DNA from: Minisyncoccota bacterium | Lineage (GTDB): Bacteria; Patescibacteriota; Minisyncoccia; UBA6257; 2-01-FULL-56-20 | Reading direction: 5' to 3' | Length of the DNA: 64,000 bases | NCBI GenBank assembly: GCA_035541435.1 | Contig: DATKNL010000010.1 | Coordinates: 30,250-94,249 of the forward strand | Shown: in pieces, positions 1-64,000 of the stretch | Layout: each line of letters starts with the position of its first letter | Position numbering within the stretch: position 1 is the stretch's first letter | Notes under the pieces: generated by a model | The model's input: the letters and a program-made list of their open reading frames with translations, nothing else | The model's database searches: none | Told to the model about the DNA's origin: nothing | Position numbers and translations under genes: made by a program

Positions 1-689
1 TTCATCACCTCGCGCTCGACGGCGCCGTCCTTCAGGTAATAGACGCGGTGCGCGTAGGGCAGGAGCTTCGCGTCGTGCGTGACGAGGATGACCGTCTTCT
101 GGTCCTTCATGTTGATCTCCTCGAGCGTGCCCATGACCTGGTCCGACGAGATGCTGTCGAGGTTGCCGACCGGCTCGTCGGCGAACAGGATCTCGGGGTC
201 GTTCACGAGCGACCGCGCGACGGCCACGCGCTGCATCTGTCCGCCCGACAGGTTCGTGCCGAGCTTGTGCGCGTGCTGGTCGACGCCGAACCGCTTGAGG
301 AGCGCCATCGCCTGCTTGTCGCGCTCGCTCTTCGAAAGGCCGGCGAAGATGAGCGGCAGCGCGACGTTGTCGAGCACGGTGAGCGACGGGATGAGGTTGA
401 ACGACTGATAGATGATGCCGACCGTGCTCTGCTGGAACTTCACCATCTGCCGCCAGTCGTACTTATAGGGGTTCTCGCCCTTGATGAGCACCTCGCCCGA
501 CGACGGCGCCAGGATGCCGAGCAGCGAATAGAGCAGCGTCGACTTGCCGCAGCCCGACGGGCCGAACAGGATGATATACTCGCGCGGATAGATCTCGAGG
601 CTTTCGCCGCGGAGGGCGTAATATTCGTTCGCCTTCCCCTCGTTATAGACGATCTTTAAATTGTTGACGCGGATGATGGGCTCGATCAT
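1..689 (-). CDS. ABC transporter ATP-binding protein (MacB/LolD/FtsE-like), 3' end runs off window start
   Basis: Minus-strand ATG (revcomp of 687-689) gives MIEPIIRVNNLKIVY...ILFGPSGCGKSTLL (Walker A)...LSGGQMQRVAVARSLVNDPEILFADEPVGNLD (ABC signature and Walker B)...VILVTHD (H-loop). Absent from the ORF track because no stop codon falls inside the window. Confidence 0.85.
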   Translation of the reverse strand, partial: MIEPIIRVNNLKIVYNEGKANEYYALRGESLEIYPREYIILFGPSGCGKSTLLYSLLGILAPSSGEVLIKGENPYKYDWRQMVKFQQSTVGIIYQSFNLIPSLTVLDNVALPLIFAGLSKSERDKQAMALLKRFGVDQHAHKLGTNLSGGQMQRVAVARSLVNDPEILFADEPVGNLDSISSDQVMGTLEEINMKDQKTVILVTHDAKLLPYAHRVYYLKDGAVEREVM

Positions 690-693
690 GGCA

Positions 694-2172
694 TTATTTC
701 TTCTTGCCGCCGGCGGCGTTCAGCCAGCCGAACGTCCCTTGGAAGTTGTCGAGGATGATGTCGACGATGCTCTTCTGCTGCTCGGGCGTGAGGAGCACGA
801 AATCCTCGGAGCTCGTCGTGTTGCCGTCGACGTCGGTGCAGGTCACCCAGTACTTATAGACGGTCGCCGGCGCGAAGTTCGTGATCACGCTCACGTGCTT
901 CGTGAGCGGCGCGCTTTCGGGCGACGACGTCACGCTGCCCGCATCCTTCTTCACGACGCCCTCGATATAGGACAGGTAGCAGGTCGCCGGGACGTCGGTC
1001 ATCCACGAGACGACCGTCTGCACGGTCGTGTCCTGGCCGGGATAGAGCGTCGAGTCGTTGTTCACCTGCGAGATGACCGGCGGGAAGATGTTCTTCGTCG
1101 TCACGAAATAGATCGGGTCGCTCACCACGCGGTCGCCCGCCTGGTTCTCGGCCGTCACGACCGCGGAATAGCGCGTCTGGAAGGTGAGGTTCGTGAGCTG
1201 CAGGATGTGCGTCACGAGGAAGGACGGGTCGCCGGTCGAGAGCGCCTTGCGGTTCGCCATGTTGGTATAGGTCACCGTTCCGGCCGACGGCACCGGCGTC
1301 CCCCAGCTGATCGTCGCCTCGTGCTCGCCGACCTTCACGACGTGCGGGTTGATGATCTGCGGCAGGACCGACTTCGTCGTGAACGTAAGGTCGCCGCTCT
1401 CGCCCGCCGATCCGATCGGGCCCTTCGAGGCCACCTTGTAATGGTATTGCGTCGCGGGCGACAGGCCATAGAGCGTAACCGTATGCGTCTTCGTGCTCGC
1501 GTTCGGGTCCTGCTCCTCGCGGGCATAGGGATTCGACGCAGCGGAATTGTACTCCGCCGCCGAAGCGACGAAGACCTCGCCGTCGGCATCCTGGTCGGTC
1601 GTCCAGCTCACCGTCGCCTGGTCCGTCTGGATGTCGATCTGCGGATTGCCGAGGATCTCGGGCGGCCCGATCTCCTTTTCGGCCTGCGCGTTCAGGGCCT
1701 GGGCGACCGTCTGGAGCGCCGTCGGGCTCGTGATCTGCTGGATCGCCGCGATGCTCTTCTCAGCGAGCTGCTGCTGCTGCGGATTCGTGATCTTCGAAAG
1801 GTCGACCGTGCTCGAGGTCGTGAACGTATAGTCGCCCGATACCTGCTGGTTGCCATCGGCGTCGGTCGAGCGGATGCGATAGAAATAGGTCGTCGCCGGA
1901 TCGAGGCCGAGCACCGTGATGGAGTGCGTCTTCGCGGGCGGCTCCTCGTTGCGGATGCCGCAATAGTTCGTGTCGAGGCTCACGTCGATGTCGCTGTCGG
2001 TCTTCGTGTTCGTCGTCCAGGTGATGACGCTCGACGTCGGCGTGAGCTCGGTCACGGCGACGTCCGAGACCGTCGGCGCCGCCGTCTGCGCGAACGCGCG
2101 CCCGATCGCGTGCGCCGCGACAAGGAGCGCCCCCACGAGGATCATAAGGCCGGCAACACGACGAGCACGCAT
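694..2172 (-). CDS. Secreted protein with four fibronectin type III-like repeats
   Basis: Track ORF 694..2367. Real start judged to be the internal ATG at 2172 (MRARRVAGLMILVGALLVAAHA signal peptide, AGGG 6 nt upstream). The longer start would overlap the upstream gene by about 170 bp. Four ~95-aa repeats of type ...TWTTNTKTD...TTYFYRIRSTDADGN / TVSWTTDQDADG...TQYHYKV / TISWGTPVPS...TRYSAVV / VVSWMTDVPA...TVYKYWVTCTDVDGN. Confidence 0.7.
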   Translation of the reverse strand: MRARRVAGLMILVGALLVAAHAIGRAFAQTAAPTVSDVAVTELTPTSSVITWTTNTKTDSDIDVSLDTNYCGIRNEEPPAKTHSITVLGLDPATTYFYRIRSTDADGNQQVSGDYTFTTSSTVDLSKITNPQQQQLAEKSIAAIQQITSPTALQTVAQALNAQAEKEIGPPEILGNPQIDIQTDQATVSWTTDQDADGEVFVASAAEYNSAASNPYAREEQDPNASTKTHTVTLYGLSPATQYHYKVASKGPIGSAGESGDLTFTTKSVLPQIINPHVVKVGEHEATISWGTPVPSAGTVTYTNMANRKALSTGDPSFLVTHILQLTNLTFQTRYSAVVTAENQAGDRVVSDPIYFVTTKNIFPPVISQVNNDSTLYPGQDTTVQTVVSWMTDVPATCYLSYIEGVVKKDAGSVTSSPESAPLTKHVSVITNFAPATVYKYWVTCTDVDGNTTSSEDFVLLTPEQQKSIVDIILDNFQGTFGWLNAAGGKKK

Positions 2173-2194
2173 TATCCCTATTGTATCACGCACC

Positions 2195-4789
2195 CTAGGG
2201 CCACGGCAGCGAATTGACCACGCCGACGAACGAGTTGCCGCCGGTATAGGTGGTCGCCATCTGTCCCGACGGGATCGCGATCCCCCAATAGAACGCGGAC
2301 GTCTGCGCGACCGCGGTCGACGTCGGCTTCGGCAGGTTGATCGCGACGGTCGATCCGGGATTCGCAAGGAGCGTCGTGCCCGACGCGTACGGGACCGACG
2401 CCGTCGCGAAGTGCTGCTGCCCGACGGGGATGCTGAACGAGCCGCTCGTCATGTTCGTGCCATAGACGCGCACGTTCATCGACGTGTTGCCGGTCGCCTT
2501 GATGGTCGCCGTCGCGGTGAGCGTTGACATGCTCTGCCCGGTGATGAAGCTTCCGTAATTGATCGTCGACGTGGTCTCGAAGGCGAGGAGCGAAAGGAGC
2601 GGTACGCCGCTCGACGTCGCCACGGCCCCGGTTCCCACCGTGTCCGTCGCGTCGATGAGCGTGCTCCACGAATCGCCCGCCCACGGCGTCCCCGAATCGG
2701 TCGGCTGCGCGAAGTACCAGAGCGGATAGTCGCACTCGACCGTGCACGAGTTGCCGGCGCACGAGTCGATCGCGCAGTTCGATCCGCTGCCGACGTAGCA
2801 GTTGTTGTTGTCAGCCGCACAGTTCGGACCGAGGCTCGTGCGATAGGCGACGCCGGTGATCGAATAGATGTCGGCCGAACCGTTCGAGTCGGTCACCGTG
2901 CCGGTCGCGACGATGGTGGTCGTCGTCCCCTCGATGAGCGTGATGCTCGCGCCATGGTTCAGCGACACGTTCGTGACGGTCGGCGCCGCGTCGACCTGGG
3001 TCTCGACGACGTTCGTATAGGAATCGAGCAGGCTCCCGTCTCCCTTCACGACCCTGAAACAGAAGGTCTGTCCGGCCGACCCGCTGTTGTTGATCAGCGA
3101 AAAGTCCCACTTGCCGTCCTGGTTCGCGAAGATCTTCGCGGTGTCGTTCGAGAACGGGTTCTGCTCTATATAGGTCTCATTGTCGATGACATTCGTGCCG
3201 TCCGTCGGATCCTGGGCGTTCGCGGTGAGCGCCGCGCCGTTCGCCGGCGTCGGGTTGTTATAAAAGCTGACCGCGCTCGAGGTCGCCGTCCCCACGTCGG
3301 CATAGGTCTCGCCCGAGAATCCCGTGTCGCACCCGCCCGCCGTGCTCGTCGCATATTGCAGCTTGAACGACTGGCCGCTGATGTCGATGCCGGTGCCGGC
3401 GACCGAGACGAGCACGCGCAGGCGGAACGGCTTGCCGGCAAGCGGGACGAGCGAGGTCGCGTTCTGCGTATCGAACGGCGTCCCGACCTGAGTGCCGTCG
3501 AGGTCCTGAAAGACGCGGTAGCCGGCCTCGGTGAACGTGTTCGGCGTGAAGACCGTGATCGTCGTGCCGTTCAGCGAATCGGCGTTCACGTCGACCCAGG
3601 TCGCATAGAGGCGGTACTGCGACATGCCGTCGATGCGGGCGCCATAGATGTTCGTCGTCGTCTGGTTGACCGGACCCTGCCGCGCTCCCCACGCGCTCAT
3701 GCTGGTGCTCGTCGAGATCTTGTAATAGACGTTCGCGGTGTTCGCCGTGCCGGGCGTCGTGCGGCCGCTATAGACGACGTAGACGTTCCCCGTGTTGAGG
3801 TCCAGGCCGATCTTCGCGCCGGTGAGGCCGAGCGTCGAACTCGTCTCGACGTCGGAGTCGCGCGTCCACGTGCTCGACGCCGGCGAATAGGTCCAGGTGC
3901 GGATCGCGCCCGTTCCCGCCGAGAGCGTCGCGACGTTGCAGGCCGACGCCATATAGATGAAGTTCGTCGAGTGGTTGACGGCCGTGCCGAAATGGCCGTC
4001 ATAGGTCGTATTCGGCGGGCAGTTGCTGTCGATCGTCGCCCAGCCGGCATCCCAGGTCGACGAGGCCACGTGCCACACCTTCGATTCGAGCAGGTTGCTC
4101 GCGATCACGAACCGGATGTTGAGGATGTTGCCGCTCGGCAGCGGGTTCAGGATCATCCAGTCGTTCGCGTTCGTCCCCCACGTGGTCGACGTTCCGACCT
4201 CGAGCCAGGTGCTTGTCGTCGTGCAGTTCGTCGAGCACGAGAGCACGTACGAATCCGCGGAGTTATAGACGCCCGCATACAGCCGCCCGTTCGTCCCCTC
4301 GGTCAGGGCGTCGACGGTCGCGCCGGCCGTGAAGGTTCCTCCTTGGGAAGCCGCCGAGATGTCGACAATCGATGTCAGCGTGTCGTTCGAGGTGTCGAGC
4401 CGGTCATACCAGAGGTCGTCGTTGCGGCTGTCGATCGTCGCGATGTGGACATAGGTGCCGGTCGAGTTGCCCGGCGTCCACCGGTCATACCAGACGGCGA
4501 CGCGGATGCAGGTCGTGTTCGGACCGACCGCCACCGCCGCGCTCCAGGTCGTGCCGCCGTCGGTCGTCTTCGAATAGACGCAGTTGTTCGACGAGTCGCG
4601 ATAAAAGGCATAGCCCGTCGAGCTCGTCGTGAAGACGTTCGTGAACGCCGTGCCGTTGTTCGAGTTGCTGTTCGTCGTGACGGCCGAGTCGATGACCGTC
4701 GAGGTCACCGCCCGCGCTCCATGCGGCAGGAACAGGCACAACGCACCGGCGAAGGCGGCGGCAAGGGCGATGAGGGTCGGTCGTCTCAT
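2195..4789 (-). CDS. Large secreted Asp-box (BNR)-containing protein, probable beta-propeller, sialidase-like fold
   Basis: 864-aa ORF with signal peptide MRRPTLIALAAAFAGALCLFLPHGARA. Asp-box motif SKTTDGGTTWS. Thr/Ser/Asn-rich, no TM; ends NSLPWP. Confidence 0.6.
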   Translation of the reverse strand: MRRPTLIALAAAFAGALCLFLPHGARAVTSTVIDSAVTTNSNSNNGTAFTNVFTTSSTGYAFYRDSSNNCVYSKTTDGGTTWSAAVAVGPNTTCIRVAVWYDRWTPGNSTGTYVHIATIDSRNDDLWYDRLDTSNDTLTSIVDISAASQGGTFTAGATVDALTEGTNGRLYAGVYNSADSYVLSCSTNCTTTSTWLEVGTSTTWGTNANDWMILNPLPSGNILNIRFVIASNLLESKVWHVASSTWDAGWATIDSNCPPNTTYDGHFGTAVNHSTNFIYMASACNVATLSAGTGAIRTWTYSPASSTWTRDSDVETSSTLGLTGAKIGLDLNTGNVYVVYSGRTTPGTANTANVYYKISTSTSMSAWGARQGPVNQTTTNIYGARIDGMSQYRLYATWVDVNADSLNGTTITVFTPNTFTEAGYRVFQDLDGTQVGTPFDTQNATSLVPLAGKPFRLRVLVSVAGTGIDISGQSFKLQYATSTAGGCDTGFSGETYADVGTATSSAVSFYNNPTPANGAALTANAQDPTDGTNVIDNETYIEQNPFSNDTAKIFANQDGKWDFSLINNSGSAGQTFCFRVVKGDGSLLDSYTNVVETQVDAAPTVTNVSLNHGASITLIEGTTTTIVATGTVTDSNGSADIYSITGVAYRTSLGPNCAADNNNCYVGSGSNCAIDSCAGNSCTVECDYPLWYFAQPTDSGTPWAGDSWSTLIDATDTVGTGAVATSSGVPLLSLLAFETTSTINYGSFITGQSMSTLTATATIKATGNTSMNVRVYGTNMTSGSFSIPVGQQHFATASVPYASGTTLLANPGSTVAINLPKPTSTAVAQTSAFYWGIAIPSGQMATTYTGGNSFVGVVNSLPWP

Positions 4790-4846
4790 GATGAAGAAAG
4801 CCGAACGGGTCCGGTTTCTTCAATTATATCCCACGTTCGCGCACCC

Positions 4847-6772
4847 TTATTGCACAACGAGGTTCAGCTGGCACCCCGTCGAGCGGAGCGATGCGTCGTC
4901 CTGGCGTTCGCGATAGATGACGAGCAGGCTGTATGATCCGCGCGCCGCCCGCGCCGACGCCGAAAGCGTCGCCGTCACGGTGCTTGTCGCGTCGGTCACG
5001 GGGCCGGGCACAAGGGACGACGACACGCCGGGCGGAAGCGATCCGAGCCGCACGCTGTAGAGCGGATGCTGATAGCCGTTCGGCAGGGACGGCGCGGACG
5101 CGCCGGGCTTCACCGTCGTGGACGGCGTCGTGAGCCCCGAAAAGAGCTCGATGGCATAGCTCGCGCTCGTGCCGCGCGCGACCGTCTGCGAGAACGGCGC
5201 GGCGACGCACTGCTGGTGCGCCCCCTGCTGGAAGACGTCGGCCTGCGGGATGGCGGGCTGCTGCAGGATGTCCTGCGGCGGAATGTCGGTGGCGGTCGTG
5301 TCCGGCTGCCCCGTCGCATCCGGCGATGACGCGGCGGTGTCGGCCGCAACCGACCCGTCGGCCGCCGACGATTGATCGGCGGGCGGCGTGATCGTCGTCG
5401 TCCCTTCGGGCGTGTCGACATAGGAAACCTCGACGCCGGCCGCATCAAGATAGACCTTCGGCGCGTCGGACGTGCCAAGCCCCACGAACGCGACCTGCAG
5501 GTGCGCGAGCTCGTCCCACGACGAGATCGGGATCGGATAGCGTCCCGACTGCCAGTTGTCGTCGTGGATGTTCACGAGGGGCTGCCAGGTCGTGCCATCC
5601 GTCGAATAGACGAGGCCGAGGAAGTCGCCCGGCGTGCTCGACGGCAGGATGATGTTCTGGAATACCGACGTGTTCACGGTGATGGGCGCGGGCGGCGTCG
5701 CGGTCGTCGGAACCCCTTCGGTCGTCGTCGCCATGAGCGCCGTCGACGAATCGGCCACGGCGGCGGCGCTCGTCGCATCGGCGTACGCCTTTTGGGGCAT
5801 CAGTTCGAAAAGCCACGACGTTGGCGACGAAGGTGGCGGCGGGGTTGCGTCGGGCGCAGGCGTAGCGGGCGCGGGTGTCGGCACCGGCGTCGGTTCGGGC
5901 GATGGCAAGGGCGTCGGCTCCGGTGCGGGCGCAGGCGGAGGAGGCGTTTCCGAAGATGATGACGACACGGTATCCGACGATGGTGCGATCAAAGGAGCAG
6001 ATGCATCGGTGGACGAAGCGGTGCCGCCATCGGACGCGGGCGCCGCAGGCGAAGGCGAGGTCGACGTCGCACCGTCGGATGGCGCAGGGACCGTCGACGT
6101 GGCCGCCGTCGACGAAGCCGCATCGTCGGTGCTCGAAGCCGCCGTCACGTCGGACGTCGAAACCGGTGCCGCCGAAGCGCCACCGCCCCCTCCTCCGCTC
6201 GCGGGCGCGGCCTGGGGCAGGTCGACATACCACGAGAGCACGAGCGTGGCGGATTGGAAGTTCTTTCCCGCGAGGTCGCTGATCGGGACGTCACCCGAAA
6301 AGTTGCCGCAGAACATCTGCTGCGTCCCGGTCGAAAAGACGGCCGAATTGAGCCCGGTGAACGACGAGCCGGGCGATCCCGCGGCGACCTCGGGCCTGCC
6401 GAGCGCATTCTGCACGTTGTCCCAGCTGCCAAGGCACGATGACGGATAGAAATCGACGGTCGTCGCGAATCCCACGAGCAGGAACCGCACGAAAAGCCCC
6501 AATATGAAAACGGCGGCGAACGCGATGAGCGGCCGGCGGTACGTCACGGCGAACTTCTTCGCCGCGCGGCGGCTCACCTCGAACTCGACATGCAGGATCA
6601 GCTCACGGAGCATCACGGTCTTCGGCGCCGCACCGGTCCTGATGTCGATAAGGTGCGAGTCGGGACGGCGGCCGCGCTTGCGGCGCGAGAGCGCGAGCGC
6701 GCGGTCCCGAAGCGTCCGCACGCGGGCCGCAAGGCGTTCCTTCACCCGGGCGATCCGTTCCCGCATGGTCAC
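4847..6772 (-). CDS. Membrane-anchored protein with long Pro/Thr/Ser/Ala-rich low-complexity linker
   Basis: 641-aa ORF. Basic N-terminus then one TM (LIAFAAVFILGLFVRFLLVGFA). PAPEPTPLPSPEPTPVPTPAPATPAPDATPPPP linker and Ala/Ser/Thr tracts. 4-bp overlap with the upstream gene at 6769-6772. Confidence 0.55.
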   Translation of the reverse strand: MTMRERIARVKERLAARVRTLRDRALALSRRKRGRRPDSHLIDIRTGAAPKTVMLRELILHVEFEVSRRAAKKFAVTYRRPLIAFAAVFILGLFVRFLLVGFATTVDFYPSSCLGSWDNVQNALGRPEVAAGSPGSSFTGLNSAVFSTGTQQMFCGNFSGDVPISDLAGKNFQSATLVLSWYVDLPQAAPASGGGGGGASAAPVSTSDVTAASSTDDAASSTAATSTVPAPSDGATSTSPSPAAPASDGGTASSTDASAPLIAPSSDTVSSSSSETPPPPAPAPEPTPLPSPEPTPVPTPAPATPAPDATPPPPSSPTSWLFELMPQKAYADATSAAAVADSSTALMATTTEGVPTTATPPAPITVNTSVFQNIILPSSTPGDFLGLVYSTDGTTWQPLVNIHDDNWQSGRYPIPISSWDELAHLQVAFVGLGTSDAPKVYLDAAGVEVSYVDTPEGTTTITPPADQSSAADGSVAADTAASSPDATGQPDTTATDIPPQDILQQPAIPQADVFQQGAHQQCVAAPFSQTVARGTSASYAIELFSGLTTPSTTVKPGASAPSLPNGYQHPLYSVRLGSLPPGVSSSLVPGPVTDATSTVTATLSASARAARGSYSLLVIYRERQDDASLRSTGCQLNLVVQ

Positions 6773-8601
6773 TCCGAGGCAAGCGCCTTATCGACGTCGT
6801 CGATCTCTTTCTGGATGGTCGTTTCGGAAATCGCGAGCGCGTTGCGCATGGTGTCGAGCACGCGTTCGGGTTCGAGCCGCTGCTCGCCCTGCGCCTGAAG
6901 CGCCCCGCCCTCCATGTGGCTAATCTGGTCGTCGACTTCCTCGCGGAGCGTCTCGAAGACCACCCGGGTCTTCACGCGCGCTTCGGCGTTCTCGCGTTTC
7001 GCCAGCGCGACCTGGATGTCGAGGATCTTCTTCTTATAGAAGCCGAAGGTCACGAGGCCGCTGATCACGGCGACGAGGAGCACGATGAGCGCCCAGCCGA
7101 AGCGGTCGAGGAACGGCGCGGGAATCACGTCCATGAACGCCTTGGCGGTCGTGCTCGCGAACGCGCCCTGCGTGGTGACCATCGAGACGACGAGCGTGTA
7201 CTTGCCGGTCGAGAGGCCGCTCTCGACGGCATAGAGCCAGTGGCCGGTCTCGTCGGCGGTCATCTTGCCCTCGCTCATCACCTTGCCCGTGCCGTCGTTC
7301 ACGTCGACGGTCACGTTCGAGCCGCTATCGGCGACGCCCTCGAGGACGATCGGCGATTTCTCGATGACGGCCGCGGGGAAGTTCGTGATCTCAGGCTGGG
7401 AGACGCCCGATATGTCGAACTCGGCGTCGGCTTCGGTGCTGTTGCCCGCCTTGTCGACCGCGAGGACCGCGACCGTGTGCTTGCCCGGCAGGAGCGGCGC
7501 CGCGGTATAGGCGCCGTTCTTCACGTCGGACAGGGCGACCGTCGTCGAGGCCGTCCCATCGAACACCACGAGGTAATGATCGATGCCCGAAACCGTGTCA
7601 GTCGCATTGAAGAGCAGGACGGTGCGTCCGGAGATGCCGGCACCGGGCTGCGCGGTCACCGTAAAGGGCTGCGGCGGCGTCACGTCGATCTGCACCTGCA
7701 TGGTGACCGGGTCGCTCCAGTTGCCCAGAGCGTCCTCGAACCGGACATGGAAATAGGACAGGCCCTCGGCGACGTTCGAATACTGCTTCGACGAGATGAG
7801 GCCCTGCGATGTCCGCTTCGGATAGGTCGACGGGTTCGTGTCGAGCACCGCGTTCACGCCGGCGATGTCGGGGGTGAGCTGCCAGGTGAAGTTCGGATTC
7901 GCGCTCGCGTACCACTTCGTGGGATCAGGATGCGTAGGAGATGCGATCGTTACGCTCGGCGTGAAGCCGGAAGGAGCCGCGCCGCCCGCCGATCCGTCGC
8001 CGCCCGAGGAGCCGGCCGCAGCTCCAGACGAGCCGCCGCCGCCCGATGAACCGCCGGAGCCGCCGGACGAACCCTTCGACGATCCCGACGATGAACCGGC
8101 GCCGGCCGATCCGCTCACCGTGAACGATCCCTTCGTCGTTCCCGAAAGCACGTTCGTTCCCTGTCCGTCCGCCGCAAGCGCGTCAGCCGACGCGAACGCC
8201 AGATCGGTCGATCCCGCCTTGAGCGCCTTGAAGGTCACGTCGCAGATGTCGCCCGCGCTGCCGGTATAGGCTTCGGTACTGCCGCCGCTGAACGAAACCG
8301 ATCCGTCGGTGTTCGAAAACGACGGGTCCTTCACCCACAGGTTGAAGACCGAATTCCCCTTTGAAATGCTCTGCACCGCGAGCACGGTCGGGTCGAACGT
8401 CAGCTTGCCGTCCGCGGCGTTCACCCCGATGCCGCCGCCGCTGTCGAGCATGATGCTCACGGTGAACGTGCCGCCGACCGCATAGGTCCCGCTGGACGGC
8501 GTGACCGACATCGCGGCCGCGCCCGCGCCGAAGCTGCCCGCCGGGAAGGCGAGCGTCACAAGGCCGAACGCGGCAAGGGCGATGACGAGGCTATTTTTCA
8601 T
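6769..8601 (-). CDS. Surface protein with N-terminal cohesin-like domain, Gly/Ser linker, Ig-like region, C-terminal TM anchor and coiled-coil tail
   Basis: Track ORF 6769..8766. Start assigned to ATG at 8601 (MKNSLVIALAAFGLVTLAFPAGSFGA signal peptide). Cohesin-like module TFTVSIMLDSGGGIGVNAADGKLTFDPTVLAVQSISKGNSVFNLWV...DICDVTFKALKAGSTDLAF. GSSSGSSKGSSGGSGGSSGGGGSSG linker. C-terminal TM WALIVLLVAVISGLVTFGFYKKK, then a charged helical tail. Confidence 0.6.
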   Translation of the reverse strand: MKNSLVIALAAFGLVTLAFPAGSFGAGAAAMSVTPSSGTYAVGGTFTVSIMLDSGGGIGVNAADGKLTFDPTVLAVQSISKGNSVFNLWVKDPSFSNTDGSVSFSGGSTEAYTGSAGDICDVTFKALKAGSTDLAFASADALAADGQGTNVLSGTTKGSFTVSGSAGAGSSSGSSKGSSGGSGGSSGGGGSSGAAAGSSGGDGSAGGAAPSGFTPSVTIASPTHPDPTKWYASANPNFTWQLTPDIAGVNAVLDTNPSTYPKRTSQGLISSKQYSNVAEGLSYFHVRFEDALGNWSDPVTMQVQIDVTPPQPFTVTAQPGAGISGRTVLLFNATDTVSGIDHYLVVFDGTASTTVALSDVKNGAYTAAPLLPGKHTVAVLAVDKAGNSTEADAEFDISGVSQPEITNFPAAVIEKSPIVLEGVADSGSNVTVDVNDGTGKVMSEGKMTADETGHWLYAVESGLSTGKYTLVVSMVTTQGAFASTTAKAFMDVIPAPFLDRFGWALIVLLVAVISGLVTFGFYKKKILDIQVALAKRENAEARVKTRVVFETLREEVDDQISHMEGGALQAQGEQRLEPERVLDTMRNALAISETTIQKEIDDVDKALASE

Positions 8602-9184
8602 CCAGGGCTTTGACCGCCAGCTTTTTGCCGGCGCCGGGCTTCTTCGACGGCAGCACGACGACAAGCACGCCCTTCTCGGAAACGGCGCTCGCCTCGCTCG
8701 GATCGAACGCGGCGGGGAGATAGACTTTGCGATACAGGGTCCGCCATTTGATTTCCTGCTTGGCATAACGGCCCTTCTCGTCGTTGCCCTCGGGGGCGCC
8801 CGGGATGGGCGGGAGCGTCGGGCGCTTCTGCGTCACCTGGACGGTGACCGTGTTCGCCTCCTCGTCGATCACGAGATCGACGTCCTCTTTCGCGACGCCG
8901 CCGATCTGAAAGAAAAGCACCATGCGCGCATCGGATTGGAAGAGGTCGACATCGAGCGGCTCGGCGCCTTCGGGAAGCTGCTCCTTCGGCGGCTCCTGGG
9001 ATGCGGCCTGCGCGGCCGCGGCGTTCGCGTTCGCGGCGGCAGCCGGTGCGCCCGCGGGTGCGGGGACGGCGACGCGCTCGCCGGTTCCCTTGAACGAGAC
9101 GCTTTTCGCCGGCGCCTGCGCGGGTTCCGGCGGCGCGTCAACCTCGTTCAGCCTGCTCGACAGTTTTTGATAGAACGAAAGCAT
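8591..9184 (-). CDS. Hsp20/alpha-crystallin family small heat-shock protein
   Basis: 197 aa. Alpha-crystallin domain ...DVDLFQSDARMVLFFQIGGVAKEDVDLVIDEEANTVTVQV...YAKQEIKWRTLYRKVYLPAAFDPSEASAVSEKGVLVVVLPSKKP. Last 11 nt overlap the start of the cohesin gene. Confidence 0.8.
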   Translation of the reverse strand: MLSFYQKLSSRLNEVDAPPEPAQAPAKSVSFKGTGERVAVPAPAGAPAAAANANAAAAQAASQEPPKEQLPEGAEPLDVDLFQSDARMVLFFQIGGVAKEDVDLVIDEEANTVTVQVTQKRPTLPPIPGAPEGNDEKGRYAKQEIKWRTLYRKVYLPAAFDPSEASAVSEKGVLVVVLPSKKPGAGKKLAVKALDEK

Positions 9185-9213
9185 ACCCGTGATACCTTAA
9201 GTATATCAGATCG

Positions 9214-10944
9214 TCACCCCGTCCAATGGAACAGGAGGATCGAAAAATCTGTCAGATTGACCGTCCCGTCGCCGTTGAAGTCGGTTCCCGCGAAATCGGT
9301 GTTCCAATGGAAGAGCAGAATCGAAAAGTCGACGAGGTTCACCTTGCCGTCGCCGTTCACGTCGCCGATCAGACCCTTTGACGACGGATTCTTGCCGACG
9401 CCGAGATAGGCGGGGTTCGAATAGTTGCTGCTCCCGAAGCCCGCGAGCTCCGCGCGCGCCTTCACAAGGTAGGTGTCGACAGCGAATCCCTTCGTCGCGA
9501 GGTCGACGCTCCACGCACCCGCGCCGTTCGCGAGCGTCGTCGTCGTGACCGGATTCTGCGCGTTCGTCTGGCTGATGACGGCGAGCGTGACGAGCGAAAG
9601 CGGCGGCGCCGAACCCGCGATGATGACGTCCGACCCCGGCGATACCGTGCTCGTGGCGAGCGAGAGGCCGGGCGGCAGCAGGATGTTCGTCACGCTGTTC
9701 GTCGTGCCGAGCACCACCGTGAGCGTCGTCGTGTACGACGCGATCGCATCGCCCGCCGCATCCTCCTCGACGATCGTAAATGAATAGGTGCCTTGCGGAA
9801 GGGCCGGGATCGACACCGAAAAGATGCCGCCATCGCCCACCCGCGCCGTCATGATCTGTTTGCCGTCCTGCAGGATGCTGAGCGGCGTGCCCGGGACGCC
9901 GAGTCCTTTCAGGATGAGGCTCGGCTGCGGCGGCGGTGCCGGAAACGTGTCGCCGCCCCCGCCGCTCCCGCCACCCGTGCCGGGAAGCGCGACCGGACCG
10001 CCGCCCGTGCCGCCGCCCAGTCCCGTTCCCGTCGGATCGCCCGCCTTGAACTCGATCACGTAATCATTTGGATTCACGTTGCCGACGAAATCCATGCAGC
10101 GCACATAGATGTCATAGGTCGTCCCCTTCGCGAACGGTCCCATGAAGTTCGCGGTATGGAACGTACCGATCGACGTGTGCGCGAACCCGTTCGGCATCGC
10201 GTCATAGGCGACGCCCGACGACGTCGCATAACGGCACGTCGAATAGACGTCGGTGTTCACCGAGAGCAGCACGCCGTTCACGTTCGACGGGATCGTTCCC
10301 GACGGCATGCCGTTCGAAATGACCGCGGGGTTCACGCGGTCCTGGTTCACGTCGACGCCGACCGCCGGCAGGACGGCGGTCATCGCCGCGCCCTCGTCGA
10401 GCGGCGCGCCGCCGGCGTCATAGGTGTTCAAAAGGATGCGATAGGAGCCGGTCGAGCTCGGGTTCGTGATCTGGTCGATACCCTGGCCGCCGAAGGTCGC
10501 ATTCTGCCCGAGAAGGATCCGCACGTAGGAATTGGCCGGGATGCCGCCCCCCGACGAGAGCGTGACCGTCATCGGCCCCGTCGGCGCGCCGGCCGAAAAG
10601 CCGTCATGGGCCGCGTCGGGCGCCGCCGCAAGCGAACGGTCCGTGAAGTTGCCGATGGGCGACGTGGGCGATACGGCGATGTCCGCATCGCCGAAATCGA
10701 ACGAGGGATCGATCGAGAACGCATCGCCTTCGAACGTGATCACGATCGTGCCCGACGCCGGGATGCCGCTCGGGACGCCGAACACGATGCGGTGGTCCGC
10801 AACGGTCGACGGGCGCGAATCGGTCACGGTGTCGCTCACGAACGTGAGCCGCGCCGCGTGCGCGCCGTGCGCAAGCGCTAAAAAAACGGCTGCCGCAAGA
10901 CAGGTCGCCGTTACCGCGCGCGCTCGCCAGGTCGGGGTGTGCAC
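9214..10944 (-). CDS. Secreted protein with C-terminal tandem dockerin (type I) repeats
   Basis: Signal peptide MHTPTWRARAVTATCLAAAVFLALAHGAHA. C-terminus GDVNGDGKVNLVDFSILLFHWNTDFAGTDFNGDGTVNLTDFSILLFHWTG is a canonical duplicated Ca-binding dockerin segment. Gly-rich linker GGGTGGGPVALPGTGGGSGGGGD. N-terminal module VSDTVTDSRPSTVADHRIVF is shared with the gene at 12562-13680. Confidence 0.7.
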   Translation of the reverse strand: MHTPTWRARAVTATCLAAAVFLALAHGAHAARLTFVSDTVTDSRPSTVADHRIVFGVPSGIPASGTIVITFEGDAFSIDPSFDFGDADIAVSPTSPIGNFTDRSLAAAPDAAHDGFSAGAPTGPMTVTLSSGGGIPANSYVRILLGQNATFGGQGIDQITNPSSTGSYRILLNTYDAGGAPLDEGAAMTAVLPAVGVDVNQDRVNPAVISNGMPSGTIPSNVNGVLLSVNTDVYSTCRYATSSGVAYDAMPNGFAHTSIGTFHTANFMGPFAKGTTYDIYVRCMDFVGNVNPNDYVIEFKAGDPTGTGLGGGTGGGPVALPGTGGGSGGGGDTFPAPPPQPSLILKGLGVPGTPLSILQDGKQIMTARVGDGGIFSVSIPALPQGTYSFTIVEEDAAGDAIASYTTTLTVVLGTTNSVTNILLPPGLSLATSTVSPGSDVIIAGSAPPLSLVTLAVISQTNAQNPVTTTTLANGAGAWSVDLATKGFAVDTYLVKARAELAGFGSSNYSNPAYLGVGKNPSSKGLIGDVNGDGKVNLVDFSILLFHWNTDFAGTDFNGDGTVNLTDFSILLFHWTG

Positions 10945-10973
10945 GCTTTCATTTTACCACTCCTTCCGCGCCG

Positions 10974-11390
10974 TCAGGCGCCGCCGCCCGCCGCGGGTCC
11001 GCGGTCCTCATCGTGATTCGCCTCGCGCTCCGAACGTCGCCAGTCGAAATAGAAGTTGAGGCCGACGAGCAGCGCAAGGATGCCGACGATGACGATGAGA
11101 TAGCGCATGAGCGGCGACGATGCGGCCGCGCTCGAAGCCGCCGTGTCCGAGGCGAGCGCCTCCTTTTGCGCCTCGAGGTCGGCCTGCTCCATCTCGAGCT
11201 GGGTCTGCTTCGCATCGAGCTGGGCGTTCAGCGTGTTGTAGGGGTTCGGCTCGATGCCAAGCGTCACGCCGACCTGGGCGAGCATGCGTCCGGCCGTCGA
11301 CGACTCAAGCGCGCGGCTGCCGACGAAGCCGACGGCGATCAGTCCGATCGCCGCCATGCTGATGAAGACTCCGATGGCCTTGCGGAGCAT
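10974..11390 (-). CDS. Small membrane protein (two TM helices flanking a coiled-coil segment)
   Basis: 138 aa. TM1 IGVFISMAAIGLIAVGFVG, central QLDAKQTQLEMEQADLEAQKEALAS, TM2 YLIVIVGILALLVGLNFYF. 1-nt TGATG overlap with the upstream gene. Confidence 0.45.
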   Translation of the reverse strand: MLRKAIGVFISMAAIGLIAVGFVGSRALESSTAGRMLAQVGVTLGIEPNPYNTLNAQLDAKQTQLEMEQADLEAQKEALASDTAASSAAASSPLMRYLIVIVGILALLVGLNFYFDWRRSEREANHDEDRGPAAGGGA

Positions 11391-12508
11391 CAGCCAAAGA
11401 AGAAGAACAGGACGAGCAGGAAGACGATGGCGAAGATGGCGGTCGCGATAAGGATGAAGACGAGGCGCGAGAACGGCAGGCGGTCTTCGGCGAGGAACCG
11501 CTCCTCGGCCGAGGCGCCGCGGTCAGGGCGGCCCGACGTCATCGCGGCGACCCTGCGGCGCACATAGGCGCGCACGGACCAGACAAAGATGAGGACGAAG
11601 AACAGGATGCTCCCGAGGACGGCGATGATCGGGACGACCGGGATGATCCAGAACGAGACTTCGCGCGAGACCGTCTTCTGTCCCTGATCGCCGTAGGTGA
11701 GCGACATCACGGCGTCGAAACGGCCCATCATGAATCCGGTCCCCGTCCAATGCGCGGTGAAGCTGCGGTCGGTTCCCGGGAAGATCGCGGCGTTGCCGTC
11801 GTTCATGATCGCCTCGCCAACCTTCTGGCCGAACATGTTCATGATGTCGATCGGGCCGCGCGGACGAAGCAGCACGTTGCCGTCGTTGTGCGCGATCGCC
11901 GTAAACGTCACGTCGGGCGCCTGATAGAGCCCCTTGTCGGTGCTGAATTCCTGGATCTGCGCGTCTTCGGTCGCCTCGCCCGCGATGCGGAGGTCGATGA
12001 GCGATCCGACCTCATAGCCGATGCCCGTTCCCGTGAAGGCCGGCCGCTTGGCGCCGAGCGTCACGAAGATCGCGCCATAATGGCCGCCCGGAGCCGCGGT
12101 CTTCGGGACCGTGATCGTGAAGGGAACGACGGCGCTGCCGTTCGCGGGAATGGTGATGACGGGATTCGCGATCGAAACCCACGAGCTCAGGCCGTATTCG
12201 GGGACCGATGACGACGTGAAGACCGGCTGTCCGGTCGCCGTCATGTCCGATATGTTCTCGACGGTCACCGTGAACTGCTTCGCCGTCGGATCAGGGTTCG
12301 TCACCGTGATCGACGTCGAGAACGTGTCGCCCGGGTTGACGAGCTGCTCAAAAAGCGCTGGCTGGACTTTGATACCCGTTCCGACCGTCTGCGTTTGTGC
12401 GTGGGCAAGGGGGAGCGCGACCGCTGCGACGATGGCAATCGCCATCAGTCCTTTCAACGCGTTTTTCATGGTTTGCTTCATCGTATCACGAGAGTTCCCG
12501 GTCGACAA
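11390..12508 (-). CDS. Cell-surface protein, DUF916/CscA-like: signal peptide, ~250-aa domain, C-terminal TM anchor and charged tail (paralog 1 of 3)
   Basis: 372 aa. Signal ...AIAIVAAVALPLAHAQT. Motifs PGGHYGAIFV, NDGNVLLRPRGPI, TDRSFTAHWTGTG. C-terminal TM IIPVVPIIAVLGSILFFVLIFVW then basic tail. Same architecture and motifs as 13797-14912 and 14909-15949. Confidence 0.6.
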   Translation of the reverse strand: MSTGNSRDTMKQTMKNALKGLMAIAIVAAVALPLAHAQTQTVGTGIKVQPALFEQLVNPGDTFSTSITVTNPDPTAKQFTVTVENISDMTATGQPVFTSSSVPEYGLSSWVSIANPVITIPANGSAVVPFTITVPKTAAPGGHYGAIFVTLGAKRPAFTGTGIGYEVGSLIDLRIAGEATEDAQIQEFSTDKGLYQAPDVTFTAIAHNDGNVLLRPRGPIDIMNMFGQKVGEAIMNDGNAAIFPGTDRSFTAHWTGTGFMMGRFDAVMSLTYGDQGQKTVSREVSFWIIPVVPIIAVLGSILFFVLIFVWSVRAYVRRRVAAMTSGRPDRGASAEERFLAEDRLPFSRLVFILIATAIFAIVFLLVLFFFFG

Positions 12509-12561
12509 TGCACATGATCCAGCAAAAAACCCCGAGGATTCGGGGTTTTTCGGCGTCTTCC

Positions 12562-13680
12562 TTAGAAGACCGGGGTTGCGACGTAGATGAGGTTATTCGT
12601 GTAATCGTTGGCCGCAGGTTGCAGCGGGCTGATTTCGATGCGGAAGGCGACTTTCGCCGCGCCTACGTTCTGCGTCACGCCGTCAGCCGGACCGGTCCAG
12701 GCGAAGACCGTGAGCGTCGATGTCGGCTGGAAGCTGCCGGCGTAGAGCGGGGTCGACGTTCCGAAGGCCAGGGTGCCGCTTGCGTCGTCGCTCGTGATGC
12801 CGAAGTGGCCATAGGTGTTCGGGTTGTTGATCGTATTGGCCGGAGCCGCCCATGAGCTCGGAACGCTCGTCGCGTTCGCGTCGCGGAAGAGGTGGATCTT
12901 GAACCCTGTCTGGCTCGTGAGATCCTGGTCCTCATGCACCGTCACGGCGAACCCGTTCGCGGCGTTGGTCGTCACGTTCAGCTGTTGGCCAAGTTCGGCA
13001 TGGGTGTTTGGCGCGATCGTCCCGAATGGCAGCGACGTCGTCGCGGAGGCCCCGGTCGTCGTCGCCCCGTTGCCAAGCGTCGTGCTCGTCGCCAGGCCGC
13101 CGACGGTGAAGGTGAAGGTCGTCGCGACCGCCGCGGTCACGTTCACGCCGTTCACGATGGCTACGCGGGTATCGGCCGAGTTGAGCTGGGTTCCGTTGAT
13201 CCTGATGATATAGGAACCGGTACTCGTCGGATTCGTGATCTTGTTGTTGAGGACCTGCAGGGTGATCGTACCGGCGTTCACGGTGTTTCCTGCACAGACC
13301 GTAAACGTCAGCGCGTTCGTGCTGGTTGTCATGCTCACGCGGTTCGATCCCGCGCTGCAGCTGCTCACAATCGACATGCCGGTCGACGTCACATCGGCTA
13401 AGCCGACCGTTTGGACGCCGGTAAAGAGGCTGCCCGTCGGGTCGAAGGTATAAACGATGGTCTGCGTGGCGGTCGTGGAGGTCGAGTTCGTATAGACGAT
13501 CGTGTGATTCGCGGCAAAACCGGGGCGCGAATCGGACAACGTGTCGCTCACCTGGGTGAGGTTTACGGCATGCGCGACCGAAATGGCATGCAGCAGGGTC
13601 GTCCACGCGAGAATGCTGATCACCAACCCGGCGGCAACGGCGACCGTCAAATCTTTCTTGAGATACTTTTGGGAAACCAT
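12562..13680 (-). CDS. Thr-rich secreted protein, paralogous to 15949-17277, possible WxL-like surface protein
   Basis: Track ORF 12562..13731. Start chosen at ATG 13680 (MVSQKYLKKDLTVAVAAGLVISILAWTTLLHAISVAHA signal peptide); 13731 is the alternative. N-terminal VSDTLSDSRPGFAANHTIVY module shared with the dockerin protein. C-terminus ...LIYVATPVF parallels ...VVYVATPSY of the 15949 gene. Confidence 0.5.
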   Translation of the reverse strand: MVSQKYLKKDLTVAVAAGLVISILAWTTLLHAISVAHAVNLTQVSDTLSDSRPGFAANHTIVYTNSTSTTATQTIVYTFDPTGSLFTGVQTVGLADVTSTGMSIVSSCSAGSNRVSMTTSTNALTFTVCAGNTVNAGTITLQVLNNKITNPTSTGSYIIRINGTQLNSADTRVAIVNGVNVTAAVATTFTFTVGGLATSTTLGNGATTTGASATTSLPFGTIAPNTHAELGQQLNVTTNAANGFAVTVHEDQDLTSQTGFKIHLFRDANATSVPSSWAAPANTINNPNTYGHFGITSDDASGTLAFGTSTPLYAGSFQPTSTLTVFAWTGPADGVTQNVGAAKVAFRIEISPLQPAANDYTNNLIYVATPVF

Positions 13681-13796
13681 GTCTTTTGGGGAAAACGTAA
13701 GGACCTTTTTGGTTCTGTTCTTACCATTCATTATCTAAACAGATTGTAAACACCGCAAGGACCACTTATCCACAAGCCGTCAAGGGTCTTTCCCGA

Positions 13797-14912
13797 TCAC
13801 CGTCGTTTTCTCAGATCAACGACGTCGGAGGACTCCTCTTTATTATGTTTTTCATGCGGCGCGACCGCTTCCTGAGGCGACGGATGAGCCGGGGGCGGAA
13901 CGGGCGGAATGCCGGCGAGGCCGCCCCACTGCCCCATTTCCCGCATGAGGGTCCTCTTTATATAACGTCGCACGAAGATCACGAAGCAGACGATGACCGC
14001 AAGGAACCCGCCGACGTCCTCAACGACCTTCTTCCACGGCAGAACCCAGAACGTGATCGTCTGCGAAACCGTCTTCGACTGATCGCTCCCATAGGCAAGG
14101 GTGACGACCGCCGTATATTCGCCGATCCCCCACAGCGTCATCGGACCCTGCCACTCCGCGCCGAACCTTCTCGTGCTCGAAGGGAGGACGTAGCCGAGGT
14201 CGCGTCCCTGGTTGATGCTCACGCGCCCGGCTTCGTGGCCGAGCATCGTGTAGACCTCGATCTGTCCCGCGGGACGCAGGTGAACATTGCCGTCGTTCGC
14301 GAACCTGATCGTGAAGTTCACGTCGGGATCCGCATACCACGACCGGTCGGACGAGAATTCCTGGATGGCGCCCGATTCCTTCACGTCGCCCGACACGCTC
14401 ACGAAGATGAGCGCCGAGATATAGCTGCTCACGCCGACGAACGATCCGTTGCCTGACTTCGCCGCAGGCGGCGTGCCGATGAGGATCGCTGCGTAATGGC
14501 CGCCGGGCGACGCGTCCTTCGGGACGGTGACCGAAAACGGGACGTCGGCCGCCGTCCCCGGCGGGACGGTGACGGACGGCTCGCGGACCGTGATCCAGTT
14601 CGCAAGCTGATCGGTGTCGTTCGCGATGTTCGCAAGCGGCACGAACGTGCCGTGCCCCTGGTCGTCGGACGGCGCGAACCCGGCCGTGACGGCCCGCACG
14701 GTGAGACTCGACGTGTTCGTGTTCACGACCCTGATCGAACTCGACCACGAGTCGCCCGGACTCACGTTCAGCGTAAAGAACGGCGGCGTGATCGTGAGCG
14801 AAGTCGCGCCTTCGGATTGCGCGTGCGAGAGGAGCGGAGCGGCGCACGCTGCCGCCAGGGTGACGGCCGCGCACGATGCGAATATTTTTTTCACGGTCGA
14901 CGTCGTATTCAT
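13797..14912 (-). CDS. Cell-surface protein, DUF916/CscA-like (paralog 2 of 3)
   Basis: Start set at ATG 14912 (MNTTSTVKKIFASCAAVTLAAACAAPLLSHAQS signal). This gives an ATGA overlap with the stop of the upstream paralog, whereas the track's longer ORF would overlap it by 230 bp. Motifs PGGHYAAILI, NDGNVHLRPAGQIEVY, RRFGAEWQG. C-terminal TM FLAVIVCFVIFV plus a Pro-rich tail. Confidence 0.6.
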   Translation of the reverse strand: MNTTSTVKKIFASCAAVTLAAACAAPLLSHAQSEGATSLTITPPFFTLNVSPGDSWSSSIRVVNTNTSSLTVRAVTAGFAPSDDQGHGTFVPLANIANDTDQLANWITVREPSVTVPPGTAADVPFSVTVPKDASPGGHYAAILIGTPPAAKSGNGSFVGVSSYISALIFVSVSGDVKESGAIQEFSSDRSWYADPDVNFTIRFANDGNVHLRPAGQIEVYTMLGHEAGRVSINQGRDLGYVLPSSTRRFGAEWQGPMTLWGIGEYTAVVTLAYGSDQSKTVSQTITFWVLPWKKVVEDVGGFLAVIVCFVIFVRRYIKRTLMREMGQWGGLAGIPPVPPPAHPSPQEAVAPHEKHNKEESSDVVDLRKRR

Positions 14913-15949
14913 ATTCGTGTTCGTGTGCGCGATGTCCGATGCGCATAGGGAGGCCGCGGCGGTTCCGCATCGCGCGGCCCGCGAAGATCGACCACATCCC
15001 TGCGCTTCATGAGATGGGCGATCACGCTCTTCCGCCGATGGTGGCGCTTCAGATAGGACCGGTGCAGCGCGACCGCAACGATGATGACGAGCGCGAGCAG
15101 TCCCGCAAAGAGCGCGAGAAGTTTCTGCCACGGCATCACCCACACGAGCGCCGTATCCGCGAGCTGCGCATCGCGCGCGCCATAGGTCGCTTCGAGGCTC
15201 GCCTTATATTCGCCCATCCCCGAACCGCCGCCGTCCCATCGCGCGGTGAACGTCTTCGTGTCGCCCGGCGCGATCGCGACGCCCGAAGGGTTCGCGGGGA
15301 CCGATCCGAGCTCGTGCCCGATGTTGTCATAAAAGATGACCGATCCCGCGGGTGTCGTCACGACCGTGCCGTCGTTCCGGATCTGATAGCTTATGACGAC
15401 GGGAAATCCCGATGAAAAGCGCTTTTCGGGGCCGAATTGCACGAGCTGCAGGTCCTCTTTTGCATCCGAGGCAACGGTGAAGTTGACGAGCGTTTGCGGG
15501 GCTCCCGTGAGATGCTGCTCGGCTTCGTCCCTCGTGGAACCCTCGACGAAGGCGATGACCGCATGATAGTCGCCGGCGGTCGCATACGGGTTCACATTGA
15601 TCTCGACCGGCACCGTTTTCGATTCGCCCGGCGCGAAGATCATGGCCCCGCGCGTGACGCTGATCCAGTCGGCGAGCAGCGCGGGACGGTCCGATGTCGA
15701 GGGATCGGTGAACGGCTGGCTGCCGTCGGCCGTGAGCTCGTAGACCGACGCGAAGACGTTCACCTGATGATCGGTGACGTTCGTCACGGTGAGCGAATAG
15801 TCGGATATGTCGTGCGGCAATCCGTGGGCGTCGATCACCGCGGGCGTAACGGTGAGATCGGGAGCCGCATGGGCGACGGCGGCGCCCGCTCCGGGCAGGA
15901 TGCCGCTCGTCATGACCGCGACCGCGATTGCGATGAGGACGTTCTTCAT
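14909..15949 (-). CDS. Cell-surface protein, DUF916/CscA-like (paralog 3 of 3)
   Basis: Start set at ATG 15949 (MKNVLIAIAVAVMTSGILPGAGAAVAHA signal), with a 1-nt TGATG overlap with the upstream gene. Motifs AGDYHAVIAF, NDGTVVTTPAGSVIFYD, TKTFTARWDGGG. C-terminal TM LLALFAGLLALVIIVAVAL plus a basic tail. Confidence 0.6.
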   Translation of the reverse strand: MKNVLIAIAVAVMTSGILPGAGAAVAHAAPDLTVTPAVIDAHGLPHDISDYSLTVTNVTDHQVNVFASVYELTADGSQPFTDPSTSDRPALLADWISVTRGAMIFAPGESKTVPVEINVNPYATAGDYHAVIAFVEGSTRDEAEQHLTGAPQTLVNFTVASDAKEDLQLVQFGPEKRFSSGFPVVISYQIRNDGTVVTTPAGSVIFYDNIGHELGSVPANPSGVAIAPGDTKTFTARWDGGGSGMGEYKASLEATYGARDAQLADTALVWVMPWQKLLALFAGLLALVIIVAVALHRSYLKRHHRRKSVIAHLMKRRDVVDLRGPRDAEPPRPPYAHRTSRTRTRI

Positions 15950-17277
15950 CAGTATGATGGCGTCGCGACGTAGACGACATTGTCGCCATAGGAACCGTTC
16001 ACCTGGGTCGCGCCCGCCTGGATGCGATAGACGACGTCCACCGTGCTGCTCGACACCGGCACCGATCCATAGCCGATCTCGGCGGGCGTCGACGTGAGCG
16101 CCGCATAGGTGTCGTTCGCCGCGAAGCGCGTCGAGCCGCCGGCGAGCACCGGACTGCCCGGATGATAGCCGTAGCATGCGGTCGACGTCGCAAGGCATGC
16201 GCTCGTCCACGGCAGCGGGCTCACGTTCGTTCCCGCGACGCCGGGAATCGAATGCCCCTGCCCATCGGTGAGTGGCGAATCCTGATAGGCATAGATCTCA
16301 TAGCCGTTGCCTGCGTTCGTCGTGATCGAGAGCCGCTGCGCGCCCGCGACGCTCGTCGCGATGACGAGCGTTCCGAACGAGATCGAGGTCGCCGTCGTCG
16401 AGACGCCGGTCACGACGCCGTTCGTGCTCGTCCCTTGCGGGAGGCCGCTCACGCTGAACGTGAGCGCCGCGCCGGCGGTGAGCAGGCTCGGATAGGATGA
16501 CGTGGCATAGAGCGGCGCCGGCACGCCGGTGTCCGCATAGACGGGCCTGAAGAAATAGGTCGTGCCCGCGCTCGGCGCGATCCCCTGGACGGTGAATTCG
16601 AATTCCGCGGTGCTGCTCGCCGCCTGGGTGAACGTGCTCGTGCTCGTGCCCGACGTGTTGTGCGTGCCGCAGCCCGTGCCCGAGCCGGCCGCGCACGGCC
16701 CGCTCGTCGAGAGCACCGTCGACGATACGACGGCGTTGTCCGTGCCGCCCCCGGCGACCGACGCGTAGCACCACGTCGACGACGCCACGCAGCTGCCGAT
16801 GTCCGTCACGGCCGAGACGGCGGCGGAAAAATCGGAATAGGTCGAGTATTGCAGCGCGTACTTCACGTTGTCGGCGCCGACGCCGCCCGTCTCGCGGATG
16901 TCGATCCGCAGCTTGATCGCCTGGTTCGAGGCGATGTTCGACGGCGCGACGTTTTCTGCGGCAAGGGGACTCACGGGCTTCTCGTCGGCAGCGTCGCTGT
17001 ACCATCGCCATGCGTAGGACCGCGGCGCGAAGTCCGCATAGTTCTCCGGTCCCGCGTGATCAAGAAAGCTCGCGCTCGAGGCGTTCCCATTCACGAACGG
17101 CGTCGCGCCGCTCAGGACCTGGAAGTCCGTCGACGAGGACGATCCCGAAAAGAATCCGACATACGAATCCTCGACAAGAAAATGCGTGCTCGAAGCGATG
17201 TCGGCGCGCGACAGGAACGGAGCGGCAAGCGCAAGCACCGCCGCAGCTCCGAGTATGCCGAGCGTCCGCCGTGTCAT
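15949..17277 (-). CDS. Thr/Ser-rich secreted protein, paralog of 12562-13680
   Basis: 442 aa. Signal MTRRTLGILGAAAVLALAAPFLSRA. Ser/Thr/Gly/Ala-rich. C-terminal ...YRIQAGATQVNGSYGDNVVYVATPSY. Confidence 0.55.
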   Translation of the reverse strand: MTRRTLGILGAAAVLALAAPFLSRADIASSTHFLVEDSYVGFFSGSSSSTDFQVLSGATPFVNGNASSASFLDHAGPENYADFAPRSYAWRWYSDAADEKPVSPLAAENVAPSNIASNQAIKLRIDIRETGGVGADNVKYALQYSTYSDFSAAVSAVTDIGSCVASSTWCYASVAGGGTDNAVVSSTVLSTSGPCAAGSGTGCGTHNTSGTSTSTFTQAASSTAEFEFTVQGIAPSAGTTYFFRPVYADTGVPAPLYATSSYPSLLTAGAALTFSVSGLPQGTSTNGVVTGVSTTATSISFGTLVIATSVAGAQRLSITTNAGNGYEIYAYQDSPLTDGQGHSIPGVAGTNVSPLPWTSACLATSTACYGYHPGSPVLAGGSTRFAANDTYAALTSTPAEIGYGSVPVSSSTVDVVYRIQAGATQVNGSYGDNVVYVATPSY

Positions 17278-17280
17278 GGG

Positions 17281-17784
17281 CTAGTGGGAAAGGCTCTTGA
17301 TGGCCGCGACGACGGCGCTGTCAGGACGGAGCGTTTCCCAGAAGAAGATCTGTCCCATCGGGATCACCATCGCGTCCGTCGGACCGTGAATCTCGCTCCC
17401 CAGGCGCACCAGCTTGAGATTCGACTGGTCGGTTGCCCCCGAAAGGTCCTGCGCGTTGGGCGCGACCTGCAGATAATAGACGTCCGTCAGCGTGACCGTC
17501 GACGAGAACGGCACGTGAGAAAAATGCCCGAAATAGACCTGGTTGTTCGTGAGGAACACCGCCTGCCAGCTCGAGCGCGCCGCCGCATACGAGGAAAGTC
17601 CCCACGCGGCCACAGCGATCACGACGATCACGAGGAACCACTTGACGAACGTCCGCATGCCGCGGGGCCTGACGCTCCCGGGCCTCGGCGGCACATGCGG
17701 CGTCCCCGTCGGACCGGGCGCGCCATTCAGATTGAGTGTTGTGTTAGCCATGAAAATGATGATTGGGTTTGGTGTCTGGATCAA
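17281..17784 (-). CDS. Small single-pass membrane protein, hypothetical
   Basis: 167 aa. Pro/Gly-rich N-terminus, TM FLVIVVIAVAAWGLSSYAA, then a ~100-aa C-terminal domain. Start uncertain; alternatives are M at 17784 or 17751. Confidence 0.4.
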   Translation of the reverse strand: MIQTPNPIIIFMANTTLNLNGAPGPTGTPHVPPRPGSVRPRGMRTFVKWFLVIVVIAVAAWGLSSYAAARSSWQAVFLTNNQVYFGHFSHVPFSSTVTLTDVYYLQVAPNAQDLSGATDQSNLKLVRLGSEIHGPTDAMVIPMGQIFFWETLRPDSAVVAAIKSLSH

Positions 17785-17794
17785 TTCCTCGGGC

Positions 17795-18967
17795 TCATGG
17801 CGTTACCGATGCCGGATCCACGGGCGGCACGGATGTCGCGTCGACGTCCGGCGGCGGAGCCGTCGACGAGGCCGTCGTATCGATGGATGCGCCCAGGTCC
17901 TGCACGTCCGGCGCTGACGCCGCAGATGACGCCGCGTCAGGCGTGGTCGAGGCGTCGGCTGACGGGGCAGCGACATCCGCGGCCGCGGGGGTCGTCGCGT
18001 CAGGCGAAACGTCAGACGTCACGTCGGGAACCGCCGCGGGTGCCGGCGCTGCCGGAACGACGACTCCCGTGCCGCCTGAAAATCCCCCGCCGGACGATTC
18101 CCCGCCCGACGCCGGGGCGGCCGCATAGGTCTGGATGATGAGCCAGTCGAAAGCGACCGGTTGCGACTGCGGAGTCACGACGCCCACATGGAACCCGACG
18201 CCATCCAGTTTCTGCGTCACGGTGAGCGGCGCCTGCGATTCGGTCGTCGGCGTTATGAAAATCTTCGACGACGACGCGACCGCGGTGTTCGCAATGAAGA
18301 TGTCGCCCGCGCCGGTCGCGAGCACCGCCTCGCCGGTCAGCTGGTTCTCGCCGTGCGGCAGCGTGAGCGATCCGCCGGGAAGGATCGCGAGGTTTTTTGC
18401 GAACACGTTCACGGCCGCGACGACCGTCGCCTTCACGGAATTCGCGACCACCGTCGCGAAGGACTGCACGGCATCGCCCGCGTCGGCGACGATGCCGAAG
18501 AACTGGGCGATGGCCGCGTCGAGCAGCGACATGTCGTCGGGCGCCGCCGCAACGGACGAGGTGTCGATCGCGATCGTCGCCGTCGCGGTGACGACCGGGA
18601 CCGGCTCGGCGAAGATCACCGGCTGCACGGGCGCCACGCCCTGCGCGGCCACGGACGGAATCGGATTGCCCGCGGAATCCTCGTCATAGGCCTGCACGTC
18701 GAACGTCCCGCCCTGGCGGTCCGCATCGGGCACCTCGATCGCATAGGCGTATCCCCCATTCGCGCATTCCGGATCGCTGCTCCCCCAGATCGATCCGTCC
18801 GTCGCGTTCCTTATGACGACGAGCACGAACCGCGACGAGCACGAGCCCGCGATCGAAAGCATTCCCGATCCGGCATCGAACGAGACTGCGGAGGTCGCTG
18901 CGCGGATGGCGGCGGCAGGCGCGATGAGTGCCGCTGCGGCGGCGAGGATGGCGATGAATTTTTTCAT
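17795..18967 (-). CDS. Secreted hypothetical protein, Ala/Thr/Pro/Asp-rich C-terminus
   Basis: Track ORF 17795..18994. Start placed at ATG 18967 (MKKFIAILAAAAALIAPAAAIRA signal peptide), 2 bp after the stop of the upstream gene. Confidence 0.5.
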   Translation of the reverse strand: MKKFIAILAAAAALIAPAAAIRAATSAVSFDAGSGMLSIAGSCSSRFVLVVIRNATDGSIWGSSDPECANGGYAYAIEVPDADRQGGTFDVQAYDEDSAGNPIPSVAAQGVAPVQPVIFAEPVPVVTATATIAIDTSSVAAAPDDMSLLDAAIAQFFGIVADAGDAVQSFATVVANSVKATVVAAVNVFAKNLAILPGGSLTLPHGENQLTGEAVLATGAGDIFIANTAVASSSKIFITPTTESQAPLTVTQKLDGVGFHVGVVTPQSQPVAFDWLIIQTYAAAPASGGESSGGGFSGGTGVVVPAAPAPAAVPDVTSDVSPDATTPAAADVAAPSADASTTPDAASSAASAPDVQDLGASIDTTASSTAPPPDVDATSVPPVDPASVTP

Positions 18968-18968
18968 G

Positions 18969-21359
18969 TTATTCGCGACTTCCCAGATAGACATAGGCGA
19001 TGCGGTGGACGGCCGCGGCGGTCGTGAGCGTCGTCACGGTATTGAACACGCCGAGGTTCGTCGCGCTGCTCGGGATGTTGGTAGACTTCACCGTCTTCAC
19101 ATAAGCCCCGCCATTCGTCGCAACCTCGCAGGTGAGCTGCCCCGGCGTCGACGCATCGAGGAGGATGTCGTAATAGGTGCTCGTCGTCACGGTGACGCCG
19201 GTGTTCACATAGCTGATCGACGTGCCGTCGCCCGACCCGCACTGCCAGGTGGTGTCGTTGGCCGACGTCGAATAGCGGAGGCCGATGAAGACCGTCGTCG
19301 ACGCGCTCGTCGTCGCATCGGTCCCCATGAGCGCAACGGAGCTCAGCGCCACCCAGATGCGGCGGCTCGCGATCGACGTGTCGGTCCTGATTCGCGTCGC
19401 AAACCGCGGCGTATAGCGCGCCTCGGTCTGCGTGAACGCCTGCGTCTCACCGCCCGCGGCGCCGTTCGTCGCGCCGGTCGTCCACTGCACGTAGAAATCC
19501 TCGGCCTGCGCGCTTGCGGCGGCGGTTCCCGTCGCCGTCGGTGCGACCATGTTCACGTTCGTGAGCGTCGTCGCCGTCGTGCCGAGCGGGGCCCAATAGC
19601 CCCAACGCTTCTCGAAGAAGATCGGCTGCCAATCCATGTTGGTCGGCACGCAGTCATACCATGTGCCACCCTGGTCGCAGCGGAAGGAGCCCGTGCTCGA
19701 GCTGTAATACATCGCGCCGTTGAAGCCGGTCGGATCGCCGGCGTCGGCCTTCACGTCGAGGCCGAGCAGCGTCGGCACCGTTCCCGCGGCGCCGTTGTCG
19801 CCGATCTTGATCTTGTTGTTGAGCGTATCGGCCTGAAAAAGCGTATTGGTGCCGCTGGCATTCTCAATGAGGAACGCGGCCGACGTGTCGTTCGACGGCT
19901 GAAAGACCGCATTGCCGGAACTGTTGATCGCAAAGACCGTCGACGAGGCGTCGTTCACCTGGAACGCGTTCCCCGTGCCGAAATTCTGCACGATGAGCGC
20001 CGATCCCGCCACGTTTGCGCCGGCATAGATCGAAACCGTGCTCGTCGACTGCGTCGAGGTCGGCGTGTTCACGATGGCAAGCGCCGTTCCCGTGGCGTTC
20101 TGCGTGAGAAAGAGGCCCGTCCCGGCGGCATTCTGCAGGATGGTCATGCCGCCCGTGACCGACGGGCTCGTGAGTGCGGGCGAGGTGAGCGTCTTGTTGG
20201 CAAGCGTCTGCGAAAAGTTCGCGAGCGCGACCGTGTCGGTTCCCGTCCCGAAATCAGGGATGGTGAGCGCCTCGCCGATCGTCGGATTCCAGCTCAGCGT
20301 TCCCGTCGCGCCCGTCCCCCGGAACACGAACTGGCTCGAGGTCGCCGTCGCCTGCAGCATGCTGCCGATCACGCTGCTCGCCGCGCGAAAGATGCCGCTC
20401 GACGCGATGAACGTGTTTGCGGAAAAGAACTGGATCGCACCCGTTCCGCCGCCGCCCTGAAGCGTGAGCGTGTTCGATCCCGTCGCGTTGATCTGCGGAT
20501 TCGCGTCGCCGAGCATGAGGCTGCCGTTCGCAAGTACGGGGATCTGGCTGCCGGTCGCGTTCTGCGACGGCGTGAACCCGCCGACCGAATATGAATTGAT
20601 GGCGTAGCCCGAAGCCACGATCCGGGGACGGGGCGCAAGGTGCTCGAACACCTCGCTTCCGCCCGTGCAGCTCGGATCGACCTTGGTCGCCACTGAGACA
20701 TCGAGATAGCTCGTGTCGTTGCTTTGGAAGTCATAGGTCAGGGCGTCGCCGCCGGCGCTTGTGTCGCCGATCCCCACGTTGAACACCCCGTTCTGGACGT
20801 TCACGGTCATGATCGACGCCGTTGCGGCCGGCCACAGCTGGGAACCGCCCGACGAGGCGTTGAAAATGGAGAAGCGAAAGCAATATGCGGTTCCAGCGCC
20901 GCCAAGCAGGTTGCCTCCTGAATCGAATAGGCGGCCCTGATAGCTCAGGATCTTGGGAACCCCCACAGCCGCATGGGCCACCGGGGCCTGCATGATGTTC
21001 GCGATGAGCGCGTAAAGAAGGAATAGGCAAAAAGCCACAAGGAGGGCTATGAATATATAGAGGAGTTTTCTCGTGAACCCGATCAGCCGCTCTTCGGTCG
21101 TGTTGGCGGCAATCCACCGGCGGGTCCGGGCACGAATCCCCGTAATCCTGCCCATTTTGCCAGCCGGAGACTTGCTCATGGACAGATAAGCATTCAGGGC
21201 CTCTTCGGTCGTCATCCAGGCCACGTTCAGATAGATCTGCTTGCCCTCCAATTTGCCCTTCCTTATGAGCTGTCCGAGGTAGTCCTGGCTGTATCCCGAG
21301 ATTTTAGACGCCTCCTTGAGGGTTATGTATTTTTTGCCGCTTTTTTCGATATTTTCCAT
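18969..21359 (-). CDS. Large membrane-anchored protein with N-terminal cytoplasmic MerR/excisionase-type HTH, one TM and ~650-aa Thr/Gly/Ser/Ala-rich extracytoplasmic region
   Basis: 796 aa. N-terminal KYITLKEASKISGYSQDYLGQLIRKGKLEGKQIYL (HTH_17-like). TM LLYIFIALLVAFCLFLLYALIA. Downstream low-complexity region with many NxT/S sites. First gene after the AT-rich divergent promoter region at 21360-21549. Confidence 0.6.
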   Translation of the reverse strand: MENIEKSGKKYITLKEASKISGYSQDYLGQLIRKGKLEGKQIYLNVAWMTTEEALNAYLSMSKSPAGKMGRITGIRARTRRWIAANTTEERLIGFTRKLLYIFIALLVAFCLFLLYALIANIMQAPVAHAAVGVPKILSYQGRLFDSGGNLLGGAGTAYCFRFSIFNASSGGSQLWPAATASIMTVNVQNGVFNVGIGDTSAGGDALTYDFQSNDTSYLDVSVATKVDPSCTGGSEVFEHLAPRPRIVASGYAINSYSVGGFTPSQNATGSQIPVLANGSLMLGDANPQINATGSNTLTLQGGGGTGAIQFFSANTFIASSGIFRAASSVIGSMLQATATSSQFVFRGTGATGTLSWNPTIGEALTIPDFGTGTDTVALANFSQTLANKTLTSPALTSPSVTGGMTILQNAAGTGLFLTQNATGTALAIVNTPTSTQSTSTVSIYAGANVAGSALIVQNFGTGNAFQVNDASSTVFAINSSGNAVFQPSNDTSAAFLIENASGTNTLFQADTLNNKIKIGDNGAAGTVPTLLGLDVKADAGDPTGFNGAMYYSSSTGSFRCDQGGTWYDCVPTNMDWQPIFFEKRWGYWAPLGTTATTLTNVNMVAPTATGTAAASAQAEDFYVQWTTGATNGAAGGETQAFTQTEARYTPRFATRIRTDTSIASRRIWVALSSVALMGTDATTSASTTVFIGLRYSTSANDTTWQCGSGDGTSISYVNTGVTVTTSTYYDILLDASTPGQLTCEVATNGGAYVKTVKSTNIPSSATNLGVFNTVTTLTTAAAVHRIAYVYLGSRE

Positions 21360-21549
21360 ATCTCGGGGGTCGATATTTCACAAAACTCGGGCTCCGATAT
21401 TTACGTATTCATTATATAAAATGGCGCATTTGACTAACTGTGGATAAGAATTTTTAATAGGATAATTTTGAGCAAAATAGGCAATAGTTTTTGACAGAAC
21501 GCCCGCCCTCCTATAGAAAGAAGGGAGCTACTATCTCACGGAGGTTCTC
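21360..21549. promoter_or_regulatory. AT-rich divergent promoter region between the surface-protein array (-) and the YeiH-like gene (+)
   Basis: AT content is about twice that of flanking DNA. Plus strand: TTGACA (21491-21496), 15-nt spacer, TATAGA, GGAGG SD 6 nt before ATG 21550. Minus strand carries TATATAAT. Direct repeat CGATATTT(C/A)AC twice. TGTGGATAA (21439-21447) is a perfect DnaA-box 9-mer. Confidence 0.4.
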
Positions 21550-21649
21550 ATGAACCAAATCGGCGTTCCCGCATCCCGGCTGTCCACCGACTGGTGGGCG
21601 GTCATTGCGGCCTTTGCGGCAACCATCCTCATAAAACTGGGGGTGCTCC

Positions 21650-22690
21650 ATGTCGGCTGGTAGGCTGATGAGGGTTTTTCCCGGCGTCGCCCTGATGTTC
21701 GGCATCGGCATCCTCGGAAAGCTCATCGAGCAGTCGATCGACGTTATCGGCAAGGCGCACGGCTGGCACCTGCCGAAAATCGAATATGTCCTCTGGGCGA
21801 TCCTGCTCGGGCTCCTCATAAGGAACCTCCGCGTCGTCCCCCGGATGTGTGACCCGGGAATCGCAACCTATGATTTCTGGCTCAAAGCCGGCATCGTCCT
21901 CCTCGGAACGCGCTTCCTGCTCGGCGATATCGCCAAGCTCGGACCGCTCGTTCTTGCGCTGGTGGTCATCGAAATCCTCTTTTCGATCGCCGTCATGACG
22001 CTCATCGGACGCTGGTTCGGCCTCGGCGGCAAACTGACGTCCCTCCTGGCCGTCGGATCCGGCATCTGCGGAGTTTCGGCCATCATCGCAACCGAAGGCG
22101 CGATCGAAGCCGAAGAAAAGGATGCGGCCCTTGCCATCGCCGTGATCCTTGCGGTCGGGGCGGTGGCGCTCTTCCTTTTCCCGTTCTTCGGACACGTCTT
22201 GCACATGCCGGACCAGTGGTTCGGGGTATGGGCTGGCCTCGCCGTCGACAACACGGCCGAAGCCACGGCAGCGGGAGCGATCTTCTCGGATGCCGCGGCG
22301 AAGACCGCGGTGCTCGTGAAGACCACCCGCAATGCGATGATCGGATTCGTCGTCCTCGCCTATGCGGTCTATTGGGCGAACAAGGGCATGGCGAAACGGA
22401 TCGAGCGTCGGGGACGGTTCCTGTGGGAAAAGTTCCCCAAGTTCGTGCTCGGCTTTCTCGCGGTTTCGGTCGCCGCAAGCGCGCACGCATTCAGCAAGGG
22501 CGAGCTCGCAAGCCTAGCAAACCTCTCGAGGTGGGCGTTCCTCATCACCTTCGCCGGCGTCGGCCTTCGGACCGACATCCGCGCGATGATGAAGCAGGGA
22601 ACGCGGCCCCTGCTCGTCGGCCTGCTCGGCGAACTCCTGATAGCCGCCTCGACCCTCACGATGGTCGCGGTGGCGTCGGCCTTCGCCTGA
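21650..22690 (+). CDS. YeiH/UPF0324 family membrane protein (putative sulfate exporter family); probable N-terminal segment at 21550-21663 is in a different frame
   Basis: 346 aa, multi-TM, alignable by eye to E. coli YeiH from about residue 35. A hydrophobic 37-aa ORF (MNQIGVPASRLSTDWWAVIAAFAATILIKLGVLHVGW) with a strong SD starts at 21550, is in frame -1 relative to the main ORF and ends at 21663, next to a G5 run. Confidence 0.7.
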   Translation: MSAGRLMRVFPGVALMFGIGILGKLIEQSIDVIGKAHGWHLPKIEYVLWAILLGLLIRNLRVVPRMCDPGIATYDFWLKAGIVLLGTRFLLGDIAKLGPLVLALVVIEILFSIAVMTLIGRWFGLGGKLTSLLAVGSGICGVSAIIATEGAIEAEEKDAALAIAVILAVGAVALFLFPFFGHVLHMPDQWFGVWAGLAVDNTAEATAAGAIFSDAAAKTAVLVKTTRNAMIGFVVLAYAVYWANKGMAKRIERRGRFLWEKFPKFVLGFLAVSVAASAHAFSKGELASLANLSRWAFLITFAGVGLRTDIRAMMKQGTRPLLVGLLGELLIAASTLTMVAVASAFA

Positions 22691-22715
22691 CAGCGGCGAT
22701 GCCGCTCACCTGACT

Positions 22716-22750
22716 CCAGCAGACGCCTCACGGCTCTGCTGGATTTTTTA
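22716..22750 (+). terminator. Rho-independent terminator after the YeiH-like gene
   Basis: CCAGCAGA-cgcctcacggc-TCTGCTGG stem-loop followed by ATTTTTTATTT, 25 nt after the stop at 22690. Confidence 0.6.
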
Positions 22751-22752
22751 TT

Positions 22753-23103
22753 TCAGACGTTCCCGATCGAAAGGATGACGAGTGCGATGACGCCGAGAAC
22801 GACCCCGACCGTCTGCGTAACGCTCAGACTCTCTTTGAAGATGATGAGGCCGATGAATAGGAATCCGGCGATCGAAAGAAGATCCCACAAGAGGGACGTC
22901 ACCACCAAACCGTTCTTGAGAAGCGATGGAATATAGAAAAAGGCCGACGCGACGTATCCGGCGAAGGCGAGGATGAGCCACAACGGCTCGCGCCCGACGG
23001 ACCAGGTCTTTGCGCTGTAATCGCCAAGGATCACGCCGCACGCGCTCAAGGCGATCAGCGCCCACATCGGAAGCGCGGGAAGGATGTCCGTGAAAAGGTC
23101 CAT
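22753..23103 (-). CDS. Small 4-TM membrane protein, SMR/DMT-superfamily-like
   Basis: 116 aa, four hydrophobic helices (WALIALSACGVILG, LWLILAFAGYVASAFFY, LVVTSLLWDLLSIAGFLFIGLIIF, VGVVLGVIALVILSIG). Size and topology match EmrE/YnfA-type proteins. Confidence 0.5.
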   Translation of the reverse strand: MDLFTDILPALPMWALIALSACGVILGDYSAKTWSVGREPLWLILAFAGYVASAFFYIPSLLKNGLVVTSLLWDLLSIAGFLFIGLIIFKESLSVTQTVGVVLGVIALVILSIGNV

Positions 23104-23157
23104 TGTCTAAATTCTACCCTATTCAGCCAAGAAGGATCTCCCCTCCGCCGTTTGATT

Positions 23158-23288
23158 CCTCGCACACATCCTGCATGAGCATGAAAAGGGATTCTCGGAG
23201 GCGCGCAGGCGCCGAGAGCATAGGCGGCCGGTCAGCAGACCGGAACGCCGTCCCTTTTCATGCTCATGTAGGATGTGCCCTCGCGAGG
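23158..23288. repeat. Imperfect ~34-bp inverted repeat (arms 23158-23191 and 23251-23288) separated by a 59-nt GC-rich loop; the right arm overlaps the 3' end and trailer of tRNA-Arg
   Basis: Arm1 CCTCGCACACATCCTGCATGAGCATGAAAAGGGA. Reverse complement of arm2 is CCTCGCGAGGGCACATCCTACATGAGCATGAAAAGGGA. The 26-nt core has 1 mismatch. Confidence 0.6.
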
Positions 23289-23347
23289 AATTGAACCTCG
23301 ATCTTCTCCTTCGGAGGGAGATGTCCTATCCGTTGAACGACGGGGGC
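23276..23347 (-). tRNA. tRNA-Arg (anticodon CCG)
   Basis: Manual fold of the minus strand: GCCCCCG-TC-GTTC-AACGGATA-GGAC-A-TCTCC-CTCCGAA-GGAGA-AGAT-CGAGG-TTCAATT-CCTCG-CGAGGGC-A. Has U8, a 7-nt anticodon loop with U33 and CCG at 34-36, a TTCAATT T-loop, and one C-A mismatch in the acceptor stem. CCA is not encoded. Confidence 0.7.
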
Positions 23348-23363
23348 AGCTGCCGGACGCTCA

Positions 23364-24482
23364 CTATCTTACTATAAAGGAATAGACGGAGTAAACCGCC
23401 GCCACGATGAACAGGGCCGCCACGGCATCGAGCAGGAATTTCACGGCAGGGCGGAGCCTCAGCGAATGCCGGCCGACCGAGACGATGATCAGATATTGCA
23501 GGCTGAGGAATCCGCCGCCGACGAGGCCAACGATCGAGAGAAAGTTGTTGAATCCCGCGAGGACAAGCAGCGGTGGCACGAAAACGAGGATCCCGCGCGA
23601 AAGGACCGGCGGCCAGCGAAGATCCTTCTCGAGGGCATTCTTGATTTCCCGCGAGATGGGCAGATAGACGGTCGCGACCGCAAGCAAGCCGAGCGCGGCA
23701 AGCATGTCTTTTTTCCAAAGGGGCCACCCGGCGAGCCCCGAAGCGGTGTCGGGCGCGATGGCCGCCCCGCCCGAGGAACCGATGATGCCGGCGGCAAACA
23801 TGGCATAAAGGAGCGCGGCGAACAGGGTCCCTCCGGCCAGCGCGCGCCACGGCGAACGGGTTCGGTCGTGCCGCTTGCGCGCCTCATAGGCCGGCTCGAT
23901 GCTCGTCCAGCCCGCAAGCGAAAAAAGGACGGCGCCGAATGGCAAAAAGAGATTCGCTCCGTTCACCGCCGCCACGCCCCTGAAGACGACGTTCGGCCAT
24001 GCCGAAACGAAGATGATCAGGATGATGAACGACGTGCAGGCGATCCCCACGAGTTCAAGCTCCCGGATTTCACGGTCGCTCGCAAGCGCGATGCACGAAA
24101 TGAAGATCCAAAACCCGGTGAACGCATAGGCGAACGTCGCCTGCGGAACCGCAAGACGGATGAACTGGGCGCCGAGGACGAGATAGGCGAGCAGCGTAAG
24201 AAGAAGCCCGATCACGATGGCGACGAAGCCGATCCAGAATCCGGGCGCACCGAACCGGTCGCGGGCAAGCCCAAGCAGCCGTTTTTTCTCGCCCTCGCCT
24301 TCGAGCGTCTTCAGATAGACGACATGGGCGACGCTCACGAGCACCGCAAGTACCGCAAGATAGGCGAGGCTCACGAGCCACCCGGCCTGGAAAAAGACAT
24401 AGGGAAGCGCGAACACCCCGTCGCCGACCGTCGCCGCTGCGACAATCCCGGCGATTTCAAAGAATGGCATTTGGCGCTTCAT
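23364..24482 (-). CDS. Polytopic membrane transporter, APC-superfamily-like permease (about 11 TM)
   Basis: 372 aa, hydrophobic throughout with Gly-rich helices typical of amino acid/polyamine permeases. No soluble domain. Confidence 0.5.
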   Translation of the reverse strand: MKRQMPFFEIAGIVAAATVGDGVFALPYVFFQAGWLVSLAYLAVLAVLVSVAHVVYLKTLEGEGEKKRLLGLARDRFGAPGFWIGFVAIVIGLLLTLLAYLVLGAQFIRLAVPQATFAYAFTGFWIFISCIALASDREIRELELVGIACTSFIILIIFVSAWPNVVFRGVAAVNGANLFLPFGAVLFSLAGWTSIEPAYEARKRHDRTRSPWRALAGGTLFAALLYAMFAAGIIGSSGGAAIAPDTASGLAGWPLWKKDMLAALGLLAVATVYLPISREIKNALEKDLRWPPVLSRGILVFVPPLLVLAGFNNFLSIVGLVGGGFLSLQYLIIVSVGRHSLRLRPAVKFLLDAVAALFIVAAVYSVYSFIVR

Positions 24483-24494
24483 GCCTGCCGTGGA

Positions 24495-24866
24495 TTATTC
24501 CGTCCGATACACCAGGTCGCCTTCGCGCACACGCTTTTTCACCTTGATGCCGATCTGCTTTCCCTTCGGGGCGACCTTCACCGGCTTGCGGTCGTACTGC
24601 ATCGACTTAGCCTCGTCGGCGAAATCGGTCGTCGCTCCTTTATAATGCAGCTTCGCCCCCGCCGGGACCTTCGTCTTGAACCGCACGATGGCCACTTTTA
24701 TATGGGTGAAGAAATGCGTGACGGTTCCGATAGGCTTCTCGGCGCCTTTCGCTTTTGCAACCTTCTTTGCCTTGGTCGCTGCGGGCTTCTTCTTCACCCG
24801 AGAAACGCGCGATTTCTTCTTCGCGCCCACCTTCTTTTTAGATTTTTTTAATGGCTTCTTCTTCAT
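24495..24866 (-). CDS. Lys-rich (histone H1-like) protein with C-terminal EF-Tu domain-2-like beta-barrel
   Basis: 123 aa. N-terminal KKKPLKKSKKKVGAKKKSRVSRVKKKPAATKAKKVAKAKG. C-terminal IGTVTHFFTHIKVAIVRF...GKQIGIKVKKRVREGDLVY resembles the translation-protein beta-barrel. Confidence 0.5.
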   Translation of the reverse strand: MKKKPLKKSKKKVGAKKKSRVSRVKKKPAATKAKKVAKAKGAEKPIGTVTHFFTHIKVAIVRFKTKVPAGAKLHYKGATTDFADEAKSMQYDRKPVKVAPKGKQIGIKVKKRVREGDLVYRTE

Positions 24867-24884
24867 AATGACAAAGCGGTCCGC

Positions 24885-25538
24885 CTAGCCATGCAACCGG
24901 TGATCAGACAGATGCATGTCGGCCTGGCTCACCTCCTTGTCGTCGGCCTCGACCATGTCGATCACCCGTTCAAGCAGCTTCTTCGGATCGTCATCGAAGA
25001 TGACCCGGCCCATGCCGCGATGCGCGTTCTTGAGGATGCCTTCGAGCTCGTCGCTTGCGCCGCCCGTCCCCGTGAGGACGCCCTGGGGCTTCTTGTCCTC
25101 GAAGGCGATTGTGAATTCGTTGAGCGTCCCGATGCGGCCATAGATCGTGATGATCGCGTCGGCGGCCCGGGTAAGCAGCAGGTTGCGTCCCGAATAATCG
25201 AAGCCGGTATATATGATGAGGTCGTGATAATCGAGCGGAAGGTGATAGGTCTTCACGTGGGCGAGCTTCGAGGCGGCCGGCGAAAGGCCGATCACGATAC
25301 CGCCCGCATCCTTCGCGCCCTTTGCCGCCCAATAGGGAATTCCCGTCGTGGCCCCCGTAATGAGCACCATGCCCCGAAGCGCGATGAGCGCCCCGACTTC
25401 CATTGCCTTCCTCACCGTGTCGGGCGGGCAATATTCCGTCTCGGCCGAGCCCGAGATGCAGATTTTGTACTTCAGATAGCTTGATGAAAGCTGCTCGAGG
25501 GTCTTTAAGGGATCGTTCTCGGTCGTTTCTTGTTGCAT
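24885..25538 (-). CDS. TIGR00725/LOG-family Rossmann-fold protein (lysine-decarboxylase-like)
   Basis: Motifs ITGATTGIPYWAAKGA and IYGRIGTLNEF. The track ORF starts at TTG 25619; the ATG at 25538 (MQQETTEND) is the alternative chosen here. Confidence 0.55.
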   Translation of the reverse strand: MQQETTENDPLKTLEQLSSSYLKYKICISGSAETEYCPPDTVRKAMEVGALIALRGMVLITGATTGIPYWAAKGAKDAGGIVIGLSPAASKLAHVKTYHLPLDYHDLIIYTGFDYSGRNLLLTRAADAIITIYGRIGTLNEFTIAFEDKKPQGVLTGTGGASDELEGILKNAHRGMGRVIFDDDPKKLLERVIDMVEADDKEVSQADMHLSDHRLHG

Positions 25539-25575
25539 AGGACTATGATAGCGCACTTCAGAGAGGTCCGAAAGC

Positions 25576-26922
25576 TCACAATTCCACGCTTTCGCCTGTT
25601 TTTGGCGCTTCGGCCGCAACGTTGAACTCTTCCGTGATCTTTGCCGCGAGCGTCGCGCTCGACTGCGGCTCGCCCTGAACGACGAACACCTTTTTCAGGG
25701 TGGTTTTCATGTGCCCGACCCATGAGAGAAGCCGGGGCTGGTCCGCGTGCGCCGAATAGCCCGGGATATTCACCTTGCGGCACCGGACCGGAATGGTCTC
25801 ACCAAAGATTTTCACCTCGTGGGCACCCTCAAGAAGGGTCCTGCCGAGCGAACCCTGGGCCTGATAGCCGACGAAGATGATTTCGCTCTTCGGATCGGAA
25901 AGATAGCGCTGTTCGTGATGCAGGATGCGCCCGCCGTTCGACATGCCCGAACCCGCGATGATGATCTTCGGCGGCGGGACGTCGTTGATCTCCTTCGACT
26001 GCTCGGTCGTGAGGGTGAGCCGCAACCCGGGAAAGTTCAGGATGTCGTCGCCTGATGCGGCGATGTGCCGCGTTTCCTGATTGAAGTAGTTTTCGTGCTT
26101 CTTATAGACGGCCGTCAGCTTGATCGCAAGCGGGCTGTCGATGAAGACGGGCACGCGCGGGATCCGCTTTTCTTCGAAAAGCTGATGAAGATGATACAGG
26201 AGCTCCTGGGTGCGTTCCATCGCGAACGTCGGGATCATCAGCACGCCGCCGGCCTTCACGGTGTCGTCAACCGCCCGTTCAAGCATCTCGCGACGCTGAT
26301 CGACGTTCTTATGGACGCGGTCCCCGTAGGTCGACTCGATGATGCAGTAATCGGCGGCATCGAGCGTTTCGGTCGGCTTGATGATCGGCGCGGGCGAATT
26401 GCCGAGGTCCCCCGAAAACACGACCGTCTTGCCCTCGGCCTGGACGCGCACGATGGCGGAACCGAGGATGTGCCCCGCGTCGAACAGGTCGACGGCGAAT
26501 TCGCCGACGGACACCCGCTCGTGATAATCGAGACCGCGCCACCGGCTCATGACGTGTTCGATGTCCTGGTCGCCATAGAGCGGCTCGCGGTGCTCGCGCT
26601 CAGCCTCCTTCGAAAGCAGGTGCTCCGAATCAAGCAGCATGAGTTCCGCGAAATCACGAGTCGCCCCGGTGGAATAGATTGTCCCCTTGAATCCGGCCTT
26701 GACGAGACTCGGCAGGCGGCCGATATGGTCGAGATGCGAATGCGTTATGAAAACGGCGTCGACCTGCTCGACGGGATAGGGAAAGGGATCGAAGTTCTCC
26801 CGTTCGGCATAATGGCTTCCCTGGTGAAGGCCGCAATCCACCATGATCTTCGTCCCGCCCGCCTCTAGTATGTAATTCGCCCCAGTCGCCTCGCCGGTGC
26901 CTCCATAAAAGGTAAGTTTCAT
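25576..26922 (-). CDS. MBL-fold beta-CASP family hydrolase (RNA-metabolising metallo-beta-lactamase)
   Basis: 448 aa. HSHLDHIG zinc motif (motif 2), downstream D and H motifs (GHILGSA, PGYSAHAD). Overall layout is that of beta-CASP ribonucleases. Confidence 0.75.
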   Translation of the reverse strand: MKLTFYGGTGEATGANYILEAGGTKIMVDCGLHQGSHYAERENFDPFPYPVEQVDAVFITHSHLDHIGRLPSLVKAGFKGTIYSTGATRDFAELMLLDSEHLLSKEAEREHREPLYGDQDIEHVMSRWRGLDYHERVSVGEFAVDLFDAGHILGSAIVRVQAEGKTVVFSGDLGNSPAPIIKPTETLDAADYCIIESTYGDRVHKNVDQRREMLERAVDDTVKAGGVLMIPTFAMERTQELLYHLHQLFEEKRIPRVPVFIDSPLAIKLTAVYKKHENYFNQETRHIAASGDDILNFPGLRLTLTTEQSKEINDVPPPKIIIAGSGMSNGGRILHHEQRYLSDPKSEIIFVGYQAQGSLGRTLLEGAHEVKIFGETIPVRCRKVNIPGYSAHADQPRLLSWVGHMKTTLKKVFVVQGEPQSSATLAAKITEEFNVAAEAPKTGESVEL

Positions 26923-26956
26923 ATCCTTCTATTATAAGGGGTCGGCCGACAGATCC

Positions 26957-28255
26957 TCAATTCGCCCGGCCGGCCCTCCTCGCAAGCTCCTCCTCGAAGA
27001 CGGCGCTCTCATTCCAGGGCACGCTTGTCCCGTTCGCCCCGTGGATCGATTCCTCGCTCCCTTTGCCGGTCCCGATTACGACATCGCCCTCGCGCATGCC
27101 AGCGACGGCCGCCCTGATTGCCTCGCGACGATCGTCGACCACATGTACCGGCACCTTGCGGGCGCCGTCCATACCGGCAACGATCTCGCGCATGATCGCG
27201 CGGGGATCCTCGTCGTAAGGGTCCTCGTTCGTGACGAAAATCTCATCGCAGTAGCGCGTTGCGATCTCGCCCATCGCCGGGCGCTTCCAGCGGTCCCGGC
27301 CGCCGCCGGCCGAGCTCAACACGCAGATCAGCCGGGGATGCTCATGAAGCGCGTCAGGGACCGGCCGCGCGGCCCGATAGGCGGCTTCGAGCGATTCGGG
27401 CGTATGGGCATAATCGACGACGGCCGTGAAGGCGCCGCGCCGTACGAACTCCATCCTGCCGGGAACACCTCGGAATTCGGCGAGTGCCCGATCGATGGCC
27501 TCCTCTTTTATTCCGCATGCCTTGGCGAGAGCGATGGCCGCCGCAGCGTTTTCTTTGTTGAAGTCACTCAGCACGAACTCCTGTGGGCCGTCCGTCCGCT
27601 CGAAGCTGCGGACCGCGCCCTCGTCGAGGCGCGAATATGAAACCGACCCTTCCTTCATGACGGCCCCGCCGCCGCGCGACGCTCGTTCAAGCGCTTCGCG
27701 ATAAAAATCGTACTCCTTGTCGTCCCGGTTCAGAAAGACCCTGCCGCCGCGGCGCGCGACATATAAGAGGAATTCGAGCTTGGCGGCCCGATAGTTCTCA
27801 TAGGAACCGTGCCAATCGATGTGCTCGGGAGCGAGGTTCGTGAGGGTCGCAAAATCCCATTCGATGAACCGGTGCCGGTGCAGGGCGACGCCCTGCGACG
27901 TGACCTCGACGAGCGCATAGCGGCACCCGGCGCGGCGCGCGCCCGAAAAGAATTTTTGGATGAAACCGCGACCCGGCATGGAATTGCCGGTTCGGTTCTT
28001 GCGCGTCTCGTCGCCGACCTTCACCCGAAGCGACGACAGGAGCGCGGTCCTTTCGCCGCCTGCCTCAAGCATCGCGTTCAGAAGTTCGAGGGTCGTCGTT
28101 TTTCCCTTCGTTCCCGTGACGCCGATCACGATGAGGCCCCGCCCGGGATGCCCGTGCCGCACCGATCCGAGCCACGCCCAGGCATAATGATAAGCGCCAC
28201 GAATGCCCGGCATGCTCGCGACGGCGCCCGAAATGCGTGATTTGAACGACGGCAT
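26957..28255 (-). CDS. murE: Mur ligase family protein, MurE-like (peptidoglycan precursor synthesis)
   Basis: GVTGTKGKTTT P-loop. LVEVTSQGVALHRHRFIEWDFATLTNLAPEHIDWHGSYENYRAAK and DYAHTPESL match Mur ligase central and C-terminal domain motifs. N-terminal domain short or absent. Confidence 0.6.
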   Translation of the reverse strand: MPSFKSRISGAVASMPGIRGAYHYAWAWLGSVRHGHPGRGLIVIGVTGTKGKTTTLELLNAMLEAGGERTALLSSLRVKVGDETRKNRTGNSMPGRGFIQKFFSGARRAGCRYALVEVTSQGVALHRHRFIEWDFATLTNLAPEHIDWHGSYENYRAAKLEFLLYVARRGGRVFLNRDDKEYDFYREALERASRGGGAVMKEGSVSYSRLDEGAVRSFERTDGPQEFVLSDFNKENAAAAIALAKACGIKEEAIDRALAEFRGVPGRMEFVRRGAFTAVVDYAHTPESLEAAYRAARPVPDALHEHPRLICVLSSAGGGRDRWKRPAMGEIATRYCDEIFVTNEDPYDEDPRAIMREIVAGMDGARKVPVHVVDDRREAIRAAVAGMREGDVVIGTGKGSEESIHGANGTSVPWNESAVFEEELARRAGRAN

Positions 28256-28273
28256 GCTGCGTTGTAGCGGCGG

Positions 28274-28852
28274 TTATTTTTTGCTGAGCACGGCGAGCGC
28301 CGCCTTGAGGCGCGCCTCGGTCCCGCTCACGCCGGCGTCGACTTTCTGCAGCGCGGCCCGCGCCTCGTCGCGGCGGTACCCGAGGCTGACGAGCGCCTCG
28401 ACGAGGTCCGCGTCGGTCTGCATCTTCTCGACCACCAGCCCCGACTTCGCCGACTGCACCTTCGTGCGCAGTTCGACGATGACCCGTTCGGCCGTCTTGC
28501 GACCGATGCCCGACGCGCGCGTGAGGAGGTCGGGACGGCCCTCTTTGATGGCAGCCGAAAGCTCGTTGAGCGGCGCAACGTCGAGGATGGAAAGCGCCGA
28601 CTTCGGACCGACGCCCGAAACCGAAATGAGCATTTCAAAAAAGATCAGCTCCTCGTTCGACAGGAAGCCGTACAGGTCGAGGGCGTCCTCGCGCACATAT
28701 AAATGAGTGAAGAACGTCATCTCGCTGCCGATGGGCCGGAGCGATTCGACCGTCCGCTGGCTGGCGAAGATCCTCAATCCAAACCCGCCGACTTCAATAA
28801 CGGCCGTATGGCTCCCCTTGAACGCCAACTTCCCCGTCACGCTTGCAATCAT
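28274..28852 (-). CDS. ruvA: Holliday junction DNA helicase subunit RuvA
   Basis: MIASVTGKL...LISVSGVGPKSALSILD...GIGRKTAERVIVEL HhH motifs; C-terminal domain LVSLGY. Confidence 0.9.
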   Translation of the reverse strand: MIASVTGKLAFKGSHTAVIEVGGFGLRIFASQRTVESLRPIGSEMTFFTHLYVREDALDLYGFLSNEELIFFEMLISVSGVGPKSALSILDVAPLNELSAAIKEGRPDLLTRASGIGRKTAERVIVELRTKVQSAKSGLVVEKMQTDADLVEALVSLGYRRDEARAALQKVDAGVSGTEARLKAALAVLSKK

Positions 28853-28924
28853 GCTGTTATTATACGCCTGCCGAAAAAGAAATGCCCCGCCTGCATGAAG
28901 CAGCGGGGCGCACGATGAATCCGT

Positions 28925-29173
28925 TCAATTGACCTTCTTTTTGGGATCCTCCCAGGGCCGCTTCGAGATGGCTTTCGCCGGATGCGCCGCGGCATAATCC
29001 CACACGAACCGAACCGCCTTCGCGAGACCGCGGTCCCGGCTGAAGGTTTCTTTGAATTCGGCGGTTGAGGTTGCTTCGTCAAAAACAGACCCCGCAATGT
29101 CGCTGCATCGTCTTCGCAGCTCGGTCCAAAAACCGTCGTCTTCCTCGAGAAGCACCGGTTCTCGCTTTTTCAT
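28925..29173 (-). CDS. Hypothetical small protein
   Basis: 82-aa ORF between ruvA and rpsT with no recognisable motif. Confidence 0.35.
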   Translation of the reverse strand: MKKREPVLLEEDDGFWTELRRRCSDIAGSVFDEATSTAEFKETFSRDRGLAKAVRFVWDYAAAHPAKAISKRPWEDPKKKVN

Positions 29174-29245
29174 GCCCTATTCTCCTTGAAAATGGTAAAG
29201 CCGCGGTGATTTTAGCAAAGCGGCGGCCCACTGTCCAGCGGACCC

Positions 29246-29274
29246 TTGTCAAACCGGCCTGGTTCGGCTATGCT
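29246..29274 (+). promoter_or_regulatory. Sigma70-like promoter for rpsT (TTGTCA, 17-nt spacer, TATGCT); transcript predicted to be near-leaderless
   Basis: The -10 element ends 7 nt before ATG 29282. No SD sequence is possible in the space. Confidence 0.4.
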
Positions 29275-29281
29275 AACCCCA

Positions 29282-29539
29282 ATGCCTATCACATCATCCG
29301 CCAAGAAAGCCTTGCGTCAGAACCGCACGCGCCGCGCGCGCAACGTCAAACGGCGCGAGGGCTACAAGAAGCTTGTGGTGAAATATCGCAAGCTCGTGGC
29401 CGCAAAAAGTACCGAGGAAGCCACGAAACTGATGCCACTCGTCTTCAAGGCACTCGACAAAGCCGCAAAGACGAAAGTCATCGAGAAAAACAAGGCGTCC
29501 CGGCTGAAGAGCCGCCTTTCGAAGCTCGTCAAAGCCTAA
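29282..29539 (+). CDS. rpsT: 30S ribosomal protein S20
   Basis: MPITSSAKKALRQNRTRRARN...KNKASRLKSRLSKLVKA matches the bS20 consensus. Track ORF begins at 29246; the start chosen is ATG 29282. Confidence 0.85.
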   Translation: MPITSSAKKALRQNRTRRARNVKRREGYKKLVVKYRKLVAAKSTEEATKLMPLVFKALDKAAKTKVIEKNKASRLKSRLSKLVKA

Positions 29540-29544
29540 AAAAT

Positions 29545-29573
29545 CGCCCGAGCAGGGCGGTTTTTTTATTTCA
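29545..29573. terminator. Rho-independent terminator between convergent rpsT (+) and holA (-)
   Basis: AAAAAATCGCCCGAGCAGGGCGGTTTTTTTATTT: stem CGCCC/GGGCG flanked by an A-run and a T-run, so it can act in both directions. Confidence 0.6.
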
Positions 29574-29588
29574 TAGCTGAGACCGCGC

Positions 29589-30368
29589 CTATCCGAGCGC
29601 GAAATCCACCAGCACTTCTTCGTATTCCAACCGGCCCGACTTGATCGCGACGTCATATTGCGCCACGAGCGGCATCCTGCTGCCGGCCTGTGCTGCGACG
29701 ATGTTGAAGATCTTCGCGGCCGGATCGTTGATCGCGAAAAGCGTCTCGAGGGCCGTCAGGCGGTTGCGGACATCGAATCCCTTCAGTCCCTGGATGAGCG
29801 CCCAGTAATTCGGTGCGGCGGCAAGTCCCATGTCGTCAAGATCGCTTTTTGCGATGACGGCCTTGAACGAGGCGAGCTTGTCGAGTTCGGTTATGACGGC
29901 CCAGGTCTGCCCCTCATAGACCGAGGCAAGGAACGCAGCCGCCGAAGGTTCGAGGACGAGGTCGCGCTTTTTCGCTTCGCCGTTCACGAATTTCACGAAT
30001 TCGGCACCGGCGGGCACTTCGAACTTCTGCGAGAGGACCGGCTCGTCGAGAAGGAACGCAAGCGCCTTTAGGGGCTTGTCCCGTTCCGCCACGAGCACCT
30101 GCAGTCCCTTCGCCGCAACGACCGGCTTCAGAGCCTCTTTCAGTTTTTCGGGCTGCGCCTCGAAGGCGTTCTCGATCACCGCGAGTTTCGCCGTCTCAAA
30201 CATCGGCTGATTGCGGACGAACGCGCCGAACGAATCGAACGCGTCCTTCGACGCGAGATCGAAAAAGCCCAGCCCCAGATCGGAGCGCTTCTTTCGGAAC
30301 TCCGCGATGATGTCCTTTTTCTTCTGTTCGCGCCGGTAGTCGTCCGGCCCGTAAAGGAAGATGATCAT
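29589..30368 (-). CDS. holA: DNA polymerase III delta subunit-like (HolA), compact form
   Basis: N-terminus MIIFLYGPDDYRREQKKKDIIAEFRKK is typical of HolA. Length is 259 aa. Assignment by motif only. Confidence 0.5.
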   Translation of the reverse strand: MIIFLYGPDDYRREQKKKDIIAEFRKKRSDLGLGFFDLASKDAFDSFGAFVRNQPMFETAKLAVIENAFEAQPEKLKEALKPVVAAKGLQVLVAERDKPLKALAFLLDEPVLSQKFEVPAGAEFVKFVNGEAKKRDLVLEPSAAAFLASVYEGQTWAVITELDKLASFKAVIAKSDLDDMGLAAAPNYWALIQGLKGFDVRNRLTALETLFAINDPAAKIFNIVAAQAGSRMPLVAQYDVAIKSGRLEYEEVLVDFALG

Positions 30369-30390
30369 GAAAAAATCCGCGGCGCGCCGA

Positions 30391-32097
30391 TTACCTGCGC
30401 GCGAACGCCTTGCCGAAAATCGCGACGCCGGCCTTCGCTGAAACCGATGCGCGCGCCGACGCCGCCTTCATGAACTCGCGGAACAGCGGATTCGGCTTCA
30501 AGGGGTGCGAGGTGAATTCGGGATGGAACTGCGACCCCATGAAAAACGGGTGGCTTTCGCGGGGCAGCTCCATGACCTCCATAAGGCGCCGGTCGGGCGA
30601 CCGGCCCGAGAACGTCATGCCGGATTTTTCGATTTTTTTAATGAATGCGGGGTTAACCTCATAGCGATGCCTGTGGCGTTCCGAGATGCGGGTCGTGCCA
30701 TAGGCGGCTTCTGCCATGGTCCCTTTGGCAAGCACCGCCGGATAGGCCCCCAGGCGCATGGTTCCCCCGTAATTCCTGTCTTCCATAAGCTTTTTCTGCT
30801 CGGGGAGGATGTCGATTACCGGGAACCTGGTCTTCGGATCGATTTCGGTCGTGTTGGCGCCCTTCATCTTGAGCACGTTGCGGGCGAATTCGACGACGGC
30901 AAGCTGCATGCCGTAGCAGAGGCCGAGATACGGAATCTTGTTTTCGCGGCAATACCGGATCGCGTTCAGTTTGCCCTCGACGCCGCGGGCGCCGAAGCCG
31001 CCGGGCACGATGACGCCGTCGAGCTGCTCGAGATCCCGCAGGGACGCGGTGCTCCGTTCGAACTCCTCGGAATCAAGCCACCGGATTTCGGGACGCACGC
31101 CCCAATAGGATGCCGCGTGTTTGATCGATTCGATGACCGAGATATAGGAATCGGCGAGGATGAACTTTCCCGTCGAGAAATATTTCCCCACGATGCCGAT
31201 CTTCACGGTCTCGCGCGCGTTGCGGATGCGGTCGGCGAGCACGCGCCATTCCTTGAGGTCCTTCTTCGGCGGACGGATCTTGAGCTTCTCGAGGACCGAG
31301 TTGCCGAGGTTGTCCTTTTCGAAATTGATCGGCACGTCGTACAGGCTCGCGGCGTCCGGCGCCGAAATCACGTCCTTCGCGCGCAGGCTGCAGTTGAACG
31401 CGATCTTCTCCTTTCGCTTTTCGTCGAGCGCATATTTTGCGCGCGCAAGGATGATGTCGGGTTGCAGGCCGACCGAGTTCAGGGCCCGCACCGCATGCTG
31501 CGTCGGCTTGGTCTTCAGCTCGTTCTCGTCGCTCACGATCGGCAGATGGCTCACGAGGATGAGCGCGATGTCCTCGGGATGCTTGATGCGCATCATGCGG
31601 ACCGCCTCGAGGAACAGGATGTTCTCATATTCGCCCACCGTTCCGCCGATCTCGATCATCGTGACGTCGGCTTTCGAAAGCGCCGCCGCGTTCTCGATCC
31701 GTCGGATCACCTCGAGCGGGATGTAGGGCACGACGCTCACCGATCGGCCGCCATATCCCATGCCGCGCTCGCGTTCGATGACGGTCTTATAGATGCTGCC
31801 GGTCGTCATATAGTTCGCCGCCGAGAGGTTGCGGTCCAGGAACCGCTCATAGTTGCCCATGTCCTGGTCGCATTCCGTTCCGTCGTTCAAAACAAAAACC
31901 TCACCGTGCTCGGTGGGGTTCATCGTGCCCGCATCCACGTTCACATAGGGATCGATTTTGATCGCGGTGACCTCGAAACCGCGGGACTGGAGGATCTTGC
32001 CGATCGACGCCGATGCGATCCCCTTGCCGACGCCCGACATGACGCCTCCGACAACGAAAACGTATTTGCGGTTTCGGCGGGGCTTCTTCATCCACAT
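30391..32097 (-). CDS. pyrG: CTP synthase
   Basis: KYVFVVGGVMSGVGKGIASASIG N-terminus. C-terminal glutamine amidotransferase domain GLCYGMQLAVVEFARN...GSQFHPEF. Confidence 0.9.
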   Translation of the reverse strand: MWMKKPRRNRKYVFVVGGVMSGVGKGIASASIGKILQSRGFEVTAIKIDPYVNVDAGTMNPTEHGEVFVLNDGTECDQDMGNYERFLDRNLSAANYMTTGSIYKTVIERERGMGYGGRSVSVVPYIPLEVIRRIENAAALSKADVTMIEIGGTVGEYENILFLEAVRMMRIKHPEDIALILVSHLPIVSDENELKTKPTQHAVRALNSVGLQPDIILARAKYALDEKRKEKIAFNCSLRAKDVISAPDAASLYDVPINFEKDNLGNSVLEKLKIRPPKKDLKEWRVLADRIRNARETVKIGIVGKYFSTGKFILADSYISVIESIKHAASYWGVRPEIRWLDSEEFERSTASLRDLEQLDGVIVPGGFGARGVEGKLNAIRYCRENKIPYLGLCYGMQLAVVEFARNVLKMKGANTTEIDPKTRFPVIDILPEQKKLMEDRNYGGTMRLGAYPAVLAKGTMAEAAYGTTRISERHRHRYEVNPAFIKKIEKSGMTFSGRSPDRRLMEVMELPRESHPFFMGSQFHPEFTSHPLKPNPLFREFMKAASARASVSAKAGVAIFGKAFARR

Positions 32098-32121
32098 CAG
32101 TCTACTCCAAACCTGCGCAAC

Positions 32122-33444
32122 TTAAAAGAGGGTTTCGATGCTCACTTCGTGCTTGGGGATGAGGCTCGGGTCCGTCGGGAGGGCGAACGATACCGTCGTG
32201 CCCCGGTTGAGTTCCGATTCGACCCAGATTTCGCCGCCATGGGCCGCGATGATGCTTTTCGTGATGAAGAGGCCGAGCCCCGAACCCTCCGTCTGGAGCT
32301 TCATGGCGTTGTCGGCCCTATAGAACTTGGTAAACAGCTTCTCGACCGACTCCGGCGGGATGCCGATGCCCGTGTCCTTGACCGAAACCACGAGGAACGG
32401 CTTCCCCTGCATGGCGTCGACCTTCACGACGACCTCGCCGTTCTCGACGTTATAGCGGATGGCGTTCTCGAGGATATTCACAAGCGCAAGCGAAAGGCGG
32501 CGGGGGTCTACCATTACCCGGGGAAGGGCCGCCTGGGGGGCGTCGAAATAGATCTTGACCCCCGCCTTGTTGGCGGCGGGCAGCACGTTTGCCAAAACGG
32601 ACTGGATGAACGGCGCCAAGTCGGTCTCTTCGAACTTATAGCCGAACTGCCCGTCTTCCATTTTCGCGATATTGAGCAGGTCTTCGATCCGGCGAAGCAG
32701 GTTCTGCGAGGCCGCGAAGGTGTTGTCGACGATGACCTTGTTGGTTTCGCCGAGCGACGGGTCCGACGCCAGGGTCTGCAGCGCCCAGTTGATGTCCGTA
32801 ACCGGTCCCCGCAGCTGATGCGACGCGACCGTGATGAACTCGCTCCGGGACCTCAGGGCGAGGATCTGGGCCGTCCGGTCGCGGATGATCTTCAGGAATC
32901 CGGCGGCGTTCCCATGGTCGTCGGTCACCGGAGCCGTCGTCACCCTGAACTCGAACTGCGGGTCCGTGAACGAGACGTCGACCACCTGGGGCACGACGTT
33001 CTCCCCCGAACGCGCGATCACGCGGGGGGCAAGCGAGGGGAAGATGACCTGCGTCAGGGTCTTCCATCCGTCCCGCTCGACGTCCTGCGGCGTGAACTTG
33101 TGGCCGAGCGCGTCCTTCGCCGCGATCTTGAACAGGCGCTCGGCAGCGGGATTGAAGAACGTCGCCCGAAAATCCGGGTCGTAGACGATGAGCGCATCCT
33201 CGACGCTCGCAAGGATGCTCTTGAGTTCGCCCCGCTCGACGCTCGTGCCGTGATCGATGGATGCCGCTCGATAGGTCGCGGCGAAAACCAGGATCATGAC
33301 GGCCGCAAGCAGGCCTATCTCGATCCACGAGACAGGAGCGGCGAGAAAGATCGCCGCGATTACGATCGACGCGGCGACGGCCGCAAGAAGCAGCCAGGCG
33401 ACCCTGAACTCAGGCCAGGCGAAGATATTCCTCAGGCTTCCCAT
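32122..33444 (-). CDS. Sensor histidine kinase (2 TM, PAS-like, HisKA, HATPase_c)
   Basis: H-box ASHQLRGPVTDINWAL. N, G1 and G2 boxes NILENAIRYN, VKDTGIGI, GSGLGLFITKSII. No adjacent response regulator. Confidence 0.8.
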   Translation of the reverse strand: MGSLRNIFAWPEFRVAWLLLAAVAASIVIAAIFLAAPVSWIEIGLLAAVMILVFAATYRAASIDHGTSVERGELKSILASVEDALIVYDPDFRATFFNPAAERLFKIAAKDALGHKFTPQDVERDGWKTLTQVIFPSLAPRVIARSGENVVPQVVDVSFTDPQFEFRVTTAPVTDDHGNAAGFLKIIRDRTAQILALRSRSEFITVASHQLRGPVTDINWALQTLASDPSLGETNKVIVDNTFAASQNLLRRIEDLLNIAKMEDGQFGYKFEETDLAPFIQSVLANVLPAANKAGVKIYFDAPQAALPRVMVDPRRLSLALVNILENAIRYNVENGEVVVKVDAMQGKPFLVVSVKDTGIGIPPESVEKLFTKFYRADNAMKLQTEGSGLGLFITKSIIAAHGGEIWVESELNRGTTVSFALPTDPSLIPKHEVSIETLF

Positions 33445-33459
33445 GCCCTAATGATACCA

Positions 33460-34404
33460 TCAGAAAAGTGTGCCCTGGTTGTCGGGCGCCTTCTTTCGCT
33501 TGGGCTCCTTGGGCGGCTTTCGCGTCGGCGTTTCGGGCGTCGATGCCGCGAGAAACCGCTTAAGCAGCGAATCGAACCCCATTTCCATGAAATAATCGGG
33601 CACGCCCGAGGGGTTTTCGGGCGAGGCAAGCTCTTTTAACGATGGCATCGCAACCGGAACGTGCCGTTCAAGCGTCACCAGGGCTTCCGAAAGCTCGGCG
33701 TCTTTTTTAAAGGGGCCATAGCGCGCGGCAAGTTTGGGATCCTCGTGCAGCCGCTCGAACATTGCCTTCACCGTCCCGAACCGCTTGACGAGCTCGAGCG
33801 CGGTCTTCGGACCGATGCCGGGAACGCCCTTGATGTTGTCGGACGTGTCGCCCACGAGGGCCTTATAGTCGATCAGTCGGGACGGCGCGAGGCCGTATTT
33901 CGCGATGACGGCCTGCTCGTCATAGATCGTCGTATCGCTTACGCCCTTGTTGAACGTCTTCACCACCACGCGGTCGCCTTCGACGAGCTGGAGGGTGTCG
34001 CGATCCCCGGTCAGGATCACCACTTGAAGGTCGGGCTCCGTCTTGAACGCTTCGGCAAACGTGGCGATCAGATCGTCCGCCTCATAGCCAGGCACCTCGA
34101 ACGTTTTCACGCCGAACGCCTCGAACAGGTTGTGCGTCTCGATGATCTGCTTCACGAGTTCGTCGGCTGCAGGAGGGCGCTGGGCCTTGTATGCCGCATA
34201 CTGCTTGTCGCGAAAGGTCGGTTCCGGCCGGTCGAACAGCGCAGCGACATAATCGGGTCTCTCTTCGCGCCACAGCTTGATGAGGATGCTCGCGATGCCG
34301 TAGATGGCGCCCGACGGCCGCCCATCGGGCGTCGTGAGCGGCGGCAGCGCGTGAAAGGACCGATGGATGATCGAGTTCGCGTCGATAAGCAGCAGCTTCT
34401 TCAT
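33460..34404 (-). CDS. Standalone 5'-3' exonuclease (Pol I N-terminal/FEN domain, no polymerase domain)
   Basis: Starts MKKLLLIDANSIIHRSFHAL at ATG 34404, giving an ATGA overlap with the tsaE stop. Motifs GYEADDLIATFA, ILTGDRDTLQL, VGDTSDNIKGVPGIGPKTA (H3TH). The track's longer N-terminal extension is a shadow. Confidence 0.85.
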   Translation of the reverse strand: MKKLLLIDANSIIHRSFHALPPLTTPDGRPSGAIYGIASILIKLWREERPDYVAALFDRPEPTFRDKQYAAYKAQRPPAADELVKQIIETHNLFEAFGVKTFEVPGYEADDLIATFAEAFKTEPDLQVVILTGDRDTLQLVEGDRVVVKTFNKGVSDTTIYDEQAVIAKYGLAPSRLIDYKALVGDTSDNIKGVPGIGPKTALELVKRFGTVKAMFERLHEDPKLAARYGPFKKDAELSEALVTLERHVPVAMPSLKELASPENPSGVPDYFMEMGFDSLLKRFLAASTPETPTRKPPKEPKRKKAPDNQGTLF

Positions 34405-34889
34405 GCCGTTCGGTGGCGCGTCGTGATGATGCGCTCGTTTTCCTTCGCGCCGTGGCTGAACGCGATCCATCGCGCGTTCCGCGGAAGCACGCCTTTCAGA
34501 CGTTCCGGCCACTCGACGAATACGATGTTGCCCGGTTCCTCGAGCATGGACCAGAAACCGATGGGTCCGAGATGCCGGCCGTCCTTCTTGCTTGCGGCCT
34601 TGAGGCGATAGGCGTCCATATGGAAAACATTTTTAAAATGCGGGTCCTTCTTCGCGGGAAGACGATAGCGCCTGATGACGACGAAGGTCGGGCTCTGTAC
34701 GCGCTTCCTCACGCCGAAGCCGGAAAGAAATCCCTGGACGAACGTCGTCTTGCCGGATCCGAGCATTCCTTCAAGCGCGAAAACGATCGGAGACGGTTTT
34801 GGGCCCTCCTTGCGTATGGCCCGGGCAAGCGCCTTACCGAAATCCTTCGTCTCCTTCGATGATGAGCTGGTGAATTTTTTTGTCTGCAT
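34401..34889 (-). CDS. tsaE: tRNA t6A37 biosynthesis ATPase TsaE (YjeE)
   Basis: Internal start MQTKKF... at 34889. ALEGMLGSGKTTFVQGF P-loop, DAYRL, IVFVEWPERL. Track ORF 34401..35183 has a spurious N-terminal extension. Confidence 0.8.
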   Translation of the reverse strand: MQTKKFTSSSSKETKDFGKALARAIRKEGPKPSPIVFALEGMLGSGKTTFVQGFLSGFGVRKRVQSPTFVVIRRYRLPAKKDPHFKNVFHMDAYRLKAASKKDGRHLGPIGFWSMLEEPGNIVFVEWPERLKGVLPRNARWIAFSHGAKENERIITTRHRTA

Positions 34890-35406
34890 GGGCGAGATAG
34901 GACCATCCGGCAAGCACGGCGGTCGCGAGAGCGACGGCAAGGCCGAACGCCTGAAGAAACCCGAACGAAGGATTGAGTGCGACGCCGAACGGATAATGCC
35001 CCACGGCAACGACGTCATCGATCGTCTGGTTGGGTGCTCCCGGCGTCGGATCGACGAACGCAAAATGCTGCGTGTCGGCTGTTCCGTAATCGGTACGGGA
35101 AAAGCTCTTTCCTTCGGGCGCAGGCCCGACAAAGGCTCCGTGATCGACGAGCGCCCCTCCGGGACCATATAACCATAATCCACCGTCCGAATTTTTCAAT
35201 GACAGCTTCGTGCTGGTTTTTGAAAACAGCGCATAACCGGACGGGCCCACAAAAACCGCTTCAATCACGTGAGGCTTTGCCCTGCCCCCGGTCCAAAGCG
35301 ACCATCCGGCCAGGCTCACCGACGAGCTGCCCGAATTGAAAAGTTCGACAAATTCGCCGTCATCCCTACCCTGGGGATTCGGATACCATTCATTTATATA
35401 GACCAC
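34834..35406 (-). CDS. Lamin-tail-domain (LTD) protein with C-terminal TM
   Basis: INEWYPNPQGRDDGEFVELFNSGSSSVSLAGWSL is the LTD signature. C-terminal TM LQAFGLAVALATAVLAGWSYL. Its 3' end overlaps the predicted tsaE start by about 56 nt. Confidence 0.6.
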   Translation of the reverse strand: MVYINEWYPNPQGRDDGEFVELFNSGSSSVSLAGWSLWTGGRAKPHVIEAVFVGPSGYALFSKTSTKLSLKNSDGGLWLYGPGGALVDHGAFVGPAPEGKSFSRTDYGTADTQHFAFVDPTPGAPNQTIDDVVAVGHYPFGVALNPSFGFLQAFGLAVALATAVLAGWSYLAHADKKIHQLIIEGDEGFR

Positions 35407-35449
35407 GAGCCCATCCTATCCCGGGCGTGATTAAACCCTCATTAAATAT

Positions 35450-36481
35450 CTAAAGAAGCTCGCCCTCGCCCCTGATTTTCAGGTGCTTATAGGCTGCCGG
35501 CAATACGATGCGGCCCGCGGACGAACGCTGCAGGAACCCGAGCGTCATGAGGAAGGGCTCATAGATGTCCTCGATGACCCCCTTGTCCTCGGAAAGCGCC
35601 GCCGAAAGCGTGTTGATGCCGACCGGTCCTCCGTGAAACTTCTCGATGATCGTCATGAGCAGGCGCCGGTCCTGGGGTTCGAGCCCCGCCTCGTCGATCT
35701 CGAGCATCTCGAGCGTCCGCAGGGCGGCCTCTTCGTCGATGCGCCTCGTGCCGTGCACCTCGGCGAAATCGCGCGCGCGCCGAAGCAGTCGGTTCGCCAC
35801 GCGCGGCGTGCCGCGGGAAGCGCGTGCGAGAATGCGGATCGCCTCGGGCGAGAAATCGATCCCGAGAATCTTCGCCGACCGCTCGAGGATCCGCTTGATG
35901 TCGTCGATGTCGTAATAGTTGAGGCGCAGCGTCGCGCCGAACCGCGACCGAAGCGGCTGCGAAAGCAGGTTCTCGCGCGTCGTCGCCGCGATGAGGGTGA
36001 AGGGCGGCAGGTCGAGGGAAAGCGTGCGCGCCGAGGGACCCTTGCCGACGACGAGGTGGAGCTTGCGCGCCTCCATGGCCGGATAGAGCACCTCTTCGAT
36101 CATCGGGTTCACGCGATGCGCCTCGTCGATGAATAAGATCTCCCCCGGCGAAAGGTTGGTCAGGATCGCGGCGAGGTCGCCGGTCTTTTCAAGCGCAGGA
36201 CCCGACGTCGTCTTGATGAGGCCGCCGAGTTCGCTCGCGACAAGATAGGCGAGCGTCGTTTTGCCAAGCCCTGCGGGACCGGAGAAAAGAAGATGGTCGG
36301 CAACCTCGCCGCGGTTCTTGGCGGCTTCGAGGATGACCTTGAGGTTGTTCTTGATCTTTTCCTGGCCGACATAGTCATCCCATTCGGTCGGCCGCAGGGT
36401 GAGGTCGATATTCTGGTCGTCGCTACCTGGTTGGTCCTTCGGTTTGCTCATAAAACAAGGCTTCTGGAGGGCACTTGACAA
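35450..36481 (-). CDS. ruvB: Holliday junction DNA helicase RuvB
   Basis: LRPTEWDDYVGQEKIK...LLFSGPAGLGKTTLAYLVASE (Walker A)...LFIDEAHRV. Track start is TTG; an ATG 30 nt downstream (MSKPKDQ) is possible. Confidence 0.9.
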   Translation of the reverse strand: MSSALQKPCFMSKPKDQPGSDDQNIDLTLRPTEWDDYVGQEKIKNNLKVILEAAKNRGEVADHLLFSGPAGLGKTTLAYLVASELGGLIKTTSGPALEKTGDLAAILTNLSPGEILFIDEAHRVNPMIEEVLYPAMEARKLHLVVGKGPSARTLSLDLPPFTLIAATTRENLLSQPLRSRFGATLRLNYYDIDDIKRILERSAKILGIDFSPEAIRILARASRGTPRVANRLLRRARDFAEVHGTRRIDEEAALRTLEMLEIDEAGLEPQDRRLLMTIIEKFHGGPVGINTLSAALSEDKGVIEDIYEPFLMTLGFLQRSSAGRIVLPAAYKHLKIRGEGELL

Positions 36482-36502
36482 TAAATTGTATGTATGCTAT
36501 CA
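36474..36502 (+). promoter_or_regulatory. Consensus sigma70 promoter (TTGACA, 17-nt spacer, TATCAT) reading rightward into a ~190-bp gene-free AT-rich region
   Basis: Perfect -35, 5 of 6 at -10. No plus-strand CDS downstream before 38506. May drive a small RNA or be fortuitous. Coordinates ±1. Confidence 0.35.
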
Positions 36503-36697
36503 TCTGTACCTGAAGTAGCTGATTTAAATCTGGGGGCGGGAATTATTTCTAAAAATTTTCAGGACGAACCGGTTTCGGCTGGTTCTATCCTTTGAGTAAT
36601 TCTAACCTCTTTTATCTTTCGATAGAAGAGATCTATATCCTTTCGCGAGGAATTGCCCCCAGGTTTAAGCCAACTACTTTTTTTGTTGTTAAAACGG

Positions 36698-38383
36698 CTA
36701 CCACGCGATCTCGCCGGTCACATCCTCGACTTCGCTCCAGGTCGTGATTCCTTGAAGGACCTTGAGGATGCCGTCCTGCTGCATCGTCACCATCTCCTGC
36801 CTGTCCGCAAGCTCGCGCAACGCCACCTCCGACGCCTCTTTGAGAATCGTCTTCTCAAGTTCGGGGCCGCCTTCAAGAAATTCGAAAATGCCGATCCGTC
36901 CCTTATAGCCTAGGCCGCCACACTCGCCGCATCCGACGGCCTCATACATTTCATACGCCTGAAACGGGGATTTGTCCACCCTCTTCGGAAGGCGCGCGAG
37001 GAAATTCTTAATTTTCGCCTCAAGCGCCGCATCGGGCGTCTTCTTTTTCTTACACGTTTTGCAGAGCACCCGCACGAGCCGCTGCGCGATGACGAGCGAA
37101 AGCGCCGGCCCGATGCTTACCGGCTTCACGCCGAGATTGATGAGGCGCGGAACCGCGCCCACGGCGTCGTTCGTGTGCAGTGTCGAGAGCACGAGGTGTC
37201 CGGTGAGCGCCGCCTGCAAGGCGATGTCGGCCGTATCAAGATCGCGGACCTCGCCCACGAGGATCACGTCCGGATCCTGGCGCACGATCGCGCGGAGCCC
37301 GTTCGCGAACGTATAGCCCGATTCCCCGTCGACCTGCGTCTGCTCGATGCCTTCGATGCGGTATTCGATCGGATCCTCGAGCGTGATGATCTTGATTTCG
37401 GGCTTGTTGATGGTCCTCAGGAACGCATAGAGCGTCGTCGTCTTGCCCGAACCCGTGGGCCCCGTGTTCAGGATCAGCCCGTTCGGGCGGGCGAGCTGCC
37501 GCTTCACGATATCGAGGCTGTCGGGGCGGAGCCCAAGATCGGCGATGGCAACCGTGGTCGCCGACGGGTCGAGGATGCGCATGACGATCGTCTCGCCGAA
37601 TTCGGCCGGGATCACCGAAACGCGCATCTCAACCTCCTTGCCCCCGAGCTCGATGGTGAACCGCCCGTCCTGCGCCGCGTCGCGGACGTTCAGCTTGAGT
37701 CCCGAAAGCAGCTTGATGCGCGACACGAATGCGCGGTACGTCTCAAGCGGCAAGCCGTCGAAGATGTCGTGCAGCAGGCCGTCGATGCGAAATCGGATCT
37801 TCGCCTTCTTTTCCTCGGCTTCGGTATGGACATCTGATGCGCGCATGCCCAAAGCCCCGGCAAGGATGATCTCGATCAGCGCGACTGGTGAGATGCGCGC
37901 CGGATCGTGGCTTGCGATCTCCTTGCCGATCGCATCGGTCGACGACAGGCGCTTGCGCAGGTCCTCGAGCCGGTCCTTCGAAATCTTCACCGTGCCGGTG
38001 ATCGCCTCGGCTTCCGGCCGCACGAACTGATAGAACCGCAACGCGGCCTCGAGGCTCGACGGGGAGATGACGACCTGCTTCACCGAATATTTCTTCCCTT
38101 CGAGGTCGCTCACAACCTTCTTCGCGGTTTCGAGGGACGGATTCACGACGCCGAGCGCGATCTTCGTTCCCTTTATTTCGATCGCAACCGCTTTCGCGTT
38201 GCGCGCGTCTTCTTCGGGGACGGCCCGGACGGCGTCAAGGGAAACGGGAACGGTGGCGAGGTTCGCATATGAAAGCCCGAGCTGGGCCGCAAGCCGTTCC
38301 GCGGCGCGCTCCTCGCCGTCACGGCGGAGTTTCACGATCCGCTCCTGAAGCTCATTCGGCTGTAAATCGTGCATTGCTATCAT
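36698..38383 (-). CDS. pilB: Type IV pilus/type II secretion assembly ATPase (PilB/GspE family)
   Basis: N-terminal GspE_N-like region. LILNTGPTGSGKTTTLYAFL Walker A. VRQDPDVILVGEVRD. C-terminal tetracysteine CKTCKKKK...CGECGGLGYKGRIG. Confidence 0.85.
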   Translation of the reverse strand: MIAMHDLQPNELQERIVKLRRDGEERAAERLAAQLGLSYANLATVPVSLDAVRAVPEEDARNAKAVAIEIKGTKIALGVVNPSLETAKKVVSDLEGKKYSVKQVVISPSSLEAALRFYQFVRPEAEAITGTVKISKDRLEDLRKRLSSTDAIGKEIASHDPARISPVALIEIILAGALGMRASDVHTEAEEKKAKIRFRIDGLLHDIFDGLPLETYRAFVSRIKLLSGLKLNVRDAAQDGRFTIELGGKEVEMRVSVIPAEFGETIVMRILDPSATTVAIADLGLRPDSLDIVKRQLARPNGLILNTGPTGSGKTTTLYAFLRTINKPEIKIITLEDPIEYRIEGIEQTQVDGESGYTFANGLRAIVRQDPDVILVGEVRDLDTADIALQAALTGHLVLSTLHTNDAVGAVPRLINLGVKPVSIGPALSLVIAQRLVRVLCKTCKKKKTPDAALEAKIKNFLARLPKRVDKSPFQAYEMYEAVGCGECGGLGYKGRIGIFEFLEGGPELEKTILKEASEVALRELADRQEMVTMQQDGILKVLQGITTWSEVEDVTGEIAW

Positions 38384-38417
38384 TGTAGCCCCGAAAAAGC
38401 GGCATTTCCATGGGATA

Positions 38418-38447
38418 TTGACAATGAGGTTAATTTTGTGCTAAAAT
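38418..38447 (+). promoter_or_regulatory. Sigma70-like promoter (TTGACA, 18-nt spacer, TGcTAAAAT extended -10) for the 38506 gene
   Basis: Followed by a GC palindrome GCGCCGCCGGCGC and a strong SD AAGGGAG 6 nt before ATG 38506. Confidence 0.5.
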
Positions 38448-38505
38448 ATAACCGTTCTTTACCACTATTATTGGCACCTGCGCCGCCGGCGCGAAGGGAG
38501 AAACC

Positions 38506-39213
38506 ATGAAACCGTTCACGTATTACGCCGTCCGCTTTTTCTTTTTCCTTGTCACGCCGGGAATCTTCACGTCGATTCCGGCAATGACGCAGAACATCGT
38601 CACCTATCCGGCCCCGTCGAAGGAGAAGCACGCCGCCATGCCGGATTTCAAAAATGCGGCATTCGGAATCAACTTCACGGGAGCGGCCGCCGAAAAGATG
38701 CAGCAGATCCTTCAGGGAAAGAAGGTCGGCGCGAGAAAATTCAACGTCGACAGCAATCGGTGCCCGTCAAACCCGTCATCCCCCCTCGTCTGCGTTTCCT
38801 ATTCCATAAGACAGGGAGGCGCGATTTTCGGATATGGCACCGCGTTCAGTTCAGGCAGGCGCGGCGGCATAGGCTCGACGAGCTCGATGAGCGGCAACCT
38901 TGTCGTGGTCGAACTCAAGGTCGAACTGCTGCAGCCGAACCGCGATCCCGTGCTCCTCGGCAGCTGCGACGCAGAGAACGCTGCCGGATATGGCGGCGAT
39001 TCGACCTATAGCTACGACCGCCACGGGTCAGGATCGTTCAGTTCGTACGGTCAGACACCCCTGGGCCTCGCGGCCGGCGTCGCTCTCGGGAAATGCATGA
39101 GCCGTCAGTTCGGAGACAACTTCGGAAAAGCGGTCTTCGACTCCGCAGCCCATCCCCGATGGTATCCCGGCGCTTACGAGGCCGTGAAGGCTGCGTTTCC
39201 CGAATCGAAATGA
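38506..39213 (+). CDS. Secreted Gly/Ser-rich hypothetical protein
   Basis: 235 aa. N-terminal hydrophobic signal FFFFLVTPGIFTSIPA. Strong SD and promoter upstream, terminator downstream. Confidence 0.6.
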   Translation: MKPFTYYAVRFFFFLVTPGIFTSIPAMTQNIVTYPAPSKEKHAAMPDFKNAAFGINFTGAAAEKMQQILQGKKVGARKFNVDSNRCPSNPSSPLVCVSYSIRQGGAIFGYGTAFSSGRRGGIGSTSSMSGNLVVVELKVELLQPNRDPVLLGSCDAENAAGYGGDSTYSYDRHGSGSFSSYGQTPLGLAAGVALGKCMSRQFGDNFGKAVFDSAAHPRWYPGAYEAVKAAFPESK

Positions 39214-39232
39214 AGGCATTCGAAAGAATCCA

Positions 39233-39262
39233 CCCGTCGCACCTGCGGCGGGCTTTTTTTTC
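39233..39262 (+). terminator. Rho-independent terminator after the 38506-39213 gene
   Basis: CCCGTCGC-acc-TGCGGCGGG stem followed by CTTTTTTTTTCTC. Confidence 0.55.
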
Positions 39263-39299
39263 TCGGTTTCCGGATTATAATTCAAGCGAAACCACCACC

Positions 39300-39836
39300 A
39301 TGTCAGGACACTCGCATTGGGCCGGCATCAAGCACAAAAAGGAGGTCACCGACAAGAAGCGCGGGAAGGTCTTTTCGAAGCTGCTCGCAGCCATTTCGGC
39401 GGCGGCGAAAACCGAGCAGAATCCCGACTTCAACCCGCGCCTCCGTACGGCGGTCACGAAGGCGAGGGCCGCAAGCGTTCCGGCGGACACCATCGAGCGG
39501 GCCATCAAGAAAGCGTCCGAAGCCAAGGCGATGGACGAGCTGCTCTTCGAAGCCTATGGTCCCGGCGGCTCGGCCATCATGATCGAGGCCCTTTCCGACA
39601 ACCGCAACCGGACCATTCAGGAGATCAAGCTGATCCTCAAGGAACACAACGGGAAGTGGGCCGAATCAGGCAGCGTCCAATGGGCCTTTGAAAAGACAGC
39701 CGAGGGGTGGAACGCGAAATTCCCCCAAGACCTTCCGGAAGCGGAACGGAATCAGCTCATCAACCTGCTTGAGGCTATTGATGACAATGACGACGTGCAG
39801 GAGGTCTACACGAATGCGAATTTAACCGAAATTTAA
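39300..39836 (+). CDS. yebC: YebC/PmpR family transcriptional regulator (short, 178 aa)
   Basis: MSGHSHWAGIKHKKEVTDKKRGKVFSKL...EAYGPGGSAIMIEALSDNRNRT...DDVQEVYTNANL are the hallmark YebC motifs. The track ORF's N-terminal extension overlaps the previous gene, so ATG 39300 was chosen. Confidence 0.8.
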   Translation: MSGHSHWAGIKHKKEVTDKKRGKVFSKLLAAISAAAKTEQNPDFNPRLRTAVTKARAASVPADTIERAIKKASEAKAMDELLFEAYGPGGSAIMIEALSDNRNRTIQEIKLILKEHNGKWAESGSVQWAFEKTAEGWNAKFPQDLPEAERNQLINLLEAIDDNDDVQEVYTNANLTEI

Positions 39837-39858
39837 TCATCGTTCGCCTATCCTTATC

Positions 39859-40338
39859 ATGATCGCTCTCGGCATCGATCCAGGCACGCGACGAGTCGGC
39901 TTCGGGGTCGTCAGGCAGGAAGGCAACGAAGCCCGCCTCATCAAAGCCGACATCGTGCCCGTTTCAAGCTCGAACGACGTCGACGCGCTTTTCGAGATCA
40001 AGGCGTGCATCGACGGACTGATCCGGCGTCACAAACCCGACGTCATAGCGGTCGAAAAGCTTTTCTTCTCGAAAAACCGGACGACGGCGATCGCCGTAGC
40101 GCAGGCCCGCGGGGTCATCCTGCTTGCCGCACGCGAGGGCGGCGTACGCATCAGGGAATACGGACCGAACGAAGTGAAGATCGGCGTCACGGGTTATGGC
40201 GCAGCCGACAAGAAGGCGGTGCTTAAAATGGTGCGCCTCATCCTCAAAAAACCGGCCCTTTCAGTGATCGATGATGCGAGTGACGCACTCGCGCTCGCGA
40301 TCATCGCATGCGGCGACCGCACTTATCCACATCCGTAA
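39859..40338 (+). CDS. ruvC: Crossover junction endodeoxyribonuclease RuvC
   Basis: MIALGIDPGTRRVGFGVV...VIAVEKLFF...DDASDALALAI catalytic acidic residues. Confidence 0.9.
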   Translation: MIALGIDPGTRRVGFGVVRQEGNEARLIKADIVPVSSSNDVDALFEIKACIDGLIRRHKPDVIAVEKLFFSKNRTTAIAVAQARGVILLAAREGGVRIREYGPNEVKIGVTGYGAADKKAVLKMVRLILKKPALSVIDDASDALALAIIACGDRTYPHP

Positions 40339-40366
40339 TTGACACGCATCGAGACTTCCCTATACT
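40339..40366 (+). promoter_or_regulatory. Sigma70-like promoter (TTGACA, 16-nt spacer, TATACT)
   Basis: Immediately after the ruvC stop. Precedes the small acidic ORF at 40408. TTATCCACA (40323-40331) lies just upstream. Confidence 0.4.
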
Positions 40367-40407
40367 GATTTTAAAAATTAACGAAAAGGTCGCGATCAAC
40401 AATCATC

Positions 40408-40569
40408 ATGACGACGGAATTATTCAGGCTCGCGCTCGAGTTTCGCGGATTAAGCGACGAAGACAGCGATGACACCGGAGTGGACGACATCGAGGAACTC
40501 GACGGCGAAGAGGAGGGTGCCGAGGAGCTTGGCGTTGAAGAAGAAGCCGACCCTCTTATCGAAGGTTAG
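40408..40569 (+). CDS. Small highly acidic protein (53 aa), hypothetical
   Basis: MTTELFRLALEFRGLSDEDSDDTGVDDIEELDGEEEGAEELGVEEEADPLIEG. Below the ORF-track size cutoff. Own promoter upstream and a candidate hairpin plus T-run downstream (about 40586-40615). Confidence 0.3.
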   Translation: MTTELFRLALEFRGLSDEDSDDTGVDDIEELDGEEEGAEELGVEEEADPLIEG

Positions 40570-40647
40570 GATTCCCTGCGTTTGAAATAAAAAACGGCGC
40601 TTGTCGCTGTTTTTTATTGTAAAACGCGGTAAAATGAGGCTTGGGTC

Positions 40648-42816
40648 ATGCCTTCGCACTATCCCATAAAAGCCCGACGTTCGTGGTCTCGTATCGCGGC
40701 AGTCATAGGCATCGTCATCGCGGGAGCCATCGGCATCCTTCTCGTTGCCATCCTTTATTTTGCGAGTACGGTTCCGACCATCCAGGAAATCTCGAGCCAG
40801 CAGATCAGCCAGTCCACCAAAATCTATGACCGCACCGGGGCGGTCCTTTTATATCAGATCAGCAACGGCCCGACACGAACGGTCGTTTCATATGATCAGA
40901 TTCCGCAATCCCTCAAGGATGCGACCGTCGAACTGGAAGATGAGAATTTTTATAACGAACCCGGTTTCGACTGGAAGGGGATCGTTCGAGCCGTCTATGA
41001 AGACATCGTCCACCACTCTTTCGTTCAGGGCGGCTCAACCATCACGCAGCAGCTCGCGCGGACCGCATTCCTCACCCTCGATCAGACCCTTAGCCGAAAG
41101 CTCAAAGAGTTCGTCCTGGCGGTAAAGCTGAACAACTATTATTCAAAGGATCAGATTCTCGCCCTCTACCTGAACGAGGTCCCTTATGGTCCGAATATCG
41201 CAGGGGTCGAGGCGGCGAGCGAGGCTTATTTCGGGGTTCCGGTGACCCAGATCAACCTTGCCCAGGCGGCGCTCCTCGCATCGCTTCCCCAAGCACCCTC
41301 CTATTATTCGCCGTGGGGCAGTCACACCGACGAGCTGTTCGCCAGGCAGAAATTCACCCTGCAGAAGATGTATGCCGCGGGGAAAATCACCAAGCAGCAG
41401 CTGAATGACGCGTTGGCCTATAAGATCACCTTCCAACCCCAGTCCGCGAGCGGCATCGGCGGCGGCATCAAGGCGCCGCACTTCGTCATGGCCGTCGAGC
41501 AGTACCTCTATCAGAAATATGGCGAGAACATGGTTGACCGCGGCGGTCTCAAGGTCGTGACGACCCTCAATTGGCCGATGCAGCAGGCGGCCGAAACCGC
41601 GGTTGCCCAGGGTGTGGCCCGCGACAAGCAGCTCTACGACTCGAACAACGGCGCGCTTGTGGCGCAGGATCCGGTCACCGGCCAGGTTCTCGCGCTTGTA
41701 GGATCGGCCGACTATTTCGACACGTCGAACGAGGGCAACTTCGACGTCGCGACCCAGGGCCTCCGCCAGCCGGGATCGTCGCTTAAGCCGTTCGTCTATA
41801 TGACCGGCTTCCAGATGGGCTACACGCCCGATACGATCCTCTTCGACGTCCCCACCGAGTTCAGCACCGATCCCTCGTGTCCGACCATTCCGAACTTCAC
41901 AACGGCATCCAATGCGAAATGCTTCCACCCCCAGGATTTCGAGGGGACGTTTGCGGGCCCGATGACGATCCGCAACGCGCTCGCCCAATCAGTCAACGTC
42001 CCGGCCGTACAGATGCTTTATCTTGTGGGCGAGCAGACGGCGCTTCAGAACGTCGCCAACTTCGGAATCACGACCCTCACCCAACCGAACCAATACGGCC
42101 TCTCGCTCGTGCTTGGCGGCGGCGCCGTCCACCTTATCGACCTCACTGAGGCTTATTCGGTTCTTGCCGACGATGGCACGAAACACAACCAGACGATGGT
42201 GCTGCAGGTCCAGGACAACAACGGCAACACCCTCGAATCCTACGGCGACCAGACGTCCGCGGTCGCCGACACCCAATCGGTTCGCCTGGTGAACGACATC
42301 CTTTCCGACCCGAACGCTCGCGCGCCGCTCTTCCAGGCCAGCCAAAACCTCACCGTGTTCCCCGGCTATGACGTAGCGCTCAAGACGGGTACCTCGAACG
42401 ATTATCGCGACGCGTGGGCCATGGGATACACGCCATCGATCGTCGTCGGCGTCTGGGCGGGAAGAAACGACAACGTACCCATGAAGAAAAACGGCTCAAG
42501 CATCCTTGCGGCCGTTCCGATTTGGAGCGCATTCATGCAGCAGGCCCTCCCCATGGTGCCCAACACCACATTCACGCCGCCCGACCCGCCGTCGGAACCG
42601 AAACCGATCCTTGCCGGACAGGCCTTCGTCAACGGGCAGGTTCATTCGATCCTTTATTACGTCAACAAAACCGATCCGCTCGGACCGCCGCCCGCGAACC
42701 CGGCGAGCGATCCCCAGTTTCACAACTGGGAAACCGATCTTCAGGCGTGGGTCTCGAGAAATCCCGGCATACTCCAGCAGCAGGGCCCGGGTTCGAGCAC
42801 CAGCACGCAGGGATAG
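40648..42816 (+). CDS. Class A penicillin-binding protein (PBP1A; GT51 transglycosylase plus transpeptidase)
   Basis: N-terminal TM, GT51 motifs EDENFYNEPGFDW and GGSTITQQLAR. Transpeptidase SxxK (GSSLKP), SxN-like, KTGT (ALKTGTSNDYRDAWAMGY). Confidence 0.85.
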   Translation: MPSHYPIKARRSWSRIAAVIGIVIAGAIGILLVAILYFASTVPTIQEISSQQISQSTKIYDRTGAVLLYQISNGPTRTVVSYDQIPQSLKDATVELEDENFYNEPGFDWKGIVRAVYEDIVHHSFVQGGSTITQQLARTAFLTLDQTLSRKLKEFVLAVKLNNYYSKDQILALYLNEVPYGPNIAGVEAASEAYFGVPVTQINLAQAALLASLPQAPSYYSPWGSHTDELFARQKFTLQKMYAAGKITKQQLNDALAYKITFQPQSASGIGGGIKAPHFVMAVEQYLYQKYGENMVDRGGLKVVTTLNWPMQQAAETAVAQGVARDKQLYDSNNGALVAQDPVTGQVLALVGSADYFDTSNEGNFDVATQGLRQPGSSLKPFVYMTGFQMGYTPDTILFDVPTEFSTDPSCPTIPNFTTASNAKCFHPQDFEGTFAGPMTIRNALAQSVNVPAVQMLYLVGEQTALQNVANFGITTLTQPNQYGLSLVLGGGAVHLIDLTEAYSVLADDGTKHNQTMVLQVQDNNGNTLESYGDQTSAVADTQSVRLVNDILSDPNARAPLFQASQNLTVFPGYDVALKTGTSNDYRDAWAMGYTPSIVVGVWAGRNDNVPMKKNGSSILAAVPIWSAFMQQALPMVPNTTFTPPDPPSEPKPILAGQAFVNGQVHSILYYVNKTDPLGPPPANPASDPQFHNWETDLQAWVSRNPGILQQQGPGSSTSTQG

Positions 42817-42819
42817 CCC

Positions 42820-43932
42820 CTAGGACTTCAGGATGGGTTTTAAAACGTAGAAATACGACGTATCGCTTGTCGATCTGATGAGCGCGGGGTTCGCGTCCTC
42901 CCGAAGGCCAAGAAAGATGCTGTCTGTCTTGATGGCTTTCAGAGGGTCGGCGAGATAGCGCCAGTTGAAGTGCGTTTCAATCATCTCACCTTTTATCTTG
43001 GCGGGGAGGGTGTAGACGTTCTCACCAAGCGCCTGATCTGCGGAACTCATCTCGATGGCTTTCTTATTCTGGTGCACTTTGATCTTAATCTCGCTGTTTT
43101 TTTGGCCAAAGATCCCCGACAGCTTCACGGCGTTTGCCAATTCCTCCTTTTCAACCGCTATTTCCGTGGAAAATTCATGAGGAATAATCGCTGAATAGTC
43201 GGGGAATGATCCGTCGATGAGGCGTGAAACCAATTCGGTTTTTTCGGTTTTAAAAAGAATCTGGTTCTCATCCATGGTGATCCTCACCAATTCCTCGTCC
43301 TTAAGGATCCTCGAGGCTTCCAGGCCTGTTTTAAGCGGAACCAGGACCTTAAAGGGATCCATATTCTTTGCGGTAAAAAGACTGGAGGATAGGGTCTTTT
43401 CAGCCAGCCTAAAACCGTCGGTCGACGCCATCTTCAGGTTTTCAATCGAAAAATCGAAAAAGATGCTGTTCAGTTCGGGTCGTAAGTCGGAAAACTGCGA
43501 AGCTACGGTTACCTGCTGGATCGCCTCCTTGAGGAAAATGCCCTTTATTTCCAAATAGCCGCCCCCGGTTTTTATCTTCGGCGTGATCGGAAAGTCATCA
43601 GCCGGCATGCCGTTTATTGTGGCACTATAATTGTCGGTCGTGATTTCGATGTTGTTTCCCTTTTTCTCGAAGTTGAGGCGGTCGCTCTGAATGCTCCCGA
43701 TGACACCCGATAAAAGGTTGAGTGGCGCCGTTGTCTTGCCGTTCTCGATGACCTTTCCGACGACGGCGTGATTGATCGCGATCTCAAGATTGGTCGCTGA
43801 AAAAGATATTCCCTTGTCGTTCGTCTCGATGAGGATGTTTTTAAGTATGGGAAGGTTCTGATTTTCTCCCGTCGCCCTCTCGATGACCGACAAGGCTTCT
43901 TTGATATTCGATCGGATCGCGATAAATTTCAT
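42820..43932 (-). CDS. dnaN: DNA polymerase III beta sliding clamp
   Basis: 370 aa, MKFIAIRSNIKEALSVIERATGENQNLPILKNILIE. Three-domain length. Directly downstream of dnaA. Confidence 0.9.
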   Translation of the reverse strand: MKFIAIRSNIKEALSVIERATGENQNLPILKNILIETNDKGISFSATNLEIAINHAVVGKVIENGKTTAPLNLLSGVIGSIQSDRLNFEKKGNNIEITTDNYSATINGMPADDFPITPKIKTGGGYLEIKGIFLKEAIQQVTVASQFSDLRPELNSIFFDFSIENLKMASTDGFRLAEKTLSSSLFTAKNMDPFKVLVPLKTGLEASRILKDEELVRITMDENQILFKTEKTELVSRLIDGSFPDYSAIIPHEFSTEIAVEKEELANAVKLSGIFGQKNSEIKIKVHQNKKAIEMSSADQALGENVYTLPAKIKGEMIETHFNWRYLADPLKAIKTDSIFLGLREDANPALIRSTSDTSYFYVLKPILKS

Positions 43933-44069
43933 TTCAGTAATCTTAATATATCAAAGATATAAAGAAATTTATTTTTATTATGACTATTAGGGACTGCGTT
44001 GTGGGGATAATTTCGAAACGACTGATTTTTAAAGATTAAGATCTGATTTTTTTCTCACGCATCCTGTTA
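43933..44069. other. AT-rich dnaA-dnaN intergenic region: candidate DNA unwinding element / oriC
   Basis: 137 bp at about 75% AT inside GC-rich DNA. Near-consensus DnaA boxes TGGGGATAA (revcomp TTATCCCCA, 44002-44010) and TTATCAACT. More boxes lie upstream of dnaA at 45504-45522. Confidence 0.45.
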
Positions 44070-45461
44070 TCAACTCTTGAATATCATATCCTTAATCATT
44101 AATATCTTCTGATTCAACCCTGGATTTCTATTGACCTCATGACTGATCTTTTCATAAGAATGGATCGCGGTGGTGTGATCCCTCCCCAATTTTTCACCAA
44201 TATACGGATAGGAAAGTTCCGAGATATCCCGAAGAAGATAGATGGCGATCTGCCGCGGCTCGACAATTTCTTTGCGCCGATTGTGACTCATAAGATCCTC
44301 GACGGAGATATTGAAGAATTCCGCGACCGTCTTGAGAATCTGTGCGTCGCTGACCCGCTTGGTGAGGTTTTGAGTCGATTTTTCAATGATTTCCGCGGCA
44401 ATATCCTCGGTGATCTCAGTCTGCTTCCGCTCTTCGTAGAATAGGATTTTTTTAAGGATGCCCTCGAGTTCGCGGATGTTCTTGCGGAGCTTTTTAGCGA
44501 TGATATCGATGACGGGGTCGCTAAGCTGCCGGTTCGTTTCCTGAAGTTTTGCCTTGATGATGGCGACCCGCGTTTCAAATTCCGGATAGGCGATGTCGGC
44601 GATAAGGCCGCCCTCAAAACGGGAGCGAAGCCGCTCTTCGAGGGTTGGAATCGACTGTGGGGGCCGATCAGAGGATATGATGATCTGCTTGTTCCCCTCA
44701 TAAAGGGCGTTGAAGGTGTGGAAGAATTCCTCTTCGGTCTTGTCTTTGCCGCCGATGAACTGAATGTCGTCGATGATCAGCACGTCGACATCGCGGTATT
44801 TCTTCTTGATGCTCTCGATGCGGTCGTTTCTGATGCCCCAGACGATATCGCGGGTGTATTGCTCGGATGCGACATATTTCGGACGGACCCTTCGCTGGTG
44901 TTTGACGAGGATTTCGTTGCCGATCGCCTGAATCAGGTGCGTCTTACCAAGGCCAACCCCTCCATAAATGAAGAACGGGTTGTATTTTTTGCCGATATTC
45001 TCGACGATGGCGCTTGCGGCTGCGAACGCGAGCTCGTTCGATGGGCCGACCACGAACGAAGCGAGGGTATATTTCGGGTTAAGGTTCGTTTCAGGGTCCG
45101 TTTTGAAGTCGAGGTCCATGACCTCGGCCTTTGCGAGCGTCGCGGTCGTGTTTTGAGGGACTGCGCGGGCTACGGCGGCCGCCTTGGCTCCGACGACGAA
45201 CTCGATCTTCTTCACCGAACTGTCCAGATTCCGCAGGATGCCGAGAAGATTCTTCTGGTATTTGTTCTCAACCCACTCTTTTGCGAAATTATTCGGCAGG
45301 GCGACATAGAGCGTGCCCTCCTTCTTGTCGATAAGCCTGCTGTTCTTCACCCAGGCAACGAAATGCGCTTTCGAAAGTTGGACTTCCATCTCACCAAGTG
45401 TCGATTGCCACATTTGATCAAGGTCCATGGTGAAATGATTCTTGTTTGGTTCATTATTCAT
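44070..45461 (-). CDS. dnaA: Chromosomal replication initiator DnaA
   Basis: Start at ATG 45461 ([10 protein letters not shown]). [23 protein letters not shown] Walker [15 protein letters not shown]-terminal DNA-binding domain ...[19 protein letters not shown]. Confidence 0.9.
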
Positions 45462-45593
45462 CGAAACACTTGTTCTTGTCAAAGCGACGACGGAAATCGT
45501 TTTGTGGATTATGTGTGCATAAGCCGTTTTGACCGTCGCGGAGCGATCCGGTCGGGGGTTGCTTTTCTTTCCGAACCTGGTACCATCATAGGC

Positions 45594-45728
45594 ATGTCGC
45601 TTACGTATAACCCCAAAAAGAAAAAGCGCCGCCGAACGCACGGTTTTTTAAATCGACAACGGACGGCAACGGGGCGAAAAGTCCTTTCGCGTCGCCGCGC
45701 GAAGGGCCGAAAGAAGCTGACGGTCTAG
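45594..45728 (+). CDS. rpmH: 50S ribosomal protein L34
   Basis: [44 protein letters not shown] matches the bL34 consensus. Lies within the longer track ORF 44718..45728. Confidence 0.85.
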
Positions 45729-45739
45729 GGGTGATCATC

Positions 45740-46033
45740 ATGACGCGCTTGCCGCGTACGGAATTCAGGGCGCGGGGGTATCAATCGCTTCATACCAGCT
45801 ATTTCTCGCTGAAAAAGAAGCAAAACGGAAGGAGCGATGTGCGGATCGGCGTCGTTGTTCCGAAAGGCGTGCATAAGACGGCTGTTCGAAGGAATTTCTG
45901 GAAGCGCCAGGCGCGGACGGCGGTTCCCCAGCGGATCTGGCGGGGGTATGACCTCATCATCGCGCTGCGTCCCGCGGTGAACGACCTTACGAGACGGCAG
46001 TTCAGGGACATGATTGCGAAAATAACTCCATGA
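45740..46033 (+). CDS. rnpA: RNase P protein component
   Basis: Basic ~98-aa protein (VVPKGVHKTAVRRNFWKRQAR) immediately after rpmH. ATGA overlap with yidC. The track starts at GTG 45731. Confidence 0.75.
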   Translation: MTRLPRTEFRARGYQSLHTSYFSLKKKQNGRSDVRIGVVVPKGVHKTAVRRNFWKRQARTAVPQRIWRGYDLIIALRPAVNDLTRRQFRDMIAKITP

Positions 46034-46737
46034 ATTGGTACCAAGTCATTTTTTATCAGCCGGTTCTCAATCTGCTGATCTATGTTTATGACACGATTGC
46101 GCTCCACAGCCTCGGATTCGCCATCATTCTCGTCACCATCCTCATCAGGGTGGTTCTTTTTCCCTTCTTTCACCGCGGTGCGAAGCAGCAGATGCTTATG
46201 CAGCGCATCCAGCCGCACGTGAAGAAGATTCAAGAGACGCACAAGGACGACATTCAGAAGCAGTCCGCGGCGCTCATGGCGCTTTACAAGGAGCACGGCA
46301 TCAATCCGTTCTCGAGCTTTCTGCTGCTCATCATCCAGATTCCCATCATGATCGCCCTGTATTGGGCCGTGCGCTCGGGGCTTGGCACGGGACACATCAC
46401 GGGCCTTTATTCGTTCGTGCCGGTTCCAAGCGGCATCAACACGGTCTTTCTCGGCATCGTCAACCTGGCGAATCCCAGCCTGATCCTGCTGCTCGTCGCC
46501 GCAGCCGCCCAATACGCCCAGGCGCGGCTTGCCATCTATAAGCCGCCGCAAGGCCACGTCCTTTCGCCCGCCGAGCGGATGGCCCGGCAGATGTCCTTCA
46601 TCGGCCCCCTGATCACCCTCGTCATCTTCTATAGCCTTCCCGCCGCCGTGGCGCTCTATTGGATAACCACCTCGGTCTTCGCAAGCATCCAGCAGGTGTT
46701 CGTCAACCGCACGCTTCGGGAGAAATACGGATCGTAG
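46030..46737 (+). CDS. yidC: Membrane protein insertase YidC/Oxa1 (short form)
   Basis: 235 aa. ILIRVVLFPFFHRGAKQQMLMQRIQPHVKKIQETHKDD...LYKEHGINPFSSFLLLIIQIPIMIALYWAV is the conserved YidC core. Confidence 0.85.
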   Translation: MNWYQVIFYQPVLNLLIYVYDTIALHSLGFAIILVTILIRVVLFPFFHRGAKQQMLMQRIQPHVKKIQETHKDDIQKQSAALMALYKEHGINPFSSFLLLIIQIPIMIALYWAVRSGLGTGHITGLYSFVPVPSGINTVFLGIVNLANPSLILLLVAAAAQYAQARLAIYKPPQGHVLSPAERMARQMSFIGPLITLVIFYSLPAAVALYWITTSVFASIQQVFVNRTLREKYGS

Positions 46738-46813
46738 CGCGGGCGAAAAGGCGCCTTATGCGGCTGCGGGCGCTTGATTTTGTGTGGAAAATATGGAATA
46801 GTAACCAGCATAT

Positions 46814-47317
46814 ATGGATTGGGAGACCTTCATCAAAACCACGTTCGACCTCATCGGGTTCAAGGATTACCGTCTGGAAGTGAAGCCGCAGGAAAAGCAC
46901 GCGTCGCTTTTCATCTATGAGGACCAGAACCTCATGCGCGAAAGCCTGCCCTCGATCGTCGAAAGCATCAACCACCTGATTCAGATGGTTGCCAAGAAGC
47001 ACGCGACCGAGACGATCTTTCTCGACGTGAACAACTATCGGCAGGAGCGCGAGAACCTTATCGCGGAACTCGCACGCGCGGCCGCCAAAAAGGCGCTTGC
47101 GACAAAAGAAGAGGTGTCGCTTCCCGCAATGAACTCCTACGAACGCCGCCTGGTGCACGTCGAGCTCGCCATCCATCCCGAAGTGCGAACCGAAAGCATG
47201 GGGATGGGCAAGGAGCGCTACGTTGTCATCAAGCCGATTACGGACGGATCAGAAAAAGGAAGCCCGGCCGTTCCCGCATCCGAGACCGACACCGAAGCCG
47301 AACCGGGAACGGAATAG
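46814..47317 (+). CDS. jag: Jag/KhpB RNA-binding protein (KH plus R3H)
   Basis: R3H motif NSYERRLVHVELA. Canonical position after yidC. Confidence 0.8.
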   Translation: MDWETFIKTTFDLIGFKDYRLEVKPQEKHASLFIYEDQNLMRESLPSIVESINHLIQMVAKKHATETIFLDVNNYRQERENLIAELARAAAKKALATKEEVSLPAMNSYERRLVHVELAIHPEVRTESMGMGKERYVVIKPITDGSEKGSPAVPASETDTEAEPGTE

Positions 47318-47335
47318 GCAGCGAATTTTTTGGAG

Positions 47336-48565
47336 CTATGGCTGTACGGCGAACCCGTACAGCTTTTTTGTATACCGATCGATGAAATAGATCTCGGTCC
47401 CGGCAACTTTCATGTCGGAAACGTCGACATGCTGGCTGGGATCGCTCCAAAGCACGTCGATGGCCCCGGTTGCCGTGTTGATGCGATAGATGTCGTCCGA
47501 GGTGAACAGCGCCCGCTCGTTATAGTCGTCGGGAAGGCTCGCGGAATTCCATGCGGCCGCATCCCGAGGAATGCCGCAATACAGGGCAAGGTAGGAAACG
47601 GTCGACGTTCCCGATGCCGTGTTCGCCTGGGCGAAGGCGCATTTCGAGGGCAGGGTCGCAAGGTTCAGGGCTTCAAGCGTCGAACCCGAAGCGTTGACGA
47701 GCCGGAGCGATCCGCCTTGGCCGGACTGCGTCGCGGCAAAAAGAAGGCCCGTGGCGCCGCTCCAAAGCGCTTCAGCCCCCGGCGTTTCGGTGACTACCGG
47801 GGACAGGGTCCCCTGCGCATTGTCGAACATGGTGATGGATCCGGCATCGAGGAAGCTTGGCCGGTCAGCAAGGGCGAACTTTCCCGAGGACACCCACTGA
47901 AGCGCGAGGTCGTTCGCATGCAGCGCAAGAAGCTGCGAGGTCTTACCCGTCGACGCATCCATGATCGAAAGCTGCTCGGTGCCGGTCGATGCCGCCGTGA
48001 GGTATGCGACGCGGTTGTCGGTCGGCGACCACGAGGGCGAGAGCATCTTCTGCGTAAGCGGGGTCCATTTCGCCGTCGCGACATCAAAGAGGTCGGTCTG
48101 AGGCGCCGACGGGTTGCCGAAGGCGATGAGCGCCTTCTTGCCGGTCGCAGAAAACGATCCGCCAACGACGTCGCTTGCCGTCGAAGAGCTGATCACCGAG
48201 ACCTTGCCGCCTGAAACCTGGCCGATGATGCCGTTCGTTTCGATCACGAGCGCCGAACCGCTTGCCGTGGGAAGATATTCGAGGATGGGATCGTTCGCCA
48301 ACGGTCCGAAACTGCCCGCCACGGCACCGGTTGCGGGAGTCCCGGCGTTGCCGGTCGTTCCCGTCGCGGTGCCGCCGGCCTGACCATTGCCGGTCGATGC
48401 CCCCTGTGATCCTCCGCCGGTGGCGGCCGGCAGCGATCCCGTCTGCCCTCCTGACGGTTTGGGCGCGATGTTCTGCAGTGAGAAGCTCTTCCAGAAATAA
48501 AGGATGAGCACGGCGAGGATGGCGACGGCGACAACGGCGATGACGATTGAAAGATAGCGTTTCAT
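47336..48565 (-). CDS. Membrane-anchored TolB/PD40-like beta-propeller protein (last gene of the T4SS-like operon)
   Basis: N-terminal TM IVIAVVAVAILAVLILYFW, Gly/Thr linker, PD40-like repeat SPSWSPTDNRVAYL. 1-bp gap to the upstream pilin-like gene. Confidence 0.55.
   Translation of the reverse strand: MKRYLSIVIAVVAVAILAVLILYFWKSFSLQNIAPKPSGGQTGSLPAATGGGSQGASTGNGQAGGTATGTTGNAGTPATGAVAGSFGPLANDPILEYLPTASGSALVIETNGIIGQVSGGKVSVISSSTASDVVGGSFSATGKKALIAFGNPSAPQTDLFDVATAKWTPLTQKMLSPSWSPTDNRVAYLTAASTGTEQLSIMDASTGKTSQLLALHANDLALQWVSSGKFALADRPSFLDAGSITMFDNAQGTLSPVVTETPGAEALWSGATGLLFAATQSGQGGSLRLVNASGSTLEALNLATLPSKCAFAQANTASGTSTVSYLALYCGIPRDAAAWNSASLPDDYNERALFTSDDIYRINTATGAIDVLWSDPSQHVDVSDMKVAGTEIYFIDRYTKKLYGFAVQP
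47341..47370 (+). terminator. Rho-independent terminator for jag, lying inside the 3' end of the convergent PD40 gene
   Basis: GCTGTACGG-cgaac-CCGTACAGC followed by TTTTTTG. On the minus strand the same bases encode ...KKLYGFAVQP. Confidence 0.6.
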
Positions 48566-48566
48566 A

Positions 48567-49295
48567 TTATTGGCAGAGATAGTGCACGGTTTGGGGTGTC
48601 GTTCCCTGGGTGGCGACGTTCACGCAATGCAGGTTGGGCGCACAGGTTCCATAATGGCTGTTCGGCGGATCGCCGCCGCAGGTGTAGTCGGCCGGATTGG
48701 TCGAATGGCAGGCATAGCTCGGATGGGCGTAGTCGCCGTCGTTCGCGCAGATCTGGCCCTGGGGGCATTGTCCCGTCGAGCGCCCGCCGCAAAATACGGC
48801 GCCTGCCGCGTTTTCGCAGCTTCCATTCGTGCAGACGGTTCCCTGGGGGCAGGCCGCCGAGCATCCGCCGCCTTGCTGGTTTCCGCTTGTTGAAATTCCC
48901 TGGAGCGAGGGGAGGTTGAGCGTGGTGAGCGCCGGATCGATCGTGCTTAGGATGAGATAGGCTCCCGCGAGCAGCGCGACGCCGAGGATGGCGCCCCAAA
49001 GCCATTCCTTCGCCTCGCTCTGCATCGACGGATTGCCGCCGGAAGACATATACTTGATGCCGCCGAAGACCATGGCGCCGAACGCGGCAAGGCCGCCGAT
49101 CGCGAGGGCAAACTGATAGAAACTTTTAATGAAGCTTCCGGGATTGCAGTCCGAAGAGTTGGGGTTGGCGCACGAATCCGTTGCGCCGTTGATGGAGGGG
49201 AGGGAAACCGAGATGGCCGCGGCGCGCACCGATCCGGGAACGGTGACCGCCGCCATCAGGGCGGCGACCGAAAAGATGATGGATAGCGCCTTCAT
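48567..49295 (-). CDS. VirB2/TrbC-like pilin candidate with Cys-rich C-terminal extension
   Basis: Signal MKALSIIFSVAALMAAVTVPGSVRA. Two hydrophobic helices separated by a short polar loop (FIKSFYQFALAIGGLAAFGAMVFGG-IKYMSSGGNPSMQSEAKE-WLWGAILGVALLAGAYLILSTI), as in T4SS pilins. A ~110-aa C-terminal domain with 12 Cys follows (CPQGTVCTNGSCENAAGAVFCGG...). Confidence 0.5.
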   Translation of the reverse strand: MKALSIIFSVAALMAAVTVPGSVRAAAISVSLPSINGATDSCANPNSSDCNPGSFIKSFYQFALAIGGLAAFGAMVFGGIKYMSSGGNPSMQSEAKEWLWGAILGVALLAGAYLILSTIDPALTTLNLPSLQGISTSGNQQGGGCSAACPQGTVCTNGSCENAAGAVFCGGRSTGQCPQGQICANDGDYAHPSYACHSTNPADYTCGGDPPNSHYGTCAPNLHCVNVATQGTTPQTVHYLCQ

Positions 49296-49299
49296 CGGA

Positions 49300-50013
49300 T
49301 TATAAGGAGGGCTGATAAGTCAGATTTTCCGAAGCCGATGCCTGGGTCGAATCGCCGCCATTCGAAACCTGGACCGACGCGCTGATGGCGGTTCCTGCCG
49401 CGGTGCCTTTCGGCAGGGTGACCTGCGCCGTCATCGGATTCTCGGCGTTGCCACCGGTCTGGCCGTTGATGTTCCAGAAATAGCTAAGATTGTCCGATGA
49501 CGAGGTGTTGAAGAAATAGGGAATGGCGGCAAGCACGAAGGGATTCGCTGAAAATTGTCCGTTCGGATAGGGCGCCTCGATCACGGCCTTCGGACCCGCC
49601 ATGGGGATCGTGATCGAATGGATGAGGAACGAGCCGTTGTAGTTCGGAAGGTCGACTTCGAGCGTCATCGAGCCCGGAGCCTGGCCGAACGGCGGGAACG
49701 AGATGGTTTGCGCGCCGACGCCGCCGCCCAGCAGCGTGCCATTCAGATACCAATAGATCGTCTGACCCGAAAGGTTTGCAAGCGTCCCGTTGGCCCTGAG
49801 AAGCTCGATCGACGCCGTGATGCGGGATCCATAGGTCGGCAGCGCCTTGCCCGGATAGTTGGGCGGAACATAGCTGCCATTCGCCTTCCAGGTGATGAGG
49901 AACTGCGGCCCGGTTGCCGCATCGGCGCGCGATGCCGAAACGAAGAAGCCGCAGGCCGCGGCAATAAGAAGAGCGGCGACGCCAAACATGAACGCTAAAG
50001 TGCGGTTCGCCAT
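49300..50013 (-). CDS. Secreted hypothetical protein (T4SS-like operon)
   Basis: Start at ATG 50013 (MANRTLAFMFGVAALLIAAACGFFVSASRADA signal). The track's upstream extension is Arg-rich shadow. Several NGS/NGT sequons. Confidence 0.45.
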   Translation of the reverse strand: MANRTLAFMFGVAALLIAAACGFFVSASRADAATGPQFLITWKANGSYVPPNYPGKALPTYGSRITASIELLRANGTLANLSGQTIYWYLNGTLLGGGVGAQTISFPPFGQAPGSMTLEVDLPNYNGSFLIHSITIPMAGPKAVIEAPYPNGQFSANPFVLAAIPYFFNTSSSDNLSYFWNINGQTGGNAENPMTAQVTLPKGTAAGTAISASVQVSNGGDSTQASASENLTYQPSL

Positions 50014-50047
50014 ATCCGTACCTTTATTGTACCAAATGAAATCGCGA

Positions 50048-50713
50048 TCAGGGTGCGGGACGATTCTCGTTCCCGGGCTTTTCGGGTTCCGGCATCTGCT
50101 CGAACTCCTCTTCCTGCGCGACCTCGACCGGATTCCGCTCCTCGGGAGGCGTGAGCGCCTCTTCGGCGGCGCGTTCCCGCTCGTCCGATTCGTTTTCCTG
50201 GTCGTCCCCCTGTTCGTCTTGCTGTGCGACGCCCCGTTGTCCGCGCCTCGCTCCGGCCGGCCGCGCGCCTTCGGCGGCCTGGACGGTCTGCTGCTCGGCC
50301 GTTTCGGCGAGCTTTTCCGTGGCGGCATTCTCGGCGGCTCCTTCGGCGGCAGCCAATTCCCCGCCTCCTTCGAGCGCCGCTCCCTTTCTAATAATCTTAC
50401 TGGCTAAAGATTTCGGATTATTGGCGGCACGAATTCCGATGAGGACGGCAGCCGTGCGGCCGGGGATGAAGAACAGCTGGAGGACATCGTCGATGAATTG
50501 CAGGATCGCCGGCCAGCCGAATCCGACTTTGATGACGAAGACGCTGGTGAAAAATCCGTCGAACAGCAAGTTGATCGGCTCCATGATGGCTTCGCCGGGC
50601 AGGCCGACGACGCTTGCGGCGAACAGGTCGAATACGACCTCGAGCGCGTCGTTTGCAACCGCGAGCAGGATCAGGGCGACGATCCAGAGGGTGTCGAAGG
50701 GTTTTTCTTCCAT
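50048..50713 (-). CDS. Membrane protein with acidic C-terminal tail (T4SS-like operon)
   Basis: 221 aa. TMs LWIVALILLAVA and FFTSVFVIKVGFGWPAIL. Glu-rich C-terminal tail. Confidence 0.45.
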   Translation of the reverse strand: MEEKPFDTLWIVALILLAVANDALEVVFDLFAASVVGLPGEAIMEPINLLFDGFFTSVFVIKVGFGWPAILQFIDDVLQLFFIPGRTAAVLIGIRAANNPKSLASKIIRKGAALEGGGELAAAEGAAENAATEKLAETAEQQTVQAAEGARPAGARRGQRGVAQQDEQGDDQENESDERERAAEEALTPPEERNPVEVAQEEEFEQMPEPEKPGNENRPAP

Positions 50714-50729
50714 AGCTCGCAGCCGTTAA

Positions 50730-52463
50730 CTAGAGTCCCTGCGCCTTTTCCTCGAGCAGCTGTTCGGGATTCGTCGTGATGATCTGGTCCTCGAAATAGG
50801 AGGGGACGATCTGGATCGCGACGTGCCGCTTGCCGGCGAAGAAGATGCCGGTGCCCACTTCGGCCCCGAGCAGGAAGTTCTTTTCGGCCTCGGTGAGGTC
50901 GAACGCCTTTGCGACGATGTCGATCGTCGCCGGCGCCTGCTTGAGGAGCAGCTGGATCGACGAGTTCGTGATGATCGGCCGGCCGAGGGGCGCGCGCAGG
51001 AAGTCCTCGACGTCCTGCGTGATGGTCGAGATGCCGAGATAATATTTGCGGGCGCGCTTCACGAGGTCGTGCAGGAATTTGGCGCTGTCGTCGTTCTTCA
51101 TCATGATCCATGCCTCGTCGATGAAGAGCAGGCGCTTGGCAAGCTTCGCGCGGATCAGGCTCCAGATGAAGTTCAGCACGAGGAACATGCCGATCGGGCG
51201 CAGCTCCTCTTCGAGGTCGCGGATCGAGAAGACGATGAGGCGGTTCGTGACGTCGATGTTCGTCGGCTGGTTGAGGAATCCTGCAAAGCTCCCCTTGGTG
51301 TATTTATAGAGCTTCTCGGCGAGGTCCTTGCCGCCTTCCATGCCGCGGAGGACGGTCTCGAGGTCGCCCAAGAGCGGCGGTTCCTTGCCGGCGAAGTCCC
51401 CGTCGGCCACGATGTCGCGCGACGCATAGGTCTCGGTGATCGCCCGGTCAAGGAGCGCGTCCTCTTCGGGGGTGAGCGCGCCGAGCATCAGCTTGAGGAG
51501 GCTTGCGAGCGTCACGACATGCGACCGCAGCACGTCCGACGGCGATTCGTTCTCGGGGATCAGCGGTACGTCGAACGGGTTGATGTGCTCGTGGGACGAG
51601 AGCGAGATGTTGAACATGCTGCCGCCGAACGTCTTCGCCAGGCGCTCGTATTCGTTTTCCGGATCGATCACGAGCACCATGTCGACGCCCGCCATGAGCG
51701 AGCGGATGATCTCGAGCTTCGTCGTGTACGATTTTCCGGCGCCCGATTTCGCGAAGACCACCTGGTTCGCGTTCTCGAGCGAGAAGCGGTCGAAGATGAC
51801 GAGGTTGTTGTTGTGCAGGTTGATGCCGTACATGATCCCTTCGTTCGACGAGAGGTCCTCCGAGACGAACGGGAAGAACGACGAGATCGGCCCCGTGTTC
51901 ATCGGCGTGTAGATCTGCAGCTTGTCGGCGTCGAGCGGCAGGACCGAGAACAGCCCTTCGAGCTGGCTGAAGAGCGCCGGCTTCAGATAGATGAGCTTCG
52001 CCTCCATCATGCTCGTGAGCTTGCTTTCGAGCTTGACGAGCTCGTCCTCGTTGTCGGCATAGATCGTGATATAGACGCCCGTGTCGAAGAGCTTCTCTTC
52101 GGACTGCTGCAGCGAGTCGCGCAGGTTCTCGATGTCCTGGACGGCGGTCTCGAGCATCGGGTTCCTCACGAGCCCCTTCTCCTGCTCGTCGGCGATCTGC
52201 GATTCGAGTTGCCCGGCCTTCTTCCTCAGGTTTTTGAGCGCCACGCCGGTATCGATCGGATTCACATAGATCGAGACGTCGAACAGGTTCGGCAGGTTGA
52301 TGAGCGGCTCGAACCATCCGGTCGAAAGGTAGCGCGGATAGGACAGCACGAAGAACGTCTTCGCGAGCTTGTCGCCGATCTTCAGGTAGTTCGGAAAGAC
52401 CTGCGCGCCGGCGGGGGCGATGATCTTCTTGATATCCTTGAAATTGGCCGATTCTTCGGGCAT
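50730..52463 (-). CDS. VirB4/TraE/PrgJ-family T4SS ATPase, ATPase (C-terminal) portion
   Basis: Walker A FAKSGAGKSYTTK, Walker B LLFIDEAWIMM. Conserved VirB4 central region YPRYLSTGWFEPLINLPNLFDVSIY. Confidence 0.8.
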   Translation of the reverse strand: MPEESANFKDIKKIIAPAGAQVFPNYLKIGDKLAKTFFVLSYPRYLSTGWFEPLINLPNLFDVSIYVNPIDTGVALKNLRKKAGQLESQIADEQEKGLVRNPMLETAVQDIENLRDSLQQSEEKLFDTGVYITIYADNEDELVKLESKLTSMMEAKLIYLKPALFSQLEGLFSVLPLDADKLQIYTPMNTGPISSFFPFVSEDLSSNEGIMYGINLHNNNLVIFDRFSLENANQVVFAKSGAGKSYTTKLEIIRSLMAGVDMVLVIDPENEYERLAKTFGGSMFNISLSSHEHINPFDVPLIPENESPSDVLRSHVVTLASLLKLMLGALTPEEDALLDRAITETYASRDIVADGDFAGKEPPLLGDLETVLRGMEGGKDLAEKLYKYTKGSFAGFLNQPTNIDVTNRLIVFSIRDLEEELRPIGMFLVLNFIWSLIRAKLAKRLLFIDEAWIMMKNDDSAKFLHDLVKRARKYYLGISTITQDVEDFLRAPLGRPIITNSSIQLLLKQAPATIDIVAKAFDLTEAEKNFLLGAEVGTGIFFAGKRHVAIQIVPSYFEDQIITTNPEQLLEEKAQGL

Positions 52464-52475
52464 GGCTCCTCTATA

Positions 52476-53174
52476 TTATTGCTGATCGGCGCGGGCGGCC
52501 GCGGCTCCCGTTCCCCGTTCGACGGTCTGGGGATTATAGAAATTATAGAAAAGCTCGACGAGCTCCTGGTTGCCGAGCGCCGTCGCCTCAAGCCCGATGG
52601 CAAGGAGGCCGGTGACGGCCTGGTTGACCCGCTGGTTCAGTTGGCCGACGTTCTCTTTGAAGTCTTGCTCGGCCTGTTCTTCCGATCCCGCAGCAGCGGC
52701 GGGTCCGTTTTTTTTGCCGCCGCCGAAGAGCCCGCCCAGGATGCCCTGGCTTGCGCTCTTGATGACCGATCCCAGGGGATAGAACGGGACGACGACCAGG
52801 AACATCTTTTCCATGATCGCGTTCTTTGCGACGAATCCCTTGATGAACTCGGCGTATTCGTCGATCTGGCTCTGGAGGATCGGCGACGTCTCAACCTGCT
52901 TGCGGCGCATAAGGGTCTCGACGTACTTGTCGATGTTCACCTTGCGGGAATGGATCAGGACCTGCAACGGGAAGTCGATGGAGTTCAGAAAGGTCTGATA
53001 GGTCTGGGTGATGATCGTCTGTTCGGTTTCGGACTTCAGCGCGAAGTTCACTCCGCCAACCAGGATGATCTGGCGAAGGCTGCCGTCCTTAAGGACGACC
53101 ACGTCGTCGCGGATTTCCTTGATGTCGACGAGGTCGAGCGAGCTGCCGGTATCCTGCCGTGAAGGTGCCGCCAT
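52476..53174 (-). CDS. VirB4-family N-terminal domain encoded as a separate ORF
   Basis: LDLVDIKEIRDDVVVLKDGSLRQIILVGGVNFALKSETEQTIITQTYQTFLNSIDFPLQVLIHSRKVN matches the N-terminal region of Gram-positive VirB4 homologues. Ends at TAA 12 nt before the ATPase ORF, which is in a different frame. Confidence 0.55.
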   Translation of the reverse strand: MAAPSRQDTGSSLDLVDIKEIRDDVVVLKDGSLRQIILVGGVNFALKSETEQTIITQTYQTFLNSIDFPLQVLIHSRKVNIDKYVETLMRRKQVETSPILQSQIDEYAEFIKGFVAKNAIMEKMFLVVVPFYPLGSVIKSASQGILGGLFGGGKKNGPAAAAGSEEQAEQDFKENVGQLNQRVNQAVTGLLAIGLEATALGNQELVELFYNFYNPQTVERGTGAAAARADQQ

Positions 53175-53230
53175 GTCCTTATTTTACAATGGAATCGCGA
53201 ATCCGGCGAAGCGCCGGCCGGCCCTGGACC

Positions 53231-53815
53231 TCAGCGGTAATCGACGCGCCGCGCCGCCGCACGGTCCCCCGTCGGACGGGTGAAAATGTGATAGCGCTCG
53301 TTCATTTTGCGCTCAAGGAACTGCCGGTCCGAGGTCTTCTTGGTCGCCTCGCCCGTCTGGACGCTTTGCAGCTTCTTATGAAGCGACGATCCGGCGATGA
53401 TATCGGCGATCTGGTCCAGTGAGATGCCCTTTTCCTTTTTCTCGGCGACTACCGGCGCCGGCGTTGCTTTGGGCGGGAGGACGGCCCGCGAAGATGACGG
53501 CGGTGCGGATTTTTTCTGCGGAAGCGAAACCGTCGGATGCTCGGGCTGCCAGACGTAGGTCTGGGGCTTCCAATAATAGCTCACGGCGGCAAGCACGACC
53601 TGCGGCAGCGGCCGGCCCTCGATCTTCACGAACGAAAGCGCGAGCGACGACCCGATGAGGACGACTGCGGCGATGATGAAAAGCCAGAACGAAACGAAGA
53701 AATAAAAGAAGGCGCTTATGAAGCACGCGACGCCCACGAAGGCGAATTGGCGCAACGAGAGCGGACCTATGACTTTGTCGTCGGTCTCGATGAATTGCGG
53801 GACCTGAAACTGCAT
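53231..53815 (-). CDS. PrgI/VirB3-like small membrane protein
   Basis: MQFQVPQFIETDDKVIGPLSLRQFAFVGVACFISAFFYFFVSFWLFIIAAVVLIGSSL: N-terminal motif plus a TM hairpin as in PrgI-family proteins. Position immediately upstream of VirB4. Confidence 0.5.
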   Translation of the reverse strand: MQFQVPQFIETDDKVIGPLSLRQFAFVGVACFISAFFYFFVSFWLFIIAAVVLIGSSLALSFVKIEGRPLPQVVLAAVSYYWKPQTYVWQPEHPTVSLPQKKSAPPSSSRAVLPPKATPAPVVAEKKEKGISLDQIADIIAGSSLHKKLQSVQTGEATKKTSDRQFLERKMNERYHIFTRPTGDRAAARRVDYR

Positions 53816-53818
53816 CCC

Positions 53819-55612
53819 TTAAGTATAGTCCTTCCGGATCGGCTTTGAAGGGCCGGCGGCCGGATTGGTCAGCTTCGGTTGGGGCGTCGGAGGGGCCGGC
53901 GGCTTCGGTGTCGCGGTCGGCGCCGCGGGCGCAACCGGTGTCGCAGGTGCGACGGGTGTTGGCATTGCGGCCGTCGCGGGCGCGTGCGGTGGTGTGGCAG
54001 GTGCCACGGGCGCCGTGGGTGCGACGGGTGCGGTCGGTGCCGCACTCGTCATTTTCGCAGCACCTGGCATGACAGTCGGCTTCGGCGGCATGGGTGGCAG
54101 CGGGGGGAGGGGCGAGACGGGCGTAGCTGGCGGCGTAAAGGTGGGCGCAGGTGCGGTCGTCGCCTTAGGCGACGTCGATTGCGGCGGCGTGGGACCCGAA
54201 GGTTGCGATGCCGGCGGCGGCGTGGGGCCTGCGGGACGTTCGGTGACTCCGATCGTGGCGACGGGCACCTTCGGCGCGTTCGACGTCGAGGCGGCCGAAG
54301 GCACGCCAGATGTCCCCGGCTTTGCCGTCGTCATTTCGGTAACCGTCCGCTCGCCCGGCATGGGCGGCGTCTCTTTGAAATTGCTGTAATGCGGCAGCTT
54401 GGTCGTGCCGGAAGCCGGCTTCGCGGATGCGCCCGCAAGCGATCCGAGTTCGAGGACGGCCGCCTTCACGACATCCTTCGGCTTGATTTCTTCGAGCGAG
54501 ATTTCCGCGCCGCCGCCCGGACGCGCAAGATGGAAATCGTTCTTCGCGCCGATCGACGAGAATTCCGCATCGTGATGCAGCATGACGGGAGGCGGTGCGG
54601 CTGCAGCCGGCTGAGCGTCCGATGGCGATGATGACGACGGGTGCGCGTCCGATGACGAGGTCATCTTCGACCAGCCAGGCTGCGAGAAGGGTGACGCTTT
54701 CGGCGCCGCGGGAGCCGGCATCGCGGCCTGCGGTGCGCCCTTTGCGGTCGACGACAGCGCCGCTGCCGCCTCGGAAATCGATGCGGGCTTTGCCGGCGGG
54801 GTCGCAGGCGATGCCGGCGTCGACGGCTTGGATGATGACGTCGACATGAGCGACGATGCCGTTACGAACGAAGGCTTCGTTCCCGTCGACGGCGAAGGGC
54901 TTGCGGCTGGCTGTCCGCCGCTTCCCGCGATGGATGAGAGCACGGCAGAGACCGGTTTTGCGGCAGGTCCCGCGGCAACGGCATGTTGATTGCCCTGCTG
55001 CATTCCCTGCGGCTGTCCCGCCCCACCGCTACTGCCTCCCTGAGGTTTCGGCGGCATCGCGGGCGATCCGCTGATCTGACTGAGCACGGTTTTGCCGGCA
55101 TCAAGGGTCGCGGTGGTCACGGTGACGGACGGTTTGGGTGCGGGCGTGGTCGCGGGCGCCGCCTTGCCCGGGATAAGCGACGCGGTCTGCGTCGACATGG
55201 GGACGGCGTCGTGGACGATGTCGTTCATCATGCGGGGTGCCGGATGCGCGCCATTCCCTGCAAGAGGACTCGCGACCGGTACGGCGCCGGCCGGATTGTA
55301 GATCTTGTCGATCTCCTGTCGGATCGGAGCGAACAATCTTTCGTTCAGGGCGTTTTGAATATCGCCCGACGTCTTCGCGTCGAGCGCGATTTGTGTGACA
55401 AGTTCTGCTGCGAGGTCTTCGGGGTGAAGGAATCCCATCAGGACCCATCCGACAAGCTTGGCGACTACATAAATTTTTTCTTCGGGAACGTTTTCTCGCT
55501 GGCAGGTCTTCCAAACGAAATCAGAACCGGCTTCCGAGACGAGGGCTTCTCGCAGGACATCGGGGAGGGCGTCCCACCGCTCCAGGGCTTGGTTTGTGCT
55601 GATTGTCGTCAT
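53819..55612 (-). CDS. Protein with ~130-aa N-terminal globular domain and ~460-aa Pro/Ala/Thr/Ser-rich disordered region (T4SS-like operon)
   Basis: No signal peptide or TM. Repeats such as APTAPVAPTAPVAPATP. The DNA carries imperfect GGTGCGACGGGTG-type repeats around 53900-54050. Confidence 0.5.
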   Translation of the reverse strand: MTTISTNQALERWDALPDVLREALVSEAGSDFVWKTCQRENVPEEKIYVVAKLVGWVLMGFLHPEDLAAELVTQIALDAKTSGDIQNALNERLFAPIRQEIDKIYNPAGAVPVASPLAGNGAHPAPRMMNDIVHDAVPMSTQTASLIPGKAAPATTPAPKPSVTVTTATLDAGKTVLSQISGSPAMPPKPQGGSSGGAGQPQGMQQGNQHAVAAGPAAKPVSAVLSSIAGSGGQPAASPSPSTGTKPSFVTASSLMSTSSSKPSTPASPATPPAKPASISEAAAALSSTAKGAPQAAMPAPAAPKASPFSQPGWSKMTSSSDAHPSSSSPSDAQPAAAAPPPVMLHHDAEFSSIGAKNDFHLARPGGGAEISLEEIKPKDVVKAAVLELGSLAGASAKPASGTTKLPHYSNFKETPPMPGERTVTEMTTAKPGTSGVPSAASTSNAPKVPVATIGVTERPAGPTPPPASQPSGPTPPQSTSPKATTAPAPTFTPPATPVSPLPPLPPMPPKPTVMPGAAKMTSAAPTAPVAPTAPVAPATPPHAPATAAMPTPVAPATPVAPAAPTATPKPPAPPTPQPKLTNPAAGPSKPIRKDYT

Positions 55613-55615
55613 GAT

Positions 55616-57928
55616 CTATGAGTGAGCGCCACCTTCGACGGCAGAGGCGGGAGGCGCAGATGTTGTACCCGTTCCGGGATCCTGAAGGACAGCGTTGTAG
55701 TCGAAGGCCTGTTTCCTGGCGCGGCGTGCCGTTTCGAGATTCTCCTCTTCCCGGGTCATCGTTTGCCTGAGCGCATCCTGCTCCTTCTTGAGAATTTCGA
55801 TCTGAGCTTTCCCGGCGTCGATCTGGGTTTGGATGGCCTTCTTGTCGGCCTCGCTTTCGGTTTGGGCAATTTGCTTGGTGAGTCTTTCGATCTGATTTTC
55901 CTGTTCCTTGATAGCCTGGGCCTTTTCCGCGCTCTTAACGAAGAACGCCCGTTGAGACATTTCCGTTTGGATGACGTCGTCATAGACTCGGTTAAACGTC
56001 TGAAGCTGAGCCCCCTTCAGTTTAGAGATGGCGCTTGCGGGAAGATGAGGTTGGCGCAGGGCCATGTTTTTAAGCAACGACCGAGTTTTGAAGTCGTCCT
56101 TCCCGAAAACGTCATTGACGTTTGCCTTAGCGATGTCGCTCTTCAACAGCTTGTCGACGAATTTGCCCGATTCCTCGTCGATCTTGGGCTGCGCCTTGGT
56201 GCGAACATTCTCGAATTCACGAATTGCCGCCTCGATAGCTTGGGCATTTCCTGATTTCTTGGCGTTGGAAACCTTGGCTTCTGCTTCGATAACGGGCTGC
56301 ATGGCTGCGCGCATCTCGGCGTTGTTACCGATGGCCTTGTCGGCCTCTTCCTGGTCGTGCTTCCATCCATATCGCTCGATGGCTGGCCGGTTGGCATCCA
56401 TCCATGCGCCAACTGTCTGGTTGCGTACCATGGTGTCCGGCGCGAGCTTACCCTTTTCGCGAAGTTTCGAGATGTGCGCCAGGGTTTCCTCCATGCTCAT
56501 CCTCCCCTTCAGGGCCTCCTTGATCGATTCGGGGTTGTCAGAGACATGTTTTTTTGCCTCTTCGACCATCTTGCTGTTCGTGATATAAGGTTCCATGGCG
56601 CGGCCTGCCTTGTTGGCTACGGTGCCGATCAGAGGAATCTTGGCGAGCGTCTGGTTTGATTTGAGCCCTTTCGATAATTTGTCTGCTGCCGGTTTCCCGA
56701 TCCGGACAGCCGCTTTTTTGGTCTGCTTCGCGGCGAATCCCTTCACCTGGCCGCCGGCCCATTTCGCGCCGCTCACGACCGCTTCGGATCCTCCGAGCGA
56801 GAGGGCCTGCGCGGCAAAGAGGCCGCCGAGCGCGAGGCCGACGAGCACGATGTCGTTGAGGGCCTGCTGCGTCCATCCGCCATGCGCGGTGCTTGCGGCG
56901 CTTGCAGCATAGGGGTTGTTCGGGTTTTGCACGGCAGCCGCATCGATGTTCGCAGCCGGAACGGTCGGTGATCCGTTGAGCGCGACCGCCGAAAGCATGG
57001 CGACATACAGGAAGAACGTCACGAGCGCGGGAAAAAGCGCCCATTTGATGAACAGCCCCCACCACTTCGCGAAATAATCGAACTTCGGGAAGATCCATGT
57101 GAGCCAGGCAAGTGGCAATACGATGAGAAGGAATACGAGATAGACATAGCGAACGACGAGCATGATGCCGACGATGAGCAGGGTGAAGACGACGATGCCC
57201 AGAAAGATCGTCGAAAAGAAACCGGCGGTGACGGCCTGCATGAACGTCGTCGCCCCCGAAGAGTCGTTGCCTTTCGTCATATTGGCGGCAGCATTGCATA
57301 CGAGCGCCGTTTCAGGATCCAGATCGCAGTCATTCGAAGCCTGCTGGGTGTTGCCGGCCGTCTGGGCGGGAACAATGTCCGGAGGAGCCTGGAATTTCGA
57401 TACTCCGAAGTCGGTGGCCATAAGCGTTGCAACGTTATTGTCCCCTCCCATGGCACCAACGAAATAATTCGAAAGATTATCGGCCAAGCCGACGATCGGT
57501 CCCGTTATGACAAGCCCGAAATTGACAAGGATCGCCATGAGGACGAGCTTCCACAGGGATTGCTTGATGCCATAGCTTTCGCTGCGCAGGATGGTCGCGA
57601 TCGCTATGATGATGATCCCAAGGACGAATCCGAGGTTCGCGATGGCGAGTGCTATCGAAAACCCCTGTTGGACCGTGGCGGAGTTGAACGCGCTTTCGTC
57701 AAGGTGAATGCCGAGGTTGATGATCTGCGCACTCAGGTCGACAAGCAGAAAGAGGAAGCTGTTGATGGCGGTGCTTATGAAAAGCACGGCGCTCGTAACC
57801 GGACTGGTGTACCAGTTGACCATGCTCGGGTTCGAACTTGCCGCCCATGTTCCGCGCGGAAGGGCGATCATCGTTCCCGTCAGGGCGGTCAGGATCAGGC
57901 CGGCTTTCTTGGTGAAAAACTTCTTCAT
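55616..57928 (-). CDS. VirB6/TrbL-like polytopic T4SS membrane protein with long C-terminal coiled-coil region
   Basis: Signal peptide plus at least 6 TMs (FLFLLVDLSAQIINLGI, GFVLGIIIIAIATIL, LVLMAILVNFGLVITGPIVGL, FFSTIFLGIVVFTLLIVGIMLVV, VFLLIVLPLAWLTWIFP, WALFPALVTFFLYVAMLSAVAL). A ~380-aa hydrophilic Lys/Glu/Gln-rich tail follows. Confidence 0.6.
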   Translation of the reverse strand: MKKFFTKKAGLILTALTGTMIALPRGTWAASSNPSMVNWYTSPVTSAVLFISTAINSFLFLLVDLSAQIINLGIHLDESAFNSATVQQGFSIALAIANLGFVLGIIIIAIATILRSESYGIKQSLWKLVLMAILVNFGLVITGPIVGLADNLSNYFVGAMGGDNNVATLMATDFGVSKFQAPPDIVPAQTAGNTQQASNDCDLDPETALVCNAAANMTKGNDSSGATTFMQAVTAGFFSTIFLGIVVFTLLIVGIMLVVRYVYLVFLLIVLPLAWLTWIFPKFDYFAKWWGLFIKWALFPALVTFFLYVAMLSAVALNGSPTVPAANIDAAAVQNPNNPYAASAASTAHGGWTQQALNDIVLVGLALGGLFAAQALSLGGSEAVVSGAKWAGGQVKGFAAKQTKKAAVRIGKPAADKLSKGLKSNQTLAKIPLIGTVANKAGRAMEPYITNSKMVEEAKKHVSDNPESIKEALKGRMSMEETLAHISKLREKGKLAPDTMVRNQTVGAWMDANRPAIERYGWKHDQEEADKAIGNNAEMRAAMQPVIEAEAKVSNAKKSGNAQAIEAAIREFENVRTKAQPKIDEESGKFVDKLLKSDIAKANVNDVFGKDDFKTRSLLKNMALRQPHLPASAISKLKGAQLQTFNRVYDDVIQTEMSQRAFFVKSAEKAQAIKEQENQIERLTKQIAQTESEADKKAIQTQIDAGKAQIEILKKEQDALRQTMTREEENLETARRARKQAFDYNAVLQDPGTGTTSAPPASAVEGGAHS

Positions 57929-57929
57929 C

Positions 57930-60065
57930 TCATTGCGTGACGATCACAGTGCAGGTTGCCGGCGTGTCACCTGTCGTGTCGCTCAGGGTCACCGTATAGG
58001 TTCCCGGTGCGACGAATGCGTGACTGAAGACGTAGCCGGTGGCCGTCGATCCGTCAGAAGACGCCCACGAATAATTGACCGTGCCGTTCGCGCCGGACTT
58101 CCCGCCGTTCGCCGATACGAAGATCGAAACGGAGCTCGAGGTGTTTTGCGCGGTCGGATTGCACGAGAGAGGAATGACGGGCGCCGTCGCTCCCCCGCTT
58201 TGGATCGACGAGGGGTTCGTTCCCGAGAGGCCGCTGTTGATCGCCTGAGTCGCGGTGTTTACCGCGAGGCTCGAGAGGCTGTTGAGCAGCGAGTCGGTGA
58301 GGGCGTTCAGCAGGCCGGCGATGTCATCGGCCGACGTGATGAGCTTGATCGGCGAATCGAGGATCGAGCTCAGGCTGTATCCGGTTGTGATGCCCGGGGT
58401 CGTGGTCTTCGGTTCCGACCCGTCGGCGCAGCTTCCGCCGTTCGAGACATAGACAGGGGTGTCGCCGGCATTGCACGATCCGCCGTTCGGATAGGCGTTC
58501 GCTCCCGACGGCGTTCGGCATTCGAGATGATAGCCGCTTTTCGGATCGCTCCCGTCCGCGCAGACGCCGTCACCCGTAAATCCCTGCGATGACGTGAGCT
58601 GCGTCGTTGCGGCGAGCTGCGCGTTCCGCGCATTCTGATCGGCGATCTGCGCCTGAAAATAAAGGCTTTGATAATAGTTGTTGACAGGAAGGGCGTTCAC
58701 GCCGAACGCGAGCCATCCGCCGTTCGAGAAATTCTGATAGAACTGGCTGAGCGAATAGCCGCCAAGCGCCGCAGTGAACGTCCCCGCGCAATAGTTGTTG
58801 CCCGCGTTCACGTTATAGAACGTGCTCAGCGTGACCTGGATCTGCGGAAGGATTGATGGATTCACGCAGGCGAAGTTGCTGTTCAGATAGTTGAGCGCCC
58901 CCTGGGTATAGGACTGCACGAGCGCAACGCCCCACTGCTGAACGAACCGCGGCGCGCCGCTGCCTTGGATCCATTTGAGCACGTGCTGTTGGACGAGGGC
59001 GGTGAGGGCGTTTTTAAGAATCTGCAAAATGATGTCGTTCACATGCTGCAAGACGATCTCCGCGAATACGCTGGGGTCGAACGTGATGTCGCCGAGTCCG
59101 AAGATCGCGTGCGCCGTGTGGATGCCGAGGATGTTGTCGACGAAGGAAATCGAAGCCGATACGTCCTCGTTCGAATTCTTGCCGAAGTACAATCCGACCT
59201 GGCTCGCCTTCTGCATCTGAAGCTGCAGGTTCTGGAGCGCCGCCTGATATTTCGCCTGCTCCTCTTTGAAGATGATGCCCGTCTTCACCGGGTCGGCATT
59301 CGCGCCTTCCGCGAGCTGAAGGGAATTCTTTTCATACACGAGCATCATTACGAGGCTCTTATGGAAATCGGCAAGCTGGCTCGGAACGCGCAACGCGAGA
59401 ACGTCGCCGAGCGATCCTTGAATCTGCGTATTGATCGCCGCCATCTGGCCCGGATCGGTTCCGAGCGAATCGACGGCCTCGCTGAGGTTCGTCGAAACGA
59501 AATGCTTGGTGAGGACGTCGTTCAGCGCCTTCCCGTATTGCGCGATGTCATCGCCGCTTGACGAGGTGGCGATCCTGATCGGCTGCATGTTCGCCTCAAG
59601 GGTCCAGTCGGGAATCTGCAGGCCCGCCGTCGCCGTCGCGTTCGCCACCTGCATGGCGATGGCGTTGATGTCCGGTTGGGCGAGGTTCGGATTCCCGTTC
59701 GCGTCAGGCGTCGCGCCGTTCGGATTCGCCGATATCACGCCGTCCAGATAGGTTTCGGCGAGCGCATTCGTGAGATTGCTGTCATCCGAAAGAGAAATGC
59801 TCGTGGTGGGAACGTCGTCCGAAATCACCTCGACGCCGTTTGCCACTGCGACGGCGGGAAGGAACGCGTTCTGATTCTGCAGGGGCGTCTGGGTGGGCGA
59901 CTGTGACTCTTGTGATCCGGCTTGTCCATTTGCGGCCAGCGTGCCGGATGAGTCTGTTCCGGCGACCGACCCCGAGCCCCCGATATTCATCACAAGGACT
60001 GCCGATACGCTCGCAGCGGCAGCCAAAATCAAGAAACCGGTGATCAATTTCTTGACATCGATCAT
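57930..60065 (-). CDS. Large secreted/surface protein, first gene of the T4SS-like operon
   Basis: 711 aa, signal/anchor ITGFLILAAAASVSAVLVM. Gln/Asn/Ser/Thr-rich. Cys-containing region (CADGSDPKSGYHLECRTPSGANAYPNGGSCNAGDTPVYVSNGGSCADGSEPK). C-terminal beta-rich domain. Confidence 0.5.
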   Translation of the reverse strand: MIDVKKLITGFLILAAAASVSAVLVMNIGGSGSVAGTDSSGTLAANGQAGSQESQSPTQTPLQNQNAFLPAVAVANGVEVISDDVPTTSISLSDDSNLTNALAETYLDGVISANPNGATPDANGNPNLAQPDINAIAMQVANATATAGLQIPDWTLEANMQPIRIATSSSGDDIAQYGKALNDVLTKHFVSTNLSEAVDSLGTDPGQMAAINTQIQGSLGDVLALRVPSQLADFHKSLVMMLVYEKNSLQLAEGANADPVKTGIIFKEEQAKYQAALQNLQLQMQKASQVGLYFGKNSNEDVSASISFVDNILGIHTAHAIFGLGDITFDPSVFAEIVLQHVNDIILQILKNALTALVQQHVLKWIQGSGAPRFVQQWGVALVQSYTQGALNYLNSNFACVNPSILPQIQVTLSTFYNVNAGNNYCAGTFTAALGGYSLSQFYQNFSNGGWLAFGVNALPVNNYYQSLYFQAQIADQNARNAQLAATTQLTSSQGFTGDGVCADGSDPKSGYHLECRTPSGANAYPNGGSCNAGDTPVYVSNGGSCADGSEPKTTTPGITTGYSLSSILDSPIKLITSADDIAGLLNALTDSLLNSLSSLAVNTATQAINSGLSGTNPSSIQSGGATAPVIPLSCNPTAQNTSSSVSIFVSANGGKSGANGTVNYSWASSDGSTATGYVFSHAFVAPGTYTVTLSDTTGDTPATCTVIVTQ

Positions 60066-60163
60066 TTACCTCTATTATAGCTCTGACTTCCTCTTCTGTA
60101 TTAGGGCTTTATCCACACAAAACGCTTATTTTTCCGATCATTCCGAATGTCCGGGCGCTGAAA

Positions 60164-60934
60164 TCAGAAAAAAAGTTTTGCGATCGTGGCAACGTTGTCG
60201 ATTGCAAGGTCCTGCGGCCGCTCCGAGGCGTTGATTCCTGCTTGGGCGAGCGTTTTTTCGATAAATTCGCGCGATTTGTCGGCGTGAGCCGCCACGTTGT
60301 TGAGAATCGTCTTGCGCGGTTGCGAGAAAACGGCCCTGACGGCGGAATAATACCGATCCTGACCGACGTCGCCATCGTTTTCCCTGAGCGCGAGAAGGAC
60401 AACGGCCGAATCAACCTCGGGCGGCGGCGAAAAATCGCCTTTCGGAACCCGTGCGATGATCGTCGCATCGGCCCAGAACTGCACGCTTGCCGCGAGCCGA
60501 TTCATGTGCGGAGGCTTGGCCGAGAGGCGTTCGGCGACCTCGTCCTGCACCATGAGGATGGTCCGTTCCGGCTTGTGCGGAAGCTCGCTCACGAGGCGCA
60601 GGAGCTTCCCGGTGATGTAATAAGGGATGTTGCCGACGAGCTTCCATGAGGCCCCGCCCATTTCGCTGACGGCAGAAGGAAGAAGCCTGAGGGCGTCGCC
60701 TTCCTTGACGGTCACCGCGGGGAGGTCGCGTACGAGTGCGGCGGCAAGCCGCGCGTCCTTTTCGAGGACCGTGATATTCGCCGCACCCGCCGATGCTTTG
60801 ACGATGCGGCGCGTGAGCTCGCCGTGTCCCGATCCGATTTCGATCACGGCATCCCCCGCTCCGACGCCAAGCGCGGACGCGATCTTGTCCGCGACCGCGG
60901 CGTTGCGAAGGAAGTGTTGGCCAAGTCGTTTCAT
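60164..60934 (-). CDS. rsmA: 16S rRNA (adenine1518/1519-N6)-dimethyltransferase RsmA/KsgA
   Basis: Start at ATG 60934 (MKRLGQHFLRN). SAM motif VIEIGSGHGELT; NIPYYIT. Confidence 0.85.
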   Translation of the reverse strand: MKRLGQHFLRNAAVADKIASALGVGAGDAVIEIGSGHGELTRRIVKASAGAANITVLEKDARLAAALVRDLPAVTVKEGDALRLLPSAVSEMGGASWKLVGNIPYYITGKLLRLVSELPHKPERTILMVQDEVAERLSAKPPHMNRLAASVQFWADATIIARVPKGDFSPPPEVDSAVVLLALRENDGDVGQDRYYSAVRAVFSQPRKTILNNVAAHADKSREFIEKTLAQAGINASERPQDLAIDNVATIAKLFF

Positions 60935-60935
60935 A

Positions 60936-62930
60936 TCAGTCGAGAAATACGGAACGCTCTTCGAACCCCTCAGATTCGTCGAAACCATCGGAGTCGCCCG
61001 CGCCGAGGCCGCGCCGGCCGCGGGTGCCGTCACCATCATCATACGACGAGGCGCTCCCCGCGGCGAACGTGACGCAGTCCTCGGGAATTTCCGAAATGAA
61101 CCGCGACGGGATTCCATAAAAGCTGATTGCGAGGTTCTTCCGCGCCCGCGTCATTGCGACATACATCAGTCGCCGCTCCTCTTCGAGCGACGCGTCGTCG
61201 TCGAGCGAGCGGCCGTGCGGCAGGAGTCCCTCGGCGGCTCCCGCGATGAAGACCGTATCGAACTCGAGTCCTTTCGCAAGATGAATGGTCATAAGGCTCA
61301 CTTCCTCCCCCCGGTTTTTCTGTTCGTTCACGTCGTCGGTCGCCTGAAGCAGGCTGAGCTTTTCGAGGAAGTCCGGCAGCGATTCGAATTCTCCGGCAAA
61401 CGCAACGAGTTCCGCTATGTTCTCTTCGCGCTCGTCGGAGTTGATGAAGTTATCTTCAAGATATTCGACGTAGTTGAACGTTTCAAGAAAAAGCTTGAGC
61501 GCGTCGACGGGTTTGATCGCGGGACCGCCGTCGTCCGCGGCGGTCGGGCCGCCCTGGAAGGCCGATTTTATAAGCCTTGCGCGGAATTCGGCGAATCGGC
61601 GCTTCGTGAGGTTTTTCTCAAGCCGGTCCTTCGCGACCTCGTCCTTGTCGTTCGAGATGTAGCGCAATGCGGCCATCGCATCTTTCACTTCGCGCCGTTC
61701 ATAGAACTTGAGGCCGCCGAAAATGCGATAGGGAATGTCGCGACGGATGAGCGCCTGTTCGATCGCGCGCGACTGCGCGTTCGTGCGATAGAGGATGGCG
61801 ATCTCTTCGGCCGCATCCTGCCGTTCGCCGCGGTTCCCCTGCTCCTCGCGCCGCAGGTCGTCGCGTACCCGCCGCTTGCCGATCTCCTGCGCGATCCATT
61901 CCGCCTCTTCGTTCTCGCCCCAGGCCTCGAAGAGCGCGATGCGCTCGCCGTCGGGATTCTTGGTCCAGAGGTTCTTCGGCGTGCGGAACGAGTTGTTCTT
62001 CACGACGCCGGCCGCCGCGCGGATGATCGTCCCGGTCGAGCGGTAGTTCTCTTCCAAAAAATGCACCGAGGCGCCCTTCCAGACCTTGTCGAAGTCGAGG
62101 AACGTCTTGATGTTCGCGTAGCGCCAGCTATAGATCGTCTGCTCGTCATCGCCTACGACGCTCAGGTTGCGATGCCCTTCGGCGAGAAGCGTGATGAACT
62201 CGCACTGCTTCGGGTTGATGTCCTGATATTCGTCGACCAGGATCGCGTCGAACATCGATTGATATTTTCTGAGCACGTTCGGATGCTGCCTGAAGATCGC
62301 GACCGGCTTCTCGATCAGGTCGTCAAAGTCGAACGCGTTATTGCGCGCGAGTGCCGCCTCGTAGTGCTCGTAAACCTTCACGACATTCCTCGAGGTCCCA
62401 TCGGTTGCGGCCCGCAGCTCGTCGATGGCTCCGTCTTTGTTCTTGATCTCGGAAATCCTCTGCCCGAAAAACGCCGGCGTCTCCTTCTTGTTCAGCCGCT
62501 GCCGGTTGCCGAATGCCCCGTCCTCTTTCGGGGGCTTGGGCAGGACCGCCTTGACCGCCTTTTTGAGCAGGTCGAACGAATCGTGATCGTCAAAGATGGC
62601 GAAATTCGGACTGCGGCCAAGAAGCCGGCACTCCTTTCTGAGGATCCTCGCGCCCAGGGAGTGAAAGGTGCTGATCAGGGGTCCCGGAATGCTCACCCGG
62701 TTCGCCATCTCCTTTGCCGCCTTGTTCGTGAAAGTGATGGCACAGATTCGTTCGGGGCTCATCCCTGACTCGATAAGATGGACGATCCGGCTCGTGAGCG
62801 TCTTGGTTTTCCCGGTCCCAGCGCCGGCCACTATTAAAAGAGGCCCGTTTTTAGCCTTCGCTGCGGCTGACTGGGCCGGATTCATGGGGAAAATCGGTGG
62901 ATTTGCCCTATTTTGATTGCTGCTCGTCAT
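60936..62930 (-). CDS. pcrA: ATP-dependent DNA helicase PcrA/UvrD family
   Basis: GPLLIVAGAGTGKTKTLTSRI (motif I), ILVDEYQD (motif II), FTVTFSKAAKEM-type motif Ia, C-terminal VAMTRARKNL (motif VI). Confidence 0.9.
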   Translation of the reverse strand: MTSSNQNRANPPIFPMNPAQSAAAKAKNGPLLIVAGAGTGKTKTLTSRIVHLIESGMSPERICAITFTNKAAKEMANRVSIPGPLISTFHSLGARILRKECRLLGRSPNFAIFDDHDSFDLLKKAVKAVLPKPPKEDGAFGNRQRLNKKETPAFFGQRISEIKNKDGAIDELRAATDGTSRNVVKVYEHYEAALARNNAFDFDDLIEKPVAIFRQHPNVLRKYQSMFDAILVDEYQDINPKQCEFITLLAEGHRNLSVVGDDEQTIYSWRYANIKTFLDFDKVWKGASVHFLEENYRSTGTIIRAAAGVVKNNSFRTPKNLWTKNPDGERIALFEAWGENEEAEWIAQEIGKRRVRDDLRREEQGNRGERQDAAEEIAILYRTNAQSRAIEQALIRRDIPYRIFGGLKFYERREVKDAMAALRYISNDKDEVAKDRLEKNLTKRRFAEFRARLIKSAFQGGPTAADDGGPAIKPVDALKLFLETFNYVEYLEDNFINSDEREENIAELVAFAGEFESLPDFLEKLSLLQATDDVNEQKNRGEEVSLMTIHLAKGLEFDTVFIAGAAEGLLPHGRSLDDDASLEEERRLMYVAMTRARKNLAISFYGIPSRFISEIPEDCVTFAAGSASSYDDGDGTRGRRGLGAGDSDGFDESEGFEERSVFLD

Positions 62931-62995
62931 TGTGGTAACATAACCATATTAGTACCCTAGTCGTAAAAGTTAAAAGTAGGTATAAACCACTTTCA

Positions 62996-64000
62996 GTGGC
63001 TGTTTTTTTGGTTGGGACCCTGTTCGTGACCCGGTTCGCATTTCTGCCTCAGACGGGAACAGTCGTTGAGCGGGGCGTTTTCGGCGGTCCTTCGGCTGAT
63101 CCTTCCGCGGCTTCCGGCATCCTGATTGCCACCGCCCAGGGAGCTGAAACGGGCGCATTGACCGATCAGGGGCTCGCCACGTTCGTGTCCGACGCCGACG
63201 TCTCAGGATCAAGCGGGCAATTGGCGCCGGCTCAGATGCCTGCGGACATCGTCGATCAGGGAGCCCTTCAGGATCCCGGCCAGCCGATCGGTCCTTCGGT
63301 TGCCAGGACGGGTTTGATAGATTACACGGTTCGGAACGGCGACAGCCTTTCGAAAATTGCTTCCTATTTCGGGGTTTCGGTTCAAACGATCCTCAGTGCC
63401 AATCCCGGCATCAAGGCGGGATCCCTCAAGGCGGGAGTCGACCTCAAGATTTTGCCGACGAGCGGCGTCATTTACGAGACGAAGCCCGGCGACACCCTCG
63501 CTTCGATCGCGGCAGCGTTCGGGATTCCTCAAGACAAAATAACGCAGTTCAACGCTTCTGTAAATTTCAACTCACTTGAATCTGGGCAGTCGATCGTGGT
63601 TCCGGGAGGAACTGACAGCGCGATCACCACGACGCAGGCAGGCGGTCCCGTCCTTCCGAACTTTGATAAAAACTTTATCATGCCGACGGTCGGCTATAAC
63701 TGGGGTATCCTCCATCACGAGAACGCCGTCGATATCGCCAACTCCTGCGGCACGCCGGTTGACGCGGCCGCCTCAGGCATCGTCGTTCCCGACCCCGACG
63801 AATCGAATCAGATCGGAGGATGGAATGGCGGTTATGGAAACTTCGTCCTTATCCAGCATGCGTTCGGGAACAACATCGAAACCCGATATGCCCACCTCGA
63901 GAAAGTTCTCGTGCAGATCGGCGACTATGTGACGCAGGGCCAGGAAATCGGCCTCATGGGAGAAACCGGTGATGCGACGGGGTGCCATCTGCATTTCGAA
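62996..64000 (+). CDS. LysM-LysM-M23 peptidoglycan endopeptidase, 3' end runs off window
   Basis: Manual in-frame translation from GTG 62996: hydrophobic anchor VAVFLVGTLFVTRFAFL; LysM 1 IDYTVRNGDSLSKIASYFGVSVQTILSANP; LysM 2 IYETKPGDTLASIAAAFGIPQDKITQFN; M23 HHENAVDIA...GGYGNFVLIQHAFGN...GETGDATGCHLHFE. Absent from the ORF track because there is no stop in the window. ATG 63236 is an alternative start. Confidence 0.7.
   Translation, partial: MAVFLVGTLFVTRFAFLPQTGTVVERGVFGGPSADPSAASGILIATAQGAETGALTDQGLATFVSDADVSGSSGQLAPAQMPADIVDQGALQDPGQPIGPSVARTGLIDYTVRNGDSLSKIASYFGVSVQTILSANPGIKAGSLKAGVDLKILPTSGVIYETKPGDTLASIAAAFGIPQDKITQFNASVNFNSLESGQSIVVPGGTDSAITTTQAGGPVLPNFDKNFIMPTVGYNWGILHHENAVDIANSCGTPVDAAASGIVVPDPDESNQIGGWNGGYGNFVLIQHAFGNNIETRYAHLEKVLVQIGDYVTQGQEIGLMGETGDATGCHLHFE

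Follow-up and report, generated by a model that had tools for sequence, protein, structure and literature searches.

The closest described systems to which the locus presented here can be related are the two-part origins of the Firmicutes, and among their components the basal unwinding system, for which a sequence rule has been formulated. According to this rule, a DnaA box with at most two mismatches is followed, on the side to which the box points, by a spacer of 0-16 bp and at least three trios of the form 3'-NAN-5'; spacer lengths peak at 10-13 bp, the trio most frequently found beside the box is GAT, and a tandem second DnaA box is present in 57% of the predicted origins, but is not obligatory (PMC8287927). 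Patescibacteria are not mentioned in this survey of the unwinding system, and in the literature that was searched no description of oriC architecture in Patescibacteria was found. On the protein side, ten residues of Bacillus subtilis DnaA (I190, K222, R202, R206, F218, H231, R264, L269, G317 and R321) are essential for single-strand binding or filament contacts, and on the DNA side a distal box acting by looping over hundreds of base pairs is needed in this organism unless DnaA is overproduced (PMC6669920).

The region under consideration is located in a stretch of 64 kb, the whole of which is referred to as the window, and very likely represents the region of the chromosomal replication origin in an uncultured bacterium of the Patescibacteria (Paceibacterota/CPR). 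Its features are, from left to right:

42820-43932, minus strand: dnaN, DNA polymerase III beta clamp, 370 aa, with the Pfam domains DNA_pol3_beta, _2 and _3, i.e. all three beta-clamp domains
43933-43975, no strand assigned: predicted DNA unwinding element, 43 nt, A+T-rich (14% G+C), adjoining the trios on their downstream side
43976-43990, minus strand: five DnaA-trios CTAATAGTCATAATA, read as 5'-CTA ATA GTC ATA ATA-3' (complement 3'-GAT TAT CAG TAT TAT-5')
43991-44001, minus strand: G+C-rich 11-nt spacer CAACGCAGTCC between box and trios, read directly from the sequence
44002-44010, minus strand: DnaA box TTATCCCCA with one mismatch, oriented toward the trios and dnaN
44011-44069, no strand assigned: rest of the dnaA-dnaN spacer, A+T-rich, not conserved
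44070-45428, minus strand: dnaA, 452 aa, Pfam DnaA_N, Bac_DnaA (1.2e-64) and Bac_DnaA_C
45453-45482, minus strand: dnaA promoter-like site TTGACA-18-AATAAT, 11 of 12 matches to sigma-70
45503-45511, minus strand: DnaA box TAATCCACA, near-consensus
45514-45522, minus strand: DnaA box TTATGCACA, near-consensus
45503-45522, minus strand: the latter two as tandem same-direction boxes TTATGCACA-ca-TAATCCACA, head-to-tail in an 11-bp register
45594-45728, plus strand: rpmH (Pfam L34, 1.9e-19)
45731-46033, plus strand: rnpA (Pfam)
46030-46737, plus strand: yidC (Pfam)
46814-47317, plus strand: jag/R3H (Pfam)

The oriC gene neighbourhood dnaN-dnaA/rpmH-rnpA-yidC-jag recognized in the first-pass annotation of this DNA is supported by Pfam for all six genes, so that the site is located next to the indicator genes of a classical oriC, with rpmH-rnpA-yidC-jag (45594-47317, plus strand) being divergent from dnaA. 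A scan of the GTDB species genomes with the DnaA protein retrieved 80 loci, all of them on metagenome-assembled genomes of Patescibacteria labelled Paceibacterota, Minisyncoccia, Liptonbacteria, Parcubacteria and similar, with DnaA identities from 89% down to 53%, and the gene order jag-yidC-rnpA-rpmH/dnaA-dnaN is kept in nearly all of them. The low G+C content of dnaA and dnaN shows the same offset in nearly all 80 relatives, and horizontal transfer was consequently rejected as its cause. The window belongs to ENA contig ERZ27256510:k141_595828 (158,720 bp), position x of the window being position x + 17,033 of that record. Since housekeeping genes are encoded on this contig (ruvA/B/C-type genes, a Mur ligase, CTP synthase, NusA, ClpP and a tRNA), it is chromosomal. 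Rfam and tRNA scans returned a tRNA-Arg at 23275-23347 as the sole match and no non-coding RNA in the origin region.

The DnaA protein can be aligned along its entire length with that of B. subtilis (structure 8BTG; E = 2.7e-108), to which it is about half identical as counted by eye on the alignment, and has conserved the Walker A motif (GGVGLGKTH), the arginine finger (LRSRF) and the DHTT motif of the DNA-binding domain. Seven of the ten essential residues are identical (K222, R206, F218, H231, R264, L269 and G317) and the three others are changed conservatively, I190 to Val and R202 and R321 to Lys. Judged from this alignment to 8BTG, the DnaA-residue element of the basal unwinding system is present, and the protein retains the residues on which filament formation and single-strand binding depend.

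Unwinding probably takes place in the dnaA-dnaN spacer (43933-44069), the sequence of which conforms to the rule for a basal unwinding system, with strand separation itself being predicted. At 28% G+C, i.e. 72% A+T, the spacer is as A+T-rich as previously annotated, if not quite at the approximately 75% given there. Read on the minus strand, a 59-nt A+T-rich part is followed by the box, 11 nt, the five trios and finally 43 nt up to the dnaN start codon; the first part (44011-44069) contains two minus-strand copies of AAAAATCAG, which appear on the plus strand as CTGATTTTT at 44022-44030 and 44043-44051. Compared element by element with the rule of Pelliciari et al. 2021, the box TTATCCCCA has one mismatch where two are the limit, the five trios begin after an 11-nt spacer, a length inside the 10-13 bp peak, with the consensus GAT in the box-proximal position, the remaining four trios departing from the consensus, and the A+T-rich region past the trios is provided by 43933-43975, which would function as the unwinding element. 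A tandem second box beside the trios is absent from the dnaA-dnaN spacer when searched for at up to two mismatches. The 60-mer 43922-43981 has the lowest G+C content of the whole 64 kb, 12% compared with 25% for the next lowest, and a box with at most one mismatch followed by at least four NTN triplets within 16 nt occurs at this single site in the 64 kb, both strands considered.

With respect to the DnaA boxes, scored as mismatches to the consensus TTATCCACA, three are observed in the two spacers at up to one mismatch, compared with a mean of 0.08 in mononucleotide shuffles of both spacers, and none of 20,000 shuffles reached three. Three near-consensus boxes had indeed been annotated before, with the start of TAATCCACA, which is 45503, misplaced by one base. 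Even at up to two mismatches no further box was found in either spacer. The locus with its one box at the unwinding site in the dnaA-dnaN spacer and two boxes upstream in the rpmH-dnaA spacer is box-poor and therefore falls short of the classical oriC criterion (Ori-Finder/Mackiewicz 2004), which asks for three or more clustered boxes, each with one mismatch at most, spaced less than 100 bp apart on average.

Conservation in the clade was assessed by testing the dnaA-dnaN spacers of 79 Paceibacterota relatives for the oriented box-trio layout. The published rule applies to 57 of the 79 spacers in forward direction and to 17 in the reverse complement, with a mean of 12.0 in shuffles; a strict rule, which requires at least two CTA triplets, retains 30 spacers in forward direction and none in the reverse complement, with a mean of 0.3 in shuffles. 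The boxes themselves are predominantly oriented forward in these spacers (108 versus 26 reverse). In an alignment of the spacer from the window with those of eight close relatives, the box is the sole strongly conserved block, with the columns of ATCC-C invariant and a period-3 A-rich run after the box, and the dnaN start ATGAAATTTATCG is kept. Typical relatives read TTATCCACTTATCCACA-cacc-CTACTACTA..., and a degenerate second box, such as TTATCCACTTATCCACA, is found in many of them. As judged by these patterns, a predicted box-trio unwinding module is present and under selection across Paceibacterota, in agreement with the earlier assignment of a DnaA box and an A+T-rich unwinding element to the dnaA-dnaN spacer, which can now be specified as an oriented module conserved in relatives.

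In a neighbouring subclade, the trios alternate between NTA and NCA, which violates the published rule that the middle adenine is invariant.

What is observed are the sequence elements, the order, spacing and orientation in which they occur, their conservation in the clade and a DnaA with the required residues; from these the following course of events can be proposed. DnaA would bind the box TTATCCCCA (44002-44010), upon which ATP-DnaA would oligomerise unidirectionally onto one strand of the five trios 11 nt away (43976-43990), and the oligomer would open the adjoining stretch of 14% G+C (43933-43975) for helicase loading.

GC skew was examined as recommended in the first-pass annotation. 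The raw cumulative GC skew has a minimum near 43 kb in the window; the third-position skew per gene, on the other hand, tracks the coding strand to the left as well as to the right of the site, and the raw skew is therefore no independent evidence. As the V at 43 kb is largely the product of a plus-strand PBP block beside minus-strand genes, raw skew was discarded as evidence for an origin. In a strand-corrected test, GC3 skew was fitted on gene strand and on the side of a candidate switch point over 80.7 kb with 70 genes, part of a 158.7-kb contig in an incomplete genome. The best origin-type switch was obtained on either side of dnaN, at 42.8-43.9 kb, with a side coefficient of +0.027 and a permutation p of 0.008 at the position fixed in advance and of 0.078 for the maximum over all positions. 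The strand-corrected skew thus gives modest support for the origin.

Gene orientation is in agreement, with the exception of two blocks. Over at least 52 kb to the left of dnaN, the series of minus-strand genes is interrupted only by a single gene at 21.6 kb and by five genes in a block at 38.5-42.8 kb, as broadly described before, and to the right of 63 kb the plus strand carries most of the genes. In between, a 15.6-kb block (47.3-62.9 kb) with type IV secretion system (T4SS) genes, ksgA and uvrD is encoded on the minus strand, as also correctly noted previously, and is head-on to the rightward fork; transcription and replication run in the same direction on the left and, past 63 kb, on the right as well. 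The suggestion that the T4SS locus is a later insertion next to the origin is not supported, since about 50 of the 80 relatives have genes for VirB4, a 342-aa protein, a pilin and a 409-aa protein beside jag with the orientation unchanged, and T4SS genes near dnaA, dnaN, rpmH, rnpA and ksgA in Patescibacteria have already been published (PMC12102498). With the neighbourhood conserved in the clade and on record, the head-on orientation is an old feature and not a sign of recent insertion, and the T4SS locus an old, conserved neighbour of the origin. As in the published loci, a cluster of VirB4, PrgI, TraC-like and pilin genes is located beside jag-yidC-rnpA-rpmH-dnaA-dnaN with ksgA nearby, and the window is a further example (PMC12102498).

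Perfect TTATCCACA boxes occur in the window also at 13766, 21439, 40323 and 60109, in or beside promoter-like sites, which belong to the PBP1A operon and to genes for a PKD protein in the T4SS block, for a YeiH-like membrane protein and for a surface protein. The closest relatives have kept the PBP1A box, and DnaA probably acts as a transcription factor at these other promoters. A further box, TTTTCCACA at 46783 in the yidC-jag gap, is kept in only 3 of 69 relatives and is therefore treated as a chance occurrence.

The existence of these promoter-associated boxes favours an explanation in which the boxes at dnaA and dnaN, like those elsewhere, control transcription only and the functional origin has another chromosomal location, comparable to E. 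coli, in which dnaA and oriC are far apart. The low box count at dnaA points in the same direction, and the incomplete genome, with the skew covering 80.7 kb rather than the whole chromosome, leaves room for it. To our knowledge, however, a module of oriented box, 11-nt spacer, trios and A+T-rich stretch has no role in transcription, and this module, which occurs nowhere else in the window, is conserved throughout the clade. The best switch of the strand-corrected skew is located beside dnaN, gene orientation reverses around dnaA-dnaN, and in bacterial genomes generally the skew inflection is often close to dnaA (PMC7111523). On balance, an origin elsewhere is improbable, and an origin at dnaA-dnaN is the preferred reading.

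The two boxes upstream of dnaA give rise to a second alternative, according to which the origin is indeed located here, but unwinds in the rpmH-dnaA spacer, with the box in the dnaA-dnaN spacer only regulating dnaN. Such an arrangement is found in Pseudomonas and many other Gram-negative bacteria, and the rpmH-dnaA spacer contains two helically phased tandem boxes compared with one in the dnaA-dnaN spacer. Tandem pairs or triples of boxes, mostly preceding the promoter, are also conserved in the upstream spacers of the relatives, which contain 63 forward and 3 reverse boxes, and in many relatives, as judged by eye and not counted, same-direction boxes are followed by TTTGAC and then TAnAAT. 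The composition of this spacer speaks against unwinding, as it has 47% G+C and is without a trio run in the analysed genome, the strict box-trio rule applies to none of 73 upstream spacers of the relatives, and a conserved promoter is located within the 71 nt between the boxes and dnaA, with the A+T minimum and the trios residing in the dnaA-dnaN spacer. Unwinding upstream of dnaA is consequently a very improbable explanation, less probable than an origin elsewhere on the chromosome.

With unwinding assigned to the dnaA-dnaN spacer, the upstream pair reads better as a dnaA operator or a distal element than as part of the unwinding site. The pair had been annotated as an origin element and is present, directly preceding a site at 45453-45482 with a putative promoter role; it ends 20 nt upstream of the -35 element without overlapping the promoter, and the leader between promoter and the dnaA ATG is approximately 17 nt. 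From this position in front of the dnaA promoter, the pair (45503-45522) is most likely the site of dnaA autoregulation, through which DnaA would control its own gene. As B. subtilis needs a distal box that acts by looping, the pair may also serve the origin and possibly double as a distal DnaA platform which would loop to the unwinding site. The layout resembles that of a two-part origin, with boxes flanking dnaA on both sides and trios and unwinding element only on its downstream side.

That one of the other A+T-rich intergenic regions, 21360-21649 or 62886-62995, whose 60-mers rank second and fifth in the window for low G+C content and the former of which carries a perfect TTATCCACA box, is the origin can practically be dismissed, as each has at most one box and is without a trio run in the right orientation, the box at 21439 is located inside a promoter-like TTGACT-N17-TTTAAT, the corrected skew does not switch at 21 kb and does so only more weakly near 66 kb, and neither region has the gene context of an origin.

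For the metagenome-assembled genome, the origin at dnaA-dnaN fixes the likely start of replication, which matters for the orientation of the assembly and for coverage-based estimates of growth. The box-trio module of Firmicutes and other cultured phyla extends to Paceibacterota, a small extension of a known pattern, and current understanding is unchanged by the findings on the origin. A more far-reaching idea, which we put forward as speculative and rather doubtful, is that Paceibacterota run on a stripped-down origin with one box and few imperfect trios and employ DnaA in transcription as well, as a factor by which initiation would be coupled to genes of the envelope and the T4SS.

Among the known systems, dnaA promoters autoregulated by DnaA, as in E. 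coli and B. subtilis, resemble the upstream part of the locus in that boxes are located directly upstream of a sigma-70-type dnaA promoter; P. aeruginosa gidA has been cited beside them (PMC13438810). The locus differs from these promoters in that its boxes end before the -35 element, at the distance given above.

The downstream part finds its counterpart in the basal unwinding system incC of B. subtilis, which is equally located between dnaA and dnaN (Richardson 2016, 2019; Pelliciari 2021). Common to both are a box directed at the run of trios, a short spacer rich in G+C, trios on the strand of the box (CTA-type on top, complement 3'-GAT-5'), an A+T-rich stretch and then dnaN, as well as a DnaA with the essential single-strand-binding and filament residues. 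In contrast to B. subtilis, where the tandem pair #6/#7 is located beside the trios and incC has seven boxes, a single box, the variant TTATCCCCA, is present here and only the first trio is GAT. As the required distal box region, only the pair upstream of dnaA, at a distance of 1.5 kb, comes into consideration.

The two-part origin of C. difficile, with oriC1 in the rpmH-dnaA and oriC2 in the dnaA-dnaN spacer, has the same gene order, boxes in both spacers, and trios in the dnaA-dnaN part (oriC2) with the unwinding element downstream of them (PMC7561715). Its oriC2 trio sequence, CACCTACTACTATTACTACTATGA/CTACTACTATTACTACTA, is approximately identical to that of many Paceibacterota relatives. 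Clostridia possess 9-19 boxes in oriC1 and 5-9 in oriC2 compared with 2 and 1 here (PMC7561715), and in the window, unlike in C. difficile, the upstream box pair abuts the dnaA promoter. Cumulatively, the region is ordinary, and its arrangement of sequence elements suggests the organisation of a Firmicutes two-part origin (B. subtilis incAB/incC; C. difficile oriC1/oriC2), an expected origin built like the Bacillus/Clostridium type with very few DnaA boxes.

In the window as a whole, matches to TTATNCACA number 5 versus 0.31 expected, and outside the origin four perfect DnaA boxes stand out:

40323-40331, plus strand: perfect box TTATCCACA at the 3' end of ruvC
13766-13774, plus strand: perfect box TTATCCACA, intergenic
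21439-21447, minus strand: perfect box TTATCCACA, intergenic
60109-60117, plus strand: perfect box TTATCCACA, intergenic

Directly downstream of the box in ruvC, after a gap of 10-13 nt, lies a promoter-like TTGACA-N17-TATACT, behind which follow an open reading frame for an acidic product of 53 aa and the PBP1A gene. This box is kept at the equivalent position in the closest relatives (L002-L007 and L017), and overall in 19 of 67 loci. The PBP1A locus may constitute a DnaA-regulated cell-wall operon. Among the three intergenic boxes, one precedes a surface-protein gene by 35 nt, the box at 21439 falls within the spacer of a promoter-like TTGACT-N17-TTTAAT associated with a YeiH-like gene, and one is located 44 nt upstream of the gene for a 711-aa PKD protein in the T4SS block, the conserved minus-strand genes right of jag.

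Large minus-strand genes for surface proteins form an array with a high G+C content of 64-69%, which occupies 1-21359 of the window and about 8 kb farther left on the contig (L082), encodes fn3, Ig-like, cohesin, dockerin and WxL-interacting domains and is adjoined by ABC/FtsX transporter genes. Two genes which the open reading frame list makes too long follow the T4SS block and share its strand; the called products are:

60164-60934, minus strand, start 60934: KsgA, 256 aa
60936-62885, minus strand, start 62885: UvrD-type helicase, 649 aa

At the origin itself (42820-45428), dnaA (51% G+C, GC3 0.67) and dnaN (48% G+C, GC3 0.64) are distinctly lower in G+C than their flanks (about 60%, GC3 0.75-0.90). 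Horizontal transfer as the source of this offset is ruled out, as it has the same direction in nearly all of the 80 Patescibacteria relatives. On the other side of dnaA, the start of rpmH is preceded by a conserved element:

45578-45594, plus strand: extended -10-like TGgTACCAT, ending 7 nt ahead of the rpmH ATG

The loci L002-L011 carry TGnTAtCAT at equal distance from the rpmH start, and the placement of the site suggests that the rpmH mRNA is leaderless.

The dnaA-proximal half of the dnaA-dnaN spacer harbours a pair of repeats, 21 nt apart, present as a single copy in L002 and absent from more distant loci:

44022-44030, plus strand: CTGATTTTT (AAAAATCAG on the minus strand)
44043-44051, plus strand: CTGATTTTT, second copy

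A reverse-oriented box TGTGGATAA occurs in the spacers of L026, L029, L032, L033, L041, L048, L061, L067, L071, L073, L081 and others; in these more distant relatives it begins 2-45 nt past the dnaA stop codon and faces forward boxes near dnaN. No such box is found in the spacers of the window and its close relatives. With respect to the DnaA-trios, 3'-NAN-5' triplets beside a DnaA box, the published search rule (Pelliciari et al., 2021) overlooks the dnaA-dnaN spacers of the neighbouring subclade L003, L004, L007, L009 and L011. The triplet run of this subclade switches between NTA and NCA (for example CTA ACA GTA ACA GCA GTA ACA ATA), and the middle adenine of the 3'-NAN-5' trio is therefore not retained there.

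Follow-up and report, generated by a model that had tools for sequence, protein, structure and literature searches.

A chromosomal type IV secretion locus in a Paceibacteria-class Patescibacterium, probably serving host-dependent life rather than conjugation

A cluster of ten genes in a 64-kb stretch of DNA (64,000 nt, hereafter the window) from a Candidatus Paceibacterota genome with a GC content of about 60% encodes a VirB4-family ATPase together with likely membrane partners and a pilin. Is this a conjugative element, or a type IV secretion system (T4SS) put to another use? A first-pass annotation had described it as a monoderm-style, chromosomal T4SS-like machine and not as an integrative element, and the profile, structural and comparative evidence given below bears this out. 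We consider it very likely that the locus is a chromosomal, vertically inherited T4SS that serves the host-dependent life of this Paceibacteria-class Patescibacterium and not conjugation.

All ten annotated ORFs (g1 to g10 in order of transcription) were found, intact and tightly packed, at 47336-60065; they and the spacer upstream of g1 are read on the minus strand. The intergenic gaps from g1 to g10 are 1, 3, 3, 56, 12, 16, 34, 4 and 1 nt, and from this spacing we infer that all ten genes are co-transcribed.

The core of the system is a VirB4 protein encoded by two genes. The product of g6 (50730..52463, 577 aa) is a VirB4-family ATPase without the N-terminal domain. It matches the NCBIfam model conju_CD1110 (VirB4-like CD1110 family) with 390.6 bits against a cutoff of 325, over profile positions 185-734 of 752, and in Pfam it matches P-loop_TraG (88 bits), AAA_10 and DUF87. 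Both its Walker A motif (GAGKS, residue 241, 51729-51743) and its Walker B motif (FIDEAW, residue 447, 51108-51125) are intact, and the best of its more than 8000 homologues are named Paceibacterota, Minisyncoccia or Patescibacteria. The N-terminal domain is found as its own gene, g5 (52476..53174, 232 aa), whose TrsD-like product matches the NCBIfam TrsD/TraD family (E 8e-10) and can be aligned with the N-terminal region (~100 residues) of three VirB4 models (positions 12-115, 103-218 and 19-116). The annotated pair of N-domain gene and ATPase gene is thus upheld by both matches. A frameshift as the cause of the split was ruled out by the TAA stop, AGAGGAG ribosome-binding site and ATG at the g5/g6 boundary and by the related loci, where the two ORFs are separate in 73 of 78 and fused in five. 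Judged from these ORFs, the arrangement is an ancestral two-gene split of VirB4 with rare fusions. Homologues of g5 also lie upstream of short VirB4 genes on replicons of Miltoncostaea, Pontibacillus, Priestia and Paenibacillus.

Two further proteins had been annotated as membrane partners of VirB4. The product of g4 (53231..53815, 194 aa) has two TM helices and a C-terminal extension of ~100 aa, and its annotation as PrgI/VirB3-like holds, with 37.1 bits to PF12666 (PrgI; cutoff 27) over residues 5-88 and a match to the SCO6880 family (E 9e-6). It is present in 74 of 80 related loci. The second, g2 (55616..57928, 770 aa), had been called VirB6/TrbL-like. TM prediction gives a polytopic membrane protein with a signal or TM segment and about six TM helices within residues 1-380 and, after them, a hydrophilic, coiled-coil-rich C-terminal domain of ~390 aa, which is the 'extended VirB6' layout. 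Profile support for this call stayed below threshold: TrbL_4 was matched at E 0.0099 and CD3337/EF1877 at E 5e-4, TrbL and TrbL_4 were matched by four and two of 46 relatives, respectively, and precomputed PF19590 or PF04610 assignments were present in about 12 of 120 homologues. Because the sequence matches were this weak, the call needed structure comparison. An AF2 model of residues 1-420 (pLDDT 81.6, pTM 0.75) was compared with the PDB using Foldseek, and the top six matches were TrwI/VirB6 chains of the R388 stalk, with DotA at rank 7; the best had E 2e-3 and prob 1.0 with a TM-score of only 0.2-0.3. Additionally, the g2 family aligned by hhalign with the membrane protein whose gene precedes that of PrgI in a conjugative cluster of Embleya (prob 91%, E 1e-6). 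The best structural matches, at these low TM-scores, together with the sub-threshold sequence matches suggest that g2 is VirB6-like.

The annotated VirB2-like pilin, g9 (48567..49295, 242 aa), is confirmed by 34 bits to PF18895 (T4SS_pilin; cutoff 26.6) over residues 55-118. In this Sec-type pilin a signal peptide is followed by a two-helix core of TM segments (residues ~55-120) and a C-terminal extension of ~120 aa that holds 12 of the 14 Cys residues of the protein. Among 45 relatives the core is conserved and the extension ranges from absent to more than 300 aa; the Cys-rich part is a lineage-variable, indeed hypervariable, C-terminal extension.

The other five genes, g1, g3, g7, g8 and g10, encode conserved accessory proteins. 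Four genes of the cluster had been said to have no recognisable counterparts and they do lack known relatives, with g3, g7 and g8 forming orphan families. The first gene, g1 (57930..60065, 711 aa), had been described as a giant surface protein. An N-terminal hydrophobic helix indicates that it is secreted or membrane-anchored, but at its length 'giant' is not apt; its body is mostly alpha-helical with no recognised fold and ends in a PKD domain. The product of g3 (53819..55612, 597 aa; 17% Pro, 17% Ala) has no predicted TM segment and consists of a conserved N-terminal domain of ~105 aa and Pro/Ala-rich linkers with a few conserved islands. Searches of Pfam and the PDB with 37 family members and a family profile gave no match, and tblastn placed the gene between g2 and g4 in 36 of the 80 loci. 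The small membrane protein g7 (50048..50713, 221 aa) has a conserved hydrophobic core of ~100 aa and, in the alignment, a variable Gly/Ala/Glu-rich tail; it has no Pfam or NCBIfam match and does not resemble the coupling protein (T4CP) of the Embleya cluster. A positional homologue is present in 59 loci in the interval from VirB4 to g8. The beta-rich g8 (49300..50013, 237 aa), secreted or anchored by one N-terminal TM or signal segment, has two repeat-like halves, and a conserved internal ATG is its real start rather than that of a longer ORF extending to 50328. It was found in 64 of the 80 loci with M1, W42, W88 and W180 invariant; the match to BiPBP_C (Ig-like; E 3e-5) is weak and below cutoff, and the family profile had no significant match in the PDB. 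The last gene, g10 (47336..48565, 409 aa; 52 of 80 loci), encodes a membrane-anchored protein in which a Gly/Thr/Ala-rich linker joins the N-terminal TM helix to a TolB/PD40-like propeller. The single sequence has no Pfam match, but the annotated PD40 beta-propeller is supported by the family profile, which matches TolB crystal structures (E 7e-11, four stretches), by TIGR02800 TolB (E 2e-5) and by PD40 and other propeller models that match a few members of the family. By their N-terminal hydrophobic segments g1, g8 and g10 are predicted to be extracytoplasmic.

The 98-nt spacer between ksgA and g1 (60066..60163) is likely to be the promoter region of the cluster. A conserved TATAAT stands 8 nt ahead of the ATG of g1; about 10 of 12 relatives have it in the alignment. 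The spacer also holds a perfect DnaA box (60109-60117), and six close relatives have variants of this box at -51 to -55. The window as a whole has 12 DnaA-box-like sites against 4.0 +/- 2.0 expected, with a GC-skew minimum and a GC dip at ~43-44 kb, and the predicted replication origin is 2-16 kb away from the cluster.

The setting speaks for inheritance with the chromosome. Housekeeping genes flank the cluster on both sides, and the order uvrD-ksgA-[g1..g10]-jag-yidC-dnaA-dnaN is kept in most of the 80 related species (80 species-level loci, VirB4 identity 55-91%), which indicates that the locus is vertically inherited and is not an integrative element. No integrase, repeat boundary or cluster-specific GC break was found at the locus. 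In the published clade of these systems 99.3% of the VirB4 proteins have their closest homologue in the same class (PMC12102498), which likewise points to vertical descent. Outside the cluster, at a distance of 3 kb and beyond two housekeeping genes, there is a LysM-M23 peptidase gene.

The genes expected beside VirB4 in a conjugative system were also looked for. As annotated, Pfam scans of the window (about 40 other ORFs) found no VirD4/T4CP, relaxase or integrase, nor is there a VirB11; the sole T2SSE-family ATPase (36698-38383, 561 aa, with an MshEN domain) was rejected as VirB11 and is a PilB-type pilus ATPase. Searches by tblastn with one actinobacterial T4CP and one relaxase query found nothing in the window or within +/-10 kb of the 80 loci, so that the adjacent relaxase and coupling protein of an ordinary ICE are lacking there. 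The absence of a coupling protein is shown for the window only, which covers 64 kb of a 160-kb contig, and VirD4-like genes occur elsewhere in most Patescibacteria genomes (PMC12102498). The cluster itself yielded no candidate for a VirB8-like or VirB1-like component.

How might such a machine work? A VirB4 hexamer would be held at the VirB6-like membrane platform by PrgI and the TrsD-like domain. ATP hydrolysis by VirB4 could then draw membrane-inserted pilin from the bilayer, to be polymerized into a thin tube or pilus across the wall. The secreted accessory proteins may form or decorate the extracellular part and touch the host; probable contact surfaces are the PKD domain and, on the pilin, the variable C-terminal domain. 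The machine would serve the host-dependent lifestyle by moving proteins out or host material in.

An organelle for adhesion only, in which VirB4 builds a VirB2-type pilus as a tether to the host, with no transport through it, would account for the variable, Cys-rich, outward-facing extension of the pilin, for a PKD-domain protein and a propeller, both typical of binding modules, and for the lack in the window of a coupling protein to recruit substrates. We think it unlikely, however, since the genome already has a type IV pilus ATPase for adhesion and the VirB6-like channel protein is kept and conserved. Furthermore, the Bordetella Ptl and Brucella VirB systems also have no coupling protein (PMC12102498), yet at least 15 secreted effectors of Brucella VirB have been identified (PMC12857230).

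There is quite a small chance that the locus is a device for DNA uptake or export like ComB or the archaeal Ced system, with a VirB4-powered channel and pilus that bring in DNA from the host or the environment, either to supply nucleotides or for recombination. The likeness of the locus to ComB, a VirB-type system of diderms, is loose. The ATPase g6 does match the archaeal DNA-import ATPases CedB (E 4e-10) and CedD (E 6e-4), but these matches are far weaker than that to conjugative VirB4 (391 bits) and so reflect the shared ATPase fold only. The uvrD gene lies upstream of the cluster in the same orientation, ABY1-class loci adjoin comF, recG and radA (PMC12102498) and Patescibacteria lack nucleotide synthesis (PMC10633639). 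However, the cluster contains no gene for DNA binding or processing, and in Southlakia epibionticum competence needs type IV pili and ComEC, with comEC dispensable for growth and the T4SS essential (PMC12857230).

That the locus is a conjugative element (ICE), still working or decayed not long ago, with its relaxase and coupling protein outside the window, is highly improbable: the VirB4 family is otherwise known from conjugative elements and the VirD4-like genes elsewhere would fit, but the conserved ksgA/uvrD to jag/yidC/dnaA setting, the lack of element boundaries, the negative tblastn searches within +/-10 kb of the 80 loci, the ten intact genes and the within-class descent of VirB4 all argue against it.

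A secretion system for host-dependent life, the reading that we prefer, also fits the comparison with known systems. The conjugative MPF_FATA systems (pGO1/pSK41 Trs, pIP501 Tra, pCF10 Prg and the Embleya plasmid cluster) have the VirB6-like - PrgI - VirB4 module in common with the locus, their TrsD/TraD family matches g5, and g6 is 36-37% identical to the Embleya VirB4 over 95% of its length. The first-pass annotation had likened the gene order to PrgH-PrgI-PrgJ of Firmicutes. The common module stands, but the order g2-g4-g6 is not simply PrgH-PrgI-PrgJ because the Pro-rich g3 lies between the VirB6-like and PrgI genes, and the closest analogue of g4-g5-g6 is VirB3-TrsD-VirB4 (named from the NCBIfam TrsD/TraD family). 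The conjugative systems are on mobile elements, carry a coupling protein, relaxase and cell-wall hydrolase beside VirB4 and in Firmicutes and Actinobacteria generally have no pilin (PMC12102498), whereas the locus, a fixed part of the chromosome, contains a pilin gene and no genes for DNA transfer. In Embleya, T4CP, relaxase and NlpC/P60 directly follow VirB4, where the locus has g7-g10. On an 898-kb replicon of Pontibacillus sp. ALD_SL1, a Firmicute megaplasmid, pilin-like, large membrane, small, TrsD-like and short CD1110 VirB4 proteins are encoded in one run. Its pilin (NCBIfam 'Mbov_0395 family pilin-like conjugal transfer protein', a kind named from Mycoplasma ICEs) and TrsD-like protein match the Paceibacteria ones (tblastn E 6e-8 and 1e-27), but a 1050-aa M23 peptidase gene comes next and there is no propeller and no homologue of g1, g3 or g8.

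The likeness to the T4SS linked to epibiotic growth in Saccharibacteria and other CPR, also noted in the annotation, agrees with the published Patescibacteria systems (PMC12102498, PMC10633639; reviewed in PMC12857230). In S. epibionticum, SEML1_0006-0019 has the same order of VirB6-like, PrgI, TrsD-like (SEML1_0009) and VirB4 genes, has PF18895 pilins and likewise no recognisable coupling protein or relaxase, and by Tn-seq the Saccharibacteria cluster and its pilins are essential for epibiotic growth (Wang et al., 2023, Cell, PMC10633639). The Saccharibacteria cluster differs in its six divergent pilin genes, which lie on the opposite strand, and in having genes for an NTF2-like (VirB8-like) protein and a lysozyme/glucosaminidase. 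In the cluster studied here no hydrolase or NTF2-like gene was recognised; its one pilin bears a long C-terminal extension, and a TolB-like propeller is present instead.

The T4SS and its missing conjugation genes have thus already been described, between 2023 and 2025, and the reading is right but not new. What is added here are family-level descriptions of the five accessory proteins, previously without a database match, the hypervariable extension of the pilin and the conserved TATAAT and DnaA-box-like site upstream of g1. Most of the ultra-small CPR bacteria have this T4SS gene cluster beside their origin of replication. The locus is a member of the 'Patescibacteria clade' within the monoderm MPF_FATA class, and nothing essential distinguishes it from the Paceibacteria arrangement of that clade (Quinonero-Coronel et al., 2025, Microb Genom, PMC12102498): a chromosomal, relaxase-free locus adjoining dnaA, dnaN and ksgA, with TrsD-like, PrgI/VirB3, VirB6-like and PF18895 pilin genes beside a monoderm-type virB4.

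ORF calling gives ten genes on the minus strand between 47336 and 60065, spaced 1-56 nt apart, as in the ten-gene cluster with small gaps that the first-pass annotation had described. They are numbered here g1 to g10 in transcription order. Codon-position GC favours the g1 to g10 frames over the overlapping alternatives, in a window with a GC content of about 60%. A protein deposited from a MAG of Candidatus Paceibacterota, on a 160-kb contig, matches the g6 product (50730-52463) with 100% identity. The cluster is flanked upstream by ksgA and uvrD and downstream by jag (R3H), yidC, dnaA and dnaN. In a scan with one genome per species we collected 80 related loci, with VirB4 identities of 55-91%, and most of these have the order uvrD-ksgA-g1-g2-g3-g4-g5-g6-(g7)-g8-g9-g10-jag-yidC-dnaA-dnaN where the contigs reach. 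Among the closest relatives identity is 84-91% for the cytoplasmic ATPase and goes down to about 30-60% for the exported and membrane parts.

There is a cumulative GC-skew minimum at 43-44.5 kb, together with a dip in GC to 44%. This suggests a replication origin beside dnaA and dnaN, 2-16 kb from the cluster. To the right of this origin (42800-63000), the minus strand carries the 12.7-kb cluster with ksgA and uvrD. Relatives keep this arrangement, in which transcription of the cluster would run head-on against replication. Elsewhere in the window, a long run of large minus-strand genes (694-21359) has a GC content of 63-66%, above that of the remainder. The products are secreted or surface proteins, several without any match; the domains present are fn3, purple-acid-phosphatase N, cohesin, dockerin, Big_13, Big_6 and WxLIP peptidoglycan-binding.

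The gene g6 encodes a protein of 577 aa that scores 390.6 bits against the conju_CD1110 VirB4-like family (curated NCBIfam cutoff 325) and has intact nucleotide-binding motifs (Walker A, GAGKS; Walker B, FIDEAW), confirming its assignment as a VirB4 ATPase. It also matches TraC, VirB4_CagE, P-loop_TraG, AAA_10 and DUF87. Only positions 185-734 of the conju_CD1110 profile are covered, and the N-terminal domain is thus missing from g6. The gene directly upstream, g5 (52476-53174; 232 aa), from which g6 is separated by a 12-nt gap, matches the TrsD/TraD family (E 8e-10) and also aligns to the N-terminal 100 or so residues of three VirB4 models, in agreement with the proposal that the VirB4 N-domain is a gene of its own. 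A TrsD-like gene is present in 78 of the 80 loci. In the window g5 and g6 share a frame; g5 ends in a TAA, which is followed by a Shine-Dalgarno-like AGAGGAG and the ATG of g6. The equivalents are separate ORFs, usually in different frames, in 73/78 related loci and are fused in the other five. The split is hence ancestral, and the occasional fusions confirm that the two genes form a single functional unit. Neither a frameshift nor an error in sequencing explains the split, since each gene has its own ribosome-binding site and start and 73/78 relatives are split as well. Upstream of this pair, g4 (53231-53815) encodes a PrgI/VirB3-like membrane protein, as first annotated (PF12666, 37.1 bits; cutoff 27), and a PrgI gene lies two genes upstream of VirB4 both in the window and in 74/80 loci.

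The weakest assignment is that of g2 (55616-57928) as VirB6/TrbL-like, and it is one of the points that the first-pass annotation had itself named as able to overturn its reading. The sequence matches of g2, to TrbL_4 (E 0.0099) and to the CD3337/EF1877 mobilome membrane protein family (E 5e-4), are all below the curated cutoffs, and TrbL-clan models match few of its relatives (4/46 and 2/46, and about 12/120 in another set). We built an AlphaFold2 model of residues 1-420 on 120 homologues (pLDDT 81.6, pTM 0.75). When this was compared with 350,542 PDB chains the best six matches were all TrwI/VirB6 chains from the stalk complex of R388, and Legionella DotA came seventh; the best E value to R388 VirB6 was a modest 2e-3 and the TM-scores were low, at 0.2-0.3. 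Additionally, the g2 family profile aligns (hhalign probability 91%, E 1e-6) to a protein from the conjugative cluster of an Embleya plasmid, a large membrane protein whose gene immediately precedes that of PrgI; the same method gave only E 0.034 against R388 TrwI. Searches with the hydrophilic C-terminal half of g2 (about 390 residues) yielded coiled-coil noise only. Taken together, the evidence is consistent and specific, at a level below family thresholds, and we accept g2 as VirB6-like in its role and probably in its ancestry.

There is a T4SS pilin domain (PF18895; 34 bits, cutoff 26.6) in g9 (48567-49295), which lies three genes downstream of VirB4, and the VirB2-like pilin assignment is upheld by this above-cutoff match. 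The C-terminal extension of g9 is about 120 aa long (48567-48930). Among the orthologues from 45 loci the two-helix pilin core is conserved while the extension is hypervariable, ranging from 0 to >300 aa and often Cys-rich. Judged from these sequences, such variation is as expected for a surface-exposed, host-facing module, and there is a parallel in the divergent pilin arrays of Saccharibacteria. The last gene, g10 (47336-48565), matches nothing in Pfam when searched alone. A profile built from 47 orthologues matches TolB crystal structures in four stretches (E 7e-11), and TIGR02800 is matched weakly, so that the first reading of g10 as a PD40 propeller was right.

The genes g1, g3, g7, g8 and g10 are conserved accessory genes. 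The product of g1 (57930-60065; 711 aa) is anchored or secreted, mainly helical, and ends in a C-terminal PKD domain; this domain swamped the structure searches, which returned PKD/Ig matches only. In nine members of the g1 family a stretch around residues 300-340 is a near-threshold match to DUF4141, a short model, and DUF4141 proteins adjoin TraJ in Bacteroides conjugative transposons. VirB5 of R388 is encoded directly before VirB6, and g1 likewise precedes the VirB6-like g2. A relationship of g1 to VirB5, as suggested by the sub-threshold DUF4141 motif and by gene position, is of low probability, and hhalign of the g1 family against R388 TrwJ/VirB5 was negative (probability 0.1%). The product of g3 (53819-55612) has no membrane segment and consists of a conserved N-terminal domain of 105 residues and Pro/Ala-rich linkers; the family (37 members) has no relative in Pfam or the PDB. 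The product of g7 (50048-50713) is a small membrane protein whose acidic tail is variable. The gene holds the position of the coupling protein (T4CP) in the Embleya cluster, and the idea that it is a remnant of the T4CP membrane domain was rejected (hhalign probability 0.04%). Finally, g8 (49300-50013) encodes a conserved, beta-rich, exported protein. A VirB8-like identity is unsupported: searches of the PDB and Pfam gave nothing significant, NTF2-type folds included, and the weak matches were Ig-like.

To which class does the system belong? Among the best 120 VirB4 homologues, all those with a named source are from Paceibacterota, Minisyncoccia or Patescibacteria, with identities of 81-100%; the best non-CPR matches among plasmids are at most 37% identical. 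This pattern fits the Patescibacteria clade. Additionally, there is a TrsD-like gene beside virB4 and a PF18895 pilin near it, and the locus is chromosomal, relaxase-free and close to dnaA, dnaN and ksgA, as in that clade. No VirB7, VirB9 or VirB10 domains of an outer-membrane core were detected when the ten proteins and about 40 other ORFs of the window were scanned, consistent with a monoderm MPF_FATA-type system. With the VirB4 and PrgI profiles above cutoff, this bears out the description of the locus as a Gram-positive-style T4SS-like machine. An ordinary conjugative T4SS or ICE would carry a relaxase, a T4CP and integration or replication functions, and this combination does not occur within the 64-kb window. 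No coupling protein, relaxase, integrase or VirB11 came up when the cluster and some 40 more ORFs were scanned with Pfam, in accordance with the first-pass annotation. It had also stated that an adjacent relaxase and coupling protein would make the locus an ordinary ICE; none was found by Pfam in the window, and tblastn with the T4CP and relaxase of the Embleya cluster gave no match in the window or within 10 kb either side in the 80 loci. A diderm VirB/D4-type system (including ComB) fares no better, as there are no profile matches to its set of VirB5, VirB8, VirB9, VirB10 and VirB11. The single T2SSE ATPase among the scanned ORFs, at 36698-38383, is ruled out as a VirB11 by its size and its MshEN domain; it is a PilB-type type IV pilus ATPase, the sole pilus gene there, between ruvB and a YebC-family gene.

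A TATAAT lies 8 nt upstream of the g1 ATG (within 60066-60085), and about 10 of the 12 relatives in an alignment share it. It was detected only through the alignment; generic promoter and terminator scans of the window gave counts no better than shuffled sequence and missed it. In the spacer between ksgA and g1 (60066-60163) there is also a perfect DnaA box, TTATCCACA, at 60109-60117, 44-52 nt upstream of the g1 start, and six close relatives (loci L003, L007, L008, L009, L011 and L022) have one-mismatch boxes at -51 to -55. The window holds 12 DnaA-box-like sites (<=1 mismatch) compared with 4.0 +/- 2.0 expected. Four are perfect (13766, 21439, 40323 and 60109), all in or beside intergenic DNA. 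The conserved TATAAT and the DnaA-box motif suggest that the cluster has a dedicated promoter, possibly giving a leaderless or near-leaderless transcript, with a possible input from DnaA, which may act as a transcription factor for the g1 to g10 operon and others at the predicted boxes. The one exception in the terminator scan is a GC-rich hairpin of 10 bp with a T-run (47340-47364), located between the convergent jag and g10 and overlapping the last codons of g10. It is likely to be a terminator for jag and may be active in both directions.

At a distance of 3 kb upstream of g1, a LysM-LysM-M23 peptidase gene (62996-64000) is oriented divergently to uvrD. Several relatives have it in this place too, and it is similar to the C-terminal end of a T4SS-linked M23 protein of Pontibacillus (E 8e-13). 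We regard this peptidase as a candidate wall-opening (VirB1-like) partner of the cluster, and a 2025 survey noted such a partner for Paceibacteria (PMC12102498).

What the analysis shows is a parts list, its predicted topology, its conservation and the lack of DNA-transfer genes. By analogy with well-studied T4SSs, a VirB4 hexamer would be held at the VirB6-like platform by PrgI and the TrsD-like domain, and VirB4 would pull pilin from the membrane and power its polymerisation. The part that spans the wall and lies distally would be formed or decorated by exported accessory proteins, and the machine would serve host interaction. Of the possible functions, we place export of proteins or an exchange with the host first, DNA uptake second and conjugation last. 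A much more specific scheme is improbable as a whole: a true VirB2-type pilus in a single-membrane cell, with the fast-evolving, disulfide-rich C-terminal domain of the pilin on its surface as the determinant of host specificity, g1 as a new VirB5-type tip or stalk, the TolB-like propeller anchoring the shaft in the wall, and DnaA switching on the cluster from a leaderless promoter by the origin. If true, it would tie host engagement to the replication cycle.

The component set and setting agree with the T4SS-like loci of Saccharibacteria and other CPR (PMC10633639, PMC12102498), a likeness already drawn in the first-pass annotation. The equivalent cluster of Southlakia epibionticum is Gram-positive-like, has essential pilins and no recognisable coupling protein and relaxase, and is essential for epibiotic growth by Tn-seq (Wang et al., 2023; PMC10633639). 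The Patescibacteria T4SS is the first reported as essential for its owner's survival. VirB4 was found in 2,417/3,035 genomes surveyed (about 80%) from this very large bacterial radiation, almost all Patescibacteria VirB4 being in one clade nested in MPF_FATA, and TrsD, PrgI/VirB3, VirB6 and PF18895 pilins adjoin virB4, with relaxases in only 103 genomes and the Paceibacteria locus near dnaA, dnaN, ksgA, rnpA and rpmH (Quinonero-Coronel et al., 2025; PMC12102498). The system was also reviewed in 2025 (PMC12857230).

The locus differs from the Embleya cluster, where a T4CP, a relaxase and an NlpC/P60 hydrolase directly follow VirB4; g7 to g10 are found there in the Paceibacteria locus. An XF1762-family gene between PrgI and VirB4 of Embleya was rejected as a TrsD equivalent because it has no similarity to g5. 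TrsD-like and short VirB4 modules are also found on large 'non-mobilizable' replicons of a Firmicute (Pontibacillus sp. ALD_SL1, L083; NZ_CP062975.1, 351-361 kb) and an Actinomycete (Miltoncostaea oceani, L082). The PrgI position is occupied by an annotated PrgI gene in Miltoncostaea and by an unannotated 116-aa gene in Pontibacillus. The Pontibacillus locus also encodes a 1050-aa M23 peptidase, and its annotations include no relaxase or coupling protein in the vicinity. Beside its TrsD-like gene and short VirB4 there is a pilin-like gene of the NCBIfam Mbov_0395 family, detectably homologous to the Paceibacteria pilins, which suggests that pilins in monoderm T4SS-like loci are not confined to Patescibacteria. 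The locus, from an uncultured MAG, adds no new principle. It is useful as a clean and complete example from Paceibacteria, both for predicting the structure of the whole complex and for choosing conserved accessory genes (g1, g3, g7, g8 and g10) for genetics in relatives that can be cultivated. The first-pass annotation interpreted the locus correctly. Every headline feature has been published already, and the locus is an ordinary member of a known system.

Follow-up and report, generated by a model that had tools for sequence, protein, structure and literature searches.

A predicted T4SS pilin with a variable, disulfide-rich C-terminal tail in the dnaA-proximal operon of a Patescibacteria genome

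The pilin gene and its operon

The window analysed is a 64,000-nucleotide (64-kb) stretch of contig DATKNL010000010.1 of a Minisyncoccota bacterium, an ultra-small member of the candidate phyla radiation (CPR). It contains a single pilin ORF, located on the reverse strand (Table 1). The limits given for this ORF in an initial annotation, made from the letters alone, were found to be exact, with the stop codon included and a product of 242 aa, and every peptide quoted there is present in the translation. NCBI holds an identical protein (P0001) named "pilin [Candidatus Paceibacterota bacterium]" and a search yielded 13,115 homologous cluster representatives; the gene is therefore real. ORFs on the opposite strand have no homologues and were rejected as spurious, a by-product of the 61% G+C content.

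Pfam searches revealed that the hydrophobic hairpin of the protein matches the T4SS_pilin family PF18895 with a score of 34.0 bits, above the curated gathering threshold of 26.6 bits (E 3.2e-08). The match spans aa 55-118 and covers profile positions 8-70 of 71; the same family is precomputed by the database for the identical protein P0001. NCBIfam has no model for either the pilin or the tail. The protein has the PF18895 layout of a signal peptide and, after it, a pair of hydrophobic helices linked by a short conserved turn, and its gene belongs to a T4SS cluster with VirB4, VirB3/PrgI and VirB6-like components, as is expected of this family. Pilins of type IV pili carry a class III signal cleaved by prepilin peptidase (G/F-x-x-x-E, cleavage after G) and a single N-terminal hydrophobic helix. 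This assignment was considered and rejected, since the protein has a class I signal peptide (VRA before the cut, AA after it) and a pair of hydrophobic helices, and lacks a G-F/M-T-L-x-E motif. The identification as a T4SS pilin with an extracytoplasmic disulfide tail is well supported.

The genes of the operon are arranged in the order PrgI, TraC-like, VirB4, membrane protein, 237-aa protein, pilin and 409-aa protein, adjoining jag-yidC-dnaA. This position inside a T4SS operon supports the initial reading as a T4SS pilin. The order matches that of published Patescibacteria T4SS, for which synteny close to dnaA has been reported (PMC12102498). The same dnaA-proximal synteny is present in a related locus, L001, where VirB4 is likewise split (229 + 578 aa). 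The 409-aa gene starts 1 nt past the pilin stop codon and its product has weak TolB/DPPIV_N matches; orthologues are present in 36 of 42 loci with a pilin in this operon position (hereafter the slot), tail-less ones included. Orthologues of the 237-aa protein were found in 38 of the 42, and those of the 221-aa membrane protein were detected in loci L003, L007 and L015.

Table 1. Features of the pilin gene and of the surrounding operon
Feature	Position in window	Strand	Remarks
Complete pilin gene	48567..49295	-	242 aa + stop codon; ORF list and sequence
Class I signal peptide, aa 1-25 (MKALSIIFSVAALMAAVTVPGSVRA)	49221..49295	-	predicted cleavage after VRA; hydropathy, coordinates by translation
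Exposed N-terminal segment of mature protein, aa 26-51	49143..49220	-	C42/C50 pair (DSCANPNSSDC)
Helix α1 (TM1), hydrophobic, aa 52-84	49044..49142	-	AlphaFold2 pLDDT 78-88; inside PF18895 match
Tight inter-helix turn SGGN, aa 85-88	49032..49043	-	alignment conservation
Helix α2 (TM2), hydrophobic, aa 89-119	48939..49031	-	AlphaFold2 and hydropathy
End-of-core motif [ND]-P-x-L-x-x-L-x-L-P-x-L, aa 120-131 (DPALTTLNLPSL)	48903..48938	-	conserved
Flexible Gly/Ser/Gln linker, aa 132-144 (QGISTSGNQQGGG)	48864..48902	-	pLDDT 55-61, <50 at aa 139-142
Cys module 1, aa 145-160 (CSAACPQGTVCTNGSC)	48816..48863	-	4-Cys unit; alignments A1, A3
Cys module 2, aa 169-196 (CGGRSTGQCPQGQICANDGDYAHPSYAC)	48708..48791	-	C169, C177, C183, C196 invariant among tail homologues
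Cys module 3, aa 206-241 (CGGDPPNSHYGTCAPNLHC...VHYLC)	48573..48680	-	four conserved Cys
409-aa gene directly downstream	47336..48565	-	N-terminal TM anchor, Gly/Thr/Ala-rich linker, TolB-like β-propeller
Upstream partner gene, ~237 aa from internal Met	49300..50013	-	secreted Ig-like protein; weak BiPBP_C match
221-aa membrane protein	50048..50713	-	between VirB4 and 237-aa gene
VirB4-type ATPase as two ORFs	50730..53174	-	Pfam P-loop_TraG, AAA_10, DUF87, weak TraC_F_IV
VirB4, TraC-like N-part, 232 aa	52476-53174	-	
VirB4, P-loop part, 577 aa	50730-52463	-	
PrgI (VirB3-like)	53231..53815	-	PF12666, 37 bits vs cutoff 27
770-aa polytopic membrane protein, probably VirB6/PrgH-like	55616..57928	-	weak TrbL_4 match; weak CD3337/EF1877 mobilome match
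dnaA	44070..45641	-	Pfam Bac_DnaA; marks operon as origin-proximal

The two-helix core and the cysteine-rich tail

Hydropathy and AlphaFold2 modelling agree on the signal peptide claimed initially, and its cleavage site aligns with the family site (...AHA before VTI...). The mature protein is 217 aa long. Its N-terminal segment contains two cysteines, C42 and C50, in addition to those of the initial annotation; the pair is shared with close relatives P0002, P0003, P0004 and P0018. Given the signal peptide and the two helices, both termini are predicted to be exposed on the outer side of the membrane.

Conservation in the family peaks at the inter-helix turn together with the start of helix α2. 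In an alignment of 54 sequences G87 and N88 never vary, and conservation reaches at least 90% at P89, S90 and W98; K96 is invariant in a 10-sequence alignment. This conservation suggests that the pilin is engaged with the secretion machine and is not a passive anchor. In the end-of-core motif, which occurs in tail-less pilins too, P121 never varies among the 54 sequences, in which N120, L123 and P129 are conserved to at least 90%; L126 and L131 reach at least 90% in the 10-sequence alignment.

The initial annotation described a hairpin of the VirB2/TrbC type. Two helices and a pilin-family match were indeed found, but the canonical TrbC/VirB2 family was not matched: there was no PF04956 match at E<=1, and hhalign comparison of the 54-sequence family alignment with six genuine VirB2/TrbC proteins from plasmid records was collinear over the whole hairpin, but with a probability of only 0.6% (E 0.09). 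The core profile retrieved no pilin from PDB sequences and matched the transmembrane hairpin of HtrII, a likeness that explains weak Pfam 'Htr2' matches. A Foldseek search of PDB with the full helical-hairpin model returned generic helical hairpins (E>=0.85), with no pilin among the matches listed.

The cysteines of the protein are at positions 42, 50, 145, 149, 155, 160, 169, 177, 183, 196, 206, 218, 224 and 241. The last twelve of them form the tail, which measures 98 aa from first to last Cys and ~110 aa when counted from the end of the core motif, the length initially proposed. Against a background of 105 Cys in 18,248 aa (0.58%) for the 42 probable genes of the window, the binomial probability of at least 12 Cys in 98 residues is ~7e-13, in agreement with the 12-Cys domain claimed. 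The spacing was described less accurately: the gaps are 3, 5, 4, 8, 7, 5, 12, 9, 11, 5 and 16 residues, and thus range from 3 to 16 and not from 5 to 10.

The twelve cysteines are organized in three 4-Cys modules of the form C-x(n)-C-P-x-G-x-x-C-x(n)-C. The CPxGxxC motif is ~9-fold enriched over shuffled tails. AlphaFold2 predicts a β-hairpin in module 1 (154-156/159-161) and another in module 2 (181-185/194-198, pLDDT 83-88). Module 1 is dropped or swapped as a whole unit in relatives (alignments A1 and A3). Module 3 carries the signature CGGDPPNSH-aromatic-G-x-C; C206, C218, C224 and C241 are invariant in A3, and in A1 the conservation of C206, C218 and C241 is at least 90%. None of the eight Cys in modules 2 and 3 varies across the tail homologues aligned in A3. 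Y194, Y205, Y215 and Y239 are conserved aromatic residues of the tail. The linker that joins tail and core is modelled with low confidence, and no other region of the alignment varies as much (24% identity). The tail, on the other hand, has pLDDT values of 83-88 within the full model and of 84.7 on its own, and the models thus support a separate domain that would fold independently on a flexible linker. It most likely holds six disulfides, predicted to form within the modules.

No Pfam family scored above its cutoff for the tail, the best being DUF7107 (E 0.053, 14.3 bits vs 24.6). Searches with 13 tail homologues gave the same picture, each Cys-rich family being matched by 1-3 of them and always below threshold. 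Foldseek comparison of the tail model with PDB revealed no significant fold (E >0.6), double-knot toxins being among the best matches, and the tail profile retrieved only noise from PDB sequences (CCCH zinc fingers, sodium-channel loops). None of the known binding domains was matched in the tail, which leaves an adhesive role with no direct support.

Variation of the tail among relatives and its location

The pilin slot and the operon order are kept in ~40 related Patescibacteria genomes. A tail of at least 35 aa is present in 22 of 39 complete slot pilins and absent from the other 17. Pilins occupying the same slot have no 4-Cys module, one, several, or unrelated Cys-rich tails, and the tail is therefore an accessory, fast-evolving and modular add-on. 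Tail types are intermingled when the pilins are clustered by their cores, pairwise identity is 61% in the core versus 31% in the tail (Cys excluded from the latter), and a recent tandem duplication inside the tail is seen in locus L017. Since 17 orthologous systems have no tail, it is dispensable for the core function of the T4SS.

A scan of metagenomes with the pattern TCGGDPP[NK], derived from a 4-sequence alignment and with its power limited to this single pattern, yielded one further locus, in which the tail was again part of a pilin. Two findings had been named beforehand as speaking against the initial annotation, a hairpin foreign to pilin families and a Cys domain encoded as a separate protein. 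Neither was observed: the hairpin belongs to PF18895, and the tail, wherever found, is fused to a pilin core.

Several lines of evidence bear on the side of the membrane at which the tail resides. Of 23 slot pilins, 22 have an even number of tail cysteines, as do 179 of 195 single-core family members (P=5e-36); the hairpins of the family contain only 0.14% Cys. In paralogous pilins, cell-wall hydrolase domains (SLT, SLT_3, CHAP-like or M15-like) occupy the position of the tail, which indicates that the pilin C-terminus is outside the cell. Taken together, the predicted topology, the even Cys counts and the hydrolase-tailed paralogues place the tail outside the cytoplasm, and the extracytoplasmic location of a disulfide-containing tail is well supported. 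No thiol-oxidising enzyme of the DsbA/VKOR type is encoded among the 42 genes of the window. A tail domain of 100 aa would have to cross the cell wall.

Possible functions and comparison with known systems

We lean, by a modest degree, towards the view that the gene encodes the single VirB2-like (PF18895) pilin of a chromosomal, dnaA-proximal T4SS, whose variable three-module disulfide tail is carried on a filament or stub that contacts the host. The VirB4/PrgI/VirB6-like machine would extract the pilin from the membrane and polymerise it, and the tail would project radially from every subunit, coating either a filament or a short stub that spans the cell wall. There it may offer the host bacterium on which the episymbiont relies a contact surface that resists proteases and is specific to the species. 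Both the display of the tail on the surface or tip of a pilus and the role in host contact, already suggested initially, we infer from these features. The pilus itself is an assumption carried over from the name of family PF18895: the literature searched yielded no experimental demonstration of polymerisation for any PF18895 protein, the functional evidence found for the family being its essentiality in Southlakia, and the lack of significant sequence similarity between the core and genuine VirB2/TrbC speaks against a filament. A more ambitious version, a 'bristled' T4SS pilus in which all subunits are disulfide-tailed and 4-Cys modules, exchanged between species and subject to gain, loss and duplication, would determine host range, is put forward tentatively, as a possibility that we consider doubtful.

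A comparably doubtful, if slightly weaker, proposition is that the hairpin is a membrane anchor or lines the T4SS channel and tethers a disulfide-rich ectodomain in the zone of the cell wall, being no filament subunit at all. The absence of demonstrated polymerisation in PF18895 and of significant similarity to VirB2/TraA would fit such a role. So would the use of the same scaffold to tether peptidoglycan hydrolases (SLT, SLT_3, CHAP-like, M15-like), which makes sense beside the cell's own wall, and the existence of tandem fusions of 3-4 hairpins (P0007-P0011), awkward to accommodate in a regular helical lattice. However, the highest conservation is in the cytoplasmic or lumenal turn, where a passive anchor does not need it; the slot in the T4SS operon is fixed in ~40 genomes; and the predicted pilins of Southlakia are essential together with its T4SS.

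If a real pilus is formed, the tail could be armour and not an adhesin: a rigid, protease-resistant and highly variable coat that hides the conserved shaft from pilus-specific phages, host proteases or host defences. Gain, loss and duplication of modules would provide the rapid change that such a coat calls for, compact disulfide-rich modules are typical of stable extracellular proteins, no binding fold is recognisable in the tail, and the tail-less orthologues indicate that the T4SS works without it. We nevertheless regard this as distinctly unlikely, because conserved aromatic residues, present both in the CGGDPPNSH-[YWFL]-G motif and beside the final Cys of modules 2 and 3, resemble a ligand-contact surface more closely than an inert coat.

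It is still more improbable that the tail is a pro-region or cargo, cleaved after export and released as a free disulfide-rich toxin or signal peptide. Processing of a T4SS pilin at its C-terminus has a precedent, a C-terminal peptide of RP4 TrbC being cleaved (TrbC/TraF), and the linker is flexible and exposed; the double-knot toxins among the best Foldseek matches are non-significant, at E >0.6. On the other side, the linker is the least conserved region and contains no conserved cleavage motif, no dedicated protease was found in the operon, and the enzyme-tailed paralogues favour tethering. Binding of zinc or an iron-sulfur centre by the tail cysteines in place of disulfide formation, to which their high density and marginal, noise-level HMM matches with CCCH or rubredoxin-type models might point, is hardly credible given the predicted extracytoplasmic location, the absence of CxxC pairs from the pilin, the overwhelmingly even Cys counts of the family, the lack of conserved His ligands and scores far under the cutoffs for all metal-domain matches.

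The preferred reading, a disulfide-tailed pilin facing the host, can be set against four groups of known systems. The first are the VirB2-like pilins of Patescibacteria, as in Southlakia epibionticum ML1 and in the work of Quinonero-Coronel et al. 2025, which belong to the same family PF18895, are likewise close to dnaA and have PrgI, VirB4 and a VirB6-like protein as partners, with no relaxase or coupling protein seen. In S. epibionticum ML1 the T4SS is essential, predicted pilins included (PMC10633639; PMC12857230), and the Patescibacteria T4SS belongs to a small set of machines with demonstrated essentiality for the epibiotic lifestyle. Published pilins of this group are described as small and in arrays of 2-11 divergent copies, without mention of C-terminal extensions, whereas here the operon has one pilin gene, with a 98-aa, 12-Cys tail. 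The initial statement that a Cys-tailed T4SS pilin is not a described architecture holds for the literature searched. It does not hold as a statement of rarity, since a majority of the orthologous slot pilins in related genomes are Cys-tailed: such pilins are common and fast-changing among relatives and seem to be undescribed in that literature. Closely related operons differ almost only in the pilin tail, so that tail type could be compared with host identity.

The canonical VirB2/TrbC/TraA systems share with the protein a signal peptide, a pair of hydrophobic helices separated by a short turn, termini on the outside and co-encoded VirB3/VirB4 homologues. Mature canonical conjugative pilins are ~65-75 aa long and have no extra domain, in contrast to the 217 aa found here with the 98-aa tail, which is far from a minimal subunit; a further difference is that the bacterium here is a monoderm. 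We know of no precedent among solved conjugative pili for a 100-aa domain on every subunit. With canonical T4SS pilins being minimal, a folded, fast-evolving and outward-facing pilin domain would, if real, be an obvious candidate for host recognition.

Eukaryotic Cys modules (R-spondin furin-like repeats, EGF-like, Lustrin_cystein, nematode CC domain, Dickkopf_N, Stig1 and DUF7107) were the sole matches of the tail, all sub-threshold. They have in common with it tandem β-hairpins, about two disulfides each and a recurring C-P-x-G-x-x-C. We read the likeness as convergent Cys-Pro-Gly composition, with no evidence of homology.

Finally, the hydrolase-fused PF18895 pilins (SLT PF01464, SLT_3 PF18896, CHAP-like, M15/LAS-like) follow the same scaffold logic, combining the hairpin, the NPxLxxLxLPxL motif, a low-complexity linker and a C-terminal extracytoplasmic domain. 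Their tails are enzymes; their genes form a second cluster, apart from VirB4, and usually follow one for a short pilin with a single Cys at its end. The tail studied here has no catalytic signature and is encoded inside the VirB4 operon. That one scaffold also tethers peptidoglycan hydrolases suggests a general principle of the 'pilin as display platform' in this phylum.

Operon and assignment of the pilin

The pilin is encoded in a tightly packed operon on the minus strand (see the table), with its start 4 nt past the stop codon of the upstream gene and the start of the downstream gene 1 nt past its own stop codon. Beyond the 409-aa gene lie jag (R3H), yidC and dnaA. Neither a relaxase nor a coupling protein was seen, and no second pilin gene is present within the window. 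The operon is the chromosomal, origin-proximal T4SS reported in Patescibacteria by Quinonero-Coronel et al. 2025 (PMC12102498). In Southlakia epibionticum, T4SS components including predicted pilins are essential for on-host growth (PMC10633639; PMC12857230). VirB4 is split in the same way in a related locus, L001 (229 + 578 aa), and the split is therefore conserved and not a frameshift. Genes for p409 and p237 occur in 36 and 38, respectively, of 42 loci with the pilin position inside a VirB4 operon (the slot), with or without a pilin tail. The PKD protein at the operon head could be another surface-exposed component.

The observation made in the initial annotation holds up. The pilin ORF contains all peptides quoted there and is a 100% match to a recorded protein, "pilin [Candidatus Paceibacterota bacterium]", on a 160-kb contig. 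Its hairpin, proposed earlier to be that of a pilin, aligned to Pfam family PF18895 (T4SS_pilin) over residues 55-118 with 34 bits, above the gathering score of 26.6. When 1.84 billion cluster representatives were searched exhaustively with HMMER, 13,115 relatives emerged at E<=1e-3. The pilin assignment is well supported.

Coordinates of the operon, of pilin segments and of second-cluster examples
Feature	Position	Strand	Remark
Operon gene 1 (transcription order)	57930-60065	-	711-aa protein, C-terminal PKD domain
Operon gene 2			VirB6/PrgH-like membrane protein, 770 aa
Operon gene 3			597-aa protein, function unassigned
Operon gene 4			PrgI (VirB3-like)
Operon gene 5	50730-53174	-	VirB4 ATPase, split: TraC-like N-part 232 aa + P-loop part 577 aa
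Operon gene 6			Membrane protein, 221 aa
Operon gene 7	49300-50013	-	Secreted Ig-like protein, ~237 aa (p237)
Operon gene 8	49295 down to 48567	-	Pilin, 242 aa
Operon gene 9	47336-48565	-	TM-anchored TolB-like beta-propeller, 409 aa, with Gly/Thr/Ala-rich linker (p409)
Class I signal peptide	aa 1-25		Ends VRA, before AA; hydropathy and AlphaFold2
Exposed segment	aa 26-51		C42/C50 pair; hydropathy and AlphaFold2
Helix alpha-1	aa 52-84		Hydropathy and AlphaFold2
Turn	aa 85-88		SGGN; hydropathy and AlphaFold2
Helix alpha-2	aa 89-119		Hydropathy and AlphaFold2
Conserved motif	aa 120-131		[ND]PxLxxLxLPxL; hydropathy and AlphaFold2 layout
Cys module 1			CSAACPQGTVCTNGSC
Cys module 2			CGGRSTGQCPQGQICANDGDYAHPSYAC
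Cys module 3			CGGDPPNSHYGTCAPNLHC...VHYLC
Second cluster, L010	5155-6753
Second cluster, L011	5710-7151
Second cluster, L020	5564-6984
Second cluster, L039	5764-7119
Second cluster, L045	5677-7925
Second cluster, L028	6313-7188

About 10 kb off the T4SS operon, the window also encodes an assembly ATPase of T2SSE/PilB type (36698-38383, -), which has an MshEN domain and is part of type IV pilus machinery. Large secreted proteins with cohesin and Big_13 domains (6769-8766, -) and with dockerin type I and Big_6 domains (9214-10944, -) are neighbours and could form a cohesin-dockerin assembly on the surface of this CPR bacterium. Two proteins with borderline similarity to PF06030, the peptidoglycan-binding domain of WxL-interacting proteins (11390-12508, -; 13797-15143, -), fall inside a run of large unannotated surface proteins (2195-21359). 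The G+C content of the window, 61%, is unusually high for a Patescibacteria genome and accounts for many overlapping long, spurious ORFs on the opposite strand, such as 50823-53162 (+, 779 aa) over virB4; homologues were found for none of them.

A modular, fast-evolving tail of disulfide type

Cys residues of the pilin occupy positions 42, 50, 145, 149, 155, 160, 169, 177, 183, 196, 206, 218, 224 and 241. The N-terminal pair was missed in the initial annotation, which also placed tail Cys every 5-10 residues, while the actual gaps are 3-16 residues. Twelve Cys fall inside the last 98 residues, with a binomial probability of ~7e-13 against the window background of 0.58% (105 Cys in 18,248 residues of 42 probable genes). 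The tail consists of three repeats of a module C-x(n)-C-P-x-G-x-x-C-x(n)-C, with the gap between the second and third Cys constant at five residues.

Every tail homologue (P0012, P0014, P0015, P0016, P0023, P0040, P0041, P0128, P0132, P0154-P0156, P0159, P0171 and P0177) is fused to a pilin core, as is the only metagenome match to the module-3 signature, which has a p237 orthologue upstream; the separate Cys-rich protein envisaged earlier as a refutation was not encountered among them. A 13-sequence tail alignment shows no variation at the eight Cys of modules 2 and 3. Since module 1 is missing or swapped out whole among the homologues, and P0041 carries module 2 twice with module 3 missing, the modules act as autonomous units of four Cys each, probably with intramodule disulfides. 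Conserved aromatics stand beside the final Cys in both module 2 and module 3, and within CGGDPPNSH-[YWFL]-G. Among 183 Cys-rich tails, CPxGxxC is ~ninefold enriched over shuffled sequence (34 observed vs 3.9 expected); no more than 24 of these tails contain it, which means that there are several types of module. The slot pilin of another related locus, L017 (3925-4791), has in its tail a Cys-rich block that is repeated in tandem almost without change (SSSCDPGSGTPMCVSGKDCPGLSCAGPC...), which is direct evidence of recent module duplication.

Three independent lines place the tail outside the cell in disulfide-bonded form. With a cleaved signal peptide and then two membrane helices, the pilin has both of its termini on the outer face. 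The Cys count is even in 179 of 195 Cys-bearing tails (P=5e-36; 235 single-core family members) and in 22 of 23 Cys-bearing tails of same-slot pilins, the single odd count belonging to a frameshifted gene; hairpins are nearly Cys-free (28 Cys in 19,965 residues). Finally, paralogues carry a cell-wall enzyme at the tail position: SLT (P0007), SLT_3 (P0198), a weak CHAP match (P0006) and M15/LAS-like motifs. That the tail is an extracytoplasmic disulfide-rich domain is thus well supported. As a caveat, no DsbA/VKOR-type gene is present within the window.

AlphaFold2 modeling with a 54-sequence alignment gave pLDDT of 55-61 for the linker (residues 132-144; <50 at 139-142) and 83-88 for the tail from about residue 150, which forms short beta hairpins. 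The tail alone, with 13 tail homologues, was also modeled confidently (84.7). The best Pfam match to the tail, DUF7107, scored 14 bits vs a cutoff of 24.6, with scattered sub-threshold matches to Lustrin_cystein, CC, Dickkopf_N and Stig1. NCBIfam gave no match, PDB sequences gave only noise, and the best Foldseek matches (E 0.69) were double-knot spider toxin and R-spondin furin-like repeats. A binding fold was recognised in none of these searches, and the tail matches no known family or fold.

Distribution of tails among related pilins

Two core-derived peptide patterns, run against 185,579 species-level genomes, yielded 80 loci, all titled Patescibacteria, Paceibacterota, Parcubacteria, Minisyncoccia or unclassified uncultured bacterium. 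They are of two kinds. The VirB4 operon slot, found in ~40 genomes, holds one pilin apiece; among 39 complete genes, 22 have a tail of at least 35 aa and 17 essentially none. Slot tails contain 2-16 Cys, and tail types are interleaved across the core clustering. In ten aligned tail-homologous proteins, mean pairwise identity is 61% for the core, 31% for modules 2-3 (Cys excluded) and 21-24% for the linker and module 1.

In loci of the second kind, clusters without VirB4, a short PF18895 pilin that ends with one lone Cys (GGFGGxxC) comes before a pilin fusion whose added domain is SLT-like, M15-like or CHAP-like. The added domains (SLT-like, M15/LAS-like, CHAP-like) are of peptidoglycan hydrolase type, and an intermolecular disulfide might form through the lone Cys of the short pilin. 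Such a cluster lies off VirB4 in many of the same genomes, sometimes with a third short pilin after the fusion. Proteins P0007-P0011, P0013, P0017 and P0019 carry 3-4 tandem PF18895 hairpins per polypeptide, and some, such as P0007, end in an SLT domain. Tandem hairpins are topologically consistent because each begins and ends outside; they are odd for a helical filament subunit.

Proposed role of the tail and relation to known pilins

We infer that the VirB4/PrgI/VirB6-like machine would pull the pilin out of the membrane and polymerise it. In solved conjugative pili (F- and T-pilus structures) the two termini are exposed on the outside, and the lumen is lined by the loop between the helices. 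By analogy, the tail of each subunit would project radially from the pilus. A rough area estimate, not computed on the model and assuming a shaft of 8.7 nm, five subunits for each rise of 1.2-1.5 nm and a tail cross-section of ~2 nm, suggests that radial packing of tails on the shaft may be possible. The likeliest role of the displayed tail would be to provide a stable surface, specific to the species, for contact with the host cell, in line with the partner contact proposed initially; the conserved aromatics are compatible with ligand contact. Alternatively, the tail could serve as a protective coat, could be cleaved and secreted as a peptide, or its Cys could bind metal. A pilin acting as a passive, non-polymerising membrane anchor is less favoured than one engaged by the machine, because core conservation peaks in the turn and at the start of alpha-2 (G87, N88, P89, S90, K96, W98).

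The TrbC/VirB2 match expected by the initial annotation was not recovered. PF04956 (TrbC/VirB2) did not match the pilin at E<=1, profile search of PDB sequences with the pilin core returned only the HtrII transmembrane hairpin, and hhalign comparison of the family alignment with six genuine VirB2/TrbC proteins from annotated plasmid records was collinear yet insignificant (probability 0.6%, E 0.09). The "VirB2-like" label therefore derives from PF18895, the predicted hairpin and gene context, and not from demonstrable homology to solved pilins. A pilin annotation already exists for the gene, and its T4SS is already published. Cys-tailed pilins are frequent in sequence databases, and no mention of them was found in the papers describing these T4SS systems. 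What appears to be undescribed is the tail, as a recurrent, hypervariable and modular addition to the one pilin that the operon encodes.
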